Under the pieces are notes generated by a model. It saw nothing but the letters and a program-made list of their open reading frames with translations. It had not been told where the DNA came from and ran no database searches. A stretch of 64,000 bases of DNA from the NCBI GenBank assembly GCA_964645705.1, contig CAZYAB010000004.1, positions 295 through 64,294 of the forward strand, written 5' to 3'. The position numbers and the translations under genes were made by a program. Of the stretch, positions 1-64,000 are shown in pieces (the stretch's first letter is position 1; every line of letters starts with the position of its first letter). The DNA is from an uncultured Methanosarcinales archaeon. Lineage in GTDB: Archaea; Nanobdellota; Nanobdellia; Woesearchaeales; CAXGTL01.

Positions 1-2492
1 TGATTAAGATTTGAATTTCCTGAAAACTTAAGGAAATTTTGTTCAAAAGATCTTAACACTTCGTGTCTTATTGACAAGTCTGCTTTATAGATAACAACTG
101 AATTGTATAAATTACAACCAAGACTATTTGCTAAACAATTATCTTTAGTAACTCTTGTTTTTTGTACACCAAAACAACTTTCATCTTCACCTGCAAATAT
201 ATCTCTATCATCACATTCTGTTGTTAATTCAAAGTGTTGCGTAACTTTGCCAGCACACGCATTACCTCTATTACCAGAACATTTTTGTTCAAATGTTCTT
301 GTAAAAATATCATTTAAATATTTACCATTTTCAGTTGAAAGTATTCTTTGCAATTCTAATTCACCTACGCCGCCTTCTTCAAAAGGAGCAGAAGAATATA
401 ACTCTTCACCTGAACCACTATCTAAATCAACACTAAAATTTAATTTAGTTCTAGGATAGAGAGACAATTTTCCAGATTCGTCTGCAGACTTAATCTTTGA
501 ATAAAATAAATTATCAGTTTTTCCTCCTGCTAAAAGATAATAAGGATTGCAAGTTTCATAATTAATATCAAAACAATTTGTATTTTGCGATACAAAACTT
601 CCGCCTTGCCACCGAGGATCGACGCGACCAGATAATTGCATGTTTCCACTACAACAAGCATGTGTTGCTAAAAAAGGTTCGTCATCAGGAACAATTTTTA
701 TATATTTGCCAGCAGGTGCATAAGATATTCTGGAAAAATCTACACCATTATATGGATATGGCGCTGTTCCTGGTTCTTGAAAAGGAAAACAACTAGTCAC
801 AAACAAATCTGAATAAGGAACTTGGACAGACGATGTAGTGGGAATAAATAATTTTACCATATCACTCTGATTAGCAAATGGAACTACAAAAGGATCATCA
901 ATATCTTTATCAAGTTCATATGTTCTTTCATTTGTCTTTAATACAAAATATTCATCATCATCAGCATAAGGATAACCAAAAAACTTGTATTGTAATTGTA
1001 TATTTTCAAATTCATTCTTTGCTTCACAAAAAATACAATCCACATCAGCACGAAGCGTGTAAGGATCTTCAGTAGACGCATAAATATCTTCTGCAACAGA
1101 GAATTCATTTTCACCCCATATCTCAAATCTAGGTTTATCATAAACAAATATTTTTATATTTTGGTAATCTTCTAATTTTTGCCTATCAATAACTTTTACT
1201 TTAACAACATGATGACCAATGTCTTTTAATGATGTAGTGTAATTAGCATTTGGTTTTTTTTCTTCATAAAGTTTAGAACCTGTCCACAAAAATGGTTTAT
1301 CAGGATTTGTTACTTTTTCATAATTTTCTGTATCCAAATTATAAACAACATTCTCTGTTTCCATCCATCCAGAATACAGCATCTTAAGATTAGTTTCTTC
1401 ATCAGGGTCATAAGCAATAGGCTTAATTATTATTTCTTTTCCTTCTTCAACCCTTATATCATAATCTGTTTCTAGCTCAAGTCCTTGTTGTTTAATTAAA
1501 TCAAGCGCAGGAATCCTGTTTTGTCTTGTAAATATGAATGTGTAAGGTTTGCCGTCTAATTCAGAATTAGAGTCTGAGACAATAATGATATCATCATATT
1601 TCTTAGTATTGTCACAACCACTGCACGCATTCTTAATTTTGCTAACCTTAAAACCAGTCTTAACTGTCTTCAATTTTTTATAATCTTTTTCAATATCAAA
1701 TTTAATATCTTTTATTTCATTATTGATTAGATCTTTTATAAAGTTATGAAAATTTTTCATTCTAACATTTTTTATTATTTTAAAATTTTCAACACCTGAC
1801 AAAACATTACCAGAAAATAAAAAACTAATCCTTGTCTTAAAATCAAATATAACTTTTCCTTCACCAAACACGACAGTAACATTTGGTTGTTCAGATAAGC
1901 TAATATTATAATTAGGAAATGCCTGACTAAACACAGTACTTTCTAAACATTTTCTAGTGCCATTAATAATATACACCTTTAACTGTTTTTCAAATGACTT
2001 TCCAAAAACATCTAAGCTAGGACAATTCTTATTATCACCAAAAGGTTCGCACAGATTAGCAATATTTTCTTTACCATAATACGCTTTGTTTTGATTTTCT
2101 AATTTACCAATGTAAGGATAATCAGGCACAGGCAATGGATAAAATTCTGCATTTGGTTCTCTTCTTAATATTCCATAATTAACTTTAAAACCACCATGGT
2201 CTATTGAAACTCCTTCATCTATAAATCCTCCTTGATCTTTGTAAATCACGCCACCTTGTTTTCCAATAAAATTTAATCCTCTTACAACCTCCATGTCTAA
2301 ACAAGAATTAATTGATTCTTTTATTGAACTCTGCTGCAAAAGTCCAATATATGTTGCTTCTCTTTCAACACTTGTTTGGGCATCATGCGCATTATTAAAT
2401 ACAAAATAAAAAATAGAAAATCCAGATACTAAGACTATTGAAATAAGTAGAAAAATTGCTATTTGCCCCTTTTTTTGTCTCTGAAAAAACAT
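1..2492 (-). CDS. Large secreted Cys-rich protein, N-terminal ~830 aa; the gene continues past the window start (partial)
   Basis: It is not in the ORF track because no stop lies in the window. My manual reverse-complement translation from the ATG at 2490-2492 (MFFQRQKKGQIAIFLLISIVLVSGFSIFYFVF...) stays open to position 1. The N-terminal TM/signal segment is followed by Cys-rich extracellular sequence. No other ORF of 60 aa or more exists on either strand across 1200-2490. Confidence 0.6.
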   Translation of the reverse strand, partial: MFFQRQKKGQIAIFLLISIVLVSGFSIFYFVFNNAHDAQTSVEREATYIGLLQQSSIKESINSCLDMEVVRGLNFIGKQGGVIYKDQGGFIDEGVSIDHGGFKVNYGILRREPNAEFYPLPVPDYPYIGKLENQNKAYYGKENIANLCEPFGDNKNCPSLDVFGKSFEKQLKVYIINGTRKCLESTVFSQAFPNYNISLSEQPNVTVVFGEGKVIFDFKTRISFLFSGNVLSGVENFKIIKNVRMKNFHNFIKDLINNEIKDIKFDIEKDYKKLKTVKTGFKVSKIKNACSGCDNTKKYDDIIIVSDSNSELDGKPYTFIFTRQNRIPALDLIKQQGLELETDYDIRVEEGKEIIIKPIAYDPDEETNLKMLYSGWMETENVVYNLDTENYEKVTNPDKPFLWTGSKLYEEKKPNANYTTSLKDIGHHVVKVKVIDRQKLEDYQNIKIFVYDKPRFEIWGENEFSVAEDIYASTEDPYTLRADVDCIFCEAKNEFENIQLQYKFFGYPYADDDEYFVLKTNERTYELDKDIDDPFVVPFANQSDMVKLFIPTTSSVQVPYSDLFVTSCFPFQEPGTAPYPYNGVDFSRISYAPAGKYIKIVPDDEPFLATHACCSGNMQLSGRVDPRWQGGSFVSQNTNCFDINYETCNPYYLLAGGKTDNLFYSKIKSADESGKLSLYPRTKLNFSVDLDSGSGEELYSSAPFEEGGVGELELQRILSTENGKYLNDIFTRTFEQKCSGNRGNACAGKVTQHFELTTECDDRDIFAGEDESCFGVQKTRVTKDNCLANSLGCNLYNSVVIYKADLSIRHEVLRSFEQNFLKFSGNSNLN

Positions 2493-2536
2493 TTTAATAA
2501 ATACATTTTTAATTATTATTCATAAATCAATCTTAA

Positions 2537-5500
2537 TCAATCTACATCAATTTCATATGAAAAATAAACATCTCCTACATAAGTATCTTCCATTAAAACA
2601 TTATCAATCATAATTTCTGTATTAACAGGATCTTTACACATAACAGAATAATGATAAGGAATTGCATATGCTTGTGAACAATAGCTTGCATAACAATAAC
2701 GTTTGTCATTTGTAACAGCAGCATAACAAAGTGATGATATGTCAAAACAAACATCTGGTGGACAATTCTCACCTACAACTTTTGCATTTTCACAATAAGT
2801 ATGGAAATTATCATGGTCTTTTCCAAGTTTCAGTGCTTGGCCAAGATTAGCAATCATTATACACATGTCTTTTTCAGTAGAATCTTCTAACACATCACAC
2901 TGTTCTTCAACAACAGTATCAAAATCAGATAATTCTAAAGATTCTAATATTGTATTACAACCTGTATTCATTTCCTCAACTTCATCTAATTCTAAAGCAC
3001 CACCAGCAATATCTGCAAATATACCAAAAACATCATTGCATATTTCAGAACTTGACTCAGCAACACCTATACATTTGTTTGCAAATAATCTATCAATACT
3101 TTCACCAGTTGTTATTAATGAACCAAATAATCCATCACTACCAGCACCTAAACATTCAGTGATCATCTCATTAAACTGTTCACTAAAATCTAATTCATAA
3201 CTATGCAATGTTTGTTCAACATTCTCAGGATCCATTAATTTAAGATCATCATCAGTATCATATGAATAATCAGGAATCTGCACACCGTCTAATGAAGGCT
3301 TTATTTTACATTCTGCTTTTCTATTTGTTTGAACAAAGATCTTCGGATTTATATTTATAATATCATACATTGCTTCTGATGGAATAATATTTACTTTCAT
3401 AGTATCATAAAATACTCTTAGTATAAACACATCATTCATTTCATTTTTGCCAAGAGTATTGTCCCAACAATTTATGTAGAATATGTTCTCACCATTTTTA
3501 CCTAGATTAGGTTTTAAAACAACATGATCTTTCTTTTCTGTGGTTGTTATATCCATCATCTTAAATCCATCATCAACAGTATTAGCGTCTATGACATCAT
3601 CAATATCATCACTTATATAACATGAAGAATCTTTATCAACACTGAATGTTATTTCTTTAACACCTTCTTGTATTGTTTCATAATATATTACGCTTTCTGG
3701 TTGAGGACTTATCGATGAAATTAATATTTCTGGACCATCTCCTCTAACAGGATTATCATCTTCACCATCTAAATAACCATCACCGTCTGTATCAGGTTCA
3801 GTAGGATCACATGTTTCACCAAACTTTTCTAAACATTCTTCGAATTCTTGAAGATTTGTATATTTATCACCATCAATATTACATACAGCAATATCAAGAT
3901 TAGAAATATCATCACCTGAACAAGAATCAGCATCACTATTAGGATCTAATCCATACTCAATTTCCCAATCATCTCTCATTCCATCATCTTCAGTATCTTG
4001 TTTAGTAGGATCAGTATCATGAACAACTATTTCATCATAATCATTCAATGTATCATCATCAGTATCTCTTTTATCAGGCATTGTTATTTTATTATAAAAC
4101 CTGTGACTTGGATCTATTTTTGGTTCTATTGCAAATTCAGAATCTGTTCCAAATATTTCATTAACATCAGGTATAAAATCAGCATCAGTGTCAAATTCTC
4201 TTACTAATGTATTATGACTTGCTTCTCCATAAAATAAATACACATTATTTTCAAAAGTATGGGCAATACCAAGATCATTAACCCATGATTCATAATAAGC
4301 TAATTGTTTTGCACTTAAACCTGACACTGGTACTTCTTTATTAAGACCATCTATCAAATGATCAAAATCACAATCAGGATTATAATTGCATGCTTTTGAC
4401 TCGCCAGCAGTATTAGGATAATCTACTAAACCATCATTATCATCATCATCATCTAATGTAAGACCGCTTGCTTCTATCATATCATCTGTTGCTCGAGAAT
4501 TCCAGACATCTGGTTTTCTATCTTTATCAAAGTTAAGTGCAGCAGCTGGTTCTGTTGGAAATGCGTCTAAAGCATTTGTTACACCATCTTCATCTTGATC
4601 ATCATCACAAGGATTAAAGCTTTGTTCTGTTTTACAAACTTTTCCTGAACCACAGACAGGATTTTGTGCAAGTTCGCCACATTCTATAATTTCAGAATAA
4701 AAATCATCAACAACATCTACGCAAATACCCTTTTTAGGACCATTTGGTATCCAAGGACAATTATCTTTTATTTCACCATCTTCTTGTTCTTCTGCAACAC
4801 ATCCTCCTGAAGGAACACCTAATCCTGATGAATAACCTATTTCACCATCACAAATACCATCATTATCATCATCAAGATCACAACCATTTGGAAAACCATC
4901 ATCATCAATATCAGATTCACCATAAGTACCATCATCAATGCAAATGCTTGTTTGTGCTAGTTCAACATGTCCATCATAACCAATTGCAACTAATCTTATA
5001 TAGTGGTAACCTTCTGCATTTTTCTTATAAAAATCATTTATATTCTTTTTAATGTTTCTACCATATACTACTCCATTTATTGTATCTGACTTAGGATCTT
5101 CGTCAATATCCCAATAAAAAGATTGTATGTTTTCTTGGTCTGTAAAAGATCCTCTTAATGATAATTCTTGATTAACATCAAACCTATAATTCTCTTCAGA
5201 TTCAAGATTAGGGAAATCTATTTGTGCAGTGAAATCTTTACTAGGAAATGTTTTATCATGGAACCTTATCTTTGCAGTTGCATCATGCCAGATATTAAAA
5301 TATCTAGGCCTTATTGCACTCACAATATAAGTTGGTTTTTCATTTATATCTCCATCTTCATCAGGTTTTGGTAATGTAACAATGCATTCTGCAAGATAAT
5401 CTTCATTATCAACTAATTTTGAACAAACATCAGCATTAAAATTTTTAAATTCTATTATCAATATACCAGACGAATAATCAGCATAATCAGATTCATACAA

Positions 5501-8500
5501 GATTTCTCTATATCCTAAAACATTTCTATCATTATTCTTAGCAAGATAAATTGTATTAAAATTATCAACACTGTCTAATAATGCAAACTCTTGTGCATCA
5601 TCATCATAATAATAAGCTCCAAATATTTTTTTAATAAAAGCAACCAAACTAATAACAGGATGTTCAATCATTTGCGAAAATATTGTTAGTGTTTCTGTAT
5701 TAGGTCTCACACCTTGCCTGCTATAAATAACTGATCCTGTTCCTCTATTCAACCAAAGATAATTATTAGTTTTATCATCAACACAATAATTATAAGTGCC
5801 GTCTGTTCTTAACGCACGTTCATTATCACAATTATCATTATCAGGTGTAATTCTTAAGAATCCGTCAAGTGCTTGTGTTAATTCATTATTTTCATCTTTA
5901 TTCAATGTTGCCCCTATCACAACATTTTCTTGATTTTCACCATATGTTAAAATACAAAAATTATTAATCCTTTTCTTTATATTTCTTGAACCTGACAAGA
6001 ATTCTGGTAATGAACTTATACCTTCTATTGGATATTCATAATAATTCAGTGTATTTGTATAATTATCACATAACAAAGCAAAAGGAGGAATTTCCCCTAA
6101 TGGATTTTTCATTAAACCAATCTTAGCAAGTTCTTCTGCTAACAACTTAGTTCTTGAAGTCCAGTTACCAACTCTACAATAATTATCATCTTCCCAATAA
6201 CCATTATCAACACATTCATCATTCCAACATTGTTCATGAGATAAACAATAACCACTGCTTGAATTATCATATTTTACTCTGTAATAAGTTTCAACCCAGT
6301 CAGCTTGTTGTATTTCATCATCATACTTACAAACATACTGATCAAATCCAAATTCTTTTGAATTCTTTTTACCCCATTCACTTGTAAAAGAACCTTTGAA
6401 TTGTGAATAATCTGTATTATCTCCTGGACCATTGAATGAATCTTTTGGAATAGAATCAACACAACCAGACCCATTAAAACAAAAATCGTCAGGACAACAA
6501 CCTTTATCATTAACCATGTCATAAAAAAATTCATATTTCATGTCTTCATAATTTTCATCACCTTTATCAAAAGGAATTTCTCTTGTTGTATTTCTTTCAT
6601 TAGCATATATGAACCTGTTTAATCTCGGTGAAAAGAATGTTTCATCACTCCATTCTGGTTCATCTATATTACCATGAGGATAAGAACAAAAGAATTTTTC
6701 TCCTAAAACTTCACAAAACTCAACATCTTGGTTAATCATATCATCTTGAACCAAACTTTGAGGCAAATTAACATTATTTGCAAAACAACTATGGAATTTC
6801 CCGTTATCAAAAGCAATTTGTAAAGGAATATTTTCAGCACTGATAAATGCATTGCCATCAGAAGTGGATTTACAGCTCACATCTATTTCATCATTTTCTT
6901 GTAAACTAACTAATCTAAAATCTACATGAGATTCTGGACATATTTCAAAAAGATCAGAATCAGCATTAGAATTAGAACCACTTAATTTCGCATTAGTAAC
7001 AGGATAAAGACATTTATTATTCATACAAACCTGTGTTTTTGTAACAAATTGTTCAGTATTAGTACCTATATCAAACTTATATTGAACATTACCAATCCTC
7101 ATATGAGGTGTTGCAACATTACCTTTCCAGCAACCATAATATTCATCAGCATAATATTCATCATTGCCGTATGTTTGATCATCACCACAACACCTTGTGC
7201 CTGTCCAAGAATAACCAGGCGTTGTTGAACAAGCATACATTGTTGCTCTTACATTTTCTCTATCAAGTTTATCAGTATCTAAATCATTAACCCATATTCT
7301 TTCTTTATCATTCTCAGTATATTTATTAGAAACACAGTAATAATTATCATCACTTGAATCATCTGGATCATCATTATATTTTAATGATAGTCTATCAATA
7401 TAAACAATGTTATCATATGGTTTATTACCATCAAAAACCTGAAACTGATAAGAAGTCTTTACTTCTGTTGGATCTGCAACTAAAGCAATCAACCTTACAT
7501 TGCTAAGATCTATGCCATATTTATTTTGCACTTCTTGTATTGGTATCACAACATGCAGCCATTTATCAAGATTAGGACTGTTCACAATAAAATCTTTGAC
7601 ATCAAGATCTTCTATAACAATATAATCCAATGGATTAAATGTTTCATGATCATTTCTTGATTCTCCGTAAAATCTTATCTTCAGAACATAATTAGTCATT
7701 GTTTTATAAAAAAAGTCTAAGTAATCATACTTAGTAAAATCATATATTTCTGCATCAGAATCAAGATTGCCACCGTCTGCTTGATTAATAAAAATAGGGA
7801 AGAGGAATTCATCACCGAATTCAACAGTATCCTTATCAAATTTAATTTTCAAAACTTGGTTGCTAGACAATTGAGGAAAATTAACAAGGTCATAACCAGG
7901 CATACTAGTTGTTTCTATATTATCAAAATCTTTTAATGTTGTTGACAATGAACCTGCCAATCTTAGTTTTGTTATGAATTTTCCAGTATTTTCTTCACCA
8001 CAATATTCAAGATTAGAACCACAGCACTGAACAAACGCACCCCTTTTATCATGCCTATCACATAAATAAGTAACAGATTTATGATGATAATCTATGTTTG
8101 GTACTTGCGGAGTAGGAGTACATGTTTCAAATTGTGCAAAATCATCTAAACAATCTTGGTCAATTCCATCTCCGCACGGATCAAAAGCACCTGGATAAAT
8201 GTCAGCAGCCCTAAAATTTCCTGCATATTGTGTATGATCATCAGCAGGATTATTATCACAATCTTCTGGTTCAATAAATCCATCACAATCAAAATCTTCT
8301 AAATCATACCCTTCAGGACAATTAGGCACATCGTTATCACCAACTGCGAAACCAACAACATTAGCAATCACATCACCACTTATAGAAGCAAATCCAGACG
8401 ATGCTTGAGAAGGTGAAGATACAATATCTGAAAAAGAACTTGTTACTTCGCCTGTTAATTGTGGTTTATCAATAAACCTTTCACCATCATCAGGATTAAT

Positions 8501-9505
8501 CTTTGCAAAATTCTCTAGATCATTATCAGCAATTGTTATGCTAGGATCTGGCATACAAACAAACCAGTGTTCATAATTAGAAACAACATCATAGACAAGA
8601 TTGTCATCTCCCCTGTATACTTCGAATGTTTTAAAAGGAATTTCTTCATTACTAAACCATTTATATTTTTCATGATTAATACAAAGATGTTCTTCATATA
8701 TCATTCCATTATCATCAACATCATCATTACCACAACATTTATTATTTTCAGGAGCACCATCATAAAAAGCTTCAGTTCTGTAAATGTCTAATTGTTCAGG
8801 ACTTAAACTAGAATCTATTTTATAAGCACACCTTGTTTTATATTCTTCAGGAGAATATTCTGGTAATTTACAAGCAACTTTTTCATGATCACCACCTAAA
8901 AGATCTCCTCCAATACCTAAGTTAGTACATTCTATTATTTCATTTTCAGGCAAAATAGGACTATCAAATTCACCTACAATAGTACCATATGAAATTACAT
9001 AATAATCACCATCATCAGGAGCACATTCAAGTCTTATATCAGAATAATCTTCATTTTCTCTTAAACATGAAACAGCACATATAGATGTTTGTACAGATGA
9101 TTGAATATCAAATATACTTTCACCACAACTTGCGAAAGTTTCATCAGGACCACCTGCCAATACAGCTTGATTAATATTTCTAGCTAGATTAATCTTACTA
9201 TAAATACTACCTGAATTTACCTTAACAATATAAGAACCACAAGTAGATGGAGGATCAGAAGCAGGAAATGGTGCTGGTCTTTGATGTTTTTCACCTGAAC
9301 ATGCTTGGAAACTGTGTCCAGCAGTTGTATTTGTACAAAAGAAATTACATTCAGGAACAGGAAACTGGATATTGCCTGGAACACCTTGTCTGTCTACAAC
9401 ATTACGTCTATTATAATACCCAGGTAAAAGACCAAAAACACCAAAACTAGAACAAATAATTAAAACAATCAAACATACAAAGACAAATTTCTTATTAAAT
9501 CTCAC
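2537..9505 (-). CDS. Giant (2322 aa) secreted Cys-rich surface protein with thrombospondin-type-3-like acidic Ca-binding repeats
   Basis: Long ORF with an N-terminal signal/TM (MRFNKKFVFVCLIVLIICSSFGVFG). Many Dx(D/N)xDGxxD-like motifs are present (DTDGDGYLDGEDDNP, DSDADSCSGDD, DDDNDGICDGE, DDDDDNDGLVDYPN), along with numerous Cys pairs. Confidence 0.7.
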   Translation of the reverse strand: MRFNKKFVFVCLIVLIICSSFGVFGLLPGYYNRRNVVDRQGVPGNIQFPVPECNFFCTNTTAGHSFQACSGEKHQRPAPFPASDPPSTCGSYIVKVNSGSIYSKINLARNINQAVLAGGPDETFASCGESIFDIQSSVQTSICAVSCLRENEDYSDIRLECAPDDGDYYVISYGTIVGEFDSPILPENEIIECTNLGIGGDLLGGDHEKVACKLPEYSPEEYKTRCAYKIDSSLSPEQLDIYRTEAFYDGAPENNKCCGNDDVDDNGMIYEEHLCINHEKYKWFSNEEIPFKTFEVYRGDDNLVYDVVSNYEHWFVCMPDPSITIADNDLENFAKINPDDGERFIDKPQLTGEVTSSFSDIVSSPSQASSGFASISGDVIANVVGFAVGDNDVPNCPEGYDLEDFDCDGFIEPEDCDNNPADDHTQYAGNFRAADIYPGAFDPCGDGIDQDCLDDFAQFETCTPTPQVPNIDYHHKSVTYLCDRHDKRGAFVQCCGSNLEYCGEENTGKFITKLRLAGSLSTTLKDFDNIETTSMPGYDLVNFPQLSSNQVLKIKFDKDTVEFGDEFLFPIFINQADGGNLDSDAEIYDFTKYDYLDFFYKTMTNYVLKIRFYGESRNDHETFNPLDYIVIEDLDVKDFIVNSPNLDKWLHVVIPIQEVQNKYGIDLSNVRLIALVADPTEVKTSYQFQVFDGNKPYDNIVYIDRLSLKYNDDPDDSSDDNYYCVSNKYTENDKERIWVNDLDTDKLDRENVRATMYACSTTPGYSWTGTRCCGDDQTYGNDEYYADEYYGCWKGNVATPHMRIGNVQYKFDIGTNTEQFVTKTQVCMNNKCLYPVTNAKLSGSNSNADSDLFEICPESHVDFRLVSLQENDEIDVSCKSTSDGNAFISAENIPLQIAFDNGKFHSCFANNVNLPQSLVQDDMINQDVEFCEVLGEKFFCSYPHGNIDEPEWSDETFFSPRLNRFIYANERNTTREIPFDKGDENYEDMKYEFFYDMVNDKGCCPDDFCFNGSGCVDSIPKDSFNGPGDNTDYSQFKGSFTSEWGKKNSKEFGFDQYVCKYDDEIQQADWVETYYRVKYDNSSSGYCLSHEQCWNDECVDNGYWEDDNYCRVGNWTSRTKLLAEELAKIGLMKNPLGEIPPFALLCDNYTNTLNYYEYPIEGISSLPEFLSGSRNIKKRINNFCILTYGENQENVVIGATLNKDENNELTQALDGFLRITPDNDNCDNERALRTDGTYNYCVDDKTNNYLWLNRGTGSVIYSRQGVRPNTETLTIFSQMIEHPVISLVAFIKKIFGAYYYDDDAQEFALLDSVDNFNTIYLAKNNDRNVLGYREILYESDYADYSSGILIIEFKNFNADVCSKLVDNEDYLAECIVTLPKPDEDGDINEKPTYIVSAIRPRYFNIWHDATAKIRFHDKTFPSKDFTAQIDFPNLESEENYRFDVNQELSLRGSFTDQENIQSFYWDIDEDPKSDTINGVVYGRNIKKNINDFYKKNAEGYHYIRLVAIGYDGHVELAQTSICIDDGTYGESDIDDDGFPNGCDLDDDNDGICDGEIGYSSGLGVPSGGCVAEEQEDGEIKDNCPWIPNGPKKGICVDVVDDFYSEIIECGELAQNPVCGSGKVCKTEQSFNPCDDDQDEDGVTNALDAFPTEPAAALNFDKDRKPDVWNSRATDDMIEASGLTLDDDDDNDGLVDYPNTAGESKACNYNPDCDFDHLIDGLNKEVPVSGLSAKQLAYYESWVNDLGIAHTFENNVYLFYGEASHNTLVREFDTDADFIPDVNEIFGTDSEFAIEPKIDPSHRFYNKITMPDKRDTDDDTLNDYDEIVVHDTDPTKQDTEDDGMRDDWEIEYGLDPNSDADSCSGDDISNLDIAVCNIDGDKYTNLQEFEECLEKFGETCDPTEPDTDGDGYLDGEDDNPVRGDGPEILISSISPQPESVIYYETIQEGVKEITFSVDKDSSCYISDDIDDVIDANTVDDGFKMMDITTTEKKDHVVLKPNLGKNGENIFYINCWDNTLGKNEMNDVFILRVFYDTMKVNIIPSEAMYDIININPKIFVQTNRKAECKIKPSLDGVQIPDYSYDTDDDLKLMDPENVEQTLHSYELDFSEQFNEMITECLGAGSDGLFGSLITTGESIDRLFANKCIGVAESSSEICNDVFGIFADIAGGALELDEVEEMNTGCNTILESLELSDFDTVVEEQCDVLEDSTEKDMCIMIANLGQALKLGKDHDNFHTYCENAKVVGENCPPDVCFDISSLCYAAVTNDKRYCYASYCSQAYAIPYHYSVMCKDPVNTEIMIDNVLMEDTYVGDVYFSYEIDVD

Positions 9506-9564
9506 TTACCTACCCCTTTTTATATATAGTTATAGTTAATTTATAAGAGATTTATATATAAAGG

Positions 9565-10668
9565 TTGCTATTTTTACTAAATAAAGTTATATATAGATAC
9601 AGTAATTCAATAATATTAATAAACCTAGAAATAAATCCATACATAGACATGGAAAATAATAAAAACAAAAAATTAGAGGAAATCAAGATAGAAATAACTA
9701 ACAAATGCAATAAAGATTGTTATTTTTGTTTCTCAACAAAAACATTAGAAAAACAAGATATGGATTTTGATACAATAATAAGTATATTAGACCAGGCAAA
9801 AGAAATAGAAGCATTGGGTGTGAGAATAACAGGCGGTGAACCATTACTACACAAAGACATAAAACATATTCTACAAGAATGTAGGAAAAGGAATCTTTAT
9901 ACAATTGTTAATACAAATGGAGAATTATTCACAGAAAATAACATAGACATTCTAAATAATGTTGATGAAATATTAGTATCAGTACACTCAACAGAAGAAT
10001 TTGAAAATAAAAAAGAAATAATAAATAGAATAAAACAATCATTCACTTACCAAACCAGGGGTGGGGGGCCGGGGGTAATGGAAGGTGGGCCTAACCTAGT
10101 AATCAAAGCATGCACAATAATGACAAAACAAAATATAGCTCAGCTAGAAGAATTTTATAACTTTTTTGAACAAAATAAAATTAATCAATGGTTCTTGCTA
10201 AGACCTGTTTCAACAGATAAAGAAATTGGATTAGACAAAGAACATGCAATTAAATTGATAAACAAAATAATACAATTAAATAAAAAACACAAAACACAAA
10301 CATTTATTGCAAACGCTGTTCCTTTTTGTATTTTAGATGAAAATAATAGTACAGAAAACAGATCAAAAATGATAAACATTTGCATTGGTGGAAGAAATGA
10401 TAATGCAAACACAAAAATAGTTGTTGATGTAAATGGTAATATAAAACCAGATTATCATTCTGAAACAGTTTTTGGCAACATAAACAATAACACTATAAAA
10501 CAAATATGGAACTCAGAACAATTAATGAATTATAATACAATAAACATTCCTGACAAGTGCAAACAATGTGATTACTTTGCAAAATGCAAAGCAGGAATAT
10601 TATTAAATGAAAAACAAGAAATAGATGGAAGAAAAATAAGATTTGACCCTTTGATGAAAAATGATTAA
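9565..10668 (+). CDS. Radical SAM enzyme with C-terminal SPASM-like Cys cluster
   Basis: CNKDCYFC (Cx3Cx2C) sits near the N-terminus, followed by a GGEPLL motif and the C-terminal CKQCDYFAKCKAG. The real start is probably the internal Met (MENNKNKK) near 9646. The gene contains an in-frame Gly-rich insert (TRGGGPGVMEGGPN) encoded by a G-rich DNA motif. Confidence 0.75.
   Translation: MLFLLNKVIYRYSNSIILINLEINPYIDMENNKNKKLEEIKIEITNKCNKDCYFCFSTKTLEKQDMDFDTIISILDQAKEIEALGVRITGGEPLLHKDIKHILQECRKRNLYTIVNTNGELFTENNIDILNNVDEILVSVHSTEEFENKKEIINRIKQSFTYQTRGGGPGVMEGGPNLVIKACTIMTKQNIAQLEEFYNFFEQNKINQWFLLRPVSTDKEIGLDKEHAIKLINKIIQLNKKHKTQTFIANAVPFCILDENNSTENRSKMINICIGGRNDNANTKIVVDVNGNIKPDYHSETVFGNINNNTIKQIWNSEQLMNYNTINIPDKCKQCDYFAKCKAGILLNEKQEIDGRKIRFDPLMKND
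10045..10092 (+). repeat. G-rich motif copy A (cttaccaaaccaggggtggggggccgggggtaatggaaggtgggcc), in-frame inside the rSAM gene
   Basis: This is a GC/G-run island in an AT-rich gene. It encodes the Gly-rich insert TRGGGPGVMEGGPN. It matches copy B at 21695-21734 at ~29 of 37 positions. Confidence 0.6.
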
Positions 10669-12127
10669 TATGAATTTATTTGAACAAGAGAATGAAAAAA
10701 CATTTACAGAGATACTCAGAGAAATAAATCTTTTAGACAAAAATCAAAAAATTAAATTAATAATTAACAAAGAATTGGAAAAAAATGATTTAAATGAAAT
10801 AATAAAATGCATTCTAAGAATAGAGCCAAAACAAATATTTATAGAGACTAATTTAAGCATAATTAACAAGATAAATAAAGAGGAGTTTAAAAATGAAAAA
10901 ATTCATTACATAATAAATATAGACGAGAAAAACATACTAGATATAAATATAGAGGATATAAAAAATTCAAAATACAGTTTTAGAATAAAAGATACAGAAT
11001 TAAAAAAAAGATTAGAATCATTTGATCCTTACAATATTTTTATTTATGAAGAAAAAACAAAAGAGAAGACAATAAATGAAAAAATAAAAGACAATATTCT
11101 AGAACCAATTAACAAAAGACTTGGCTTGGAAATTTCCTTAGATGAGGTTTACAGACTCATGATCAGATTTGAAGAAAATTCTGATTTTTGGGAAGTAGTT
11201 GAAAAGATAGGCTATCCATTACCAATAATAATTGAGGTATTAGAAGGTTTAGAAAAATTAAATTTAATTGAAATCAATAATCTGGATATAAAAATAAAAT
11301 ATAAATTTTCAAGAGAATTAAAACAAATACAAGACTTTAGCAAGCAAAGACTTTCAAGTAATGAAGATTATTGTCAATTATTAGTTAACCAAAATGATTT
11401 AATTAGAAGGATACAATTCATAAGAAATTGTTGCAGAACAGGTGGAAAGATTGCAATTCTTGGAGATGATGATTTTATGTCATTAAACATTGCAACAACC
11501 AATATATTCGACAAAATTACTGTTTTTGAAATTGATCAAAGAATAGTGGATAAATTAAATGAACTTGCAAAACAGAATAATCTAAACTTAGTCGCAATAC
11601 AACAAGACCTAAGAAAACCTTTTCCAAATAAATTTAAAGAAAAGTTTGATGCATTTTATACAGACTCAACATATTGTGTAAATGGCTTTAAATTATTTAT
11701 TTCTAGAGGGATTGAATTATTAAAGAATGAACCAAAATGCCACGGATTTGTTTCTTTTTCTCCAGAGATTCCTGTAATTTATGACACAGAATTACCAGTA
11801 CAAAAATTAATCAATGAAATGAACCTTTTTATTGAAAGAAAAAATCTTGGAGCGGTAAACATAGTTCCAGATGAATTTAAAGAAAAGTATAACAACATTG
11901 ACAAATTAAGAGAAAACATTTTTATTAATTACAAAATAATAAACAATAATGAAGCATGGTATCTTGCCTGTTTTGGAAGGAAAGAATATTTATATCACCT
12001 ATTAACTACAAAAAATACAAAATCATTATTAGATGGTGAATTTAAAGAAGAAATATATTTTACCAAAAGACCATTAGAATTTTATAATGAAAATTTTGAA
12101 AAAACAACAAACAAAAATGCAAAATAA
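10661..12127 (+). CDS. DUF43/BpsA-like protein (putative polyamine aminopropyltransferase/methyltransferase fold)
   Basis: The C-terminal half shows a Rossmann-like pattern, AILGDDDFMSLNIA...VFEIDQRIV...QQDLRKPFP...FDAFYTDSTY...LFISRGIELLK. I recall this as typical of the DUF43 family that includes branched-chain polyamine synthase BpsA. The assignment is from memory of the family motifs. Confidence 0.45.
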   Translation: MINMNLFEQENEKTFTEILREINLLDKNQKIKLIINKELEKNDLNEIIKCILRIEPKQIFIETNLSIINKINKEEFKNEKIHYIINIDEKNILDINIEDIKNSKYSFRIKDTELKKRLESFDPYNIFIYEEKTKEKTINEKIKDNILEPINKRLGLEISLDEVYRLMIRFEENSDFWEVVEKIGYPLPIIIEVLEGLEKLNLIEINNLDIKIKYKFSRELKQIQDFSKQRLSSNEDYCQLLVNQNDLIRRIQFIRNCCRTGGKIAILGDDDFMSLNIATTNIFDKITVFEIDQRIVDKLNELAKQNNLNLVAIQQDLRKPFPNKFKEKFDAFYTDSTYCVNGFKLFISRGIELLKNEPKCHGFVSFSPEIPVIYDTELPVQKLINEMNLFIERKNLGAVNIVPDEFKEKYNNIDKLRENIFINYKIINNNEAWYLACFGRKEYLYHLLTTKNTKSLLDGEFKEEIYFTKRPLEFYNENFEKTTNKNAK

Positions 12128-13289
12128 ACAAACACAAAACAAAAAACCATTAGAACATATAAAAGTAATTGATTTAACAAGAATATTATCTGGACCATTT
12201 TGTACAATGCTCCTTAATGACTTAGGCGCAGAAATTATAAAAATAGAAAAACCCAATACAGGGGATGATTCAAGACAGTTTGGTCCTTTTATAAATAATA
12301 AAAGTGCTTATTTTATTAGTTTAAACAGAGGAAAGAAATCAATAACTTTAAACTTAAAATTAGAAAAAGACAAAGAAATTTTTAAACAATTAATAAGTAA
12401 AGCAGATGTTCTTATTGAAAACTTTAAACCTGGAACAATGAAAAGACTAGGACTAGATTATGAAACATTAAAAAATATTAACTCTAAATTAATTTATGCA
12501 TCAATATCAGGATTTGGACAAACAGGACCATTATCCAATAATCCTGCTTATGATATAATAGCACAAGCATACAGTGGGTTAATGAGCCTAACAGGAGAAG
12601 AAAACAGAAATCCTGTAAGAGTTGGTGTATCTATAGGGGACATTTCAGCAGCATTGTTTACAACAATAGGAATTATTTCTGCATTATATAATAGACATAA
12701 AACAGGTAGAGGTGAAAAAATAGATGTTTCAATGATTGACTCATTGATTGCAATATCTGAAAATGCAGTCGCACGTTATTCAATAACAAATAAAATTCCT
12801 AAACCACTTGGAACAAGACATCCATCAATAACACCATTCCAAGCATACAAAACAAAAGATGATAGAATAATTATTGCTGTTGGAAATGATATATTATGGG
12901 AAAAATTTTGCTTAAGCATAAACAAACCAGAATTAATCAATGATATAAGATTTAATTCCAATGAAAAAAGAACAAAAAATATTGAACAATTAAACAAAAT
13001 ACTAGAAGAAACAATTAAGAATAAAGCAACATCAGAATGGTTAGATATCTTTAAAAATAACAACATACCCTCAACAAGAATCAATACAATAAAAGACGTT
13101 ATGTATGATAAACACATTTTATTTAGAAATATGATATTAAACATTGATTACAAAGAGTTAGAAAAATTAAAAATCACAGGAAACCCTATAAAAATGAGTT
13201 CAATAAAAGAACAAGCAAAACACTCAAAAGCACCAGAACTAGGAGAGCATAATGAAGAAATAATAGATGAACTAAAAAATGATAAATGA
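12087..13289 (+). CDS. CoA-transferase family III (CaiB/BaiF-type)
   Basis: [36 protein letters not shown] is the hallmark N-terminal motif of family III CoA transferases. The likely true start is the internal Met at ~12114, which removes the overlap with the upstream gene. Confidence 0.8.
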   Translation: [400 protein letters not shown]

Positions 13290-14235
13290 AAATTTTAATG
13301 CAGGAATTATTGCAACAGGTTCTTACTTACCTGAAAAAATAATTACAAATAAAGATATAGCTAATATGGGTGTTGATACCAGCGATGAATGGATTAAACA
13401 AAAAATAGGAATATCATCAAGACATTCCTCAGCTGATGACGAAGAAGTACACCATTTAGCAGCAAAAGCTGTCAATGATTTATTAAATAATACAAATATA
13501 AAATCAGAGGATATAGATTTAATCATATGCTCATCAACAACACCTAATTATTTTTGTCCAGCAACAGCCTGTCTTGTGCAAAAAGAAATCAATGCAAAAA
13601 ACGCAGCAGCATTTGATATAAACAGCGTATGCTCAAATCCAATAATAACAATTGAAATAGCATGTAAGTTCATAAAAGATGGAACATATAAAAATATAAT
13701 CATAGTCAGTTCTGAAGCGCCAACAAAAGGTACTGATTGGAAAAAGAGAGATACCTCTGTTTTCTTTGGTGATGGAGCCGCTGCAGTACTAATAGGAAGA
13801 GTTGATAAAGATAAAGGATTACTCTCAACTTATTTTAAATCAGATGGAACAAGGCACCATGTTCTAGTATCCAAAACAGATGACAGAAAATTAATAATGG
13901 ATGGTAAAGCAATATTTGAATTTGCAACAAATGTTTTTCCAGAATCAATAAAAGAAGTAACAGAAAAAGCAGGATACAAAATTAAAGATGTAGATTTTAT
14001 AATATCACACCAAGCAAATCTAAACATTATAAAAACATCAATGCAAAAACTAAATTTACCAATGTCTAAGACACATACAGTAATTGAAACAACTGGAAAT
14101 ACAATCGGAGCTTCAGCATTGATAGCTCTTGATTCAGCGGTTAAACAAGGAAAAATAAAAACAAATGATTTAATTGCATTGGTTGCATTTGGCGGTGGTT
14201 TAAGTTGGGGTGCTAATTTGATTAGATGGACATAG
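13279..14235 (+). CDS. fabH: 3-oxoacyl-ACP synthase III (FabH-like condensing enzyme)
   Basis: N-terminal GIIATGSYLPEKIITNKDI...SDEWI is the KAS III signature. The C-terminal ISHQANLNII and GNTIGASALIALD (the His/Asn catalytic region), and an active-site Cys context (SSTTPNYFCPATACLV), are present. Confidence 0.8.
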   Translation: MINENFNAGIIATGSYLPEKIITNKDIANMGVDTSDEWIKQKIGISSRHSSADDEEVHHLAAKAVNDLLNNTNIKSEDIDLIICSSTTPNYFCPATACLVQKEINAKNAAAFDINSVCSNPIITIEIACKFIKDGTYKNIIIVSSEAPTKGTDWKKRDTSVFFGDGAAAVLIGRVDKDKGLLSTYFKSDGTRHHVLVSKTDDRKLIMDGKAIFEFATNVFPESIKEVTEKAGYKIKDVDFIISHQANLNIIKTSMQKLNLPMSKTHTVIETTGNTIGASALIALDSAVKQGKIKTNDLIALVAFGGGLSWGANLIRWT

Positions 14236-14244
14236 GTGGAATAA

Positions 14245-14991
14245 ATGGATCTAAAAAATAAAACAGCCATAATAACAGGATCATCAAGAGGAATTGGAAA
14301 AGCAATAGCAATAAAACTTTCTGAATTAGGTTGTAATGTAATAATTAATTACAATAGAAATAAAGAACAAGCAGAAGAATTAGTAGAATCAATAAAAAAC
14401 AAATTCAATGTTAAAGCAATTGCATTAAAAGCAGATATAAGCAATTATGAAGAGGTAAGAACAATGATTAATCTAGCAATTGAAAGATTTGAAAAAATAG
14501 ATTTCTTAGTAAACAATGCAGGAATTTCAAGAGATGGATTAATACAAAATATGGAAATCGAAGATTGGGAAAAAGTAATCAAAACAAACCTAAACAGTGT
14601 ATTCTATTGTTCAAAAATAATTACAAATCACATGATAAAAAATCTATCTGGAAAAATAGTAAACATATCATCTATTTCAGGTGAAACAGGAAACATAGGC
14701 CAAACAAGTTATTCAGCATCAAAAGCAGGTATTATAGGATTTAGTAAAGCATTGGCAAAAGAATTAGCAAGACACAATATAAATGTTAATGTTGTAAGCC
14801 CTGGATTAATTAAGACAGAAATGACAAATCACATTCCTGAACAAATAAAAGAAAAGATACTCAAAATGATCCCATTTAGAAGAATAGGAACTCCAAAAGA
14901 GATTGCAAATGTAGTAGCATTCCTTTTGTCAAAAGAATCAGATTATATTACTGGACAGATTATAAGAGTAAATGGTGGACTATACATATGA
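14245..14991 (+). CDS. fabG: Short-chain dehydrogenase/reductase, 3-oxoacyl-ACP reductase-like
   Basis: TAIITGSSRGIGKAIA is the NAD(P)-binding motif. NNAG is present. YSASKAG supplies the catalytic Tyr/Lys. The length is typical of a FabG-like SDR. Confidence 0.85.
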   Translation: MDLKNKTAIITGSSRGIGKAIAIKLSELGCNVIINYNRNKEQAEELVESIKNKFNVKAIALKADISNYEEVRTMINLAIERFEKIDFLVNNAGISRDGLIQNMEIEDWEKVIKTNLNSVFYCSKIITNHMIKNLSGKIVNISSISGETGNIGQTSYSASKAGIIGFSKALAKELARHNINVNVVSPGLIKTEMTNHIPEQIKEKILKMIPFRRIGTPKEIANVVAFLLSKESDYITGQIIRVNGGLYI

Positions 14992-16271
14992 TATTTGACA
15001 AAGAAAATGAAACCTTAAGCAGAAAAAATATAAAACAACTTCAATTAAAAAGATTAAAACAACTTTTAGATTATGTCTGGAACAGTGATTCTGATTATAA
15101 AAAAAAGATGTTACAAGCAAAAATAAGTCCAGATGATATAAAATCATTACAAGATATAAAGAAATTACCATTTACAACAAAAAAAGAATTTAGAGAAAAA
15201 TATCCTCATTCATTTAGAATAAGAAACATAAATGATGAAAAGATAAGGGGAATTCATACCACTTCCGGTACAACAGGCACAGAAAGTGTAATTTATTTTA
15301 CTGAAAAAGATTGGGACATAGCCCAACAAATAGTAGCAAGAATGTTAGTATCAACAGGAATAACAAAAAACGATATTGTTGATCAAGCATTCCCTAATGG
15401 CTTACCATTTGCAGGGAAAATAAATCATGATTCCTTGCAATATAAAATCGGTGCAACAGTTATAAATATTGGAATAAGAAAAGGGCTTATTAATCAACAG
15501 ATATTAGCATTAAAAAACTTAGGAGCAACAGTCTTCATGGGACTCCCAAGTTATTTTCTTCATATACTGAAAGAGATGAAATCAAAAGGAATAAATATAT
15601 CAACACTTAAAATAAAAAAAGCAATTTTTATTGGAGAACCATTAATAGAAGAGATAAAAACAAAGATAAAAGAAAAATTACCTAACATTGAGATATTTAA
15701 CGCACTTGGTCAAACAGAGATGCATGGGGCAATAGGAGAATGTATTGAAAAAAATGGTTTTCACCTTAATGAAGATTTATTTATTCATGAAATAATAAAT
15801 TCTAAAACAGGAGAAGATTGTAAAAAAGGTGAATATGGTGAGCATGTTTTTACAGGATTAACATATGAAGCCCAGCCAATCATAAGATACAGATCTGGTG
15901 ACATTACAACATTTGTTAATGATGAACAAGAGATTTGTTCATGTGGAAGAACTTCAAGAAAAATTAAACCCCCTAAATCAAGAATAGACAATTATTATAA
16001 AATAAAAGGAACATTGATTAATCCAGAGCAACTAGATAGGATAATATTATCATTTAACGAAATATTAGACTATCAAATAATCATTTCCAAAGATGAAGAA
16101 CTTGATAAATTTGATGTTTTGTTAGCATCTAACAAAGAAATTAATACTCAAGATTTAAAAAAAAAAATAAAAGATGAAATAAACATAACTCCAACAAAGA
16201 TAAAAATAGTTGATCTTATGGAATTTAAAAAAAGATCATGGAAAACAAAAAAGATCATTGATAAAAGATAA
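14988..16271 (+). CDS. Phenylacetate-CoA ligase / coenzyme F390 synthetase-like adenylate-forming enzyme
   Basis: The GIHTTSGTTGTESVIYFTEKDWD motif is characteristic of the PaaK/F390 synthetase family. The length is ~430 aa. Confidence 0.75.
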   Translation: MIFDKENETLSRKNIKQLQLKRLKQLLDYVWNSDSDYKKKMLQAKISPDDIKSLQDIKKLPFTTKKEFREKYPHSFRIRNINDEKIRGIHTTSGTTGTESVIYFTEKDWDIAQQIVARMLVSTGITKNDIVDQAFPNGLPFAGKINHDSLQYKIGATVINIGIRKGLINQQILALKNLGATVFMGLPSYFLHILKEMKSKGINISTLKIKKAIFIGEPLIEEIKTKIKEKLPNIEIFNALGQTEMHGAIGECIEKNGFHLNEDLFIHEIINSKTGEDCKKGEYGEHVFTGLTYEAQPIIRYRSGDITTFVNDEQEICSCGRTSRKIKPPKSRIDNYYKIKGTLINPEQLDRIILSFNEILDYQIIISKDEELDKFDVLLASNKEINTQDLKKKIKDEINITPTKIKIVDLMEFKKRSWKTKKIIDKR

Positions 16272-16273
16272 AA

Positions 16274-17317
16274 ATGATACCACCAACAGTTCCAGGACTT
16301 GATTTTACACAAAAAGAAATAGAACAAGCAAGAAAAGAAAATAAGCTTCTATCAATAGACTTAGAGTTTAGTAGAGATTGTAACCTAAATTGTATATATT
16401 GCTATGCATCTGCAGGAAAACCACTTGAAAAAGAACTAACATTAGAGGAGATTAAAGATGTCATTGACCAATCAATAGAACTAGGAGCTAAAACTTTCTC
16501 TTTAATAGGGGGTGGTGAACCCTTAATTTATAATAATTTATTTAAAGTTATAGATTATATAAAAGCCAAAAATAAGAAATGTATAGTATTCACTAATGGA
16601 ACTTTAATTACAAAAGAAATTGCAAATAAATTATTTAATGAAAAAATATCAATCGTTGTTAAACTAAATAGTATAGAACCATCTGTTCAAGATTTTTTAG
16701 CAGGAAAAGAAGGAACATTCAAAAAAATTCAACAAGGGATAACAAATCTTATGAATGCTGGATATCCTGATAAAGAAACAAAATTAGGAATGCAAACAAT
16801 AATCTGCAAACAAAATAAAGAAGAAATTAAACAACTTTGGGTTTGGGCAAGAAAAAATAAGATAATTCCTTACTTTGAAATTCTAACATATCAAGGTAGG
16901 CTACTTAAAAACCAAGACTTAATTTTATCAAAAGAAGAATTAGAAAAAATATTTAAACAAATAAACAAAATAGATGAAAAAGAATTCAAATATGAATGGA
17001 TTCCAAAACCTCCGTTAATGAGTTATTCATGCCAAAGAAATAAGTACAGCATCCATATAAAATCAAACGGAGACATACAACCATGTGTAGGAATAGAAAT
17101 AACACTAGGAAATATAAGAAAAAATAAGATTAAAGAAATACTCAAACATGAAACAATTTTTAAACTAAGAAACATAGAAAAATATATAAAAGGTAAATGT
17201 AGCACGTGCAAATATAATAATGCATGTTATGGTTGTAGGGGCAATGTTTTTAATAAAACTGAAGATTACCTTGAAGAAGATGATTTATGTTGGATTAATG
17301 AAAAATTAGAGGGATAA
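16274..17317 (+). CDS. Radical SAM enzyme with SPASM domain
   Basis: CNLNCIYCYA (Cx3Cx2C) and GGGEPL are present. The C-terminal CSTCKYNNACYGCRGN fits a SPASM auxiliary-cluster motif. Confidence 0.8.
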   Translation: MIPPTVPGLDFTQKEIEQARKENKLLSIDLEFSRDCNLNCIYCYASAGKPLEKELTLEEIKDVIDQSIELGAKTFSLIGGGEPLIYNNLFKVIDYIKAKNKKCIVFTNGTLITKEIANKLFNEKISIVVKLNSIEPSVQDFLAGKEGTFKKIQQGITNLMNAGYPDKETKLGMQTIICKQNKEEIKQLWVWARKNKIIPYFEILTYQGRLLKNQDLILSKEELEKIFKQINKIDEKEFKYEWIPKPPLMSYSCQRNKYSIHIKSNGDIQPCVGIEITLGNIRKNKIKEILKHETIFKLRNIEKYIKGKCSTCKYNNACYGCRGNVFNKTEDYLEEDDLCWINEKLEG

Positions 17318-17319
17318 AA

Positions 17320-18465
17320 ATGGAAGAAGAAAATTTAAACATAACAGAAAAAATGAAAAGATTATTAGATAATTTTAAGTCAATCAATCAAAATTATTCT
17401 ATAAACATCACAACTGAAGAGGATTTTAAAAAGATTCCATTAATGACTAGAAAAGAGGCCATAGAATTTAATATAGAAAAATGTCCTATAAATCCTTCTT
17501 ATATTGAAACAACTTCAGGAACGACTGGACCAGGATTTCTTTTATTTTTTAATGACAAATCTGCTGAACATTATATAAAAAGAATAAACCAAATATATCA
17601 AGCTTACAATCCTAACAATGAAAAAGGAAAAATGATTAATCTAATAGATACCATGTTTTATAATTTGATGATAATCAAAAACAAGAATCCTTTTATACAT
17701 GGCGGACTTTTAACACCTAAAAACAAAGATTTAATTGCATATAAAATAAAAACAATGAAACCAAAAGTTCTTATTTGTTACACCATGGGCCTAATAGATC
17801 TATTAAAAACTATTAATGATAAAAATACAATTGAACTTATATTCTGTGGAGGATCATTAGTAACTGAATCATTCCTTAATAAAGCAAAAGAATTAACAAA
17901 TGCAAAAATAATACCTGTTTATGCTTGTACAGAAGTGGGACCTATAGGCCATTATAATTCAACTTATGAAGGTTATTATAAACTAATTGAAGAAGGATTA
18001 TACATTGAAATATTAAATGAAAACAAAGAAATAAAAAGAATAGGTAAAGGGAACATAATAATCACAGATTTAAACAATTTTTCAATGCCAATAATAAGAT
18101 ATGCCCTAGGAGATATAGTAGAAATAATAGAAAAAGACAATCAAAAATATATTAAAATATTTGGAAGATCTGATAAATACACAAAAATAGGTGGGGACAT
18201 AATTCCTGTTGGACATCTAATGAACCTAATCACACCAATTTTAGGGCATGGAAATTTTTACATTAAAGTTGAGTTGGATGATACATCTACTGATAATATA
18301 TTTGTATTTGTACCAAAAGAGGATTTAATAAAAAAAGAAACAATTATAAAATTATTTAATGACATGTTCGACGTAAAAGCCTATGTTGAAGAACTTAAAA
18401 ATGGAATCCCAACAACCAATACAGGAAAACCAAGATTCTTTATAGATAACAGGAAATTAGAATGA
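17320..18465 (+). CDS. Second PaaK/F390-synthetase-like adenylate-forming ligase
   Basis: The IETTSGTTGPGFLLFFNDKSAEHY motif matches the PaaK family P-loop region. It is divergent from the first copy. Confidence 0.65.
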   Translation: MEEENLNITEKMKRLLDNFKSINQNYSINITTEEDFKKIPLMTRKEAIEFNIEKCPINPSYIETTSGTTGPGFLLFFNDKSAEHYIKRINQIYQAYNPNNEKGKMINLIDTMFYNLMIIKNKNPFIHGGLLTPKNKDLIAYKIKTMKPKVLICYTMGLIDLLKTINDKNTIELIFCGGSLVTESFLNKAKELTNAKIIPVYACTEVGPIGHYNSTYEGYYKLIEEGLYIEILNENKEIKRIGKGNIIITDLNNFSMPIIRYALGDIVEIIEKDNQKYIKIFGRSDKYTKIGGDIIPVGHLMNLITPILGHGNFYIKVELDDTSTDNIFVFVPKEDLIKKETIIKLFNDMFDVKAYVEELKNGIPTTNTGKPRFFIDNRKLE

Positions 18466-18899
18466 AAATAGAAAAAACAAAAGAAAAAGGTTTTATTAAC
18501 TTAAAAATAGGAGATTCTATATCTTTCATAAATAAAATAAACAATGATCAAATCAAAGAATATAGTAAATTGTCTGGGGATTATAACCCAATACATTTTG
18601 ATAAAGAATTTGCAAGAAAAACAATATTTAAAGAAATCATTGTTCCTGGATTCCTTCATATCATATTAGGAAGTAAAAAATTTTTTGAATTGTGTGGAGC
18701 AAATTACATAATAGTTTCATTTAGTTTTGACTTTTTAAAACCTGTTAAACAAGATGAAAATATCCACACAACAATAAAGATAATAGAAAAAATACAAGAC
18801 AAAAAAATGTTAAAGATTGAAGTAATATCAAAAACAGAAAATTCAGGAATAGTAAGCAAAGGGAATTTATTAACAAAGTATATTGGATTTTTAAAATGA
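18462..18899 (+). CDS. MaoC-like (R)-specific enoyl-CoA hydratase / hotdog-fold dehydratase
   Basis: DYNPIHFDKEFARKTIFKEIIVPGFL is the MaoC dehydratase motif. The 145-aa length fits a hotdog fold. The start overlaps the upstream stop by 4 nt. Confidence 0.75.
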   Translation: MKIEKTKEKGFINLKIGDSISFINKINNDQIKEYSKLSGDYNPIHFDKEFARKTIFKEIIVPGFLHIILGSKKFFELCGANYIIVSFSFDFLKPVKQDENIHTTIKIIEKIQDKKMLKIEVISKTENSGIVSKGNLLTKYIGFLK

Positions 18900-19540
18900 A
18901 TAAGATCAAAATAATAGGGATAGCATCTTCACCAAGAGAAGAAGAATCAATTTCAAAAATAATGTTAGATCATTTTTACATAGGATTAAAACCTTTTTCA
19001 GAAATAAGAACATTTTATCCTTATAAAATGGACATTGAATATTGTGATGGTTGCTTGAAATGTCATAAAGATAAAGAAGAATGCCCTATAGAAGATGACA
19101 TGAGAGATATTTATAAATACTTATACGAAGCAGATATAATTATTTTTTCATGTCCTGTATACTGTGGAAATATGAATGCTGTTATGAAAAATATTATTGA
19201 CAGGATGGATGGATTATTAGAAAACAAAATTAAATATCCTAAAAGATGTATACTAATATCAACATGTTCAAAACCTAATAACAAAGAATTTGATATGATT
19301 ACGTCACAATTTAATTTTTTTTGTAAAGAATGGGAATTTGGAAATGCAGGTGAAATTTTAATTTGTGGATCACATAGGCCAATAGACGAAAAATACCAAC
19401 AAAAATTAAATCTAATTTCAAGAGCTTCAAAACAACTATTAACAAAACAAAAAATAGATAATGAAATAATAGAAGAACTAAAAAGAATTGATTTCTCAGT
19501 TGAAGATTATAAACAAAAAAGTTATTATAAATTTGATTAA
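18896..19540 (+). CDS. Iron-sulfur flavoprotein / NADPH-dependent FMN reductase family
   Basis: KIIGIASSPREEES, a compact Cys cluster (CDGCLKCHKDKEEC) and DIIIFSCPVYCGNMNAVMKNIIDR are typical of Isf/NADPH-FMN reductase flavodoxin-like proteins. Confidence 0.65.
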   Translation: MNKIKIIGIASSPREEESISKIMLDHFYIGLKPFSEIRTFYPYKMDIEYCDGCLKCHKDKEECPIEDDMRDIYKYLYEADIIIFSCPVYCGNMNAVMKNIIDRMDGLLENKIKYPKRCILISTCSKPNNKEFDMITSQFNFFCKEWEFGNAGEILICGSHRPIDEKYQQKLNLISRASKQLLTKQKIDNEIIEELKRIDFSVEDYKQKSYYKFD

Positions 19541-19541
19541 A

Positions 19542-19883
19542 CTATCTCTTAACAACAGTCTTTTCAAAATCTCTTGCCTTAAACTCTTTAACAAGAAGAT
19601 CAAAAGCTTTCTCAGCATCACCTTCTTTACCACAAGTAAACACATCAACAGCAACAAAATTCTTCTCAGGCCACGTATGCACGCTTATGTGTGATTCAGC
19701 AATAAGAATTACTCCTGTAACACCATATGGTTTAAACTGATGAAACACCTCACCAACTTTATTAAAATTAGAATCATGAACAACTTTGTTTAATAAAGAT
19801 TTGACAGTATCAACTTCTTTTAACAATTCAACAGGACACCCATTCAAACTTCCCACAACATGTATGCCATGAAAATCTTTCAT
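19542..19883 (-). CDS. speH: S-adenosylmethionine decarboxylase proenzyme (pyruvoyl-dependent, SpeH type)
   Basis: GVILIAESHISVHTWPE contains the conserved ES|S self-cleavage site and the HTWPE motif of class 1 AdoMetDC. The ~113 aa length is typical. Confidence 0.85.
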   Translation of the reverse strand: MKDFHGIHVVGSLNGCPVELLKEVDTVKSLLNKVVHDSNFNKVGEVFHQFKPYGVTGVILIAESHISVHTWPEKNFVAVDVFTCGKEGDAEKAFDLLVKEFKARDFEKTVVKR

Positions 19884-19933
19884 TATAAGTGTTAGGATTG
19901 TTTTTATTATTTAAAAACTTTATCATGATTTTA

Positions 19934-20233
19934 TCAATAACTACTATGTATATGATGAGAAGCATGTGACAAGTGATGATTATGCACACCTTTTGCACCA
20001 ATTACTTTTTGTGTTTCAGGAGATACAGAATTTCTTACATCAAGAGCATTATCATGTATTGTATAATGTTGGTCTGACCAACCATCAGCTGAAACAGGTT
20101 TCACACTATGCAACAAAGACAAAGCAGCACCACCTAATACAGCTCCAGTCAAGATCATATTTTTCTTAGAAATCTTTCCTTCTTCTTCTAATAAGAACAA
20201 CTTCACCTTTTTTTTTATCTTAGGAAACTTCAT
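19934..20233 (-). CDS. Small His-rich secreted/membrane protein
   Basis: 99 aa. The N-terminus is Lys-rich and is followed by a hydrophobic segment (MILTGAVLGGAALSLL). The C-terminus is His-rich (KGVHNHHLSHASHHIHSSY). It lies between the rSAM gene and speH on the same strand. Confidence 0.45.
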   Translation of the reverse strand: MKFPKIKKKVKLFLLEEEGKISKKNMILTGAVLGGAALSLLHSVKPVSADGWSDQHYTIHDNALDVRNSVSPETQKVIGAKGVHNHHLSHASHHIHSSY

Positions 20234-20283
20234 CTATTCTATATAATATGTCTTATGTTTTAAATATTTTTCGTTTATTTTTA

Positions 20284-21669
20284 CTATTTCAACCAATTAG
20301 TAAAAATCTTTTTAGCATCCTCATCAAACAATAATTTTTCAAAAATATACTCAAACTGTTTTTTAACTAATATGCATCTCATTGTTTTATTAACATCAAC
20401 AATCAAGCTTTTGTGTTCAGAATAATTACAAACAGGGCACAAACCACAATATGGCTGCCATACACAATCATCACATTGTTGCACATCATTAATAGAAGCT
20501 AGAACAATGCTTGAACTAGTGTCATTAATAATAACATCACTTGGTTGTTGATTGATTGTTCCAATCATAAACAAATCATCATCAATCATCCTTGCTTCAT
20601 CACATGAATAAATCTTTCCATTAGGTGCATAAGTTAGCTGACTAATGCAAGCACCGCACGGACTTCTTAGTTCTGTATAATTCGGTTCAATATGTTCTAA
20701 TATTTTCTGTAGTATTATTAATGTAAATCTTTCAACAATCCTTGTATTTTTTTTATTTAATTCAATTATATAATCTAATGACTTTTTCCAATAATCAAAA
20801 TATTCATCAGCATCATATCCTATCTCTTGCCATGCTTTATCTGCACTCCCTAGTTTAGTCAAATGTCTTAGATGAATATTAGTAAATCCTTGTTTAACAT
20901 ATTCATCAATTATTTCTTTATGATAATCAAAAGCTTTTTTTGTAACTGTTATCAATGCATTAAGAATGAATTTATCATGAACAATTCCTTGTTGTTTCAT
21001 GTTTCTAATTTTACTTATCCAGTTAATAATTGTTTCATAATTACTATTAACATGTTTTCTTTGATAATCATGAACTTGTTTAGGACCGTCAAAAGAAGTG
21101 CACAAACCAATATCATTTTGTGCAATATACTTCATTATTTCTTCTGTCATTGATTCAAAATTAGTAACTAATGCAAATCTTAGATCTTTTTTATGTTCTA
21201 GATTAAGGTTTTTTGCATATTCAACTGCAAACTGCAATGTTTTATAATTAAGCAATGGTTCTCCTCCTTGAAACTCTATTGTTATGTGCTTAGTATTTGT
21301 TTTAAAAATAAAATCAATTATTTTTTTAGCAGTCTCAACAGTCATGCCTTTTCCACCAATTCTTTTTGAACTAGCTTGGCAATAAACACAATTAAGATTG
21401 CACTTATCAGTTAAAACAAGAATGTGTAAAGAAGGCCCTTGACATAAAAAAGAATATTTTTTAACAGGAAAATCATATTTTTCCTGTCCATCAGATATAA
21501 ACTCCTCACTTTTCAACAGATTATATAACTCTGTTTCTTGTTTTATTTCATCATTTTTAACAATATCAAATGATTCTTTTGTCAAGAAAACCCACTTGCC
21601 TAATTTATTGACTAATAAAAACTTGTTGTTTATTTCTGTGTAATTGTAAGGTTTTATTCTAGGTTTCAT
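20284..21669 (-). CDS. Radical SAM enzyme with SPASM domain (461 aa)
   Basis: CNLNCVYCQA (Cx3Cx2C) and FQGGEPLL are present. The C-terminal Cys-rich region (CDDCVWQPYCGLCPVCNY) is consistent with SPASM/twitch auxiliary clusters. Confidence 0.8.
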   Translation of the reverse strand: MKPRIKPYNYTEINNKFLLVNKLGKWVFLTKESFDIVKNDEIKQETELYNLLKSEEFISDGQEKYDFPVKKYSFLCQGPSLHILVLTDKCNLNCVYCQASSKRIGGKGMTVETAKKIIDFIFKTNTKHITIEFQGGEPLLNYKTLQFAVEYAKNLNLEHKKDLRFALVTNFESMTEEIMKYIAQNDIGLCTSFDGPKQVHDYQRKHVNSNYETIINWISKIRNMKQQGIVHDKFILNALITVTKKAFDYHKEIIDEYVKQGFTNIHLRHLTKLGSADKAWQEIGYDADEYFDYWKKSLDYIIELNKKNTRIVERFTLIILQKILEHIEPNYTELRSPCGACISQLTYAPNGKIYSCDEARMIDDDLFMIGTINQQPSDVIINDTSSSIVLASINDVQQCDDCVWQPYCGLCPVCNYSEHKSLIVDVNKTMRCILVKKQFEYIFEKLLFDEDAKKIFTNWLK

Positions 21670-21694
21670 TTTAATATTATTTTCTAGCCCTTAT

Positions 21695-21734
21695 CTTACC
21701 AGGGGCGGGTGGTTGGGGGTGATGGGTGGTGGGG
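21695..21734 (+). repeat. G-rich motif copy B (cttaccaggggcgggtggttgggggtgatgggtggtgggg), intergenic just upstream of the minus-strand rSAM start
   Basis: Top-strand G-tracts (GGGG, GGG, GGGGG, GGG, GGGG) make it G-quadruplex-capable. It shares the cttacca…cagggg…gggggtRatgg…ggtggg pattern with copy A. Confidence 0.6.
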
Positions 21735-21750
21735 AATATTTATTTAATAT

Positions 21751-22011
21751 TTACACCTCATTTTTATCTTTCATCAACACAAAGATATAATTGCAAAGTT
21801 CTAGACATGTTTTTTCATAATCATCTACATCAACATTATCATTAAATATGATATTAATAACAAAATAATTAACATCGACAACAATCTCAAAATTGAAAAA
21901 ATCACTAAACTCCTTACAAGATTCACTGATAGAATCTCGACTATAAATGTCTTTATTTAACTCGATAATTGCTGATTTATTCTCTTTATTTATCTTTATC
22001 ATTTTCATCAT
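21751..22011 (-). CDS. Hypothetical small protein
   Basis: 86-aa ORF with no recognisable motif. It overlaps the next ORF by 26 nt. Confidence 0.3.
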   Translation of the reverse strand: MMKMIKINKENKSAIIELNKDIYSRDSISESCKEFSDFFNFEIVVDVNYFVINIIFNDNVDVDDYEKTCLELCNYIFVLMKDKNEV

Positions 22012-22354
22012 TAGTTTTATTAGTATTAGATATTAATTGCATGATAAAGTCGACAAACTCTTTTTTATCATTTAATTTATTCTTGTGAATATCATAAACA
22101 TTTAATTGAGAGACCACATCACTAGATAACAATTTCAAATCATCTTTATTTAATCTAATTTTAGGAATAAGAGTAATAATAAAACCACCTTGAATTATAT
22201 CCTTGTCTAATAATAAATAATTATCATCTGAAAAACCAAACAAAGCTGAAGAAATAGTATTTAGATCTAGATGAGATGAAGAATTTAGAATAATCTTATT
22301 ATTCTCATGATCAATTACAATATTTTCATTAGGTATTAAATTCATCATAACCAT
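21986..22354 (-). CDS. Hypothetical protein
   Basis: 122-aa ORF, co-directional with the downstream peptidase-like gene. No motif recognised. Confidence 0.35.
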   Translation of the reverse strand: MVMMNLIPNENIVIDHENNKIILNSSSHLDLNTISSALFGFSDDNYLLLDKDIIQGGFIITLIPKIRLNKDDLKLLSSDVVSQLNVYDIHKNKLNDKKEFVDFIMQLISNTNKTNDENDKDK

Positions 22355-23211
22355 CCCATCAAAATAAATATAAGATTTATAAACATTCCTCCTGATATAA
22401 TTGTTAATAAAACACCGACAAATGCAAAAGGCGCAAATGCAACATATTTATTCTTTTCAGACAATGCAACTTCTATTAAAAAGAATCTTATAAACATAAA
22501 CAACACATAATATAAAACAAATATTTTAAAAAAATCAAAATTAAAAATTAGATTATATTGAAAAAATAATCTTAATAATGATAAGAATATGTAAACAAGA
22601 ATAGAATTATTATAAGCTCTTTTAAAAAAGAAATCAAGAACATAATAAAATAATAAAATTAGAATTATTCTCGATAAAAAGTTATTAAAAAATGAAAAAG
22701 TAATAAGAATATAATCAACAATTCCCATGACAATGAATACAAGAAGAATTGATTTAATTATTTCTTTATAATTAAGTCTTTTAAATATTTCTTTATTTTT
22801 AAACATGACAGAATGCATAAAAATAAACAAAGCATATGGAACAAAAATATTGATAAATAAAAAAATATTAGGAAATGAATAAAAATGATTTATTGAATAA
22901 ACAGTTAGAGGTAATAAAAAAGTATAAGCAATTATTAATTTCGCATCACCAGCAGGCCAATAACCCAATAGCCAAAGTACAATGCAAATTATGATTGTTA
23001 AAATTAAATTAATCAAAAAAGTCTTGTAATAATCTAAATTAAAATCCTTAAAAAACAACAACATATTCAAAACAATACTAACAACAATAGAATAAACAAT
23101 CCATTTATTCTTTATCTTATTATACTTAATATCTTGATAAGATGTAAATATTCCTATTATCAATATAATTGGTAAAAAATAATATATCATATATTTATGG
23201 AAACAAAACAA
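22345..23211 (-). CDS. Polytopic membrane protein, A24-family prepilin/preflagellin peptidase-like
   Basis: It has multiple TM helices. YQDIKYNKI supplies a candidate first catalytic Asp and WPAGDAKL resembles the GxGDxKL second Asp motif of type IV prepilin peptidases. Confidence 0.5.
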   Translation of the reverse strand: MFCFHKYMIYYFLPIILIIGIFTSYQDIKYNKIKNKWIVYSIVVSIVLNMLLFFKDFNLDYYKTFLINLILTIIICIVLWLLGYWPAGDAKLIIAYTFLLPLTVYSINHFYSFPNIFLFINIFVPYALFIFMHSVMFKNKEIFKRLNYKEIIKSILLVFIVMGIVDYILITFSFFNNFLSRIILILLFYYVLDFFFKRAYNNSILVYIFLSLLRLFFQYNLIFNFDFFKIFVLYYVLFMFIRFFLIEVALSEKNKYVAFAPFAFVGVLLTIISGGMFINLIFILMGWL

Positions 23212-23254
23212 TAATATAAAGATTTATATATTAGAATACTCTAAACACATATAT

Positions 23255-24040
23255 ATGTATAAAAAAAAGAGTCAGGTAACAGTGTTCATAATAATTGGAA
23301 TTATTTTATTAGCTTGTGTTTCTTTTGTCTTTTTCTACCTAAGCTTAGAAACAGATCAAGATTCTTCTAAAGAAGATACTGGAAAAGACCAACACATAAT
23401 AGGGTTTATTGAAGGATGCGTTGACCAGAAATCAAAGCAAGCATTATTTTATCTAGGATTTATAGGTGGTGATACATGGGTAGAATCAACAGACGGCGAA
23501 GTTACTGATCCATTCCGTGGCTTATATTATGAATATGATGAATACTATAAAATTCCTTACCATTTTTACAATAATATTCCTATAATTGAATCTATTAAGA
23601 TTGAAAAAATATTGTCAACTTTTATGGATGATAATCTAAAATATTGTATAAAAAGTTTTCAAAATTTTGATGATGCTGAGTTTGAGTTTGGTGAAGCAAA
23701 GACAGAAATATTTCTTAAAGACGAAGAAGTTGTTTTTAATGTTGATTATCCTGTCACTGTAAAAAGATTTGAATATGAACGAACACTTGGTCCTGTGTTC
23801 ACTGCAAACATTCCACTAAGACTCAAAAAAATGGATGAAATAAGCAGAGAAATAGTTAACAGAGCAAAAGGCGATAAATCTCTAGTACACTGGAACTATT
23901 TAACAGACATTGGTGAACAAGATTTCAACATAACAGCTTACACAGGAGAAGACGACACAATGATCTACAGAATCATTGACCAAAAGTACAAAATAGACAA
24001 TCATGAATTTGTCTATCAATTTTGCATAAAAGCCAAATAA
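23255..24040 (+). CDS. Hypothetical N-terminally anchored protein
   Basis: Lys-rich N-terminus followed by a single hydrophobic helix (VFIIIGIILLACVSFVFFYL). It could be a pilin-like/class III signal substrate of the adjacent peptidase, but this is unproven. Confidence 0.4.
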   Translation: MYKKKSQVTVFIIIGIILLACVSFVFFYLSLETDQDSSKEDTGKDQHIIGFIEGCVDQKSKQALFYLGFIGGDTWVESTDGEVTDPFRGLYYEYDEYYKIPYHFYNNIPIIESIKIEKILSTFMDDNLKYCIKSFQNFDDAEFEFGEAKTEIFLKDEEVVFNVDYPVTVKRFEYERTLGPVFTANIPLRLKKMDEISREIVNRAKGDKSLVHWNYLTDIGEQDFNITAYTGEDDTMIYRIIDQKYKIDNHEFVYQFCIKAK

Positions 24041-24041
24041 A

Positions 24042-26180
24042 ATGAACAAAAAACAAATATTATGTTTATGTATGATGTTTATGATAGTTTTTGGTAGTTT
24101 TGGTGTTGTTGCTTTAGAAGGAGAAGATATTGAGAAATTGATTGTTGGTTATTTGGTTGGTAAGATACTCGAAAACATGATGAGACCAAAAGTACAAAAA
24201 GAAGGTTGTGATGCTGTTATAGACAATACCCAATTGTACAAGAATAAAGAATGTGGTTCAATAGAAGCAAGAAAACAATTTGAAACTTGTAAACAAACAG
24301 GTAAATCCACATGTAAATCGCAAGAGGAAACAAGATGTAGAACTATATGTTGTCCGTTTCCTGTACCACCCGGAGGATGTGCAAGTGGTATTGGAGAAAG
24401 CGAACAAATTGATTGTACAGGTTCAACACCTCGTTATTATGATAAAAAAACATGTGCAAAAGCAAAAGGAATTTATGATGCATATGCAAATGCACTCAAA
24501 GCATGTGGGGAACAAGCTAATGTTGAACAAAGAATTAATAAATTAAAAAGTGCCGACTTTACAGATCAAGATTGTACACAATTAAATGAATGCATAACAA
24601 AAAGTGTGACAATGACACAAAATACTGCAAAGGATATTGCTAGTAGATGTGCAGATAAGATTGACATGGATAAACTCAAAGATGCAGTAAAAAGAAGAAA
24701 TGGGGTTGAAGGCATAGATCCAAAAGACATTGATAAAAGAATGATGGAAGCAATTGATGATAATGTTCCAAGACTTGATAATGCACAAGCCAATGCAGGA
24801 GCATCAAGTGCAACTGATAAACAAGCAATACAATATGATAAAAAACAACTTAGCAAAGATACAACAACAAAATTAGACGGCAGACACACTGATGCCGCAG
24901 AACTAAGCAAAGCAGAACCATCAACAAATCCAGGTACAGCAGCTAAATCAGATCCAGTACCAACAACCAAACCACCAGCAAAACCAGCACCACAACCACC
25001 AGGAGGCACACCACCACCACCAAACGAAGTCAAACAATTTGGTAAAGATATTGGTAAACAATTAATAGCAAAAGCGATAGACCAACTAGTATTTCCAAAA
25101 GACGACACACAACAACCACATGAAGAAACAAGAACACAAAAAGCAACAACAGGCACACCAAACACATGCACAAACTGCGCATTACAAGGCAAAGAATATG
25201 GTGAACTTCAAGGCAAATGCAGAGAATGTATTACAGTTGCAGGAATAGAAACAGCTGCAGCAGACGCAGCAAACACAATTACAGAAACAATAAACAATAT
25301 TGAACCAGATGAACCAGCAGAAGTAGCAGACGTTACAGGTTTAGAATCAACAACAGGCGAAGCAATACTTAACCCAAAACTAAAAGGAATATTAGTAGAT
25401 GCTTCACAATTTGACACAAGAGGATTTAAATTTACACACTGGAATAGAGCATCATTAACAACAAAGAATTTCTATAAACCAGAAAGAGACTTATTACAAT
25501 ATTATGAAGCAGGCCCAGCAGTCATAAGCACATTAGGACCTGGTGAAAAAAAGAACATGTTCTTGTTAAAAGGGCAAGGCAATGATGACCTAGAAAACTT
25601 AGATGGTTTTACATACAAGATAGACAAAGACGGAACAACAAGAATCTTAACAACAAACCCAAGAGGAGCACTTGTACAAGATGAAGATGAACAAACAGTA
25701 TGGTTGAACAGAGGCGATACAATCTATAAAAACGAAATCTTTACAACAAACACAGAAATAATTTCAGCTGACCATGCAGTCAAGATAAGACCAACACAAA
25801 AAACAAAAAAACTTGAATACATTAATGTAAAACTAGGTGACAGAGCTCCTGTTAAAAAGAAAAGCATCGGCATAACAAAAGATAAAATATTCACAAGATC
25901 TATTGATTCAAAGATTTATTTTATATCGCCTGACAACAGACACTTTACAATACAAACAATTGGTAACAGCATTGCTGGAAGATATGAACCTCATAATAAA
26001 GACGCAGAAATACCAGTAGAATACCAAATAGAAACAGACACTAATTACAAATATTCACTTACAAAAGGTTCAACAATAGTCAAAGACAAAAATAATAAAA
26101 TTATCCAAGACTCAACAGAGCATGATGTAGAAACATTGAGCAATTATCAACAAAAAATGCTTGAACTAAGAAAAAAATGA
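24042..26180 (+). CDS. Secreted Cys-rich / Pro-rich-linker protein (712 aa)
   Basis: Signal peptide (MFMIVFGSFGVVALEG), an N-terminal Cys-rich region, a Pro-rich linker (PPAKPAPQPPGGTPPPPNE) and a C-terminal globular domain. Confidence 0.55.
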   Translation: MNKKQILCLCMMFMIVFGSFGVVALEGEDIEKLIVGYLVGKILENMMRPKVQKEGCDAVIDNTQLYKNKECGSIEARKQFETCKQTGKSTCKSQEETRCRTICCPFPVPPGGCASGIGESEQIDCTGSTPRYYDKKTCAKAKGIYDAYANALKACGEQANVEQRINKLKSADFTDQDCTQLNECITKSVTMTQNTAKDIASRCADKIDMDKLKDAVKRRNGVEGIDPKDIDKRMMEAIDDNVPRLDNAQANAGASSATDKQAIQYDKKQLSKDTTTKLDGRHTDAAELSKAEPSTNPGTAAKSDPVPTTKPPAKPAPQPPGGTPPPPNEVKQFGKDIGKQLIAKAIDQLVFPKDDTQQPHEETRTQKATTGTPNTCTNCALQGKEYGELQGKCRECITVAGIETAAADAANTITETINNIEPDEPAEVADVTGLESTTGEAILNPKLKGILVDASQFDTRGFKFTHWNRASLTTKNFYKPERDLLQYYEAGPAVISTLGPGEKKNMFLLKGQGNDDLENLDGFTYKIDKDGTTRILTTNPRGALVQDEDEQTVWLNRGDTIYKNEIFTTNTEIISADHAVKIRPTQKTKKLEYINVKLGDRAPVKKKSIGITKDKIFTRSIDSKIYFISPDNRHFTIQTIGNSIAGRYEPHNKDAEIPVEYQIETDTNYKYSLTKGSTIVKDKNNKIIQDSTEHDVETLSNYQQKMLELRKK

Positions 26181-26461
26181 AAAGAAAAACATTATTTATA
26201 ATATCATTGATATATAGCATATTATTACTTTTAGGATCAATATATCATTTAATTATTGGTTTTATAATGTCTATGATGGGTTCAGGAGGTCTTATATTAG
26301 GAATAATTGAATTTATAATTGCAGTGTTAGTATTTATAGGAGCAATAGGTATAAAAAACAATAAAAAATATGGAAAGATTTTGTTAATAATAACAGGAAT
26401 AATAACATCACCTTTAGGACTTATAATTCTTATACCTTTAATAATTGGTATAGAGGATTAA
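26177..26461 (+). CDS. Small membrane protein (2-3 TM)
   Basis: 94 aa, almost entirely hydrophobic. The start overlaps the upstream stop by 4 nt (ATGA). Confidence 0.45.
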   Translation: MKRKTLFIISLIYSILLLLGSIYHLIIGFIMSMMGSGGLILGIIEFIIAVLVFIGAIGIKNNKKYGKILLIITGIITSPLGLIILIPLIIGIED

Positions 26462-27123
26462 GCCAAAGTCAAACCTTCACAAATATATTTATCAGATTTC
26501 TTAAACTTATTTTCTTTAATCTTTTCATAAACATTTTTCAATGCATTCTTAGCATCAGAAGTTTGCGCTTTTAAAACAATCAATAAAGCAATCAAATCAT
26601 GATAATATCTCATTTCTTTTGCATTCTTAGCAAAAGAAGCAATTGCAATCTTTACTTTATACTTTTTACAAAACCGAATATTTTGTATTATTCTGCCTAA
26701 CAATCTAGACCTTTTAAAATTACTAACATTAAGCAAAGAACCAAAACTAAAACAAACAATCTTTCCATGCTTTTTAGCTAACTTACACAATACCTGATCT
26801 AAACCAGAATTAACAAAATGTGTATGATCTTTTTTATTATTAAGCTCTAAATTAAACACAAGATCAATTTTCTTATCTTCAAACACTTTTCTTATAACAC
26901 CACTGTCTTTAGAACTACAATCAAAAACATTAAGAATAGATTTTTTTCCACCAATTAAACCAACAAAAAGCTTTATCTTTGTCATGCCACACAAAGAACT
27001 AACAATTTTAATTCCTTTATCATAATCATCATACAAAAGACATAAATCAGAATAACCTAATTTTTCAGCCATAGCTATAAAACTCTTTTCATTATTCCTA
27101 GGTATTACAATATCTATATACAT
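26458..27123 (-). CDS. rnp3: Ribonuclease P protein component 3 (Rpp30/Rnp3)
   Basis: The pattern FSFGSLLNVSNFKRSRLLGRIIQNIRFCKKYKVKIAIASFAKNAKEMRYYHDLIAL parallels the conserved C-terminal region of archaeal Rpp30 as I remember it from the Pyrococcus protein. The ~220 aa length fits. Confidence 0.55.
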   Translation of the reverse strand: MYIDIVIPRNNEKSFIAMAEKLGYSDLCLLYDDYDKGIKIVSSLCGMTKIKLFVGLIGGKKSILNVFDCSSKDSGVIRKVFEDKKIDLVFNLELNNKKDHTHFVNSGLDQVLCKLAKKHGKIVCFSFGSLLNVSNFKRSRLLGRIIQNIRFCKKYKVKIAIASFAKNAKEMRYYHDLIALLIVLKAQTSDAKNALKNVYEKIKENKFKKSDKYICEGLTLA

Positions 27124-27198
27124 ATATCTAATAAATCCTATATAATATATAAAAGTTAACCAAAAACTATTTAAAACACCACATCAACCTAAAACAAA

Positions 27199-27792
27199 AT
27201 GATAAATATAAAAGAACATATTGATAAAGGATATATCCATGTAAGGGTCATATTAGAAGTAATGGGAAAACCCCAAGAACACGTAGAACAAGCAATAAAC
27301 AAATATATTGAAAAGATTGACAAAGAACAAAAAACAATTATCACAAAAAAGTTCATATCACAAGCAAAAAAACTAGAAAACGCAGAATTATTCAGTTTAT
27401 TTGCAGAGCTAGAATTACTTGTAAAAGGATTCCAATCATTGATAGACTTTTGTTTTAATTACATGCCATCATCAATAGAAATCTATGAACCAAACAAGAT
27501 ACACGTAGATGCAAGCAAGATGTCAACATTATTCAATGATTTCCAAGAAAAGCTTCATAAAGCTGATTTATTAACAAAAACAACATTACAACAAAATGTA
27601 ATACTTACAAAAAACCTTGATGGAATGATAAGAAATGCATTGTTTATATTACTAAGAGAAAAAGGAATGAAATTAGAAGAAGTATCTAAGATGATGGGAC
27701 TAACACCTAAAGACATGGAAAAATATTTAGATAAGTTTATTAAAGAAAACAAGATAAGAAAGATAGGAGATAAATATTTTGTTGAATTTTAA
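27199..27792 (+). CDS. Hypothetical protein with C-terminal winged-helix-like region
   Basis: 197-aa ORF immediately upstream of scpB. It was not recognisable as ScpA. Confidence 0.4.
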   Translation: MINIKEHIDKGYIHVRVILEVMGKPQEHVEQAINKYIEKIDKEQKTIITKKFISQAKKLENAELFSLFAELELLVKGFQSLIDFCFNYMPSSIEIYEPNKIHVDASKMSTLFNDFQEKLHKADLLTKTTLQQNVILTKNLDGMIRNALFILLREKGMKLEEVSKMMGLTPKDMEKYLDKFIKENKIRKIGDKYFVEF

Positions 27793-27794
27793 AG

Positions 27795-28547
27795 ATGGAA
27801 GAAAACATAAAAAAAGTTGAAGCAGTATTATTCTCAGTAGGTAAAAAGATCAAGCTAGAAGAATTATCAAGATTAACAGAAGTAACTAACATGGATGATC
27901 TAAAAAGCATTCTTTACCAGCTTCAAGAAGAATATGAAAAAAAACAAGGTTCTTTGATGTTAATAGAAGAAGGCGATTCATGGAAATTAACAGTCAGAGA
28001 AAAATTCATGCCACTTGTAAGAAATATTGTTACAGACACAGAACTGAGCAAAACAATAATGGAAACATTGGCAGTCATTGCATGGAAATATCCTATTCTA
28101 CAAAGCGACGTCATAAAGATAAGAACTAACAAAGCATATGACCACTTAAAAGAATTAGAAGAAAGTGGTTTTATATCTAGGACAAAGTTTGGCAGAACTA
28201 ACAAAATAAGATTAACAGACAGATTCTTTGCATACTTTGACTTGCCAAATGACAGAGAAAAAACACAGAACAAGTTTGAAAAATTATTACCTGAACGAGT
28301 TAAAAAGAAAATTGAAAAAATTCAAAGAGATATAAGAAACAAGGAAAAAGAATTAACACAAAGAAAAGAAAAAATAAAAAAATACGAAGAAATAAGAAAA
28401 CAAGAAAAGGAAGAACAAGATAAGATCGACAAAGGTGATATTGGTTTGGATGAAGAAGGAAAAGAGGAAAATACAGATGAAAACAAACTCACTAACGTTC
28501 GTAGCTTTCATTCTGAAAGCAATGAGAAGGAGGAAAATTCAGAATGA
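27795..28547 (+). CDS. scpB: Segregation and condensation protein B (ScpB) homolog
   Basis: VEAVLFSVGKKIKLEELSRL...METLAVIAWKYPILQSDVIKIRTNKAYDHLKELEESGFISR matches the tandem winged-helix ScpB pattern. The acidic/Lys-rich C-terminal tail is present. Confidence 0.7.
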   Translation: MEENIKKVEAVLFSVGKKIKLEELSRLTEVTNMDDLKSILYQLQEEYEKKQGSLMLIEEGDSWKLTVREKFMPLVRNIVTDTELSKTIMETLAVIAWKYPILQSDVIKIRTNKAYDHLKELEESGFISRTKFGRTNKIRLTDRFFAYFDLPNDREKTQNKFEKLLPERVKKKIEKIQRDIRNKEKELTQRKEKIKKYEEIRKQEKEEQDKIDKGDIGLDEEGKEENTDENKLTNVRSFHSESNEKEENSE

Positions 28548-28690
28548 AAACACTACTCCTTAAATGCCCAAAATGCAAGAACAATATGAAGTATCAATCT
28601 AGAGACATATCTCTGACAAACAAATCAAAGAAATGCGTGTATTGTGGCAGGTCATTCAGAGTTTTAGATAGGATAATAAAAAAAGTCTAA
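28544..28690 (+). CDS. Small zinc-ribbon protein (48 aa), translationally coupled to scpB
   Basis: Below the ORF-track cut-off. The ATG overlaps the scpB TGA (ATGA). It encodes MKTLLLKCPKCKNN...KKCVYCGRSFRVLDRIIKKV with two CxxC pairs. Confidence 0.5.
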   Translation: MKTLLLKCPKCKNNMKYQSRDISLTNKSKKCVYCGRSFRVLDRIIKKV

Positions 28691-28865
28691 AAATCAAGCC
28701 AATTCTAAACCTTATTAACCAAAATAAAGCTCATTCTAATTTCCCTAAAACCCACAATTCAGCAAATACAGGCTCCCTATCCCCTAAATACAAACATAAG
28801 ACTTATAAAGTAAGAAATTTTCCAATTACTGTAGAAATTCGTTCTTAAAACAAGACAAAACAAAA

Positions 28866-31328
28866 ATGGATAAAAAAGAATCTAATGAAAATCCTGAAGA
28901 AAACAAAAAAGAAAGAATCATTGCAAGAGTCATAGAAGAAGAAATGAAAGAATCTTACCTAAGCTATGCAATGAGTGTCATAGTTAGCAGAGCTCTTCCA
29001 GATGTAAGAGACGGTTTAAAACCTGTTCACAGAAGAATTCTTTTTGCAATGCATGAAATGGGTATGTACCCAAATAAACCATTTAAAAAATCAGCAAGAA
29101 TAGTTGGTGAAGTTTTAGGTAAGTTTCATCCGCACGGTGACACAGCTGTATATGATTCAATGGTCAGAATGGCTCAACCATGGTCACTTAGATATCCATT
29201 GATATCAGGCCAAGGTAACTTTGGATCAGTTGACGGCGACAGTGCAGCAGCAATGAGATATACAGAAGCAAGATTATCAAAAATATCAACAGAACTTTTG
29301 ACAGATATTGAAAAAGAAACAGTTGATTTCCAACCTAATTTTGACGCATCATTAAAAGAACCAATTGTTCTACCGAGTAAAATTCCTAACTTATTACTAA
29401 ACGGCTCTTCAGGAATCGCAGTAGGAATGGCAACTAATATTCCTCCGCATAATTTAACAGAAACATGTGATGCAATAATTTATGTAATAGATAATCCTGA
29501 TTGTAAAATAACAGACGTCATGAATTTTATCCGAGGTCCTGATTTTCCTACAGGTGGAATAATCATAGGTAAAACAGGAATACACAATGCATATTTAACA
29601 GGAAGAGGAAAAATTACAATAAGAGGTAAAACATCGATAGAAGAAGTAAAAGATAGAAAAAGAATAATTATAACAGAAATTCCATATCAATTAAACAAAT
29701 CAAGTTTAATAGAAGAAATTGCTGACAGTGTAAAGAACAAAAAAATCACAGGAATAAGTGATATAAGAGACGAATCTGATAAACAAGGAATGAGAATTGT
29801 TATAATTCTTAAAAAAGACGCTAACAAAGACGTTGTTTTAAACCAATTATATAAAAAAACAAGATTACAAAGCACATTCGGAATCAACATGCTTGCTCTA
29901 GTAAAAAATGAACCAAAAACACTAAACTTAAAACAAACAATAACATATTTTATAGAACACAGAAAACAAGTCACAATAAGAAAAATAACTTTTGATCTAA
30001 AAAAAGCAGAACTAAGGGCGCACGTTTTAGAAGGATTGATTGTAGCTTTAAACAATATTGATAATGTTATAAAAAAGATAAAGGCAAGCAAAGATGTAAA
30101 ACAAGCAACAACAACATTAACAAAAGACTATAAATTAACAAAGATACAAGCAAAAGCAATCCTAGATATGAAATTACAAAAATTAGCTTCTTTAGAACAA
30201 GAAAAAATAAAAACAGAGCACAAAGAATTATTAAAACTCATTAAAGAACTGAAAAGCATATTAGCAGACGAACAAAAAATACTTAACATAATCAAAGAAG
30301 AATTAACAAAAATAAAACAAACATATGGTGATGAAAGAAAAACAATTATTTCTGAAGAAGAAAAAAAGATCATAGAAATAGAAGACATGATTAAAGAAGA
30401 GGATATGATCATTACTGTAACTCATCAAGGATATATAAAAAGATTACCAATAGACACTTATAAAAAACAAAAACGCGGTGGTAAAGGAGTAATAGCAGCA
30501 ACAACAAAAGACGAAGACTTTGTAAGTGATTTGTTTATTGCTTCAACACACTCATACATATTATTTTTTACAAACAAAGGCCAAGTACATTGGTTAAAGG
30601 TGTATGAAATACCAATAGGATCAAGACAAGCAAAAGGAAAAGCAATAATTAATTTATTAAAAATAAAAGATGAAAAAATAACAGCAACAGTGCCAGTAAG
30701 ACAATTTAAACAAGGAGAATATCTAATAATGGCAACAAAGAGCGGAACCGTCAAAAAAGTAGACATAACAATGTTCCAAAAACCAAGAAAAGGGGGAATA
30801 AGGGCAATAACATTAGACAAAGATAATATTTTAATAAATGTCGTGAAAACCGATGGTAATAAACAAATATTATTAGCATCTGCAAATGGCATGGCTATAA
30901 GATTTAAAGAAACAAATCTAAGATCTATAGGAAGAACAGGAAAAGGAGTAAGAGGAATATATCTAAAAGGAGATGATAAAGTTATAGATGTTATTGTCGT
31001 TGACGATAAAAAGGATATATTAACAGTAACAGAAAATGGTTTTGGAAAAAGAACTAAGATAAATGAATACAGAATAATAAACCGTGGCGGTGTAGGGGTT
31101 ATTAATATTAAAACTGATCAAAGAAATGGTAAAGTAATAGGTGTTACAGGTGTTGAGGAAAATGACGAAGTAATGTTTATTAGCAAGAAAGGTATAATGA
31201 TAAGAACAGCAACCAAAGGAATATCGTGCATAGGTAGAAACACAAAAGGTGTTAGAGTCATGAGAATAGAACAAGATGATGAATTAGTTGCTGTCACAAA
31301 GATAATTAAAGAGGACAATAATGGTTAA
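28866..31328 (+). CDS. gyrA: DNA gyrase subunit A
   Basis: [33 protein letters not shown] is the GyrA N-terminal signature. The active-site region [12 protein letters not shown] contains the catalytic Tyr. C-terminal beta-pinwheel repeats are present. Length is 820 aa. Confidence 0.9.
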
Positions 31329-32445
31329 ATGTTTATTAATAACACATCCAGGAATTGAAGATATTTCTGCGTTAGAAGTTAAAGAAATAATAAAAAAGAA
31401 ATGTGAAACAAAACAAAGCATTGCAATATTTGAAACAAAAGATTATAAAGATATAATAAAAATAGCATATAAAGCCCAAAGTATTACTAAAATATTAGTT
31501 CTATTAGACAAAATAAAGTTAAAACAATTAAAAGATGTGAATAAGTTAAAAATAAACCTAAAAGAATGGATAAATGCTAATACTTCGTTCAAGATAAAAT
31601 GTAGAAGAAAAGGAAAACATGATTTTAAGAGTAAAGAAATAGAGGAAGAAGTAGGTGGTTTGATAATAGACAAATATAAATTAAAAGTTAATCTAACAAA
31701 TCCTAACTTAATTATTTACGCATATGTTTATGATGATAACCTGTATTTAGGAATAGATATAACTGGTATTGACCTAAGTAAAAGAAGCTATAAGATATTT
31801 CATCATCCTAATTCATTAAAAGGAACTATTGCTTATACATTAGTAAGAATAGCAGGCTACAAACATAGTAAAAAAATGATAGATCCATTTTGTAATAATG
31901 GAACAATAATCCTAGAAGCGGGTTTATTTGCATCAAACTTTTCAGTAAGATATTTTGATAAAGAGAGATTTGCTTTTAAGAATCTTAAACCATTTTCAAA
32001 TATAGATTTTGATGAATTATTTAAAGAAATTGATTCAAAGATTAAAAAACAAAAATTGAACCTGACTGGAAGTGAATCATTATTAAGACATGTTATTTCA
32101 TGCAAAAAGAATGCAAAGATTGCAGGGATTGACAAACTAATAGAATTTAGAAGATATGATATTGAATGGCTTGATACTAAATTCAATAAAGAAGAGATAG
32201 ACTCAATTGTAACAAAAATAATAGAACCTAATAGATTGCTAAATGAAAAGAAACTTGAAAAAATATACCAGGAATTCTTTTATCATGCAGAATTTGTTCT
32301 AAAAAAGAAGGGAAAAGTAATAATTATGTGCAAAAACAAAGAGTTAATTATTAAAAAGGCAAAAGAGTATAATTTAAAAACTAATATAAATAGAGAAATA
32401 ACGATTGGTGATCAAAAGAACTATATTCTAGAAATAAAAAAATAA
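31321..32445 (+). CDS. THUMP-domain putative RNA (tRNA guanine-N2-like) methyltransferase
   Basis: N-terminal THUMP-like region. [15 protein letters not shown] resembles the DPFCGSGT SAM-binding motif of Trm14/RlmL-type enzymes. No clear (D/N)PPY motif was seen. Confidence 0.5.
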
Positions 32446-32452
32446 TAGAAAA

Positions 32453-33118
32453 TCAATATTTTATCTTATGCTTCTCTTTATACCATAATAAAACTATAAA
32501 TTCTATTGCAAGCAACAAACCAAATTCACACAAAACACTTGCGAATTGTTTATTAAACATTGGTAAGAATGTTAGGAAAATATATGTAGGGACAGTAAAT
32601 ATAAACATACCAAACATACCCATATAAAATAATCTTTTTTCAAATTTAGATCTAACACTCGCAGTACCTAAGTAAAATAATATTACTGCTCCAACAATAA
32701 ACAAAATATAATACAAAGAATAAAAACGATTTATTAAACCTAATTTAGGATATTGAACAAATATAGTCAAACATTTTGCAGATTCTTTATATAAAATATT
32801 GAAACATATAATAAAGAATATTGCTGGAGAATAAATTAAAATATGCCAATAATATGCTATCTTTTTTCTCCACATGATCAAAGCATAAGAAATACCTATT
32901 GCAGGAAGTAACGCAGTAATACTCATTGCAAAAATTGTAAACAATTTTAAACTTGTAATACATATAAGGAATTCATTTAATTGATACAGCCCTAGTAAAA
33001 AGGATATTAAAGCTATTATTTGAATCAATTTATCTTTAGGGTTCTTAAATAAGAAATACAGAGCTAGAAGAAACTCTATTACAAACGTTGACAATGAAAT
33101 ATATGGAGCAAAGCACAT
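32453..33118 (-). CDS. Polytopic membrane protein, function unknown
   Basis: 221 aa with about six hydrophobic helices. Confidence 0.45.
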   Translation of the reverse strand: MCFAPYISLSTFVIEFLLALYFLFKNPKDKLIQIIALISFLLGLYQLNEFLICITSLKLFTIFAMSITALLPAIGISYALIMWRKKIAYYWHILIYSPAIFFIICFNILYKESAKCLTIFVQYPKLGLINRFYSLYYILFIVGAVILFYLGTASVRSKFEKRLFYMGMFGMFIFTVPTYIFLTFLPMFNKQFASVLCEFGLLLAIEFIVLLWYKEKHKIKY

Positions 33119-33249
33119 ATATAAAAAAATGGATTAATAATATATAAAAGTTACTAAATAATTCATTGAATGAAATAATTAAAGTAAACAAACAATAGCT
33201 TAAAAAAACAGAAAAAGCAAGAACATAAAAAATAAAAAAATAAAAAAAA

Positions 33250-36200
33250 TCAATACTTACGTTTCTTCTTTCCTGATGTAATCAAAGCCATAAACATAAA
33301 GATTACTACACCTAACAATATCACAAAACCACAAATATATAACGTCATTCTCAATGAATCATCTATTCTGAATGAATCTACTTTTTGTGTTTGATATTGT
33401 TCTAATAACTGCGCAGTAATCTTAGCTCTATCAATTTCATCTTGTTGCGCTGTTGGCTTTTTATCTTCATCTTTTTTAGCTGGTTCACAATCTTTAACAA
33501 TTAAGTTAACTATCTTGTCGTCATCTTCTTCATCTTCGTCATAAAAGACCTTTACTGATATAGGATATGTCCTAGCATCTGTACCTTTTGGCACTTTAAT
33601 AAAGAAGCTATGTTTAAACTCTGAATCATCATCAAATACGTCCTCTTCTAGGTCAGGTACTGATGTGTATCTTTCAGATATACCTAATTCTGAACTAACT
33701 ACTTCTATTTCTACTTCTTCTTCCTCTTCTTGACCATAATTCTTTACTTCAACATCAAGATAAGTTGTTAGATCACAAGACAATTCTGAATCATCAAGTT
33801 CTGCTTCTATTATTCTTAAGTCATTATCTTCTTTTTCTATCTGAAGAGTTAATTGCCATTCTACAGTATGTTCTATACCATATCCATCTTTACCCTTAAC
33901 TAAAACATTAACTTTATAGTCTCCCTCATTAATATCTAAAGGCAAATCAAACGTCAATGTTTCTTCTTCGTAATCTGTAGGATCTAATTCAAATGAACTT
34001 GTTTTTTCATCCAAATCCTTTTTCTTATCTTTCGCTATTTTCTTGATTTCTACTTCTATCTTAATTCTTTTTATTTCCTGGTCTTCATTATCATCGTCTT
34101 CGTAAAGATTCTTTACTTCAATGTTAAAGTCCATGTTAGTGTCTGGCCTAACATCATAAATTGTGTCACCATCTATTACACTATAATCATCGTCATCTGT
34201 TTCTATTTCTAAATTAGTTATTCTTAGTTTTGATTGAGGTGATTGATAAACATTTAATCCTGTTTCATCAACATCCTTAGCTGAGATATTAATAGCTGCC
34301 GCCAATGTTTTACTTATTAATTCCCTTGCTCCTATGTAAGATGTTACAAAGATTCTTTCTGAACCACTAGCAGGAATGTTAAATTCATCTATATAATTAC
34401 TATAGCTTTCTGAACCACGCTTAATTGTAACATTCTTCCCTGAAACAGAAGTTATTGAAACAGCAACATCTTCTAAAGTTTGAGTTCCTGTATTTTGTAT
34501 CAAAAACTCTTTAGTTTGTTGAGTTCCTCTTTCACCATCAAATACTATTTCTAGCTCACTTAAACTCATACCAAAAGCAGTTCCTTGGTCTTTTGCAGTA
34601 AATGATGTAAAGTGTTCCACCTCAAATACTAATATTCCTGAAGTCTTATCATATGACTTGATTATACAGAAATTACAAATCTTGCTAATTATGTTTGGAT
34701 CTGTTGTAAATGCATCGTCATAATAAACAACAGGAACATCTAAACCTGGTGACTTCATAGTAATTGTAGCTGGTTTATCTAATGTTGGCAAATTATCAGT
34801 ATTCAAAGCAACCAAATTATCTTCTATCTTTACATTACTATCAACATCCAAAACATCACTAAGATCTATTTCCTGATTTCCAAAATCAATGTTTCCCGAA
34901 CCTTTAGATATTTCTACATCAGTTGCTTTATCAATACCTTCGCTATCATCAAAATCAATATCATTTTCTTCAGCAACAGGTTTATCTGCAACAATTACAG
35001 TCCATGATTCGTTTATACTCTGTCCGTCTACAACCATTGCAGTGACTTCATAAGTTGCAGGGTAGGTTGGCATAAATTTATATGAATATACATTTCCTTC
35101 GACACTTTCTTCATGTCCCCACATTATTGTAGTATTTTCTTGTGAAACAACATCAACATCCCATGATACAATCAGATCATCATCATCATCAACTGCAGTA
35201 ATGCTAAAATCAACTGTACCTTCTTCACCAATAATCAACTCAGACTCAGAAGGTGTTCTTCCACTTACAATTGTAGTATCATCAACTTCTGTTACAGTTA
35301 TCAAAACATTTTGTGATTCTGTTAAGCCTTTACTATCATTCAATGTGAATGTAACCATGTCACTACCAAACTTGTTTTCAATAGGTGTGAATGTTACTAA
35401 GTCAGTTGCAGCAACAATATCAACTGAAGCCAACAATGTTTCGTCTACACCATCAACACTCCATGTTAAACCAGTATCTGAATCTTCTAAATCATTTTCA
35501 TATGTTGTTAGATCAATTACATGTAATGAATCTTCGCTAAATGTTATGTTTGCAATTGCTGGATCAATTGTTGGTGCTAAGTTAATGTGTGAAACAACAA
35601 TATCAGCTGTTGTAATTGTTTCTTTATCACCATTTAAGTATGATATTCTTATATCAATTGGGTATGTTCCGTCCAATACTAATTCTGATATTTCAAACAC
35701 ATCACCATAAGATATACTATCATCAATTTCTAGCAAATCTAAACTTTCTGAAAAATTAATTTCTAATTCAGTGTTTTTAGCAGTAATTTGAATGTTTCTC
35801 TCATCTCTTACACCTAGATTAATCAAATCAAAAGTCAGAGCTATGTTTTCCCCACTATTTACAGATTCTTCAGATAATAAAACATTATCAACAAGTATTT
35901 TGTGTGTTTCTCTTTCAACACTTAACTGCCTTCCTTGATCAATCAAAGTGTATTCATTATCATCACCGTCTAAAATAGTATCAAATCCTATACCAAATAA
36001 ATAATAATCTTCTTCTGCATCAATAGGAACGTCGAATTCAACAGTCTCAACATCACTTGTTGCTCCTGGTTGAAGATTTATATTAAACAAAGCCAATGTA
36101 TCAGAATCAACAGGCAATCTATCAATACCAAAACCGCCATCAACAATATCTAATTCTTCATCTGTGAATAAATTTGTTAATTGGAATTGGAATGTTAATT

Positions 36201-39200
36201 TATCACCAGGTCTTACATCTTCAACTATTCCTTCCTCTTCTGTTGCTACACCATTAACTTTAATAAATTCAACAACCAAAGGATGCTTAACAGTTAGATT
36301 GAACTCTTGTTCATCACACTCATCTTTGTCATCGCAAACTTCAATAGTTATTCCATCATACAATCCAATATCTTCAGCACTTGGTGTCCACTCAACTAAA
36401 CCTTCTTCATCAATTTCCATTTCTTCTGGTCCGCCTACATAATAATCTAGTTCACCATCATCTTCTGCAACAACTTGATAACTATACTTTCTATTAGCCA
36501 ATACTTCTTCACCAGGTGTTGAAGTTATCTCTGGATCAACATTATATAATACATCAAATGAAAATTCAGTTGATTCTGCATTATTGCCATCTGAATCATT
36601 TACAAAGACTTTCCACATATGTGTTTGTTGGTCTTCGAATTCAGCAGTAAATGAAAATTCAGTTGTTGTGCCTAACAATGTAAACTCTTCCACACTATCA
36701 TTTCTAGAATATACATAATATGTTACATCATCACCATCAGGATCTCCTTCTTCAAAATCATCTTCTAATTCCCATTCTAGATCAACACTCGTATCATTAA
36801 CAGTATCTCCATTACCAGGGCTTACTAACACTGGCAAATATGGATCATCTGATACTGCATTAACAGTAACAATGATTGCATCATTATCACTTGCTTCACC
36901 ATCGCTAGCAACAAATACTAAAGATGTTACACCATTAAAGTCTTCAACAGGTTCAATAGTTGCTTCTGTTCCATCAAATGAAACATCTAAGTAATCATTA
37001 GGAATTACAGAAAATTCTAAATCCTCATCAGCTGTTTCTTCATCACTAACCAAATCTGCCAAATCAAATGATTCGGTTGTATCTTCATCAATCTCAACAT
37101 CTTGCAGACCTCCTAAAACAGGTGCATCATTAATTGGTACTAAAATAACAACTAAATCTTGGAAAACACTGCCTTCTGAATCAGTTACATTAACGGTGAT
37201 TGTATCTTCAAGATCTTGTACTTTTGTTTCATCTTCATAAAGTAATGTTAACACATAACCATCTATTGATACATAATCTAAATGATCAGCATCAACATCA
37301 ATAGTTAATGTTTCTTCTTCAACATTTGTTATAAAAGATTCTAAATCATATTCTTCAGCAACACTTTCATTAACATCAACTTCATCTAGTTCTGCTAACA
37401 CAACAGAATCATGAACAGCTTCAATATTGATAGTAATTGTTTCTGTGTCACTTGCTTCATCAAGATCAGTAGCAGTTACATCAAATGTTGTTTGGCCGTT
37501 AGCATCCTCAACAAGATCAAAACTTAAAACAAAACCATCTCCCAATCTATCAATACTAACATCTAATAACATTTCATCATCAACAGTTTCTTGATCAACT
37601 GTCAAAGTAAGATCTGTTTTTTCATCATCAACATCAGATACATTTTCAGTAAGAGAAACTAATTCAGATATATCCTCAATAATTGATATTTCCATATTCT
37701 CATCCAATTCGGGTGCATCATTAACAGCTTCAACAGTTATTGTAAAACTATCAGTCTCACAATCATTTTCCATTCCACTATCATCACACACTTCAACACT
37801 AACATCATATTCTCCTTCCTGATTATTAACAGGTGTCCATGTAAATTCATTAGTTTCTGAATTAAACTCTAGACCAGTAGCGTCTACATCAATATCAGGA
37901 GTAACAGTTAAATCATCTACTTCATCATCATCACTCACACTAATTTGATAACTAAATGGTTCATCTTCTGTTGCTTCTTGATTTTCCAAAGCAGTATCAA
38001 ACACAGGCTCTGAGTTCATAGTAATGCTAACTGATTCTGTATCATTTAGATTTTCAGAAGGATCTTCACAATAAAAGTTTATTGTTGTTGAATGTTCTGT
38101 TAAATCAATTGTTAAACTACCTTCCGTATTCTCTTCAAACAATGTAACCTTTGTTTGACCAGCATCTAAACTATATTCGCAATCAACTGTTTCAGTTGCA
38201 GTAACACTAAGTTCAACTTCATTAGTTTCCAAGAATTCATCAGCAGTTGGTGTATTTATTGCAACACTTGGAATAGTTTCATCTTTAACTTCAAATGAAT
38301 CTAATACTTCATTATTAACATTTTCCTCAGTATCATTTGCATAAAATGTAACAGTGTATTCATCATAGATTAAATCAGGAATGCTTACAGCATAAGTTGA
38401 ACCTGTATCTAATTCCATTTCATAATACACACCTTCAATAATAGCATAAACTTTTGCAACACCAGATCCAGGCGAATCTGTTACATCAACACTTATATCA
38501 ACACTCTCACCCCATTCTGTAATTTCTTCTATAACTGAGTTTTCCACACTCGGTGCAACAGTATCTTCAACAACCACAGTATCAGTTTCATCATTATTCA
38601 TGTTTCCGTATTGATCCATTGCAATGAACTGAATATCATAATCATCTATTTCAAAATCAGAAATTGAAACAACAAAAGTTCCTTCTGTTTCATCATCGTT
38701 CATATCATAATCTTCTCCATCAATCACAGCATAAACAGCAATAATAGATGATTCATCACTAACATCAGCACTAAGCTCTACATCTGCATCATATTCCACA
38801 TTAGGAGTTAAGACATTAGTAATAACTGGTTCAACACTATCTTCTATTTCAAAAGAATCTGTTATACTATCATTAACATTCTCAGCACTATCATTTGCAA
38901 AGAATGAAATATCATAATCTTCAACACCTAATTCTCTATTATCTTTTGAAGTTGAGAATGTTTTTAAGTAAGTTGTTCCTGTTTCTAAACTCATTTCATA
39001 ATAATAATCATCAACAATAACAAAAACATCTTCTAAATTATTATCAACAACATCAACTCTTATTTCCACATCGTCTCCTAGTTCAATTATTGATTCAACT
39101 TGTGAATTATCAACAGCAGGTACAATTGTATCAATTGTAAATGTTACTGATTCTGAATCAGTATTATCTGCCCTATCAACACAATAAACATCAACTGTTT

Positions 39201-40743
39201 TTTCTCCATCAGAACCAAATTCTATTGTATCAGAACCTTCATCAGAACCTTCAATCAAAGTTACATTATTTAAACCAGAATCTATTGAATAATCACAATC
39301 AACAGTTTCAGTAACATCAACATCTAATGAAATTGACTGAGTTGTTTTATAACCAGTAGTTGGTGTATTAATAGTAATCTCTGGATCTTCATCATCTATT
39401 GTAAATGTTATATCAGCTACTGCGATATTACCTGCTTCATCTAATGAAGTAACAGAGAAAAAAGGAAAATCTTCATCATCCAGAGTAATAATACCACTCC
39501 AATAATTAGTATCACCTTCTTTACTTAATACTTCTTCACTTTCTGTTGTAACAGAAAAAAGATTATCTTCAATTATACTAACATTCATTATAACTTGAGT
39601 TCCATCTTGTACATAGTCATCTGAAAAAGGTGTTGCTCCATCAAAAGTAATTACAGGAGATACATCATCAATTGTAAATGTAAGACTATCATCAGTATCA
39701 GTATTACCTGCAAGATCAGTTGCTACAATATTAAGAGGACTACTCAAGTCACTAAGAGTTAGACTAGCACTCCAATAATTAGTATCACCTTCTTTACTAA
39801 GATCTTCACCATCAGCAGTCACAGTATCAAGATTAGCATCAGTAACACTAACATTAAGAACAACACTATCATCTGTCTTAACAATATTATCTTCTAGATC
39901 AGGTGTACCAATTTCAGGATCAGCATCATCGATTGTAAATGTAAGACTATCATCAGTATCAGTATTACCTGCAAGATCAGTTGCTACAATATTAAGAGGA
40001 CTACTCAAGTCACTAAGAGTTAGACTAGCACTCCAATAATTAGTATCACCTTCTTTACTAAGATCTTCACCATCAGCAGTCACAGTATCAAGATTAGCAT
40101 CAGTAACACTAACATTAAGAACAACACTATCATCTGTCTTAACAATATTATCTTCTAGATCAGGTGTACCAATTTCAGGATCAACTTCATCATTAATACT
40201 ATTAATAGCTCCAGGTGTTCCATCTTCAGAAGTACTTTCAGCCCAATTATTATAATCAAAATTATATCTTTCAATAGAATAACCTTCAGCAGCCAAATCA
40301 GTGTAAGCTAATTCAGCAGTGATAGTTGTATTTGTTAGAGTAATTGTTTCACCAGTATTACTTAAACCTAAATCACACATTGCACCAGCATCAACACGGA
40401 AAGCCAATGCATCAGCATCAACTAAAAAAGCATCATAAACAGTTGTTCCAGGATCACCATCAGTAATAAGAGCATATCCTCCTGATTGTAAAACAAAATC
40501 ATTTTCAGAATAAACAACATCATCTGTATCATTGTAATAACCTGTCAGAAGATCATCACCACACAAAGTAAAATCAGACAGATTTAAATCATTAGGACCA
40601 GAATTATAAATCTCAATCCACTCTTCTGTAGCTTCAGTTACAGGATCATACATAACTTCACTTATGTACAAATCACCAACAACCAAACCACCACACATAA
40701 CCAAACTTAGAACTAATATAATTAAACTTATCACCTTTTTCAT
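33250..40743 (-). CDS. Giant (2497 aa) cell-surface protein: signal peptide, lamin-tail-like N-domain, many Ig/cadherin-like (NDAP-motif) repeats, CARDB-like C-terminal module, acidic linker and C-terminal TM anchor
   Basis: Signal peptide MKKVISLIILVLSLVMCGG. LYISEVMYDP is lamin-tail-domain-like. There are repeated xxVNDAPxL motifs and internal exact 87-aa tandem repeats. The C-terminal TM is ICGFVILLGVVIFMFMALI, followed by KKKRKY. Confidence 0.75.
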   Translation of the reverse strand: MKKVISLIILVLSLVMCGGLVVGDLYISEVMYDPVTEATEEWIEIYNSGPNDLNLSDFTLCGDDLLTGYYNDTDDVVYSENDFVLQSGGYALITDGDPGTTVYDAFLVDADALAFRVDAGAMCDLGLSNTGETITLTNTTITAELAYTDLAAEGYSIERYNFDYNNWAESTSEDGTPGAINSINDEVDPEIGTPDLEDNIVKTDDSVVLNVSVTDANLDTVTADGEDLSKEGDTNYWSASLTLSDLSSPLNIVATDLAGNTDTDDSLTFTIDDADPEIGTPDLEDNIVKTDDSVVLNVSVTDANLDTVTADGEDLSKEGDTNYWSASLTLSDLSSPLNIVATDLAGNTDTDDSLTFTIDDVSPVITFDGATPFSDDYVQDGTQVIMNVSIIEDNLFSVTTESEEVLSKEGDTNYWSGIITLDDEDFPFFSVTSLDEAGNIAVADITFTIDDEDPEITINTPTTGYKTTQSISLDVDVTETVDCDYSIDSGLNNVTLIEGSDEGSDTIEFGSDGEKTVDVYCVDRADNTDSESVTFTIDTIVPAVDNSQVESIIELGDDVEIRVDVVDNNLEDVFVIVDDYYYEMSLETGTTYLKTFSTSKDNRELGVEDYDISFFANDSAENVNDSITDSFEIEDSVEPVITNVLTPNVEYDADVELSADVSDESSIIAVYAVIDGEDYDMNDDETEGTFVVSISDFEIDDYDIQFIAMDQYGNMNNDETDTVVVEDTVAPSVENSVIEEITEWGESVDISVDVTDSPGSGVAKVYAIIEGVYYEMELDTGSTYAVSIPDLIYDEYTVTFYANDTEENVNNEVLDSFEVKDETIPSVAINTPTADEFLETNEVELSVTATETVDCEYSLDAGQTKVTLFEENTEGSLTIDLTEHSTTINFYCEDPSENLNDTESVSITMNSEPVFDTALENQEATEDEPFSYQISVSDDDEVDDLTVTPDIDVDATGLEFNSETNEFTWTPVNNQEGEYDVSVEVCDDSGMENDCETDSFTITVEAVNDAPELDENMEISIIEDISELVSLTENVSDVDDEKTDLTLTVDQETVDDEMLLDVSIDRLGDGFVLSFDLVEDANGQTTFDVTATDLDEASDTETITINIEAVHDSVVLAELDEVDVNESVAEEYDLESFITNVEEETLTIDVDADHLDYVSIDGYVLTLLYEDETKVQDLEDTITVNVTDSEGSVFQDLVVILVPINDAPVLGGLQDVEIDEDTTESFDLADLVSDEETADEDLEFSVIPNDYLDVSFDGTEATIEPVEDFNGVTSLVFVASDGEASDNDAIIVTVNAVSDDPYLPVLVSPGNGDTVNDTSVDLEWELEDDFEEGDPDGDDVTYYVYSRNDSVEEFTLLGTTTEFSFTAEFEDQQTHMWKVFVNDSDGNNAESTEFSFDVLYNVDPEITSTPGEEVLANRKYSYQVVAEDDGELDYYVGGPEEMEIDEEGLVEWTPSAEDIGLYDGITIEVCDDKDECDEQEFNLTVKHPLVVEFIKVNGVATEEEGIVEDVRPGDKLTFQFQLTNLFTDEELDIVDGGFGIDRLPVDSDTLALFNINLQPGATSDVETVEFDVPIDAEEDYYLFGIGFDTILDGDDNEYTLIDQGRQLSVERETHKILVDNVLLSEESVNSGENIALTFDLINLGVRDERNIQITAKNTELEINFSESLDLLEIDDSISYGDVFEISELVLDGTYPIDIRISYLNGDKETITTADIVVSHINLAPTIDPAIANITFSEDSLHVIDLTTYENDLEDSDTGLTWSVDGVDETLLASVDIVAATDLVTFTPIENKFGSDMVTFTLNDSKGLTESQNVLITVTEVDDTTIVSGRTPSESELIIGEEGTVDFSITAVDDDDDLIVSWDVDVVSQENTTIMWGHEESVEGNVYSYKFMPTYPATYEVTAMVVDGQSINESWTVIVADKPVAEENDIDFDDSEGIDKATDVEISKGSGNIDFGNQEIDLSDVLDVDSNVKIEDNLVALNTDNLPTLDKPATITMKSPGLDVPVVYYDDAFTTDPNIISKICNFCIIKSYDKTSGILVFEVEHFTSFTAKDQGTAFGMSLSELEIVFDGERGTQQTKEFLIQNTGTQTLEDVAVSITSVSGKNVTIKRGSESYSNYIDEFNIPASGSERIFVTSYIGARELISKTLAAAINISAKDVDETGLNVYQSPQSKLRITNLEIETDDDDYSVIDGDTIYDVRPDTNMDFNIEVKNLYEDDDNEDQEIKRIKIEVEIKKIAKDKKKDLDEKTSSFELDPTDYEEETLTFDLPLDINEGDYKVNVLVKGKDGYGIEHTVEWQLTLQIEKEDNDLRIIEAELDDSELSCDLTTYLDVEVKNYGQEEEEEVEIEVVSSELGISERYTSVPDLEEDVFDDDSEFKHSFFIKVPKGTDARTYPISVKVFYDEDEEDDDKIVNLIVKDCEPAKKDEDKKPTAQQDEIDRAKITAQLLEQYQTQKVDSFRIDDSLRMTLYICGFVILLGVVIFMFMALITSGKKKRKY
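39663..40183 (-). repeat. Perfect tandem duplication of a 261-bp unit (2 copies) inside the giant surface-protein gene
   Basis: Direct comparison of 39671-39922 with 39932-40183 shows identical DNA. It encodes two identical 87-aa Ig-like repeats (…IGTPDLEDNIVKTDDSVVLNVSVTDANLDTVTADGEDLSKEGDTNYWSASLTLSDLSSPLNIVATDLAGNTDTDDSLTFTIDD). Confidence 0.9.
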
Positions 40744-40985
40744 TTTATCTCATCCCCCATTTTGTTTAAAAATATATTTATATATCAAAATATTGATATT
40801 TATTAAAAATCCCCTTTTTATTTCGGAAAAATCCTATTACTATTCTCGAATAAAAACAGGTTATATAAAGATTTCTATAGTTACAAACATCATTATAAAA
40901 TTCATATTATTTATTATATATATTATAGAGAATATACTAAATTAAGAGATATGAATTAAAAAAATAAGAAATAAAAAAAATATAA

Positions 40986-43166
40986 TTAAATAAAAAATTT
41001 AACAACAAGTAATATCAAGATTGCCAATAACAACACTGCAACAATTACTAGTAAAACAACATAAGCAGTTGAATCTGTAAATCCTTTGTCATCAATTATA
41101 ACTTGTCCTGCCCCTGTTCCTTCTGTTGAAGTTCCTTGATCTGTTTGATCTTGTTGTCCACCTGTTTGTGTTTGATCATCGCTTGAATCATCACTTGAAT
41201 CGTCTGTTGAATCATCTTGGCCAGCCAAAGCTTTAACAGTTAATTCTGTTTCAGCATAATCACTTTCTGTATCTGTATCATAATATGATTTGACTTTAAA
41301 CTTGTAAGTTCCTGCTTTAAATGATTCCTTTACTTCGAACTCAAAAGTATCACTGAATTTATGCTTTTTATTAGATAGATCTTGTTTTAGATCATGTATG
41401 TCGTCTTTTGTGTAAACCTTACTTATTTCTAACTCTTCGCACACAATTTCTAATTCAGCTTCATCTTCTTTATTTGCTCCTAAGTTTCTTATTTCAAAAT
41501 CTAGTCTTGCTCTATCTCCTTGATAAACAACTGGATTTTCAAATTTCAGTTTATTGATTTCAACAAAATGATCTCTTTTCTTTACTTCTAATGTTGCTGT
41601 CCACTCAAGCTTATGTGATGCTCCATTAGTATCTTCTCCATCAATAGTAATTATAACATTATAATTATCTTCATCAGCTTCTTCTGGAACAGTAAATTTA
41701 ATTTCTACTGTTTCTGATTCATCTCCAGCTTCAAGATCATCTATTGACTCTGATTCTTTTTCATCTTTACCATCATCAACTCTATCTAGAATTATTTCAG
41801 CATCAATATTTCTTATTTTGATGTCTTTTTCTTCTGTTTTAGTATCTGAAAAAATACTTTTAACTTCTAATGAAAATTCAAGATCACTTCCAGGTAAAAC
41901 TTCATAAATTTTTCCACCACTATTAAAAGAATCTTCAACATCTGTTTCTATATCATCATTATCAGGTGAATCATAGACAACATCTATTCTATTATCAACC
42001 ATTTCAAGCATTGATTTTGTGTTTAGATTTAAACCAACTGATTTATCATCAAGACCTGTTGCAGCAATTGTAATTGATCCAATTGAAATTATTCCTGAAT
42101 CTTGTGATGTTGGTACAGTTGCTTTAACTTGAATTTCTGCGCTTCCGCCTTTTTCTAATGAGAAAGCAGGTATTGAATCTGCAAATTCTGAACTTCCTTT
42201 CTTAAACTTAACAGCATAAGGATTATTTAATCCTGCTACAGAACTTACTGTTATTCCTTCAACTTTTTCATCCCCATCATTTTCTATTGTAAAAGCAAGA
42301 GCTGGAGTTTCAATACCCCTGCTTTGACTAGCTCCACCTAATGTAACAACTCCTTCAGATGTTTTTAATGATTTTCTTGATTCTCTTACATTAATTTCTA
42401 AAGGTACTGTTTTTGTTTTACCATCAGCATATGTAAATATAATATTTTCGCCAGTATATTTACCTTCTTGTTGACTAGTCGGAACTGTTAATGAAACAGT
42501 TGCAGTAACTTCTCCTAAATATCCTACACTTGTACTAGTTAATGATATAGCCATACCAGAAACATCTAATGTCGCGCCTTCTGCACTTGTCAGAGCATTT
42601 GGTTTTTGTATATCTGTAATTGAAAACTCTTTATTTCCTGTATTAGTTAATTTAAATGTAGTTGAATAAGATTTACCTATTAACACATCATTAAGAACAA
42701 AGTCAGGAACAGTCATTTCATATCTTATAGGTACGCTAAATGAAAAACCTTGAGTTGCTTCTAAAGCAGTAGGTGTTGTTGTAGAAACTTTAACAACCCC
42801 ATCATAAGTTCCTGGATATGTTTTAACAGGAACATTAACACTCATTGTTACGTCTTGAGTTGCACCAAATGCCAATGATGTAATTGGATTTGGATCAAAA
42901 GTTGCACCTGTTACTTTTTTATTAGTATCTGCTTGATTTTCAAAAGGAGTACTTAATTGTATAGCAACACTTGTTAATGGATCTCCTTCTGTTGCAGAAT
43001 TTCCTACTTGAAATGTTTTTGTATTGCTTGAATCATCTGCAATATCACCAAGATCTGTACTATCTCCTGGGTTTATTGTTAAAGCTGCATTAACTGAAAA
43101 TGCTAATGCAAATAAAATTACAAACAAAAACAATGTTTTTATTAATACACTTTTATTTAATTTCAT
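40986..43166 (-). CDS. Secreted surface protein (726 aa) with C-terminal CARDB-like module, Ser/Asp/Gln-rich linker and TM anchor
   Basis: Signal peptide LFVILFALAFSVNAALT. The C-terminal ~250 aa are homologous to the C-terminal module of the 2497-aa protein (EWTATLEVKKRDHFVEI vs EWQLTLQIEKEDNDLRI). The tail is DDSTDDSSDDSSDD…, followed by the TM VVLLVIVAVLLLAILILLV. Confidence 0.7.
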   Translation of the reverse strand: MKLNKSVLIKTLFLFVILFALAFSVNAALTINPGDSTDLGDIADDSSNTKTFQVGNSATEGDPLTSVAIQLSTPFENQADTNKKVTGATFDPNPITSLAFGATQDVTMSVNVPVKTYPGTYDGVVKVSTTTPTALEATQGFSFSVPIRYEMTVPDFVLNDVLIGKSYSTTFKLTNTGNKEFSITDIQKPNALTSAEGATLDVSGMAISLTSTSVGYLGEVTATVSLTVPTSQQEGKYTGENIIFTYADGKTKTVPLEINVRESRKSLKTSEGVVTLGGASQSRGIETPALAFTIENDGDEKVEGITVSSVAGLNNPYAVKFKKGSSEFADSIPAFSLEKGGSAEIQVKATVPTSQDSGIISIGSITIAATGLDDKSVGLNLNTKSMLEMVDNRIDVVYDSPDNDDIETDVEDSFNSGGKIYEVLPGSDLEFSLEVKSIFSDTKTEEKDIKIRNIDAEIILDRVDDGKDEKESESIDDLEAGDESETVEIKFTVPEEADEDNYNVIITIDGEDTNGASHKLEWTATLEVKKRDHFVEINKLKFENPVVYQGDRARLDFEIRNLGANKEDEAELEIVCEELEISKVYTKDDIHDLKQDLSNKKHKFSDTFEFEVKESFKAGTYKFKVKSYYDTDTESDYAETELTVKALAGQDDSTDDSSDDSSDDQTQTGGQQDQTDQGTSTEGTGAGQVIIDDKGFTDSTAYVVLLVIVAVLLLAILILLVVKFFI

Positions 43167-43359
43167 TTTGATATCACCATGTCTAGTTTTAAAGATTATA
43201 ACTTTATAGAGCCTCTAGAGCTCGAATTCCAACACCCCTAATTTTTGCTTTAATTATTCATGAGTAGTCACAAACAGTATATAAAGCTTATGATTCTACA
43301 AAACATATATTCAAGTATATAAGTCATTATATATAAATATTGAACTCTAAGCCTTTGAA

Positions 43360-44247
43360 ATGGCAAATATAGCATTTTCAAGCATTATAGGAGATTTTGT
43401 ATTAGATGAAAGATCAAAAAAGATTAAAAAGAAAAAACTAAAAAAAACAGAAAAATGCAAAAAAACACTTGAAACCAGTAAAAAAAGGCAATTTTTACTT
43501 TATTTGAGGAATAAAGACTATTTCAGACTATTTATCTCGAAAAATAAAGAAATAACAAAAAATAAAATAATAAAAAGCATAAATAATGAAAATCTTATAA
43601 TTCAAACAATAAACAACATAGAAGAAATAGAAAAATGCATAAACATGCTTTCAAAAAGACTTAGAGAATGGTTTTCTCTTCATTTACCAGAATTAGATAA
43701 AAAAACAGAAAAACACGAAAAATACGCAGAACTTATTATAAGAAAAAATAAATCAGACTTATTAAAACAATTAAAAACAAATAAACAACAATGTCTTGGC
43801 AAAGACCTTGATAAAAAACATTTAAATGAAATTAAATTCTTAGCAGGTGAAATATCAAACTTATTCAAATTAAAGAAAAAACATGAAAAATATCTTGAAG
43901 ACCTAATCAAACAATGCATGCCAAATACTCAAAAAGTAGCAGGAACATTAATATCTGCAAAATTACTTTCACACGCAGGATCTCTTCTTAGATTGATAGA
44001 ATTCCCATCATCAACAATACAATTATTAGGTGCAGAAAAAGCATTGTTCAGACATCTAAAAACAGGTGCTCGTTGCCCAAAACATGGATTGATTGTTTCA
44101 CACGAATTAGTTGTAAGAGCAAAAAATAAAGGAAAGATGGCAAGAATTTTGGCTGACAAAATATCAATTGCTGCAAAGGTTGATTATTTTAAAGGAGATT
44201 TTATTGGGGATGAGTTAAGAGAAAAATTAAACAAACTAAAAATATGA
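43360..44247 (+). CDS. nop5: Box C/D snoRNP protein Nop5 (Nop56/58)
   Basis: The NOP domain is present (LISAKLLSHAGSLLRLIEFPSSTIQLLGAEKALFRHLKTGARCPKHGLI). It sits immediately upstream of fibrillarin with a 4-nt overlap. Confidence 0.85.
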   Translation: MANIAFSSIIGDFVLDERSKKIKKKKLKKTEKCKKTLETSKKRQFLLYLRNKDYFRLFISKNKEITKNKIIKSINNENLIIQTINNIEEIEKCINMLSKRLREWFSLHLPELDKKTEKHEKYAELIIRKNKSDLLKQLKTNKQQCLGKDLDKKHLNEIKFLAGEISNLFKLKKKHEKYLEDLIKQCMPNTQKVAGTLISAKLLSHAGSLLRLIEFPSSTIQLLGAEKALFRHLKTGARCPKHGLIVSHELVVRAKNKGKMARILADKISIAAKVDYFKGDFIGDELREKLNKLKI

Positions 44248-44903
44248 AACAAACAAAATATCCAAAAATATTCGAAGACAAAGGAAGATTATACACGACT
44301 AACTTAGTCAAAGGTGTAAAAGTTTATGGAGAAAGATTAGCAAAAGAAAAAGGAATTGAATACAGACAATGGGATACAAGAAGAAGTAAATTAGGAGCAG
44401 CAGTAAAAAAAGGAATAAAACAATTAGGATTTAAGCCAGGAAATGTAGTATTATATTTAGGAAGTGCATCAGGAACAACAACATCGCACGTATCAGATAT
44501 TATAGGACTAGGCGGACTTATTTATGCAGTTGAATTTGCACCAAGAGTTATGCGTGATCTTATGTTTGTGTGCAATGATAGAAAGAATATTGCACCTATT
44601 TTGGCAGATGCTAATAAGCCGCAAGATTATGAAGATAAGATGTGCATGGTGGATTTTGTATTCCAAGACATTGCACAAAAAAACCAAGCAGACATTTTTT
44701 TAAAAAATTGTGAACTATTTCTAAAAGATGAAGGTTTAGCAATGATTGCTGTCAAATCAAGAAGCATTGACATTACAAAAAAACCAAGACAAATTTACAA
44801 AGAAGTAGAAAATAAATTAAAACAAAGCATGGAAATTCTTGATTTCAAAACATTAGATCCATTTGAAAAAGATCACTGTATTTTTCTATGTAAAAGAAAA
44901 TAA
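44244..44903 (+). CDS. flpA: Fibrillarin-like rRNA/tRNA 2'-O-methyltransferase
   Basis: VLYLGSASGTTTSHVSDIIG is the SAM-binding motif and VDFVFQDIAQ is present. The ~220 aa length and the Nop5-fibrillarin operon arrangement fit. Confidence 0.9.
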   Translation: MKQTKYPKIFEDKGRLYTTNLVKGVKVYGERLAKEKGIEYRQWDTRRSKLGAAVKKGIKQLGFKPGNVVLYLGSASGTTTSHVSDIIGLGGLIYAVEFAPRVMRDLMFVCNDRKNIAPILADANKPQDYEDKMCMVDFVFQDIAQKNQADIFLKNCELFLKDEGLAMIAVKSRSIDITKKPRQIYKEVENKLKQSMEILDFKTLDPFEKDHCIFLCKRK

Positions 44904-45071
44904 ACACAAAACCAAATAATTTTCAAGATTAATATGAAAAGATTTAAATATTATCTATATATTACTAATTACTATGATAAACACAATTTATTTAGGATGT
45001 TGTTGTTGTTAGAATTCTTTCATTGTTTTAGTTTTTAATCCATAATCATTCAAGATTATTATGATTATTCT

Positions 45072-45143
45072 GGAAGTGTGGCCAAGCGGCTAAGGCAAGA
45101 GGCTGCAACCCTCTGATCCTGGGTTCGAGTCCCAGCACTTCCT
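45072..45143 (+). tRNA. tRNA-Cys (anticodon GCA)
   Basis: Hand-folded cloverleaf. Acceptor GGAAGTG/CACTTCC. D-stem GCC(A)/(A)GGC. Anticodon stem AGAGG/CCTCT with loop CTGCAAC. T-arm CTGGG-TTCGAGT-CCCAG. 72 nt, no encoded CCA. Confidence 0.85.
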
Positions 45144-45287
45144 TCTCAAAAACTAAGACAATAATGAAAGACATAACAAAACAAAGAAGAAAATACAAGA
45201 TTAAAAAAAACAAACCAAAATAATAAATCAAATAGATTTGATTAGAACAAAATAAAAACAAACAATATAGGAGGCGAACAAATATGT

Positions 45288-46229
45288 ATGCAAAACTTGT
45301 TTTGCATGCTACGAATGAGATGGAGGCGAATGAGTATGAAAAATAATATATTACACACAATCGGGGACACACCCCTTGTTAGGATAAACAAATTAAATCC
45401 TAACAAAAATGTAAAGATTTATGCAAAGGTTGAAGGATTTAATCCAACCGGAAGTATCAAAGATAGGATTGCATTAAAAATGATACAACAAGCAGAAGCA
45501 GAAGGGACATTAACAAAAGATAAAACAATAATAGAAGCAACATCAGGCAACACAGGAATAGGATTGGCAATGATTGGAACAGTAAAAGGCTATAAAGTTG
45601 AGATTGTTATGAGTAGTGCTGTTTCAGTTGAAAGAAGAAAAATAATAAAAGCATTTGGAGCAAAAGTAACCCTGACAGATCCAAGTCAAGGAACAGATGG
45701 TGCAATAAAAAAAGTAAAAGATTTGGTGGAAAGATTTCCTGATAAATATTTTACTACAGACCAATACACAAACAAATACAATAAGATTGCACACTACAAA
45801 ACTACGGCAGAAGAGATTTGGAAACAAACAGGTGGTGAAATTGATTATTTTGTTTCAGCATTAGGAACATCAGGAACAATAATGGGTGTTGGTTTAGCAT
45901 TAAAAGAAAACAATCCTAACATAAAGATTGTCGAAGCACATCCTGTGAAAGGACACTATATCCAAGGCTTAAAAAACATGGAAGAAGCAATTGTGCCTGC
46001 AATCTATGATCCATCAAAAATAGATGAATCAATAATGATAGAAACAGAAGACGCATTTGAAATGACTAGACAAATTGTAAAACAAGAAGGAATCTTTGTA
46101 GGAATGAGTAGTGGAGCAGCACTCTTAGCAGCAATAGAAATAGCAAAAAAAATAGACAAAGGTACAATAGTTGTTATATTTCCAGACAGAGGAGAAAAGT
46201 ATTTAAGTACAGACCTATTTAATGCATAA
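45288..46229 (+). CDS. cysK: Cysteine synthase / O-acetyl(phospho)serine sulfhydrylase (PLP-dependent, CysK/CysM family)
   Basis: IGDTPLVRINKL…AKVEGFNPTGSIKDRIA contains the PLP-Lys motif, and GNTGIGLAM is present. The true start is probably the internal Met (MKNNILHTIGDTPL) at ~45336, which is preceded by GGAGG. Confidence 0.8.
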   Translation: MQNLFCMLRMRWRRMSMKNNILHTIGDTPLVRINKLNPNKNVKIYAKVEGFNPTGSIKDRIALKMIQQAEAEGTLTKDKTIIEATSGNTGIGLAMIGTVKGYKVEIVMSSAVSVERRKIIKAFGAKVTLTDPSQGTDGAIKKVKDLVERFPDKYFTTDQYTNKYNKIAHYKTTAEEIWKQTGGEIDYFVSALGTSGTIMGVGLALKENNPNIKIVEAHPVKGHYIQGLKNMEEAIVPAIYDPSKIDESIMIETEDAFEMTRQIVKQEGIFVGMSSGAALLAAIEIAKKIDKGTIVVIFPDRGEKYLSTDLFNA

Positions 46230-47652
46230 AGTACAAAAGCTGATTAAGATGATAAAAGGAAAATTAGTATTATATAATACTATGTCAAGGAAGAAAGAAT
46301 TATTTGAACCAATTGTGTCAGGTGAAGTAGGATTTTATGCATGTGGTCCTACTGTTTATTGGTACCAGCACATTGGTAATCTAAGGACTTATGTATTCAA
46401 TGACATACTTAGAAGAGTATTATTATATAATGGATATAAAGTAAAACAAGTCATGAATGTTACAGATGTTGGCCACCTTACCAGTGATGAAGACACTGGT
46501 GAAGACAAGATGGAAAAAGCAGCTGCAAAAGAAGGTAAAAAAGCACAAGATATTGCTAATTATTACTGGAAAATATTTAGACAAGATTTTAGAAAACTAA
46601 ATATTATTGAACCAGATATTTGGTGTAAAGCAACAGAATACATACAAGAACAGATAAATATGTTAAAAGTCCTTGAAAAAAAAGGTTTTACATATAAAAC
46701 ATCAGATGGTATTTACTTTGACACATCTAAGCTAGATGATTATGGTAAATTAGCAGGAACAAAAACAGAAGAACAAGAAGCTGGTCAAAGAATTGACATG
46801 AAAGAAAAAAGAAATAAAACAGACTTTGCTTTATGGAAATTTTCAGAAGAACCAGGTAAAAGACAACAAGAATGGGATTCGCCATGGGGAATTGGTTATC
46901 CTGGTTGGCATCTTGAATGTTCAGCAATGGCTGCAAAACATCTTGGAAAACAATTTGATATCCATACTGGTGGCGAAGAACACATACCTATTCATCACAC
47001 CAATGAGATAGCGCAATCTGAAGCTACGTTTGGTAAAAAACCATGGGTAAAATATTGGATACATACTAGATGGTTATTGTTTAAGAATGAAAAGATGGCA
47101 AAGAGTAAAGGAGAGATTTACACAATATCTGCTTTAGAAGAAAAAGGTTTTAATCCTCTTGCATATAGATATTTTACATTCACATGTATTTACAGAAAAC
47201 AGTTGAACTTTGGATGGGATGAATTAAAAACAGCGCAAAAAGCTTATGACAGATTGAAGAATATAATAAGAGAAATAAAGAAAAATGAAAGTGATGACAA
47301 AGAAATAAATGAATTATATTTGACAAAATTTGAGCACGCAATTAATGATGATTTTAATATGCCGCAAGCACTAGCTGTTTTATGGGACTTAGTTAGAGAC
47401 AAAGATGCTAAAGGTAAATTAAAGACAATTCAAGAAATGGAAAAAGTATTTGCTTTAGACTTGTTAGTAGAAGAAGAACAGGTTGAAGTTTCAGATGAAA
47501 TAAAAAGATTAATTGACGAACGCGAAGAAGCAAGAAAAGACAAAGATTTTACAAAATCTGACAAGATAAGAGATGCACTAAAAGAAAAAGGAATTATTTT
47601 AGAAGATACCAAGGATGGTGTTAGGTGGAAGAAGGTTCAATCAAAAACATAA
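46222..47652 (+). CDS. cysS: Cysteinyl-tRNA synthetase
   Basis: LYNTMSRKKELFEP…FYACGPTVYWYQHIGNLRTYVFNDILRR has the HIGH-type HIGN motif. KMAKSKGE is the KMSKS motif. The zinc-binding Cys and HLEC context are present. The probable start is the internal Met at ~46249. Confidence 0.9.
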   Translation: MHKVQKLIKMIKGKLVLYNTMSRKKELFEPIVSGEVGFYACGPTVYWYQHIGNLRTYVFNDILRRVLLYNGYKVKQVMNVTDVGHLTSDEDTGEDKMEKAAAKEGKKAQDIANYYWKIFRQDFRKLNIIEPDIWCKATEYIQEQINMLKVLEKKGFTYKTSDGIYFDTSKLDDYGKLAGTKTEEQEAGQRIDMKEKRNKTDFALWKFSEEPGKRQQEWDSPWGIGYPGWHLECSAMAAKHLGKQFDIHTGGEEHIPIHHTNEIAQSEATFGKKPWVKYWIHTRWLLFKNEKMAKSKGEIYTISALEEKGFNPLAYRYFTFTCIYRKQLNFGWDELKTAQKAYDRLKNIIREIKKNESDDKEINELYLTKFEHAINDDFNMPQALAVLWDLVRDKDAKGKLKTIQEMEKVFALDLLVEEEQVEVSDEIKRLIDEREEARKDKDFTKSDKIRDALKEKGIILEDTKDGVRWKKVQSKT

Positions 47653-47663
47653 TAAAAAACAGA

Positions 47664-48440
47664 TTAAGCAACATCTTTTATAGTATCTGATGCTACACCA
47701 ATGATGTGGCCAGTAATACAATCTAAATAACTCTCACAGTAAATCACAGAATCATCATCATCTAATTCACTAGAATAACTGGTAGTAGAATCATCGCTAA
47801 CATAGCCAACAGGGAGAGCACACAAAAGCTGCAATCCTGGATGTATTGGTAGAGACCAACCACCTATCCTATTGTCACTCATTTCACTAATTGATTTTTT
47901 TTTAATAAGTTTCAAATAATCTTGAAAAAGTTTAGATTGGCCTTCTAATATAAATTCCCAAGCAGCTTCCCTAATTTTTTTTTCATTATATTGGTTTCTT
48001 CGAAGATTATATGCAACATCTGGGGAAAATACAAAGCCTTTTTCTTTTATAGCTTCATAAAGATCTTTACTTATTACAAGTGAGTGATGTGAAATACGCA
48101 TTTCAGGATTTAATGAATGAATTAATTCTTTAACAATTGGATCTGAATACAAACCAATTACTACTTCTCCTGATTTATCTGGGTCTACAGTAGTTATGCA
48201 GGCAGTATCAATCTCATTATCTTGTAACAATTTACGATCATAATCATTTTTTCCATTAACTCGTTGATCAATTAAAAATTCAGGTGTTATTGGATTTCTA
48301 GGGACATCAATAACATTGTTATCCTGATCTTTACCAGTTAAAAGTAATATCATTTGCTCAATGTTCCTTCCAGAAAATGATTTTAATTTTATAATTCCTG
48401 ATTCTGTTTTTTCTTGAAATATTAATTGTTTATTTTTCAT
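47664..48440 (-). CDS. Hypothetical protein
   Basis: 258-aa ORF with no recognisable motif. Confidence 0.4.
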   Translation of the reverse strand: MKNKQLIFQEKTESGIIKLKSFSGRNIEQMILLLTGKDQDNNVIDVPRNPITPEFLIDQRVNGKNDYDRKLLQDNEIDTACITTVDPDKSGEVVIGLYSDPIVKELIHSLNPEMRISHHSLVISKDLYEAIKEKGFVFSPDVAYNLRRNQYNEKKIREAAWEFILEGQSKLFQDYLKLIKKKSISEMSDNRIGGWSLPIHPGLQLLCALPVGYVSDDSTTSYSSELDDDDSVIYCESYLDCITGHIIGVASDTIKDVA

Positions 48441-48644
48441 AGTATTAGTGAGTAAGTAACACTAATTAATATACATTCTCTACAGGAAAAGTAGGAGTTG
48501 AATTTAAGAAAATGCGTCTGTTGTTGTCCTTTTAAAGTAGTAATAAACAGAAAGATTTATATACTAATTATACTATACTACTTTATATGACAAAACAAAA
48601 CATTAATGTGGACAACAAGAGGGAACTAGTTAGTTTGCACTCTC

Positions 48645-48986
48645 GTGCTGATCGTCTTTGTTTCAGAGAAATTATTTCTTACTTTACTTAAATTTGCACA
48701 AGAAAGGTTAACAGCTAAACAAAAGGCTATTCTTAATATTCTAGTATATAATCCTGTATTAGCTAAAAAACCAGTTACTCAAGTAGTTGGAATTCTAAAT
48801 AAAGAACTTAACAGTTCTCTTTCTACAATTTGGTTAAATCTTAACCAATTGAAACGAATCCAATTAGTTGATTATGGTTCATTCAAAAGTAAAGGAAGAC
48901 CAATCAAACTTACTGAAATAGGAAAATTTTTAGCAAGAAATCTAAATAAGTCGGTGGGCTCAAAATATGGAGAAAAAGAAAAATGA
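48645..48986 (+). CDS. Small winged-helix DNA-binding protein (putative transcriptional regulator)
   Basis: AILNILVYNPVLAKKPVTQVVGILNKELNSSLSTIWLNLNQLKRIQLVDY… resembles an ArsR/MarR-like wHTH. Confidence 0.4.
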   Translation: MLIVFVSEKLFLTLLKFAQERLTAKQKAILNILVYNPVLAKKPVTQVVGILNKELNSSLSTIWLNLNQLKRIQLVDYGSFKSKGRPIKLTEIGKFLARNLNKSVGSKYGEKEK

Positions 48987-49134
48987 GAAAATTAGAACAA
49001 AAATTAGGAAAAACAGTAAACATATTTTTTATGGGTCATAAATTGACAATGTAAAAGAAAAAAATGTAAAAAATTGAAACAGAAAAAACACCAAAGGTCA
49101 TAGGATTATATTCAGCAGTAATTTAATTAATTTT

Positions 49135-49845
49135 TTATTTTTTCAACACAAAATAAACACGACGATTTCCCTTCCCCTTATTACTAGACTTAAGAAATTC
49201 AATTACACCTATTTCTTTAACATTCTTTACTTGTGTTCCACCATCAGGTTGTTTATCTAGATTAGGTAAGTCTACAATACGTAATTGTTTGATTGCAGGT
49301 GGAAGCACAGAAGCTAATTTTACCATATTTGGATCATTCATACACTCTTCACGATCCATATAATAAATCTTCACATCATGATCACCAGAAATATATTCAT
49401 TAGACTTAACAATTGCTTGTTTCAACAATTCAGGATCATATTTCTCAATATTAAAATCAATCCTTGTCTGATCAATACCTATTTGGTTACCAGTGATCTT
49501 TGCACCATAATCTTTAAACAAAAACCCACACAAAACATGACAAGCAGTATGCATTCTCATCAATTTATGTCTACGATCCCAGTTCAATATACCTTTTACT
49601 TTATCTCCTACTTTTAAACCAGGCTTATCAATCTGTAAAGAAATATCATCGCCAAACTTCTTCGCATAAATTACATTATATTCAACATCACCACAGATTA
49701 ATTTACCTTCATCATGTGGTTGTCCACCTGATTCACCATAAAACAAAGTTTTATCTAATACAACAAACTTATCATCTTTTACAGAAACAACTTGTGCTTC
49801 AAATTCTTTTTCATATGAATTGTCTAGATAGAGTAATTTAGTCAT
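49135..49845 (-). CDS. alaX: AlaX-type aminoacyl-tRNA editing protein (AlaRS editing-domain homolog)
   Basis: The HTACHVL (HxxxH) zinc-binding motif plus a downstream Cys/His context and the ~236 aa size match AlaX-M-like trans-editing proteins. Confidence 0.6.
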   Translation of the reverse strand: MTKLLYLDNSYEKEFEAQVVSVKDDKFVVLDKTLFYGESGGQPHDEGKLICGDVEYNVIYAKKFGDDISLQIDKPGLKVGDKVKGILNWDRRHKLMRMHTACHVLCGFLFKDYGAKITGNQIGIDQTRIDFNIEKYDPELLKQAIVKSNEYISGDHDVKIYYMDREECMNDPNMVKLASVLPPAIKQLRIVDLPNLDKQPDGGTQVKNVKEIGVIEFLKSSNKGKGNRRVYFVLKK

Positions 49846-49851
49846 TTTTTA

Positions 49852-50337
49852 TCAACCCCTTATTATTTTTGGTATTTTATCAAATTCGTCGCGCTTAAAA
49901 AAATCAACAGATTTTTGAAGAACAACATATAAATTATTTAATGCATTAATTGGGTTTTTAACTAGATTAACCCAAGCATAATTTCCTCCATAAATAGATT
50001 TTTTAACGAGTTTTGAAAAATAATCATCTTCACCATCTTCTGAAAAATCTTGATTAAATTCTCTTTCAATAAACACATCCTCGAGTTTTGCAAATCTTTC
50101 AAATTTAGTTAGAGTCGCGTCTAAAGCATCTGAAGGATAAATATCTCTTTCAGTCAATGCCAATGCCTTTTTAACTAATCCCCCATCTATTTGATACATA
50201 ATTATAAAGAAAACATCATTGTATTTAACAATCAAATTATCATACTCTTCATCTTCACCACAAATTAATCTTATTGGTCCTTTTTGAACACTACACTTTG
50301 CTCTTTCTAACATATCAAAAAAATCTTTTGCATTCAT
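49852..50337 (-). CDS. Hypothetical protein
   Basis: 161-aa ORF. No motif recognised. Confidence 0.35.
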   Translation of the reverse strand: MNAKDFFDMLERAKCSVQKGPIRLICGEDEEYDNLIVKYNDVFFIIMYQIDGGLVKKALALTERDIYPSDALDATLTKFERFAKLEDVFIEREFNQDFSEDGEDDYFSKLVKKSIYGGNYAWVNLVKNPINALNNLYVVLQKSVDFFKRDEFDKIPKIIRG

Positions 50338-50381
50338 TTTTTATTATTTTACTGAAAATTAAATAAAATTTATAAGCCTTT

Positions 50382-51422
50382 CTATCTAAAAGGTGAACAA
50401 ATAGGCTCACCCTGAAAAAAATCTTTAAACTTTTCAAAAGCACTTGCTCTGCAACCGCCACAGATAAACTTATATGGACAAATTCCGCAAATTCCTTTTA
50501 ATGTTCTATTTCTCAACTTATTAAACAATCCAGAATTATTCCAAAGATCATAGAAATCTTTTTCATAAACATTCCCTACAATCAAAGAGGACTTATCACA
50601 AGGCAATAAATTACCTTTAGGATCAATACAACAAATAGAAATTCCAGCACTACAACCTGCTAATATTTTAGAAAGGTCTTTGTATTTATTATAAATCTTA
50701 TCAACCATTGGTTCAATAGTATTATACAAAGGATCTCTACATCTTATATTTATATTATTGGATCTATTAAACAATTCTAAAAAAATGCTTTTTAATAAAT
50801 TCTTAGGTATCAAAGTATAATCATAATCATGTTTAAATCCTACAGGCCTATCTATAATATACTCAAACACATTCAGAGAAATGCAAAGATCGCAAATTTT
50901 AGGCAATTCATGAATGTTTTGTGGCATTGCTTTTGTTTTTAATGCTAAAGTAATGTTGGTTTTTACTATTTTTTTTATTAAATCAATTATTTTATCATAT
51001 GAATTTGAACTATTTTTAATCAAATTATTGTGAGTGTCTTTTAACCCATTTAATTCAATTACCATTGCGTCTAACCCTATTTTATTCAATAAATCAACAT
51101 CTTCAAAAGTTAATAAAGTTGCATTTGTTTCAAGAATTGAAAGAATACCATGATCTTTAGCAAATTTTATTAATTTAAGAATATCTTTTTTATATATTAA
51201 AGGCTCACCGCCTGTAAAAACAATTCTATGAATTGTCTTAGGATTTAAGTTTTTAATAAAATCTTTTGCTTTTTCTAAACCAAAACATCCTTTTTCAAAA
51301 GAGTTTAATGAAAATTTATACTCTATATTATTTTCATTTGTGTACTTAAAAAAAAGATATTCTATTTTATTTGATTTAATCTTTGTTTCAAACATTGAAA
51401 AAACAGTAAGGATCTTCTTCAA
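50382..51422 (-). CDS. Radical SAM enzyme with SPASM domain (second of tandem pair)
   Basis: HRIVFTGGEPL is present. The C-terminal CGICPYKFICGGCRASAF is a SPASM-type motif. The N-terminus overlaps the upstream rSAM by ~35 nt, so the Cx3Cx2C motif may lie in the overlap or the start may be misplaced. Confidence 0.65.
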   Translation of the reverse strand: MKKILTVFSMFETKIKSNKIEYLFFKYTNENNIEYKFSLNSFEKGCFGLEKAKDFIKNLNPKTIHRIVFTGGEPLIYKKDILKLIKFAKDHGILSILETNATLLTFEDVDLLNKIGLDAMVIELNGLKDTHNNLIKNSSNSYDKIIDLIKKIVKTNITLALKTKAMPQNIHELPKICDLCISLNVFEYIIDRPVGFKHDYDYTLIPKNLLKSIFLELFNRSNNINIRCRDPLYNTIEPMVDKIYNKYKDLSKILAGCSAGISICCIDPKGNLLPCDKSSLIVGNVYEKDFYDLWNNSGLFNKLRNRTLKGICGICPYKFICGGCRASAFEKFKDFFQGEPICSPFR

Positions 51423-52413
51423 AAATGTCCCCTTTTAAAGAATAAGCCATAGCCCTACATCCTCCACACAAATTAATATATTTACAAAACTTACACTTTC
51501 CTTTTAAACAATCCCTTTTTCTCAATTTTTTGAACAAACTTGAATTATTCCAAATATCTGAAAAATAATCTTTTCTTATATTTCCTGCAAATTTTGGAAC
51601 AAATCCACACGGAGAAACATTTCCTTTATTATCAATATTACAAATAGAAATTCCTGCCAAACAACCACCTAAAATTTCATCATTTAATTTATCTTTGTAT
51701 TTATTTTCAATTTTTTCTTTGTATAAATAAGGAATTATTACGGGATCTCTGCTCATCATTTTAATTCCTTTTTTTTGTGCATAAACCCAAGCTTTATCAA
51801 CAACTTCTTTATATTCCTCAGGCGCAACTAATAATTCTTTTTTATTAACTTTCATCTTACCAGCAGGAATATATCTTTTTAATGCAAACTCTTCAACACC
51901 TAACTCTTTTGTCAAATCAACCAAATATTTGTATTGATCCATGTTCCATTTCATAACAGTTAATTTAATTGTAACTTTTAAACCTTCATCAACTAAATAT
52001 TTAATCGCATTAATTGCCTTTTCAAAAGTACCTTTTTTTCCCCTAATCTTATCGTGTATTTCTTCATTTCCATCTAAACTAATTACTATTCCCCCTAAAT
52101 TTACTTTTTTCAATTTTTTTGCTATGTCTGAAGTTATCAAAGTACCATTAGAAGGCATATAAGTATTAATGCCTAATTCATGAGTATATTCTAATAAATC
52201 AAAAATTCCTTTTTTCAATAAAGGTTCTCCACCTGAAAAAACTATTCTTTCTGGTTTAAATCCTGAAATCTCTTTGATTACATCCCTTATTTCATTTATT
52301 GTTAGCTCATTTTTATCTTCAACACTGATTGAACCACAGTGCTTGCAATTTAAATTACATTTAGAAGTTAAATCTATTGAAACTAAAAGTAAAGGAAAAT
52401 CATCAGATTTCAT
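51388..52413 (-). CDS. Radical SAM enzyme with SPASM domain (first of tandem pair)
   Basis: SIDLTSKCNLNCKHCGS (Cx3Cx2C) and FSGGEPLL are present. The C-terminal CKFCKYINLCGGCRAMAYS is a SPASM-type motif. Confidence 0.8.
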   Translation of the reverse strand: MKSDDFPLLLVSIDLTSKCNLNCKHCGSISVEDKNELTINEIRDVIKEISGFKPERIVFSGGEPLLKKGIFDLLEYTHELGINTYMPSNGTLITSDIAKKLKKVNLGGIVISLDGNEEIHDKIRGKKGTFEKAINAIKYLVDEGLKVTIKLTVMKWNMDQYKYLVDLTKELGVEEFALKRYIPAGKMKVNKKELLVAPEEYKEVVDKAWVYAQKKGIKMMSRDPVIIPYLYKEKIENKYKDKLNDEILGGCLAGISICNIDNKGNVSPCGFVPKFAGNIRKDYFSDIWNNSSLFKKLRKRDCLKGKCKFCKYINLCGGCRAMAYSLKGDIFEEDPYCFFNV

Positions 52414-52439
52414 TATTCAATTCTCCGTATTCAAAATAC

Positions 52440-52577
52440 TTAATTGACACTAACGTGACAGCTAAATTCATTAGCAATTATCTTTTTCCTTTGAATAGGC
52501 ATTTGTAAAACAACAGTTTTAGAAGCATTCCCAGATAATTGTTTTTCCTTAGCTGTTATTTTTATGTCTTTTTTCAT
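52440..52577 (-). CDS. Unannotated 45-aa peptide; candidate precursor/substrate peptide for the downstream rSAM-SPASM pair
   Basis: My manual reverse-complement translation gives MKKDIKITAKEKQLSGNASKTVVLQMPIQRKKIIANEFSCHVSVN. A GGTGA Shine-Dalgarno-like sequence lies 6 nt upstream of the ATG. The stop is 27 nt before the first rSAM start. It has a single Cys near the C-terminus. Confidence 0.4.
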   Translation of the reverse strand: MKKDIKITAKEKQLSGNASKTVVLQMPIQRKKIIANEFSCHVSVN

Positions 52578-52662
52578 GATTCATCACCTAATAATCAAGA
52601 TAAAACACTGTTTTAAAAGGATTTCCGCCTACATTTTGCAAATCTTCCGAATAAAGAAATAA

Positions 52663-55104
52663 CTAAATCTCTATACCCAACTCAACAGGATAATTATTAC
52701 AAGCAATGCTCACTTCTTGATCAAACACAATTGCATCAGCATGCGTTACAGCCTTAATATCTTCAATAACTTTCATCAAAGCTTCTCTGTGTTCTTGTTT
52801 TTCGCATTTAATCACTAACTTCTTAAGAGAGGCTTTCAAAGATAGTTTATTATCAGACTTAAACTTACGCACAGTGCTGATTACATCAAGTGCAACATCA
52901 CCTGATAATTCTGCACCTTCATCTATCATAGATTCATCAACATTTGGCCATTTTGTTAAATGAATACTTTCTATTTTGATCTTATCTTTAAAATATGATT
53001 GATAAACATATTCAGTAATATAAGGCGTAAATGGTGAATAAAGTTTAAGAACATTTAACAAAACAGAGTACAAAGTAAATTGTGCACTTTTTCTTTCTTC
53101 AACACCGCGAGAATCAGGATTATAAAGACGGTCTTTTACAATTTCTAAATAATTATCACAAAATACTTGCCAAAAAAGTTTATCTGTTTCTAATCTTGGT
53201 CTAGAAAATCTAAATTTGTCCATTCTTTCTGTTGAAAATTTAATTAGTCTATTAAGTTTAGACAAAATCCATTTATCAAAAACCAGTAATTCTGGTTTGG
53301 ATAAATCATAATCCTGCAAATGTATAAAACAAAACTTAGAAGCATTGAATAATTTAGTAATAGTCTTTTTACCAGCAACAACATCTTTCTCAGGAAATGG
53401 CAAATCTTCACCTAATTTACAACCGCCTGCCATAAAACGAAGCGCATCTGCAGAATATTTATTGATCATGACTTGAGGTTCAATAACATTACCTTTTGAT
53501 TTAGACATTTTTTTCCCTTTTGGATCAAGCATCCAACCATTGATAAAACAATGATTCCATGGTTTAAGATTAAAATGTAACTTACTTTTTATAACAGTAT
53601 TAAATAACCAAAAAGTTATAATGTCATGACCTTGTGGCCTTAGATTCATAGGATTTTTTCTAAGTTTTTCATAAATTGCATGATCTTTGAATAATTCAAT
53701 TACCAATGTTGGTGTCAAAGAACTAGTAGCCCATGTGTTTATTATATCTTTTTCACCAATAAATTCAGAACAACCGCACTTAGGACACTTATCAACAGGT
53801 GGTTTATCCTCTAGAGGATCAACAGGAAGATCTTCTTCTTTAGCTAATATAACTTCATCACATTTTTTACAATACCAAACAGGAAAAGGAATGCCAAAAG
53901 GTAATTGTCGAGAAATACACCAATCCCATTGCAAACCATTTACCCAATTATCATATCTATTTTTCATGTGCTTAGGATGCCATCCTAATTCATTTCCCCA
54001 AGCAACCATCTTATCTTTAAGATCAAGATATTTTATAAACCACTGCTTAGAATGAATAAACTCAACAGTTGTGCCACATCTTTCATGCACATTAACAAAA
54101 TGTTTTATTGGTTTTTGCCCTTTAAGCAGATCTTTGTTCTTAAGATCTTTAATAATTTCTTTTCTAGCATTTTCAATTTTCATGCCTTTATATTTTCCAG
54201 AGATTTCAGTCATCAAACCATTATTATTAATTGCTTCTTTAATAGGTAGTTTATGTGCTTTTTGCCATTCCATGTCGGCTTGATCACCAAAAGTACAACA
54301 CATAACAATGCCTGTTCCTTTTTCAGGATCAGCTCTATGATCTTCTAAAATAGGAACTTCAAAATCAAACAAAGGAACTTTTGCTTTTTTGTCTTTAAGA
54401 TTTTGGTAACGTTTATCATCAGGATGGAAAAAGATTGCAACACAAGCTGGCAGCAACTCTGGTCTAGTTGTTGCGATTATTAATTCTTTATTACCTACTT
54501 TAAACACAATATCATTAAAATGAGAACTTATTTCCTTGTCTTCACATTCAACTTGAGCAATAGCTGTTCTACATTTAGGACAAAATATAGCAGGGGCTTC
54601 TGCTCTATATTCTCTACCCATTTTATACAAATCAATAAAAGATTTTTGAGAGATTCTTTGACAATGAGGATCAATAGTAGAATAATTAACACTAAAATCA
54701 CAACTAATTCCTAAACGTCTCCAGTCATTTGTATAACTTGGTTTTAATTCATTATTCAAAGTATCTAAACACAATTTTCTAAATTCTTTTCTACCTAAAT
54801 CCTCTGCTCTTACTTTTTTCAAGTTTTCAATAAGCAATTTTGTTGGTAAACCATTATCATCTGTTCCAAATGGTTGTAAAACACTAAATCCTTTCATTCT
54901 TTTATATCTAGCAATGAAATCTTGTTGACTATTACCAAAAGCATGACCTAGATGCATCTTCCCACTAACAGTAGGAGGAGGTGTATCTATTACAAACAAG
55001 GGTTTTTTAGAATCAGGATCAAATTTATAGATTTGATTATCTTCCCAGAATTTCAATATTTTTGGTTCTTCCACTTGCGGATCATATTTCTTAGCCAGTT
55101 CCAT
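52663..55104 (-). CDS. valS: Valyl-tRNA synthetase (class I aaRS)
   Basis: PPPTVSGKMHLGHAFG is a HIGH-like motif in the ValRS-type PPPxxSG context. KMSKSKGN is present. Zn-binding CxxC pairs lie in the editing/CP region. Length is 813 aa. Confidence 0.7.
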   Translation of the reverse strand: MELAKKYDPQVEEPKILKFWEDNQIYKFDPDSKKPLFVIDTPPPTVSGKMHLGHAFGNSQQDFIARYKRMKGFSVLQPFGTDDNGLPTKLLIENLKKVRAEDLGRKEFRKLCLDTLNNELKPSYTNDWRRLGISCDFSVNYSTIDPHCQRISQKSFIDLYKMGREYRAEAPAIFCPKCRTAIAQVECEDKEISSHFNDIVFKVGNKELIIATTRPELLPACVAIFFHPDDKRYQNLKDKKAKVPLFDFEVPILEDHRADPEKGTGIVMCCTFGDQADMEWQKAHKLPIKEAINNNGLMTEISGKYKGMKIENARKEIIKDLKNKDLLKGQKPIKHFVNVHERCGTTVEFIHSKQWFIKYLDLKDKMVAWGNELGWHPKHMKNRYDNWVNGLQWDWCISRQLPFGIPFPVWYCKKCDEVILAKEEDLPVDPLEDKPPVDKCPKCGCSEFIGEKDIINTWATSSLTPTLVIELFKDHAIYEKLRKNPMNLRPQGHDIITFWLFNTVIKSKLHFNLKPWNHCFINGWMLDPKGKKMSKSKGNVIEPQVMINKYSADALRFMAGGCKLGEDLPFPEKDVVAGKKTITKLFNASKFCFIHLQDYDLSKPELLVFDKWILSKLNRLIKFSTERMDKFRFSRPRLETDKLFWQVFCDNYLEIVKDRLYNPDSRGVEERKSAQFTLYSVLLNVLKLYSPFTPYITEYVYQSYFKDKIKIESIHLTKWPNVDESMIDEGAELSGDVALDVISTVRKFKSDNKLSLKASLKKLVIKCEKQEHREALMKVIEDIKAVTHADAIVFDQEVSIACNNYPVELGIEI

Positions 55105-55180
55105 AGTACTAATAGTAAGTAAAAGAGTATTTAAAAAGGTTATTGTTTAAAATAAGTACTTGAAAAGAACAAATAATCAA

Positions 55181-56485
55181 TCAAGCAGCTTTAACTAATT
55201 TTCTTTTTTCAAGCATATCATTAAATATATAAACAATCATACCAAGATTTTCATGCTTTACACCAGAAAGTTTTAAAGTTTCTTGGTCAATTGGTTTTTC
55301 CTTGCTCCACAAACTTGCAATTATTTTCAAATATTTTCCTTCAACTCCTTCCTTCTTCAACAAACCCATCGGAGATTTTGATTTTTTCTTTCTTTGTTTA
55401 TGAACAGCTTCCTCTTCAGCAGTTTCAATAAATTCACCCTCAATAGTTAAACCACTAAAGATTATTCTTTTCTTATTTTCTAATTTATTAAATAAAGATT
55501 TCAGATTAAAAGCACTAATTTGTCTTTCTTTTGCAAAAGTTAAATTTGTTTTTAAATCAGCAGGAACAATCATAGTATCGCTTACAAAGACGTAATCAGG
55601 CACACACAAACCCTGCGCTCTTTTATTTGCAGCTTTTTTAAAACTGTTATCTTCGTCTAAAGGGATCATAATACCATTTTCACCTATTTCTGCAGAGATT
55701 TTTTTTGTGAGATTATTTATTTCATCTCTTTGCATTTCTTCAAATAATTCTTGAATTTTCTCTTCAAATTTACTACCTATAAAAGTGCTAAAAGGGTTAA
55801 AGCTAGTGCTCCTACAAAAAGCTGTTAAATTATTAAATTCAGACCTGAAAAAAATATTAGGTGACTTTTCTTTGATTATCTTTTTAGCAAATTTAAAAAG
55901 AGCATAAATATTCATCTTAATATTCTTTTTTGCAGCGAGTTCTATAAACCTGTTTAAAAGGGAACGAAGATTTCTTTTTATATAACTTGCATGACCCCTT
56001 TTATACAAAGGATTTATTTTTTCAAGAAAATTTATTTTTTTATAATAAACATAATAAGAAGCACCCAAAAAATAAGAAATCTTTGCACCAATTTTAAATT
56101 TTTCATAATTCAACCGATCAAAACCTTCAAAGATCTGAAAAAAATCTCTTACAGTATGATAAAGAACTTTATAATCTCTTTTAAAAATGTCAATAATAGA
56201 CATACTAGTAAGAATTTTCGGAAAATGTTTTTGTCTATTTATATAATCATCAGGACAAATAAAGAATCCATCATGATAACTCAAATTAATCATAGAACCA
56301 TCATCTACTTTTAAGTATTTAAGGAGTTTCTTATTATCCCTTTTAAAATGATCCCAAGTCAAAATAAACATATTATAATATTTTAAAAAAAAGATATATA
56401 TAAAACTTTCTATAATATGTAAATCAATAAAAAATGAACTAGAAAACAATAATCTTAATAAATCCTTAAATATTCCTTGAATCAT
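55181..56485 (-). CDS. Hypothetical protein (434 aa)
   Basis: Long ORF with no recognisable motif. The Lys-rich C-terminal region includes a KKKSKSP stretch. Confidence 0.4.
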   Translation of the reverse strand: MIQGIFKDLLRLLFSSSFFIDLHIIESFIYIFFLKYYNMFILTWDHFKRDNKKLLKYLKVDDGSMINLSYHDGFFICPDDYINRQKHFPKILTSMSIIDIFKRDYKVLYHTVRDFFQIFEGFDRLNYEKFKIGAKISYFLGASYYVYYKKINFLEKINPLYKRGHASYIKRNLRSLLNRFIELAAKKNIKMNIYALFKFAKKIIKEKSPNIFFRSEFNNLTAFCRSTSFNPFSTFIGSKFEEKIQELFEEMQRDEINNLTKKISAEIGENGIMIPLDEDNSFKKAANKRAQGLCVPDYVFVSDTMIVPADLKTNLTFAKERQISAFNLKSLFNKLENKKRIIFSGLTIEGEFIETAEEEAVHKQRKKKSKSPMGLLKKEGVEGKYLKIIASLWSKEKPIDQETLKLSGVKHENLGMIVYIFNDMLEKRKLVKAA

Positions 56486-57698
56486 GCCAAACCAACCATG
56501 GACTAAAAAATATCAACCAAAAAATTCTAAAGAGATATTTGGTCAGAATAAAGCAATTGAAAAACTAAAATTTTACATAAACAATTACAAAAAACAAACA
56601 AAAAAAGCAGTAATATTGTATGGAATGCCTGGTAATGGAAAAACATCATCAATATATGCTTTAGCTAATGAACTCAATAGAGAAATAATAGAAATTAATG
56701 CTTCTGATTTTAGAAACAAAGAACAAGTAGAATCATTGATTGGAAGTGCTTCACAACAAATGTCATTATTTATGAAAGAAAAAATAATATTGTTTGATGA
56801 AATAGATGGTTTATCAGGAACAAAAGACAGAGGAGGAATTAGTGCAATAACAAAAGTAATAAGCAAAAGCAAATTCCCAATAATATTAACTGCAAATGAC
56901 CCGTATGATAAAAAACTCTCAACATTAAGAAAAAAATGCGAAATAATACAATTCTCCACACTATCATATATTTCTATTTACAATTGTTTGAAAAAAATAT
57001 GTGAATCAGAAAAAATAAAATACGATGAAACAGCATTAAAAACATTAGCAAGGGTACAAGGAGGGGATCTAAGAGGAGCTATAACTGATTTACAATTATT
57101 ATCAACGCAAAAAGAAATCAATGAAAAAATGATTGAAAACTTATTTTCAAGAAACCAAAAACAATCAATGTTAAAAGCACTTGTTAAAGTATTAAAAAAC
57201 TCAAATCCTGCGATAGCCGTCTCTGCATTTGATGAAGTTGACTTAGATCTCAATAGATCATTATTATGGGTCGATGAAAACCTACCAAAAGAATACTTAA
57301 AACCAAATGATCTCTATAGAGCATACACTTTCTTGGCAAAATCAGAGATATTCAATTCAAGAATTAGAAGATGGCAATATTGGCGCTTATTAGTATATTT
57401 TAATTCATTGATGACTGCCGGCGTTGCAGTTAGTAAAGATGAAAAATATAAACATTTTATAATATACAGACCAACAACAAGAATTTTGAAATTATGGAGA
57501 GCAAAAATGAAAAATGGGAAAAAGAGAGAGATATCTAAAAAAATTGCAAAATGTACACATACTTCATCAAAAATAGCAATAAATAAAATTTTGCCTTTTA
57601 TAAAAATTATTTTCAAGAACGATAAAGAAACTAAAAATAAATTAATTGATGAATTTAACCTGAATAATGATGAAATTGAATTCCTTGCAATTTCTTAA
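56484..57698 (+). CDS. rfc: Replication factor C subunit (clamp loader; probably large subunit)
   Basis: PWTKKYQPKNSKEIFGQNKAIEKL is the RFC box II-like start. ILYGMPGNGKTS is the Walker A. ILFDEIDG is the Walker B/DEID. Sensor motifs follow. Length is 404 aa. Confidence 0.8.
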   Translation: MPNQPWTKKYQPKNSKEIFGQNKAIEKLKFYINNYKKQTKKAVILYGMPGNGKTSSIYALANELNREIIEINASDFRNKEQVESLIGSASQQMSLFMKEKIILFDEIDGLSGTKDRGGISAITKVISKSKFPIILTANDPYDKKLSTLRKKCEIIQFSTLSYISIYNCLKKICESEKIKYDETALKTLARVQGGDLRGAITDLQLLSTQKEINEKMIENLFSRNQKQSMLKALVKVLKNSNPAIAVSAFDEVDLDLNRSLLWVDENLPKEYLKPNDLYRAYTFLAKSEIFNSRIRRWQYWRLLVYFNSLMTAGVAVSKDEKYKHFIIYRPTTRILKLWRAKMKNGKKREISKKIAKCTHTSSKIAINKILPFIKIIFKNDKETKNKLIDEFNLNNDEIEFLAIS

Positions 57699-57755
57699 AT
57701 TATATATATACAAAGATAGTAAAGTTTATATACATATTAAACAATTTAAAGTTTA

Positions 57756-59867
57756 ATGAAAAAAAGATTGATGGTTTTAATAATAGTTTTAATATTTCTG
57801 TTTAGTTTGAACTTTTGTTTAGGAATAATAAGGTCAGAAGACAATATTAAAGAAGAATATAATTTAGGCGATGTTATTGAAACTAGCGGGGATATTTTTA
57901 GTACAAAAGATAGCAATGTAGATTTTAAAATTAAAATAATTTGTTCTGATCAGGAAACATTACTTATGATAAAAAAGATGTATCTTAAGAAGAATACACT
58001 ACAAAAATTTGAGGAAAATCTATTCATACCTTATTTTTCAGAAGAAATTTGTAAATTGAAATACGAGCTTTTTGAAAATAATAATAAAATTGAGGAAAAA
58101 GAATCAAAAGAATTAAAAATAGTAAAAAAATTAAATACTCGTGTAATATTAGAAAATGAATTAATCCAATTAGGGGAAACAATATTATTAAAGGGTGAAG
58201 CTAAAAAATTAAATGATGAAAAGATCAATGGAAATGCTCTAATTTCTATTAAAAAAGATAATGAAAATTATTTAATAGTGAATTCAGAAATAAACAAAGG
58301 AGTTATCGAAAAAGAAATAGGTCCTATTTTAATTCCGAATGGAGATTATTTTTTAACGATAAATATAAGAGACGTTCACGGAAATGAAGGAAAAGTTGAA
58401 AATTTACCATTTAAAGTATTGACTAAAATAGAATTAGAAACAAAAATAAATAAAATAAACTTTGTTCCTGGTGAAAAAATAAAAATAACAGGAAGCATAA
58501 CTAATTTAAAAGAAATATCTGATGAATTTGAGCTTAGAATTAATCTTAATGATCAAAACCAGGAAAAAATCATTCCAGCAGAATTTGAACAAGAATTTAA
58601 GATACAAGAAAACACAAAATCACTCATAAATAAATTAATTATTAAAGTATTTGATAATTATGGTAATGTTGGTGAAGACATACATGAAATAAACATAATT
58701 CCACAAGTAAAAGAAATAAAGATGGATACAGATAAAAAAGAGTATGAAATAGACAACACAATAAATATTAACATAAGCTTGATCGACCAAGCAAATGATA
58801 TAATTAATGATGATGTGAAGTTAATAATCAAAAATAATTTATTTACAATTGATGAAATGAGGGTTAATACTAAAGAAACTATCAAATACAAGGTTAAAGA
58901 TGGGTTAGATGGTGAAGAAATAAGAATAATAACTGAATATAATGACTTAAAAAATGAAAAAGAGATACAAATATTAGAAACAGATACAACAAATAAAGAA
59001 AAAGATTACATAACTGGAAATTTTGCAAAAGAGCTAGGAAAAAATCTTAGCAAATTAGGATATGTTATGGGTGCTTTGATATTATTAGTTATACTGGTTT
59101 TTGTTTTATCACACTCTAAATTAAAAAAAGACGTAAAACACATGTTTAAGAAAAAACATGAAAAACATGAAAAAGTAAAAAAACAACTTCAAAATAAAAT
59201 TAAAAAAAAACACAAAGAAAAAAAACAACTAGAAAAAACATTCCATACATATATTGACCCAGTCATTGCAAAAAGATTAGTTCAAGAAAAAGGGAGTAAA
59301 GAAGGAATTAAAAAAAACATTACTGTTTTATTTGCAGACATGAGAGGTTTTACTAGATTGTCTGAAAACACAGATCCTGAAAAAGTAGTTGATAAATTAA
59401 ATTTATTTCACAAAGCAGTTTCAGACTCAATAAAAATGTATAATGGAATTGTTGATCAAATAGTAGGTGATGAAGTTTTTGCATTATTCAATGTGGTTAA
59501 AGAAGATGGCAACCACGCATTAAACGCAGCAAAAGCTGCAATAAAAGTAAGAAGCAAAATAAATGAAATAAACAAAAAATTAAAAAAAGAAAACAAAAAA
59601 CTAATAAAAGTAGGCATAGGTGTAAATTCCGGTGAAGTAATGTTAGGCAACATAGGGTCTGATAATATGTTAAGATATACTGCTATAGGCAATACAGTTA
59701 ATCTTGGTTCAAGACTACAAAGCAAAGCAAAACATAATCAAATACTGATTACAGAGGAAACATACAAAATTCTAAAAAAAGATATAGAAGTTGAAGATTT
59801 GGGTTATATGAATTTTAAAAATATCAGTAAACAAGTCAGTGTGTATAATGTTATTGGGTTAAAGTAA
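57756..59867 (+). CDS. Membrane-anchored class III adenylate/guanylate cyclase with N-terminal extracytoplasmic domain
   Basis: Signal/TM at the N-terminus and a ~400-aa extracellular region. A TM helix (GYVMGALILLVILVFVLS) and a Lys-rich linker follow. The cyclase homology domain runs ITVLFADMRGFTRL…VGDEVFALFN…KVGIGVNSGEVMLGNIGS…YTAIGNTVNLGSRLQS. Confidence 0.75.
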   Translation: MKKRLMVLIIVLIFLFSLNFCLGIIRSEDNIKEEYNLGDVIETSGDIFSTKDSNVDFKIKIICSDQETLLMIKKMYLKKNTLQKFEENLFIPYFSEEICKLKYELFENNNKIEEKESKELKIVKKLNTRVILENELIQLGETILLKGEAKKLNDEKINGNALISIKKDNENYLIVNSEINKGVIEKEIGPILIPNGDYFLTINIRDVHGNEGKVENLPFKVLTKIELETKINKINFVPGEKIKITGSITNLKEISDEFELRINLNDQNQEKIIPAEFEQEFKIQENTKSLINKLIIKVFDNYGNVGEDIHEINIIPQVKEIKMDTDKKEYEIDNTININISLIDQANDIINDDVKLIIKNNLFTIDEMRVNTKETIKYKVKDGLDGEEIRIITEYNDLKNEKEIQILETDTTNKEKDYITGNFAKELGKNLSKLGYVMGALILLVILVFVLSHSKLKKDVKHMFKKKHEKHEKVKKQLQNKIKKKHKEKKQLEKTFHTYIDPVIAKRLVQEKGSKEGIKKNITVLFADMRGFTRLSENTDPEKVVDKLNLFHKAVSDSIKMYNGIVDQIVGDEVFALFNVVKEDGNHALNAAKAAIKVRSKINEINKKLKKENKKLIKVGIGVNSGEVMLGNIGSDNMLRYTAIGNTVNLGSRLQSKAKHNQILITEETYKILKKDIEVEDLGYMNFKNISKQVSVYNVIGLK

Positions 59868-59908
59868 TTCTAGAAATAGTAATAATAAAAAACAAAAATA
59901 ATAAAAAA

Positions 59909-64000: not shown

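Follow-up and report, generated by a model that had tools for sequence, protein, structure and literature searches.

Whether a dense run of radical SAM (rSAM), polyamine-type and fatty-acid-type genes in a tiny symbiotic-type archaeon forms one pathway, and what such a pathway would act upon, is the question raised by this locus, which lies in a 64-kb stretch of DNA (the window, analysed in full). On the best reading of gene families and related loci, positions 9649-23211 (13.6 kb) would be a single composite system, belonging to an archaeon of DPANN type (Nanoarchaeota/Woesearchaeales-like) and making an exported HxS peptide that is aminopropylated and probably acylated; this explanation as a whole, with product and role read from family membership, is given a probability of about 0.55.

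A preliminary description had placed thirteen tightly packed genes here, ten co-directional and three converging on them, with an end at 21734. Its reading frames, overlaps and ATGA junctions were reproduced: ten plus-strand genes run from 9565/9649 to 19540 with intergenic gaps of -41 to +9 nt and ATGA stop/start overlaps at FabG/PaaK1, PaaK2/MaoC and MaoC/FMN_red. The first frame is open from a TTG at 9565 but probably starts at ATG 9649 (339 aa, agreeing with the public gene call), upstream of which TATA-like boxes are found. The minus strand actually carries six converging genes, and the unit was extended to 23211 because HxsB, an A24 peptidase and two proteins of HxsD type accompany the HxsA3-like peptide; the order A24-HxsD-HxsD-like-HxsB-HxsA-SpeH is that of a single operon in the related locus L005. 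The enzyme families named earlier were all correct, with Pfam matches above the gathering score for Radical_SAM plus SPASM (twice), BpsA_C, CoA_transf_3, ACP_syn_III (N and C), adh_short, AMP-binding plus AMP-binding_C_2, MaoC_dehydratas, FMN_red and AdoMet_dc, the second ligase being the sole exception. In base composition and codon use (GC3 0.14-0.20) the cluster matches the rest of the window, and there is therefore no sign of recent horizontal acquisition, a possibility raised earlier.

The preliminary description saw no precursor peptide and left the substrate open, but its small His-rich frame (19934..20233, minus strand) encodes a 99-aa HxsA3-like precursor with a conserved basic leader, a hydrophobic segment, a V-x-A motif and a C-terminal His-rich tail of H-x-S type ending in SY. 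The match to NF038309 (HxsA3) is limited to the N-terminus and scores 34 bits, below the cutoff of 65; among the homologues, present in L005, L008, L012 and L024, the leader PK.KKK..F..E.G.ISK and the tail H..H...H..H..H.SY-COOH are invariant. The adjacent gene (20284..21669, minus strand), indeed the third radical SAM enzyme of the earlier account, is HxsB, with a full-length match to TIGR03978 (424.9 bits; NCBIfam cutoff 370) and orthologues in L005 (41% identity), in L008 (45%; 490 bits) and at the end of L012; the SPASM domain attributed to it was missing by Pfam, but a Cys-rich C-terminus is nonetheless present. Upstream on the same strand are an HxsD-like small protein (21751..22011; NF038315, 48.8 bits, cutoff 41), with counterparts of 69 aa in L008 (67 bits) and 62 aa in L005, and a 122-aa protein (21986..22354) which matched no family in profile searches. 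The latter is probably a divergent HxsD, given its weak similarity (phmmer 2e-4, small database) to the L008 146-aa and L005 HxsD proteins and its location, which is that of these counterparts, with the A24 peptidase gene on one side and HxsD-like/HxsB on the other. The peptidase (22345..23211, minus strand) is a polytopic membrane protease of prepilin-peptidase type (Peptidase_A24, 31 bits; gathering score 26.5) with both Asp motifs intact (YQDIKYNKIKN, AGDAKL), and its homologues (30-32% identity) are encoded by the first gene of the L005 operon and close to the L008 cluster. No recognisable HxsC was found in the window (best score 57 bits against a cutoff of 268). From the family assignments, the window appears to hold the His-Xaa-Ser (HXS) system of radical-SAM peptide maturation in an archaeal variant.

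The plus-strand run opens with rSAM1 (9649..10668), a radical SAM/SPASM enzyme (Pfam Radical_SAM 64 bits, SPASM 34 bits; CX3CX2C motif CNKDCYFC), the gene of which overlaps the next by 8 nt. Its orthologues are found in L022 (30%), in L012 (positions 569-1525; 36%), where it adjoins HxsA, and in L005, where it forms the C-terminal half of a two-domain rSAM protein (35%), the other half being HxsC-like. The overlapping gene (10661..12127, plus strand) encodes a BpsA-like (DUF43) protein, a putative dcSAM-dependent aminopropyltransferase, and here the earlier assignment is borne out. BpsA_C scores 125.6 bits, neither the GDDD motif (G268-D271) nor the Asp of TD(S/P)P varies, the family profile matches Tk-BpsA (5xnc) at E 5e-26 across the wHTH and catalytic domains, and the nine best Foldseek matches of the model are all of the BpsA family (Tth-BpsA, Tk-BpsA and Pfu 2qm3, the last deposited as a predicted methyltransferase). 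In relatives (about 15 protein clusters) this enzyme is fused to a Cys-less, HxsC-like dead radical-SAM domain: HxsC or HxsC4 was the best of 18,950 NCBIfam models for seven of nine such domains, and CX3CX2C was absent in all nine. In the window's own protein this domain is lost, leaving a degenerate N-terminal extension of about 150-220 aa that matches no family. The source of decarboxylated SAM would be SpeH (19542..19883, minus strand), a pyruvoyl S-adenosylmethionine decarboxylase (TIGR03330, 128.9 bits; cutoff 75.65) with the self-cleavage motif AESHISVHTWPE, which adjoins the BpsA-like gene or HxsA in L005, L006, L012, L022 and L024. As the Hxs genes, rSAM1, AdoMetDC and BpsA-like genes are kept together in related DPANN loci, and as the BpsA-like enzyme is fused there to a dead HxsC-like domain, the polyamine genes are considered part of the peptide system.

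The remaining plus-strand genes form an acyl cassette with a second radical SAM enzyme. A family III CoA-transferase of dicarboxylate type (12087..13289; CoA_transf_3, 426.6 bits), below all NCBIfam equivalog cutoffs, is nearest among solved structures to SUGCT 9br6 (330 bits) and YfdE 4hl6 (324 bits). It is followed by a KAS III (FabH) condensing enzyme (13279..14235; PRK09352, 338 bits, cutoff 249; TIGR00747, 297.7 bits, cutoff 292.1) with the Cys/His/Asn triad intact and a 49% identical homologue in the same context in L024. The equivalent of the ACP-docking Arg249 is Asn (HQANLNII), likewise in its archaeal-MAG clade, as compared to Arg in Firmicutes FabH, and no ACP gene is present in the whole window, as was also noted earlier; this FabH is probably ACP-independent. 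A FabG-type 3-oxoacyl reductase of the SDR family (14245..14991; TIGR01830, 310.3 bits, cutoff 297.75) is paired with FabH also in L017, L018-20 and L024 (41-48% identity). The acid-CoA ligase PaaK1 (14988..16271; AMP-binding and AMP-binding_C_2) scores 212 bits with PDB PaaK 4r1l and lies below the PaaK equivalog cutoffs (277 against 700). Next are rSAM2 (16274..17317; Radical_SAM 84.7 bits, SPASM 37 bits), AhbD/NirJ2-like at about 150 bits, below cutoffs, and PaaK2 (17320..18465), a divergent adenylate-forming (ANL/PaaK-like) enzyme whose AMP-binding match falls below the gathering score (24 against 29.9 bits), with the motifs TSGTTG, TE, GD, GR.D and a C-terminal GK. PaaK2 is nearly unique in an index of 5.8 billion proteins, and a full-length, 34% identical homologue (E 2.5e-69) lies inside the L008 Hxs/BpsA cluster, adjoining a 342-aa rSAM that is the best relative of rSAM2 in the related loci (29%). 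The run closes with a MaoC-type (R)-hydratase/dehydratase (18462..18899; MaoC_dehydratas, 65 bits), with a 42% identical homologue beside the BpsA-like gene in L024, and a flavoprotein (18896..19540; FMN_red, 55.6 bits) with the Isf-type Cys motif CDGCLKCHKDKEEC, lacking in the FMN_red protein upstream of FabH in L024. The surprise expressed earlier at a FabH in a DPANN archaeon was overstated, as bacterial fatty-acid-synthesis genes have been reported in some DPANN genomes (Woesearchaeota; PMC8204110) and FabH homologues were found in Altiarchaeota, Thorarchaeota and Euryarchaeota MAGs.

The related DPANN loci share a core of HxsA/HxsB/HxsD, rSAM, AdoMetDC and BpsA-like genes. The order is HxsB-HxsA-(HxsC~rSAM1 fusion)-SpeH-BpsA fusion in L005 and HxsB-HxsA-rSAM1-SpeH-BpsA fusion in L012; in L008 the HxsA gene overlaps the BpsA fusion with HxsB, HxsC-like and HxsD genes nearby, and L006 has two HxsC-like genes, the BpsA fusion and SpeH. 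In L024, a diverged Woesearchaeales contig (3.3 kb, about 2x coverage), the start of a BpsA fusion and MaoC are followed by FMN_red, FabH and FabG in the opposite orientation, and then by SpeH and an HxsA-like gene in the first orientation; identities to the window are 37-49%, in a rearranged order. The genes of fatty-acid and polyamine type hence recur together as one conserved system, as the preliminary description had proposed, and FabH/FabG/MaoC/FMN_red again lie between BpsA-like and AdoMetDC-HxsA, which makes the acyl cassette a recurrent accessory. The CoA-transferase, PaaK1 and rSAM2 were seen solely in this locus among those compared.

The core retained in relatives makes a ribosomal peptide the most likely substrate, rather than the acylated polyamine, alkyl lipid or small molecule envisaged earlier. 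A small-molecule pathway, in which the rSAM enzymes would tailor an alkyl lipid or a polyamine in acylated or cross-linked form, the His-rich peptide being irrelevant or a carrier or regulator, is unlikely, if the least so of the alternatives. It would accord with the free polyamines used as acceptors by the BpsA enzymes characterised to date (PMC12979288), with the second BpsA paralogue and spermidine-synthase-domain gene near the L008 cluster, with the classic small-molecule chemistry of CoA-ligase, FabH, FabG and MaoC, and with the finding of no acyltransferase (e.g. GNAT) able to join acyl and peptide. However, the known substrate of the HxsB family is the HxsA protein (PMC13128918), HxsA-like genes adjoin or overlap rSAM1 or BpsA genes in L005, L008, L012 and L024, and the dead HxsC-like domain on the transferase is best understood as a peptide/HxsD docking module, the HxS motif being engaged in E. 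coli by an HxsC-HxsD module (PMC13128918). Less probable is that the "polyamine" genes are otherwise employed, the BpsA-like protein as a methyltransferase or non-catalytic scaffold and the SpeH homologue as a neofunctionalised decarboxylase of another substrate. DUF43 has a class I methyltransferase fold, the matches following BpsA are methyltransferases, the structure model is poor (pLDDT 60), identity to BpsA is about 21-30% (21-24% in the fold-match comparison), and arginine/ornithine decarboxylases have arisen repeatedly from AdoMetDC homologues. Against this, the GDDD motif, which positions the dcSAM aminopropyl group, is invariant, SpeH scores far above its equivalog cutoff, and DUF43 and SpeH genes are neighbours in distant bacterial loci as well (L009, L013, L014).

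It is also rather improbable, slightly more so than a small-molecule pathway, that genome compaction and inherited synteny brought together three unrelated units, i.e. a housekeeping SpeH and BpsA-like pair, an Hxs peptide system standing alone and a small pathway of fatty-acid type that depends on CoA. The entire window is gene-dense, with overlapping genes outside the cluster too. The BpsA-like gene is always near RNase P p30, which accompanies it in six loci and points to a conserved chromosomal neighbourhood, so inherited synteny could explain part of the linkage. BpsA-like genes also occur with no Hxs genes in view in L021 (a short contig) and in L007, where the fusion is found with a B12-rSAM, and FabH-FabG pairs occur in quite other settings, e.g. 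with glycosyltransferases in L016 and L018-20. Yet the genes remain contiguous in related loci at only 30-50% identity and in rearranged orders, the HxsC-like~rSAM1 and dead HxsC-like~BpsA fusions link the parts, and two independent loci have the FabH cassette inserted between the BpsA-like gene and SpeH-HxsA.

In the preferred peptide pathway, the basic leader of the precursor would serve as the binding handle, and HxsB and rSAM1, aided by the two HxsD-type proteins, would perform radical chemistry on the C-terminal His/Ser tail. SpeH would supply decarboxylated SAM, from which the BpsA-like transferase would put aminopropyl groups on the peptide, or on a polyamine later joined to it; the dead HxsC-like domain may tether the transferase to the system in relatives, and the acceptor could be a free polyamine. 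PaaK1 would activate a carboxylic acid and the dicarboxylate-type CoA-transferase would provide the extender CoA ester, for one or a few rounds of chain extension on CoA esters by FabH (with no ACP), FabG, MaoC and the flavoprotein, the acyl group then being tailored or attached, putatively, by rSAM2 and the adenylating PaaK2. The leader would be cleaved off, either by the A24 peptidase or at the conserved V-x-A motif, a site of signal-peptidase type, leaving a polycationic, possibly lipidated peptide to be displayed on the cell exterior.

The HXS systems of Proteobacteria, composed of HxsA/HxsB/HxsC/HxsD (Li et al., Nat Commun 2026, PMC13128918; NCBIfam TIGR03976-03979), share with this cluster an HxsB orthologue above the curated cutoff, HxsD-type small proteins directly upstream of it, and a His-rich H-x-S-type substrate with an export signal and an N-terminal region that is probably removed; HxsC-like rSAM genes are carried by relatives of this locus. 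While 99.7% of the systems reported in that paper are in Pseudomonadota, the present host is an archaeon, and the window lacks HxsC. The substrate is a 99-aa, HxsA3-like protein without a peptidoglycan-binding domain, its repeats at the extreme C-terminus, and AdoMetDC, a BpsA-like transferase, an extra rSAM/SPASM enzyme, an A24 peptidase and an acyl-CoA cassette are added. With BpsA, the N4-bis(aminopropyl)spermidine synthase of Thermococcus and Thermus (PDB 5xnc, 6j27; EC 2.5.1.128), the transferase shares the two-domain core (wHTH-like N-domain and Rossmann catalytic domain), the GDDD motif, a TDPP-type Asp and an AdoMetDC encoded alongside. It differs in its extra N-terminal domain, in its host, a low-GC DPANN of metagenomic origin that shows no sign of thermophily, and in a genomic context suggesting a peptide-linked acceptor over free spermidine. 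A precedent for aminopropylation of a RiPP is microcin C of Bacillus subtilis, modified in a dcSAM-dependent manner (Kulikovsky et al., JACS 2025, cited in PMC13381572). It is alike in logic only, a ribosomal peptide pathway with decarboxylated SAM as aminopropyl source; it belongs to the peptidyl-nucleotide class, its enzymes are unrelated, and it is not known to involve radical SAM enzymes or a BpsA-family transferase. As in type II FAS (FabH-FabG-(FabZ/MaoC)-enoyl reductase), FabH and FabG pass NCBIfam cutoffs with catalytic residues intact, and with the dehydratase and flavoprotein one round of elongation is formally complete; in MAGs of Altiarchaeota and others, this FabH clade is likewise paired with FabG (and MaoC). 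Unlike type II FAS, the cassette has a MaoC hotdog protein instead of FabZ and an FMN_red/Isf protein instead of FabI/K/L/V, its Arg249 is replaced and ACP is lacking in the window, the PaaK-type ligase and family III CoA-transferase point to CoA-bound substrates, and its setting is a cluster for peptide maturation. Lipolanthines, goadvionins and selidamides, which are fatty-acylated RiPPs, likewise combine a ribosomal peptide with an acyl unit from a dedicated FAS/PKS whose genes share the cluster, a likeness of idea only, as they rely on a GNAT-type acyltransferase and on ACP-bound intermediates, neither of which was found here.

The gene content, the family memberships and the retention of the gene set across loci that have diverged and been rearranged are demonstrated, and the proposed combination of HXS maturation with polyamine-like and fatty-acyl decoration of a His-rich secreted peptide is without earlier description. 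HXS was shown in 2026 to act as an antiphage defence in Proteobacteria (PMC13128918). By analogy, the peptide of this archaeon may hinder viral DNA entry or, with equal likelihood, may serve in attachment to its host.

In the ORF map, ten co-directional genes on the + strand run from 9565 (the ATG at 9649 being the more likely start) to 19540 and encode, in this order, a radical SAM enzyme (rSAM1), a BpsA-like protein (DUF43), a CoA-transferase, FabH, FabG, a PaaK-type ligase (PaaK1), a second radical SAM enzyme (rSAM2), a second ligase (PaaK2), MaoC and an FMN_red flavoprotein; the Radical_SAM plus SPASM genes assigned by Pfam on this strand start at 9565 and 16274. The ten genes converge, with a 1-nt gap, on six genes of the - strand running from 23211 down to 19542, which encode an A24 peptidase, a 122-aa protein, an HxsD-like protein, the radical SAM enzyme HxsB, an HxsA3-like peptide and the S-adenosylmethionine decarboxylase SpeH. 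Junctions between the cluster genes range from -41 to +9 nt, with an ATGA overlap at three of them. Pfam reproduced all domain names of the preliminary description, including both FabH domains, adh_short, MaoC, FMN_red and AdoMet_dc, and its ten-gene arm stands, whereas the three converging genes that it counted have become six.

The window has a GC content of about 28%, encodes two proteins of more than 2,300 aa and lies on a contig recorded as a 157-kb scaffold from a groundwater metagenome. That the host is an archaeon is shown by the genes for RNase P p30, Nop56/58, fibrillarin and RFC inside the window. The bacterial look of the cluster enzymes had raised the possibility of horizontal acquisition, to be checked by codon usage and GC; per-gene GC3 and codon usage carry no foreign signature, and recent transfer found no support, GC, GC3 and codon-usage divergence of each gene being indistinguishable from those of housekeeping genes. 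A scan for bacterial promoters and terminators, which gave fewer promoter-like sites than shuffled sequences, was set aside as not meaningful for an archaeon, and Rfam and tRNA scans of the cluster region detected nothing. Elsewhere in the window, the two giant ORFs at 2537-9505 (-) and 33250-40743 (-) (2322 and 2497 aa), with no Pfam family on record, probably encode DPANN surface proteins; part of the former is 26% identical to an ORF (8681-10588) of L012, one of the comparison loci from other genomes and metagenome contigs (L005-L026). A bacterial-type DNA gyrase subunit A (28866-31328, +; 570 bits) lies beside ScpB and a THUMP methyltransferase, a 703-aa protein (57756-59867, +) carries a C-terminal adenylate/guanylate cyclase domain (103 bits) behind a region of about 500 aa without assignment, and at 45072-47652 a tRNA-Cys (GCA) immediately precedes a PALP (cysteine-synthase-like) gene and the gene for cysteinyl-tRNA synthetase, which makes a small cysteine-themed group.

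As had been proposed, the genes form a real, system-like cluster, but its centre is most likely a ribosomal peptide; the HxsB, HxsD-like and HxsA3-like genes had not been recognised in the preliminary description. The 461-aa HxsB aligns over its full length with TIGR03978 (424.9 bits, cutoff 370), and the 86-aa ORF upstream of it reaches 48.8 bits with the HxsD-like model NF038315 (cutoff 41); the canonical HxsD model TIGR03976 detected nothing in the window. The transcription unit of HxsB extends to the gene of the 122-aa protein, whose resemblance to HxsD is weak and positional, and to that of the A24 peptidase, which has both Asp motifs. HxsB, an HxsD-like protein and an HxsA3-like peptide within the same transcription unit thus make the - strand arm a His-Xaa-Ser (HXS) system with its own putative precursor. 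HXS has been reported almost exclusively from Proteobacteria, in which its antiphage function was shown in 2026 (PMC13128918). In these bacteria, maturation of HxsA by HxsB, HxsC and HxsD includes processing of the N-terminus and a shift of +8 Da in an HxS repeat; an HxsC-HxsD complex engages the HxS motif, and the exported product blocks entry of phage DNA. Antiviral action of this kind is established for E. coli and related systems alone (PMC13128918). The radical chemistry behind the +8 Da change is unsolved. Compared with these systems, HxsB is above cutoff here and the HxsD-like model is matched, but an HxsC gene is absent from the window: the best radical SAM protein of the window reaches 57 bits with the HxsC model (cutoff 267.9), and blastp of the window's radical SAM proteins against an HxsC-like protein of L008 gives 38-59 bits. 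The HxsC-like genes of L005, L006 and L008 have HxsC as their best match, with 120-179 bits, below cutoff. Two adjacent, overlapping radical SAM/SPASM genes of the window (50382-52413, -; 346 and 341 aa) were considered as the missing HxsC and rejected, being AhbD/NirJ2-like (150-270 bits, below cutoffs); with an AlaX-like gene and a 161-aa protein without family match (49852-50337) as neighbours, they may form a separate maturase pair. As HxsC is absent and the HxsA3 score lies below cutoff, the cluster is best filed as an archaeal, much-extended form of the HXS system and not as a canonical member. Variant models for HxsA3, HxsC4 and HxsD-like proteins are already part of NCBIfam, which shows that curators are aware of variant Hxs systems.

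The putative precursor had been overlooked: the preliminary description reported no such peptide, and its small His-rich protein of 99 aa matches the N-terminal domain of HxsA3 (NF038309, 34 bits, cutoff 65). The C-terminal tail of this protein is HNHHLSHASHHIHSSY, in which five His and the terminal SY are invariant across five loci; in L024, a Woesearchaeales contig, the HxsA-like protein ends in HSHHSNHCSY. Five HxsA-like sequences share the leader PK(V/I/L)KKK(V/I)..F(L/I)..E(E/D)G(K/R)ISK and a hydrophobic, Gly/Ala-rich segment, after which four sequences have V-x-A and that of L008 has V-V-K. To judge from these features, each peptide seems to consist of a leader for recognition, a signal for export and a C-terminal core that is modified, and either the A24 peptidase or a signal peptidase may remove its N-terminus.

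The BpsA-like protein scores 125.6 bits with BpsA_C (PF01861, DUF43; gathering threshold 27), and its family profile matches Thermococcus BpsA (5xnc) with an E-value of 4.9e-26 over both the wHTH-like N-domain and the catalytic domain. G268-D269-D270-D271 (GDDD) and D335 (the Asp of TDPP) are invariant in the family alignment (A1), their equivalence to G157-D160 and Asp225 of Tk-BpsA having been checked on the 5xnc alignment. The GDDD motif of BpsA positions the aminopropyl group of decarboxylated SAM (dcSAM) (review PMC12979288). A GE(F/Y)xEEIY(Y/F) motif is conserved near the C-terminus, a possible counterpart of the acidic cluster E339-E345 (aminopropyl carrier) of Tk-BpsA. The AlphaFold model is of low confidence (pLDDT 60) and was used for a family-level fold match alone; the nine best Foldseek matches are all of the BpsA family, eight of them characterised BpsA. 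SpeH reaches 128.9 bits with TIGR03330 (cutoff 75.65) and has the Glu-Ser self-processing (ESH) motif AESHISVHTWPE; adjacent SpeH and DUF43 genes occur as far away as in distantly related bacterial loci. On account of the profile and fold matches, the invariant GDDD and TDPP Asp and the adjacency of SpeH, the activity of the BpsA-like protein is most likely dcSAM-dependent aminopropyl transfer. The idea that the DUF43/SpeH pair has a non-aminopropyl function is given very little credence, since neither the SpeH score nor the presence of GDDD favours it.

Among 1.84 billion representatives, about 15 cluster-level relatives with the full BpsA-fusion architecture were found, five of them by indexed search; all have 570-670 aa, and their loci all come from DPANN-type archaea (Nanoarchaeota, Nanobdellota, Woesearchaeales). 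Of 18,950 NCBIfam models, HxsC or HxsC4 is the best match of the N-domain in seven of nine fusions and ranks fourth or better in the remaining two, and the N-domains are closer to the HxsC-like proteins of their own loci than to any other radical SAM protein. In every case they have lost the cluster cysteines (CNNNCxxC becoming, for example, IDNNKEVY). Given that the bacterial HxsC-HxsD complex engages the HxS motif (PMC13128918), this Cys-less domain would, by analogy, most plausibly serve to dock HxsD, the HxS tail or both. The N-terminal extension of the window's protein has no family match, its HxsC-like domain having apparently decayed beyond recognition.

The preliminary description had called for a search for the gene order in other DPANN or archaeal MAGs. 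The BpsA fusion recurs with HxsA-like and HxsB genes in L005, L012 and L008, in the first two together with SpeH and an rSAM1 orthologue. L005 holds, in a single operon, an A24 peptidase, HxsD, HxsD-like, HxsD, HxsB, HxsA-like, a two-domain radical SAM protein, SpeH and the BpsA fusion; L012 has HxsB, HxsA-like, rSAM1, SpeH and the fusion. The HxsA-like gene of L008 overlaps the fusion; this locus further contains HxsB (490 bits), an A24 peptidase, one HxsC-like and two HxsD-type genes, a second BpsA paralogue and a gene with a spermidine-synthase domain. Smaller sets occur in L006 (two HxsC-like genes, fusion, SpeH) and L022 (rSAM1, fusion, SpeH). The window's rSAM1 is the orthologue of the enzyme adjoining HxsA in L012, and in L005 its orthologue is fused to an HxsC-like domain, with CX3CX2C kept in both halves. 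These recurring loci and fusions are evidence that the polyamine genes belong to the Hxs peptide system. Within 12116-14777 of L008, the second BpsA paralogue also has a dead HxsC-like N-domain, with GDED in place of GDDD (LLGDEDNIS), and the spermidine-synthase-domain protein encoded after it hints that polyamine-type groups may be extended stepwise there. The RNase P p30 gene (26458-27123), about 14 kb from the BpsA-like gene in the window, lies beside the fusion in L005, L006, L007, L008 and L021, a neighbourhood conserved although the proteins are only 40-50% identical. Unknown neighbour genes in the related loci gave no Pfam match.

The CoA-transferase, FabH, FabG, PaaK1, MaoC and FMN_red genes are missing from the first set of related loci, which suggested that the cassette is an unrelated insertion. 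This changed with L008, whose cluster contains a full-length PaaK2 homologue (34% identical) adjoining the radical SAM protein closest to rSAM2, and with L024, whose FabH (49% identity) ranks third in similarity among those in the database. There, four cassette genes stand between the BpsA-like gene and SpeH-HxsA (start of the BpsA fusion <- MaoC; FMN_red -> FabH -> FabG; SpeH <- HxsA-like), in a rearranged order and with identities of 37-49%, which argues for selection on clustering and not for recent common ancestry. A run of genes in L007 of 400/325/243/402 aa, considered as a second CoA-transferase/FabH/FabG/ligase set, proved by Pfam to encode PFOR subunits, DUF218 and DUF460.

FabH is above cutoff for PRK09352 (338.4 bits, cutoff 249) and for TIGR00747 (297.7, cutoff 292.1), aligns to solved FabH structures and keeps the Cys112-His244-Asn274 triad. 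The position of E. coli Arg249, which we take to be the ACP-docking residue, is Asn (HQANLNII) here and throughout the archaeal clade, and Arg in Firmicutes FabH; the position of Arg249 was confirmed (PMC10054515). The reported lack of an ACP gene held within the 64-kb window, by similarity to E. coli AcpP as well as by the DSL motif, and the archaeal FabH clade seems, on these residues and gene contents, to work without ACP. The clade pairs with FabG, with or without MaoC, in Altiarchaeota and other MAGs, often beside radical SAM enzymes or glycosyltransferases, and thus acts like a portable cassette for making a short (hydroxy)acyl group. In L017 (Altiarchaeota JAZDNF010000008, 5543-11970), two tandem FabH of the same Arg249-less clade occur with a B12-binding radical SAM protein, FabG, MaoC, an HpaB-type hydroxylase and a 4HBT thioesterase, another ACP-less-looking acyl/aromatic archaeal pathway. 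On the metagenome contigs L018-L020, same-clade FabH-FabG lies among rSAM/SPASM, Acetyltransf_9 and several glycosyltransferases (GT9, teichoic-acid-type), a context that suggests acyl decoration of a glycan.

FabG exceeds the cutoff of TIGR01830 (310.3 bits, cutoff 297.75). PaaK1 (AMP-binding and AMP-binding_C_2) falls short of the PaaK equivalog cutoffs (277 against 700, 250 against 646), as does PaaK2 with 20-25 bits, which gives a second, weak AMP-binding match in Pfam; both retain the ANL core motifs and are thus PaaK-like adenylating enzymes. A word-indexed protein search with PaaK2 returned itself and remote matches only, the L008 homologue surfacing by tblastn alone, and transfer of function from the remote relatives in L025 and L026 (CapK-like, in a glycan cluster) was rejected as too distant (25-27%). 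L025 itself (1099-5623, Firmicutes-like) looks like an acylated rSAM-RiPP cluster, with the PaaK2 relative (27% identical), a PP-binding carrier, a 493-aa radical SAM protein, a small bacteriocin-like ORF, an ABC transporter and an S8 peptidase. The CoA-transferase (CoA_transf_3, 426.6 bits) reaches no equivalog cutoff (YfdE-type, 372 against 522), and its nearest structures are the dicarboxylate transferases SUGCT and YfdE; it might, speculatively, supply a malonyl-type extender, as would fit these relatives. The flavoprotein has an Isf-type CxxCxxCx5C motif.

Beyond the family memberships, the conserved gene set, the fusions and the loss of cluster cysteines, which are direct observations, a mechanism can be proposed. 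The His/Ser tail would be modified by radical chemistry through HxsB and rSAM1 together with the HxsD proteins, and SpeH would make the dcSAM from which the BpsA-like enzyme moves aminopropyl groups onto the peptide, either directly or by way of a polyamine subsequently attached to it. CoA-based chain extension may be carried out by PaaK1, the CoA-transferase, FabH, FabG, MaoC and the flavoprotein, the acyl product being tailored or attached by rSAM2 and PaaK2 and the modified peptide then exported; its role could be antiviral, by analogy with HXS, or lie in host contact. A precedent is microcin C of B. subtilis, a product of ribosomal peptide origin that is reported to receive aminopropyl groups from dcSAM (Kulikovsky et al. 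2025, cited in PMC13381572). The furthest-reaching reading is that DPANN archaea export a His-rich ribosomal peptide which radical SAM enzymes cross-link, which a BpsA-family enzyme recruited via a dead HxsC domain then makes polycationic by aminopropylation from dcSAM, and which, in some lineages, an ACP-free FabH cassette acylates; we consider it tentative, with a probability of roughly 0.3. The acyl-polyamine small-molecule pathway of the preliminary description, which we regard as doubtful, would fit what BpsA enzymes are known to act on and the additional spermidine-synthase-type gene in L008, but leaves HxsB, HxsA, HxsD and the dead HxsC domain unexplained. Pure juxtaposition through synteny is supported by the RNase P p30 gene always lying nearby and by L007, which is without Hxs genes, but it is weakened by the domain fusions and by loci that are rearranged yet contiguous, and appears unlikely.

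No description of the Hxs-BpsA-AdoMetDC-FabH combination was found in the searchable literature. Should the modified-peptide reading be true, it would provide the first polyamine-type peptide modification by a BpsA-family enzyme, a new use of the BpsA fold on an acceptor linked to a peptide, a case in which a dead radical SAM domain acts as a recruitment module, and an archaeal FabH clade seemingly working without ACP. It would also make the pathway testable through concrete mass-shift predictions (steps of +57.06 Da and acyl adducts). An archaeal version would carry the HXS system across domains, as a counterpart of its DNA-entry barrier or as a host-attachment factor, and would mean that genome-reduced DPANN archaea spend about 13.6 kb on an elaborate surface or defence peptide.

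What the first reader, a model, noticed from the sequence alone, without database searches (positions are those of the whole stretch)
50382..52662. Unannotated 45-aa peptide with its own SD immediately upstream of two tandem rSAM-SPASM genes: candidate RiPP-like maturation system
The two radical SAM/SPASM genes (51388-52413 and 50382-51422, minus strand) overlap each other and are preceded, 27 nt upstream, by a short ORF missed by the 60-aa ORF cut-off. It encodes MKKDIKITAKEKQLSGNASKTVVLQMPIQRKKIIANEFSCHVSVN. GGTGA sits 6 nt before its ATG. A short peptide with a Lys-rich leader-like N-terminus and a C-terminal Cys-containing core (EFSCHVSVN) followed by paired SPASM rSAMs is the classic layout of sactipeptide/ranthipeptide-type or other rSAM-modified peptide systems. 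Such systems are essentially uncharacterised in DPANN-like archaea.
Basis: partly seen in the sequence, partly recalled or inferred. Interest (0 to 1): 0.7.

Follow-up and report, generated by a model that had tools for sequence, protein, structure and literature searches.

The report
Peptide-modifying enzyme cassette with dead partner
A small DPANN archaeon carries a lineage-specific three-gene cassette (a 45-residue peptide, an active radical SAM enzyme and its catalytically dead duplicate) that most likely makes a cross-linked peptide, although no chemistry has been shown.

Summary
The 45-aa ORF (52440-52577, minus) with GGTGA 6 nt upstream is real, but public ENA and JGI gene calls already include it. 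The second "rSAM" (50382-51395) has lost all three CxxxCxxC cysteines. It keeps a full SPASM domain, models as an intact fold (pLDDT 88), and is a tandem duplicate of gene 1.

Peptide + rSAM + pseudo-rSAM form a 2.3-kb unit that is absent between ValRS and the next gene in the two closest Woesearchaeota-type relatives.

Both enzymes score highest against AhbD/NirJ2 models but far below cut-off. They lack the AhbD AuxI ligand C223, which leaves the seven-Cys scheme of thioether-forming maturases (CteB/PapB). No heme genes occur in the 64 kb.

The peptide has no detectable sequence homologue. However, four of the six related loci examined carry a short upstream ORF of like design. Three of them, like the window peptide, contain [ED][FW]x1-4C. 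One locus adds a weak PqqD-like protein, and one has the two enzyme modules fused.

Best reading: an RRE-less, ranthipeptide-like RiPP system with a dead paralogue as obligate partner (confidence 0.58). It is a new variant of a known kind. No chemistry is shown.

The parts
50338..52662 (-). Whole lineage-specific cassette (promoter region + peptide + rSAM + pseudo-rSAM), lying between the ValRS stop and the start of the 161-aa backbone gene
   Evidence: In the closest relatives L088 (ValRS 89% identical) and L066 (83%), ValRS is followed within about 33 nt by the homologue of the 161-aa gene. In L088 the ValRS stop overlaps that gene's ATG. GC is 0.22-0.28, against 0.28-0.33 in the flanks.
52611..52618 (-). 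TATA-like element TTTTAAAA about 37 nt upstream of the peptide ATG (candidate archaeal promoter; inferred only)
   Evidence: Read directly from the sequence. A comparable TTTAAAATA lies about 25-30 nt upstream of the L179 peptide ORF. Not tested.
52584..52588 (-). Shine-Dalgarno core GGTGA, 6 nt before the peptide ATG
   Evidence: The background frequency of GGTGA is 1.5% per 20-mer.
52440..52577 (-). 45-aa candidate precursor peptide with a Lys-rich N-terminal part and the C-terminal core ANEFSCHVSVN (single Cys40)
   Evidence: No sequence homologue was found in 5.8 billion clusters.
52458..52469 (-). Codons for E37-F38-S39-C40, an instance of the recurring motif [ED][FW]x1-4C
   Evidence: The motif is also present in the upstream peptides of L179, L005 and L176. 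It occurs in 2.1% of 284 spurious small ORFs. It was defined post hoc.
52427..52439 (-). Small hairpin-capable sequence GTATT-TTG-AATAC directly after the peptide stop (possible attenuator; weak)
   Evidence: Read from the sequence. Not tested.
51388..52413 (-). rSAM1: an active-type radical SAM/SPASM enzyme of 341 aa. It has C19/C23/C26 (CNLNCKHC), the GGEP motif, and SPASM cysteines C251, C269, C307, C310, C316, C319 and C337. It has no N-terminal RRE or lipid-binding domain.
   Evidence: Pfam Radical_SAM + SPASM. NCBIfam best hit is AhbD at 270 bits against a cut-off of 500. Cysteine map. Nearest relative is P0002 at 43%.
50382..51395 (-). Pseudo-rSAM/SPASM of 337 aa, a tandem paralogue of rSAM1. 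N22/Y26/S29 stand in place of the SAM-cluster cysteines. All seven SPASM cysteines are kept (C248, C266, C303, C306, C312, C315, C333), and there is an extra C219 next to the lost AuxI-ligand position.
   Evidence: DNA repeats at a constant offset of about 1010 nt to gene 1. AF2 pLDDT 88.2 and pTM 0.89. Foldseek top hits are SuiB, PqqE, SkfB and CteB. dN/dS is 0.38 in the SPASM part and 0.8 in the N-terminal part.
51388..51395 (-). 8-nt overlap ATGTTTGA between the rSAM1 stop and the pseudo-rSAM start (translational coupling)
   Evidence: gene calls 7019 and 7026 in L001.

Best explanation
This is a minimal, horizontally acquired RiPP-like cassette in a Woesearchaeota-type DPANN archaeon.

Proposed mechanism:
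1. One transcript starts upstream of the 45-aa ORF and encodes the precursor peptide, rSAM1 and, by translational coupling, its dead paralogue.
2. rSAM1 cleaves SAM at its CNLNCKHC cluster.
3. Its AuxI cluster has only three Cys ligands, as in CteB, PapB and Tte1186, so it binds the thiolate of the peptide's single Cys40.
4. The 5'-deoxyadenosyl radical abstracts an H atom from a nearby residue of the conserved E-F-S-C core, most simply Glu37 or Phe38.
5. One intramolecular cross-link forms, most likely a thioether (-2 Da).
6. The pseudo-rSAM cannot bind or cleave SAM at a cluster but keeps two auxiliary [4Fe-4S] sites. It acts as an obligate partner of rSAM1. It either returns the electron from the auxiliary clusters to the SAM cluster, an intermolecular step shown to be needed in PapB, or it holds the peptide in place of the missing RRE, or both.

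Shown: the gene anatomy, the loss of the cluster motif, the tandem-duplication origin, the cassette indel, the relatives' contexts and the cysteine pattern.

Inferred: that the peptide is the substrate, the type of cross-link, complex formation and the role of the dead paralogue.
For: 1. The ORF is unlikely to be chance: P about 0.001-0.004 with the SD, and its codon score lies within the gene range.

2. Peptide + rSAM1 + pseudo-rSAM are present or absent as one unit. L088 and L066 have ValRS directly followed by the 161-aa gene.

3. Relatives have the same layout:
- P0002 (43%, the closest): a 34/37-aa ORF MKKMEKEKIEPKEKATKEEKLEVVKDWICGGSCFPNC with SD AAGGAGGTGA lies 43 nt upstream. The pair is bracketed by attC-like repeats and has different upstream neighbours in two assemblies.
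- P0017 (38%): 37-aa ORF, then a PqqD-like protein, then two overlapping rSAM/SPASM genes, beside an integrase.
- P0241: a 29-aa ORF MKKNKKSSKVEKKILTPKEFVELSCMCDN lies 76 nt upstream of a fused double rSAM/SPASM, in a GC-30% contig whose CysRS fragment is 48% identical to the window's.
- P0184, P0149, P0163 and P0220: a conserved 31-40-aa precursor family (...GLLMCMTDAEVNDI...) with three tandem rSAM/SPASM genes; an ABC transporter is seen in the P0149 loci L013-L016.

4. The motif [ED][FW]x1-4C is in all four peptides and in 2.1% of spurious ORFs.

5. Every canonical AhbD in the alignment keeps the C223-equivalent Cys. All ten members of this branch aligned lack it; the first module of the fused P0241 retains a Cys at that position (HCDP). 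The remaining spacing C-x17-C-x37-C-x2-C-x5-C-x2-C-x17-C matches CteB/PapB/Tte1186, whose three-Cys AC1 binds the substrate Cys (PMC10452713; PMC10177961).

6. The pseudo-rSAM is maintained:
- It is a 337-codon open frame in a 29%-GC genome.
- It gives a confident full fold.
- The SPASM half has dN/dS 0.38 and 52% identity to rSAM1, against 15% identity in the N-terminal 55 residues.
- It overlaps gene 1 by 8 nt.

7. Fused and paired modules recur in the branch.

8. PapB needs intermolecular electron transfer via AC2 to re-reduce its SAM cluster (PMC10470005).

9. The same window holds an independent peptide-maturase system: HxsB at 425 bits (cut-off 370) next to a His-Xaa-Ser repeat protein.
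Against: - The peptide has no sequence homologue. BLASTP against the L179 peptide is not significant (E = 0.27).
- The shared motif was defined after seeing the sequences.
- The related loci are short metagenomic contigs of unknown taxonomy.
- Two clade members (P0006, P0063) show no upstream peptide in the sequence available.
- No RRE/PqqD, protease or exporter is in the cassette.
- The best HMM hits are tetrapyrrole enzymes (AhbD, NirJ2), and PapB/SCIFF models score far lower.
- rSAM1 has an extra Cys258 that might complete AuxI.
- The peptide is strongly basic and has only one Cys.
- dS is near saturation, so dN/dS is rough.
- There are no expression or chemical data.
Confidence: 0.58

Rival explanations
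1. The pair modifies a cofactor or small molecule. rSAM1, with its dead paralogue, acts on a non-peptide substrate such as a scavenged tetrapyrrole (AhbD/NirJ-like decarboxylation) or another metabolite. The 45-codon ORF is then incidental or is a separate small protein.
For: - The top NCBIfam hits for both proteins are AhbD and NirJ2, and most database relatives are named heme b synthase.
- No RRE, protease or exporter is present.
- A haloarchaeal pseudo-SAM/SPASM family (TIGR04347) exists within the tetrapyrrole-type group and is hit at 95-185 bits.
- The same genome uses another AhbD/NirJ2-like rSAM/SPASM inside a fatty-acyl/polyamine-type operon with no obvious peptide.
- The peptide has no homologue.
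Against: - Scores are about half the equivalog cut-offs or less (270 and 150 against 500).
- The AuxI ligand C223, conserved in the AhbDs compared here, is missing.
- No ahbA/B/C, siroheme or heme-protein genes are in the 64 kb.
- The nearest relatives sit behind short Cys-containing ORFs, once with a weak PqqD-like protein.
- The ORF statistics disfavour chance.
Confidence: 0.2
2. The pair modifies lipids. It is a Gms-like enzyme (GMGT synthase type) acting on host-derived archaeal lipids.
For: - Gms is an AhbD homologue at 36% identity and is found in some DPANN genomes (PMC11214058, PMC11186832).
- Many 470-490-aa hits look Gms-like.
Against: - The defining N-terminal COG4001 lipid-binding domain of about 100 aa, and the length above 400 aa, are absent. 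rSAM1 starts 18 residues before its cluster motif.
- No lipid genes adjoin the cassette.
Confidence: 0.04
3. The cassette is decaying or only partly functional. It was acquired as two active rSAMs (as in L176), and the second is now an inert remnant. The system may be inactive, or gene 1 may work alone.
For: - All three cluster cysteines are lost.
- The N-terminal 55 residues are only 15% identical to the paralogue and have dN/dS about 0.8.
- No orthologous pseudo-rSAM family was found by exhaustive search.
- The cassette occurs in a single species-level lineage.
Against: - The 337-codon frame is intact despite dN of about 0.65 from its paralogue, in a genome where about 8% of random codons are stops.
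- All seven SPASM cysteines are retained, and dN/dS there is 0.38.
- The AF2 fold is confident.
- The 8-nt coupling overlap is retained.
- A second, independent cluster-less relative (P0302) exists.
Confidence: 0.1
4. The small ORF encodes an unrelated small basic protein or a regulatory leader peptide and is not the enzymes' substrate.
For: - The peptide is very Lys-rich and basic and has a single Cys.
- It has no homologue.
- No RRE is present to recognise a leader.
Against: - It arrived or is lost together with the enzymes.
- Analogous ORFs with the same core motif precede relatives.
Confidence: 0.08

Closest known systems
Ranthipeptide/sactipeptide-type rSAM/SPASM maturases with minimal two-gene systems (PapB/PapA, CteB/CteA, Tte1186 with its SCIFF peptide)
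   Same: - A short Cys-containing precursor lies directly upstream of an rSAM/SPASM enzyme.
- The seven-Cys SPASM spacing implies a three-Cys AuxI that can bind the substrate thiolate (PMC10177961).
- An acidic residue lies 3-4 positions from the Cys.
- No protease or exporter is needed in SCIFF-type systems (the SCIFF point is from my own knowledge).
   Different: - There is no N-terminal RRE domain.
- The family models score far below cut-off (PapB 86 against 340).
- The acidic residue precedes the Cys, whereas PapB links a Cys to a downstream Asp or Glu (PMC9413430).
- There is only one Cys.
- A catalytically dead paralogue is part of the unit.
- The host is archaeal (DPANN).
AhbD / NirJ2 (heme b synthase and heme d1 radical SAM enzymes)
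   Same: - They are the highest-scoring curated models (270 and 244 bits) and show 35-39% identity.
- The length and domain order are the same.
- Two auxiliary cluster sites are present.
   Different: - Scores are about half the cut-off or less.
- The C223 AuxI ligand is lost, and there are two shared deletions.
- No tetrapyrrole genes are nearby.
- A peptide ORF comes with the genes.
- The second copy has no SAM cluster.
TIGR04347 pseudo-SAM/SPASM proteins of haloarchaea, and the GeoRSP system (rSAM/SPASM + PqqD chaperone + SPASM-only protein)
   Same: - These are precedents for an rSAM/SPASM-like protein that has lost the SAM-cluster cysteines and occurs with active relatives. The family names and descriptions come from NCBIfam; the system composition is partly from my own knowledge.
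- The L176 PqqD-like protein weakly hits the GeoRSP PqqD model.
   Different: - Scores are far below cut-off (95 against 525 for gene 2).
- The window's pseudo-enzyme is a recent tandem duplicate of its own neighbour, not a member of those families.
Gms (GMGT synthase), an AhbD-like archaeal lipid cross-linking rSAM/SPASM enzyme
   Same: It belongs to the AhbD-like SPASM group, occurs in archaea including some DPANN, and has three clusters (PMC11214058, PMC11186832).
   Different: The window proteins lack the defining N-terminal COG4001 domain, are shorter (341 against more than 400 aa), and have no lipid-gene context.
PqqE/PqqD/PqqA and MftC/MftB/MftA (peptide-derived cofactor systems)
   Same: - An rSAM/SPASM enzyme acts on a small peptide without an export step.
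- PqqE is among the nearest solved structures.
   Different: - Those systems require a separate PqqD-type chaperone and further tailoring enzymes, none of which is in the cassette.
- Model scores are below cut-off.

Membership tests
AhbD, heme b synthase (TIGR04545) | Whole-protein score at or above the curated equivalog cut-off (500 bits) | tested here: not met
   rSAM1 scores 270.1 bits and gene 2 scores 150.1 bits.
AhbD, heme b synthase (TIGR04545) | Full eight-Cys SPASM motif including the AuxI ligand equivalent to M. barkeri C223 (methanogen/SRB type, PMC10452713) | tested here: not met
   R222 in rSAM1 and R220 in gene 2 stand at that column. All five bona fide AhbDs in the alignment have Cys there.
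AhbD, heme b synthase (TIGR04545) | Genomic association with the siroheme-dependent pathway (ahbA/B/C) or with heme proteins | tested here: inconclusive
   None was found among the 40 of 44 ORFs of >=110 aa in the 64-kb window that were scanned with Pfam. The rest of the genome was not available.
Radical SAM superfamily (active enzyme) | CxxxCxxC motif binding the SAM-cleaving [4Fe-4S] cluster | tested here: met
   rSAM1 has C19-x3-C23-x2-C26. Gene 2 fails this feature (N22, Y26, S29).
SPASM-domain proteins (PF13186 / TIGR04085) | C-terminal seven-Cys motif for two auxiliary clusters | tested here: met
   Both proteins pass the Pfam SPASM model (30.2 and 34.0 bits against 21.5). All seven Cys are aligned in both.
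Thioether-forming RiPP maturases (PapB NF047865, SCIFF maturase TIGR03974, CteB type) | Family model score at cut-off | tested here: not met
   PapB model: 85.7 bits against 340 for rSAM1. SCIFF maturase model: 44.9 bits against 425 for gene 2.
Thioether-forming RiPP maturases (PapB NF047865, SCIFF maturase TIGR03974, CteB type) | AuxI ligated by three Cys, leaving an open Fe for the substrate Cys | tested here: inconclusive
   The spacing matches CteB/PapB and the fourth AhbD ligand is absent (PMC10177961). However, rSAM1 has an extra Cys258, and no structure or spectroscopy is available.
Thioether-forming RiPP maturases (PapB NF047865, SCIFF maturase TIGR03974, CteB type) | RiPP recognition element (a PqqD-like domain, fused or separate) | tested here: not met
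   No Pfam or NCBIfam PqqD/RRE hit occurs in any cassette protein, and rSAM1 has no N-terminal extension. A related locus, L176, does have a 92-aa PqqD-like protein.
Thioether-forming RiPP maturases (PapB NF047865, SCIFF maturase TIGR03974, CteB type) | Adjacent short precursor peptide with Cys in its C-terminal core | tested here: met
   The 45-aa ORF lies 26 nt upstream and has Cys40. Analogous ORFs lie upstream of P0002, P0017 and P0241.
Thioether-forming RiPP maturases (PapB NF047865, SCIFF maturase TIGR03974, CteB type) | Demonstrated post-translational cross-link on the peptide | not testable with these tools
   This needs co-expression and mass spectrometry.
Gms, GMGT synthase | N-terminal COG4001 lipid-binding domain of about 100 aa, and length above 400 aa (PMC11214058) | tested here: not met
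   rSAM1 is 341 aa and its cluster motif starts at residue 19. Gene 2 is 337 aa.
TIGR04347 pseudo-SAM/SPASM (haloarchaeal) | Score at cut-off (525), together with loss of the SAM-cluster Cys | tested here: not met
   Gene 2 scores 94.6 bits. It shares only the loss of the motif.

The most novel reading that the evidence does not exclude
The cassette would be the founding example of an obligately heteromeric RiPP maturase: an active rSAM/SPASM subunit paired with a paralogue that has given up SAM cleavage. The paralogue keeps both auxiliary clusters and serves as a built-in electron-return and/or leader-binding subunit. This would replace both the RRE and an external redox partner in a genome-reduced DPANN archaeon. 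Together with the relatives found here, it would define a new AhbD-derived precursor/maturase family marked by an [ED][FW]x1-4C core.
Probability: 0.25. Interest if true: 0.75.

Novelty: new variant of a known kind. Interest (0 to 1): 0.6.

Why it matters
If the reading is right, three things follow.

1. A branch of the "heme b synthase-like" radical SAM enzymes, routinely auto-annotated as AhbD, actually matures small peptides. Many database labels would then be wrong.

2. DPANN archaea, which have tiny genomes and depend on hosts, invest in modified peptides. This window carries two such candidate systems. That points to peptide-mediated interaction with hosts or competitors.

3. A catalytically dead radical SAM paralogue kept for its auxiliary iron-sulfur clusters would give a natural test of the recent proposal, from work on PapB, that these enzymes need intermolecular electron transfer through the second auxiliary cluster. 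It would also show how an enzyme can work without a leader-recognition domain.

Tried and rejected
1. Peptide homologue search in 5.8 billion clusters found only the peptide itself. BLASTP of the window peptide against the L179 peptide was not significant.

2. The 161-aa downstream protein and AlaX were considered as parts of the system and rejected. Both are present next to ValRS in relatives that lack the cassette.

3. The metagenome-contig scan with a clade alignment first failed for lack of a conserved stretch. It did not return the window's own contig, so it was not informative.

4. The L010 240-aa neighbour was tested as a second pseudo-rSAM and is unrelated.

5. One-to-one orthology between the two modules of the fused P0241 and the window's two genes is not supported. 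Pairing arose repeatedly.

6. A foreign-composition signature for the cassette was looked for. It is only marginally more AT-rich than its flanks. No flanking direct repeats or attC-like sites were found in the window.

7. The attC reading of the repeats around the L005 cassette has the right architecture, but the fold z-scores are weak (best -2.06). It is kept only as supportive evidence.

8. Rfam found nothing in the intergenic region at gathering threshold.

9. The Gms (lipid) reading was rejected because the N-terminal domain is missing.

10. The exhaustive phmmer search for a family of orthologous pseudo-rSAMs found none. Most hits lacking the motif are N-terminally truncated gene calls. 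P0302 is one independent case.
Full report
**Observation**

The window (GC 28.8%) holds a run of genes on the minus strand, listed here in order of transcription:
- ValRS (52663-55104);
- an 85-nt spacer;
- a 45-codon ORF (52440-52577);
- a 26-nt spacer;
- a 341-aa gene (51388-52413);
- a second gene that overlaps it;
- a 161-aa gene of unknown function (49852-50337);
- an AlaX-like gene (49135-49845).

An in-frame TGA 6 nt upstream fixes the start.

The ORF is not unannotated. ENA and JGI gene calls on all four contigs shown list it as a 45-aa gene, and it is in the protein collection as P0240. Those calls start the second enzyme gene at the ATG at 51395. That gives 337 aa and an 8-nt overlap (ATGTTTGA) with the stop of gene 1.

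**Is the ORF more than chance?**

- A sense-strand ATG ORF of at least 45 codons in 249 nt of this composition has P = 0.016-0.039. With a correctly placed SD core, P = 0.001-0.0035.
- Only 8 of 41 genes here have any SD core, and GGTGA occurs in 1.5% of random 20-mers.
- A codon model trained on the window's genes gives the ORF 0.32 per codon. Real genes score 0.41 ± 0.15 and spurious ORFs of similar length score -0.04 ± 0.25. 8.7% of the spurious ORFs score as high.

The ORF is probably a real gene, but these tests were made after the ORF had been picked out.

**What the two enzymes are**

Gene 1 (rSAM1, P0001) has Pfam Radical_SAM and SPASM domains and the motif CNLNCKHC.

Gene 2 (P0121) matches the Radical_SAM profile only from position 31 onward. 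N22, Y26 and S29 stand where the three cluster cysteines should be, yet all seven SPASM cysteines are kept. It is a pseudo-radical-SAM protein.

Gene 2 is a tandem duplicate of gene 1:
- Its best match among all retrieved proteins is its own neighbour, at 36%.
- The SPASM-coding parts of the two genes still share 71-85% DNA identity at a constant offset of about 1010 nt.

Identity to rSAM1 varies by region: 15% in residues 1-55, 38% in 56-120, 24% in 121-245, and 52% in the SPASM domain. dN/dS is about 0.8 in the N-terminal part and 0.38 in the SPASM part, with dS near 1.1, so the values are rough.

An AlphaFold2 model of gene 2 is confident (pLDDT 88.2, pTM 0.89). It superposes on SuiB, PqqE, SkfB, CteB and anSME at TM 0.66-0.76. 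The dead copy is therefore a folded protein under constraint in its auxiliary-cluster domain, not debris.

**Organism and cassette boundaries**

A scan of species-representative genomes with ValRS returned Woesearchaeota-, Nanoarchaeota- and Altiarchaeota-labelled MAGs. The closest are L088 (89% identity) and L066 (83%).

In both, ValRS is followed within about 33 nt by the homologue of the 161-aa gene, and in L088 AlaX then follows at 89% identity. In L088 the ValRS stop overlaps that gene's ATG. So the peptide, rSAM1 and the pseudo-rSAM (50338-52662, 2.3 kb) are one insertion or deletion unit. The 161-aa protein and AlaX belong to the backbone. The cassette's GC (0.22-0.28) barely differs from the host's.

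Neither enzyme has a relative above 43% (rSAM1) or 36% (pseudo-rSAM) identity among 5.8 billion clusters, or in an exhaustive phmmer search of 1.84 billion representatives. The cassette is therefore confined, as far as sampled, to one species-level lineage.

**Known cofactor enzyme or not?**

AhbD and NirJ2 are the best curated models, but at 270 and 244 bits (rSAM1) and 150 and 171 bits (gene 2), against cut-offs of 500.

In an alignment with bona fide AhbDs, the window pair and its nearest relatives share two deletions and the motif xxDP in place of ATCAP. That Cys is C223 of *M. barkeri* AhbD, proposed as the fourth ligand of AuxI (PMC10452713). All ten members of this branch aligned lack it, and no substitute Cys is conserved across the branch.

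What remains in rSAM1 is C251-x17-C269-x37-C307-x2-C310-x5-C316-x2-C319-x17-C337. This is the same scheme as in CteB, PapB and Tte1186. In those enzymes AC1 has three Cys ligands, and X-ray absorption data place the substrate's (seleno)cysteine on its open iron (PMC10177961).

Pfam found no tetrapyrrole or heme gene among the 40 of 44 ORFs of at least 110 aa in the 64 kb that were scanned.

Gms, the archaeal GMGT lipid synthase, is also an AhbD homologue. It is defined by an N-terminal COG4001 domain of about 100 aa and a length above 400 aa (PMC11214058, PMC11186832). rSAM1 starts 18 residues before its cluster motif, so it fails that test.

**Do relatives have a peptide?**

The window peptide has no sequence homologue. 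Its closest enzyme relatives, however, repeat the layout.

- **P0002** (43%, the nearest; L005/L006) has a 34/37-aa ORF, MKKMEKEKIEPKEKATKEEKLEVVKDWICGGSCFPNC, behind the SD AAGGAGGTGA and 43 nt upstream. This two-gene unit is bracketed by 65-85-nt repeats with attC-like inverted cores (GCCTAAC...GTTAGGC). It has different upstream neighbours in two assemblies, as a mobile cassette would. The hairpin z-scores are weak.
- **P0017** (38%; L176) lies in the order integrase, 37-aa ORF (MKTNEKKLNWKLSVEDFEKAACYRDHGDYRPTYPKKR), 92-aa protein with faint/weak PqqD-family hits, rSAM/SPASM, overlapping rSAM/SPASM.
- **P0241**, the top phmmer hit of the pseudo-rSAM, is a 663-aa fusion of two rSAM/SPASM modules. 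It is preceded at 76 nt by the 29-aa ORF MKKNKKSSKVEKKILTPKEFVELSCMCDN. Its contig has 30% GC, and its CysRS fragment is 48% identical to the window's.
- **A more distant sub-branch** (P0184, P0149, P0163, P0220) has a clearly conserved 31-40-aa precursor family (...GLLMCMTDAEVNDI...) in front of three tandem rSAM/SPASM genes; further rSAM genes follow in L011 and L013-L016, and an ABC transporter is seen only in the P0149 loci L013-L016.
- **L010** (P0192) has only an 18-aa SD-preceded ORF, MEQEKIEIIEENVCMNCGT.
- **P0006 and P0063** show nothing convincing in the short upstream sequence available.

The window, L179, L005 and L176 peptides all contain [ED][FW]x1-4C near the C-terminus. Only 2.1% of 284 spurious small ORFs from the same sequences contain it, and composition-preserving shuffles give P = 0.007-0.12 per peptide. 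I defined the motif after seeing the sequences. If two peptides define it and two test it, P is still about 4×10^-4. Standard alignment does not show the peptides to be homologous (E = 0.27).

**Mechanism proposed**

The steps below are inferred unless marked otherwise.

1. A TATA-like TTTTAAAA (52611-52618) and the SD suggest that one transcript begins just upstream of the peptide.
2. rSAM1 is the catalyst. Its three-Cys AuxI binds Cys40, SAM cleavage abstracts an H atom from a neighbouring residue of the E37-F38-S39-C40 core, and one cross-link forms.
3. The most likely product is a thioether of the ranthipeptide kind. PapB links Cys to Asp or Glu over 0-6 intervening residues, although there the acid lies downstream of the Cys (PMC9413430). 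An aromatic C-C cross-link is an alternative chemistry that I cannot exclude.
4. The pseudo-rSAM is translationally coupled to rSAM1 and keeps two cluster sites. Fused and paired modules recur in this branch without one-to-one orthology, which argues that two modules work together.
5. In PapB, the electron left on an auxiliary cluster after thioether formation returns to the SAM cluster only by intermolecular transfer through AC2 (PMC10470005). A cluster-only paralogue could supply exactly that transfer. Alternatively, or in addition, it could hold the peptide, since the cassette has no RRE.
6. The pseudo-rSAM has a Cys (C219) one residue before the lost AuxI-ligand position, which might close its AuxI. 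This is speculation.

**Rivals**

- A cofactor or small-molecule role (0.20) rests on the AhbD/NirJ2 hit ranking, the missing RRE, the existence of a haloarchaeal pseudo-SAM/SPASM family, and a second AhbD-like rSAM/SPASM in this window that sits in a fatty-acyl/polyamine-type operon.
- A decaying cassette (0.10) is countered by the intact frame, the retained cysteines and the SPASM constraint.
- An unrelated small protein (0.08) and a Gms-like lipid role (0.04) are less likely.

**Novelty and verdict**

Radical SAM/SPASM peptide maturases with short upstream precursors are a well-known kind. The new elements here are:
- the AhbD-derived branch with its own precursor design;
- the absence of an RRE;
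- the pairing with a catalytically dead paralogue;
- the DPANN host.

I file it as a new variant of a known kind, with interest 0.6 and confidence 0.58 in the stated mechanism. Nothing about the chemistry has been shown.

Noticed in passing
window 19934-22354 (minus strand): This is a second peptide-maturase system. The 461-aa rSAM at 20284-21669 passes the NCBIfam equivalog cut-off for HxsB (425 bits against 370). The 99-aa ORF just downstream (19934-20233) has an N-terminal hydrophobic segment and ends in ...HNHHLSHASHHIHSSY, which is a run of His-Xaa-Ser repeats. ORFs of 86 and 122 aa with unknown function and a Peptidase_A24 gene lie upstream. No HxsC was seen.
   Followed up: partly
window 9565-19883: A biosynthetic-looking operon in a DPANN genome. 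In order it has: rSAM/SPASM, BpsA-like polyamine synthase, CoA-transferase III, FabH-like, FabG-like SDR, AMP-ligase, a second AhbD/NirJ2-like rSAM/SPASM (29% to rSAM1), AMP-ligase, MaoC dehydratase and flavodoxin-like FMN reductase. AdoMet decarboxylase is on the opposite strand. With the other three, that makes five rSAM-type genes in 64 kb.
   Followed up: partly
window 49852-50337 (minus): The 161-aa backbone protein has no Pfam or NCBIfam hit. It is only 28-30% identical to its positional orthologues in L088 and L066, while the flanking ValRS and AlaX are 83-89% identical. It is a very fast-evolving gene wedged between conserved translation genes.
   Followed up: no
window 55181-56485 (minus): A 434-aa ORF without any Pfam hit lies between RFC and ValRS. 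It is absent in the closest relative L088, where RFC and ValRS are 109 nt apart. This is a second lineage-specific insertion, next to the cassette.
   Followed up: no
L005 398-485 and 1770-1835; L006 158-246: The nearest homologue's peptide + rSAM pair is bounded by repeats of about 65-85 nt with attC-like cores (GCCTAAC...GTTAGGC; GGATATGTG/CACATATCC). It has different upstream neighbours in two assemblies, and in L006 a new small membrane-protein ORF follows. This suggests an integron-type gene cassette. The fold z-scores are weak.
   Followed up: partly
L011, L013-L016, L177, L178: A conserved multi-rSAM cluster of unknown product. It has a 31-40-aa precursor with the core (K/E)GLL(M/L)CMTDAE(V/I)xD, a protein of 266-313 aa with an HPEE motif, three tandem rSAM/SPASM genes interrupted by a TPR-like protein of 138-190 aa; L011 and L013-L016 add a B12-type rSAM of about 650 aa, and L013-L016 an ABC transporter.
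   Followed up: partly
L179/L180 and L181: AT-rich contigs (GC 0.30) share the theme rSAM/SPASM, Amidohydro_2, rSAM/SPASM, with a TPR protein in L179/L180. L179/L180 have a fused double rSAM/SPASM (P0241). L181 has P0302, a full-length relative in which the SAM-cluster loop is deleted. P0302 is a second, independent pseudo-rSAM.
   Followed up: partly
window 2537-9505 and 33250-40743 (minus): Two giant ORFs of 2322 and 2497 aa, which I recall as common in DPANN/CPR genomes. They were not examined. An adenylate/guanylate cyclase-domain protein lies at 57756-59867.
   Followed up: no
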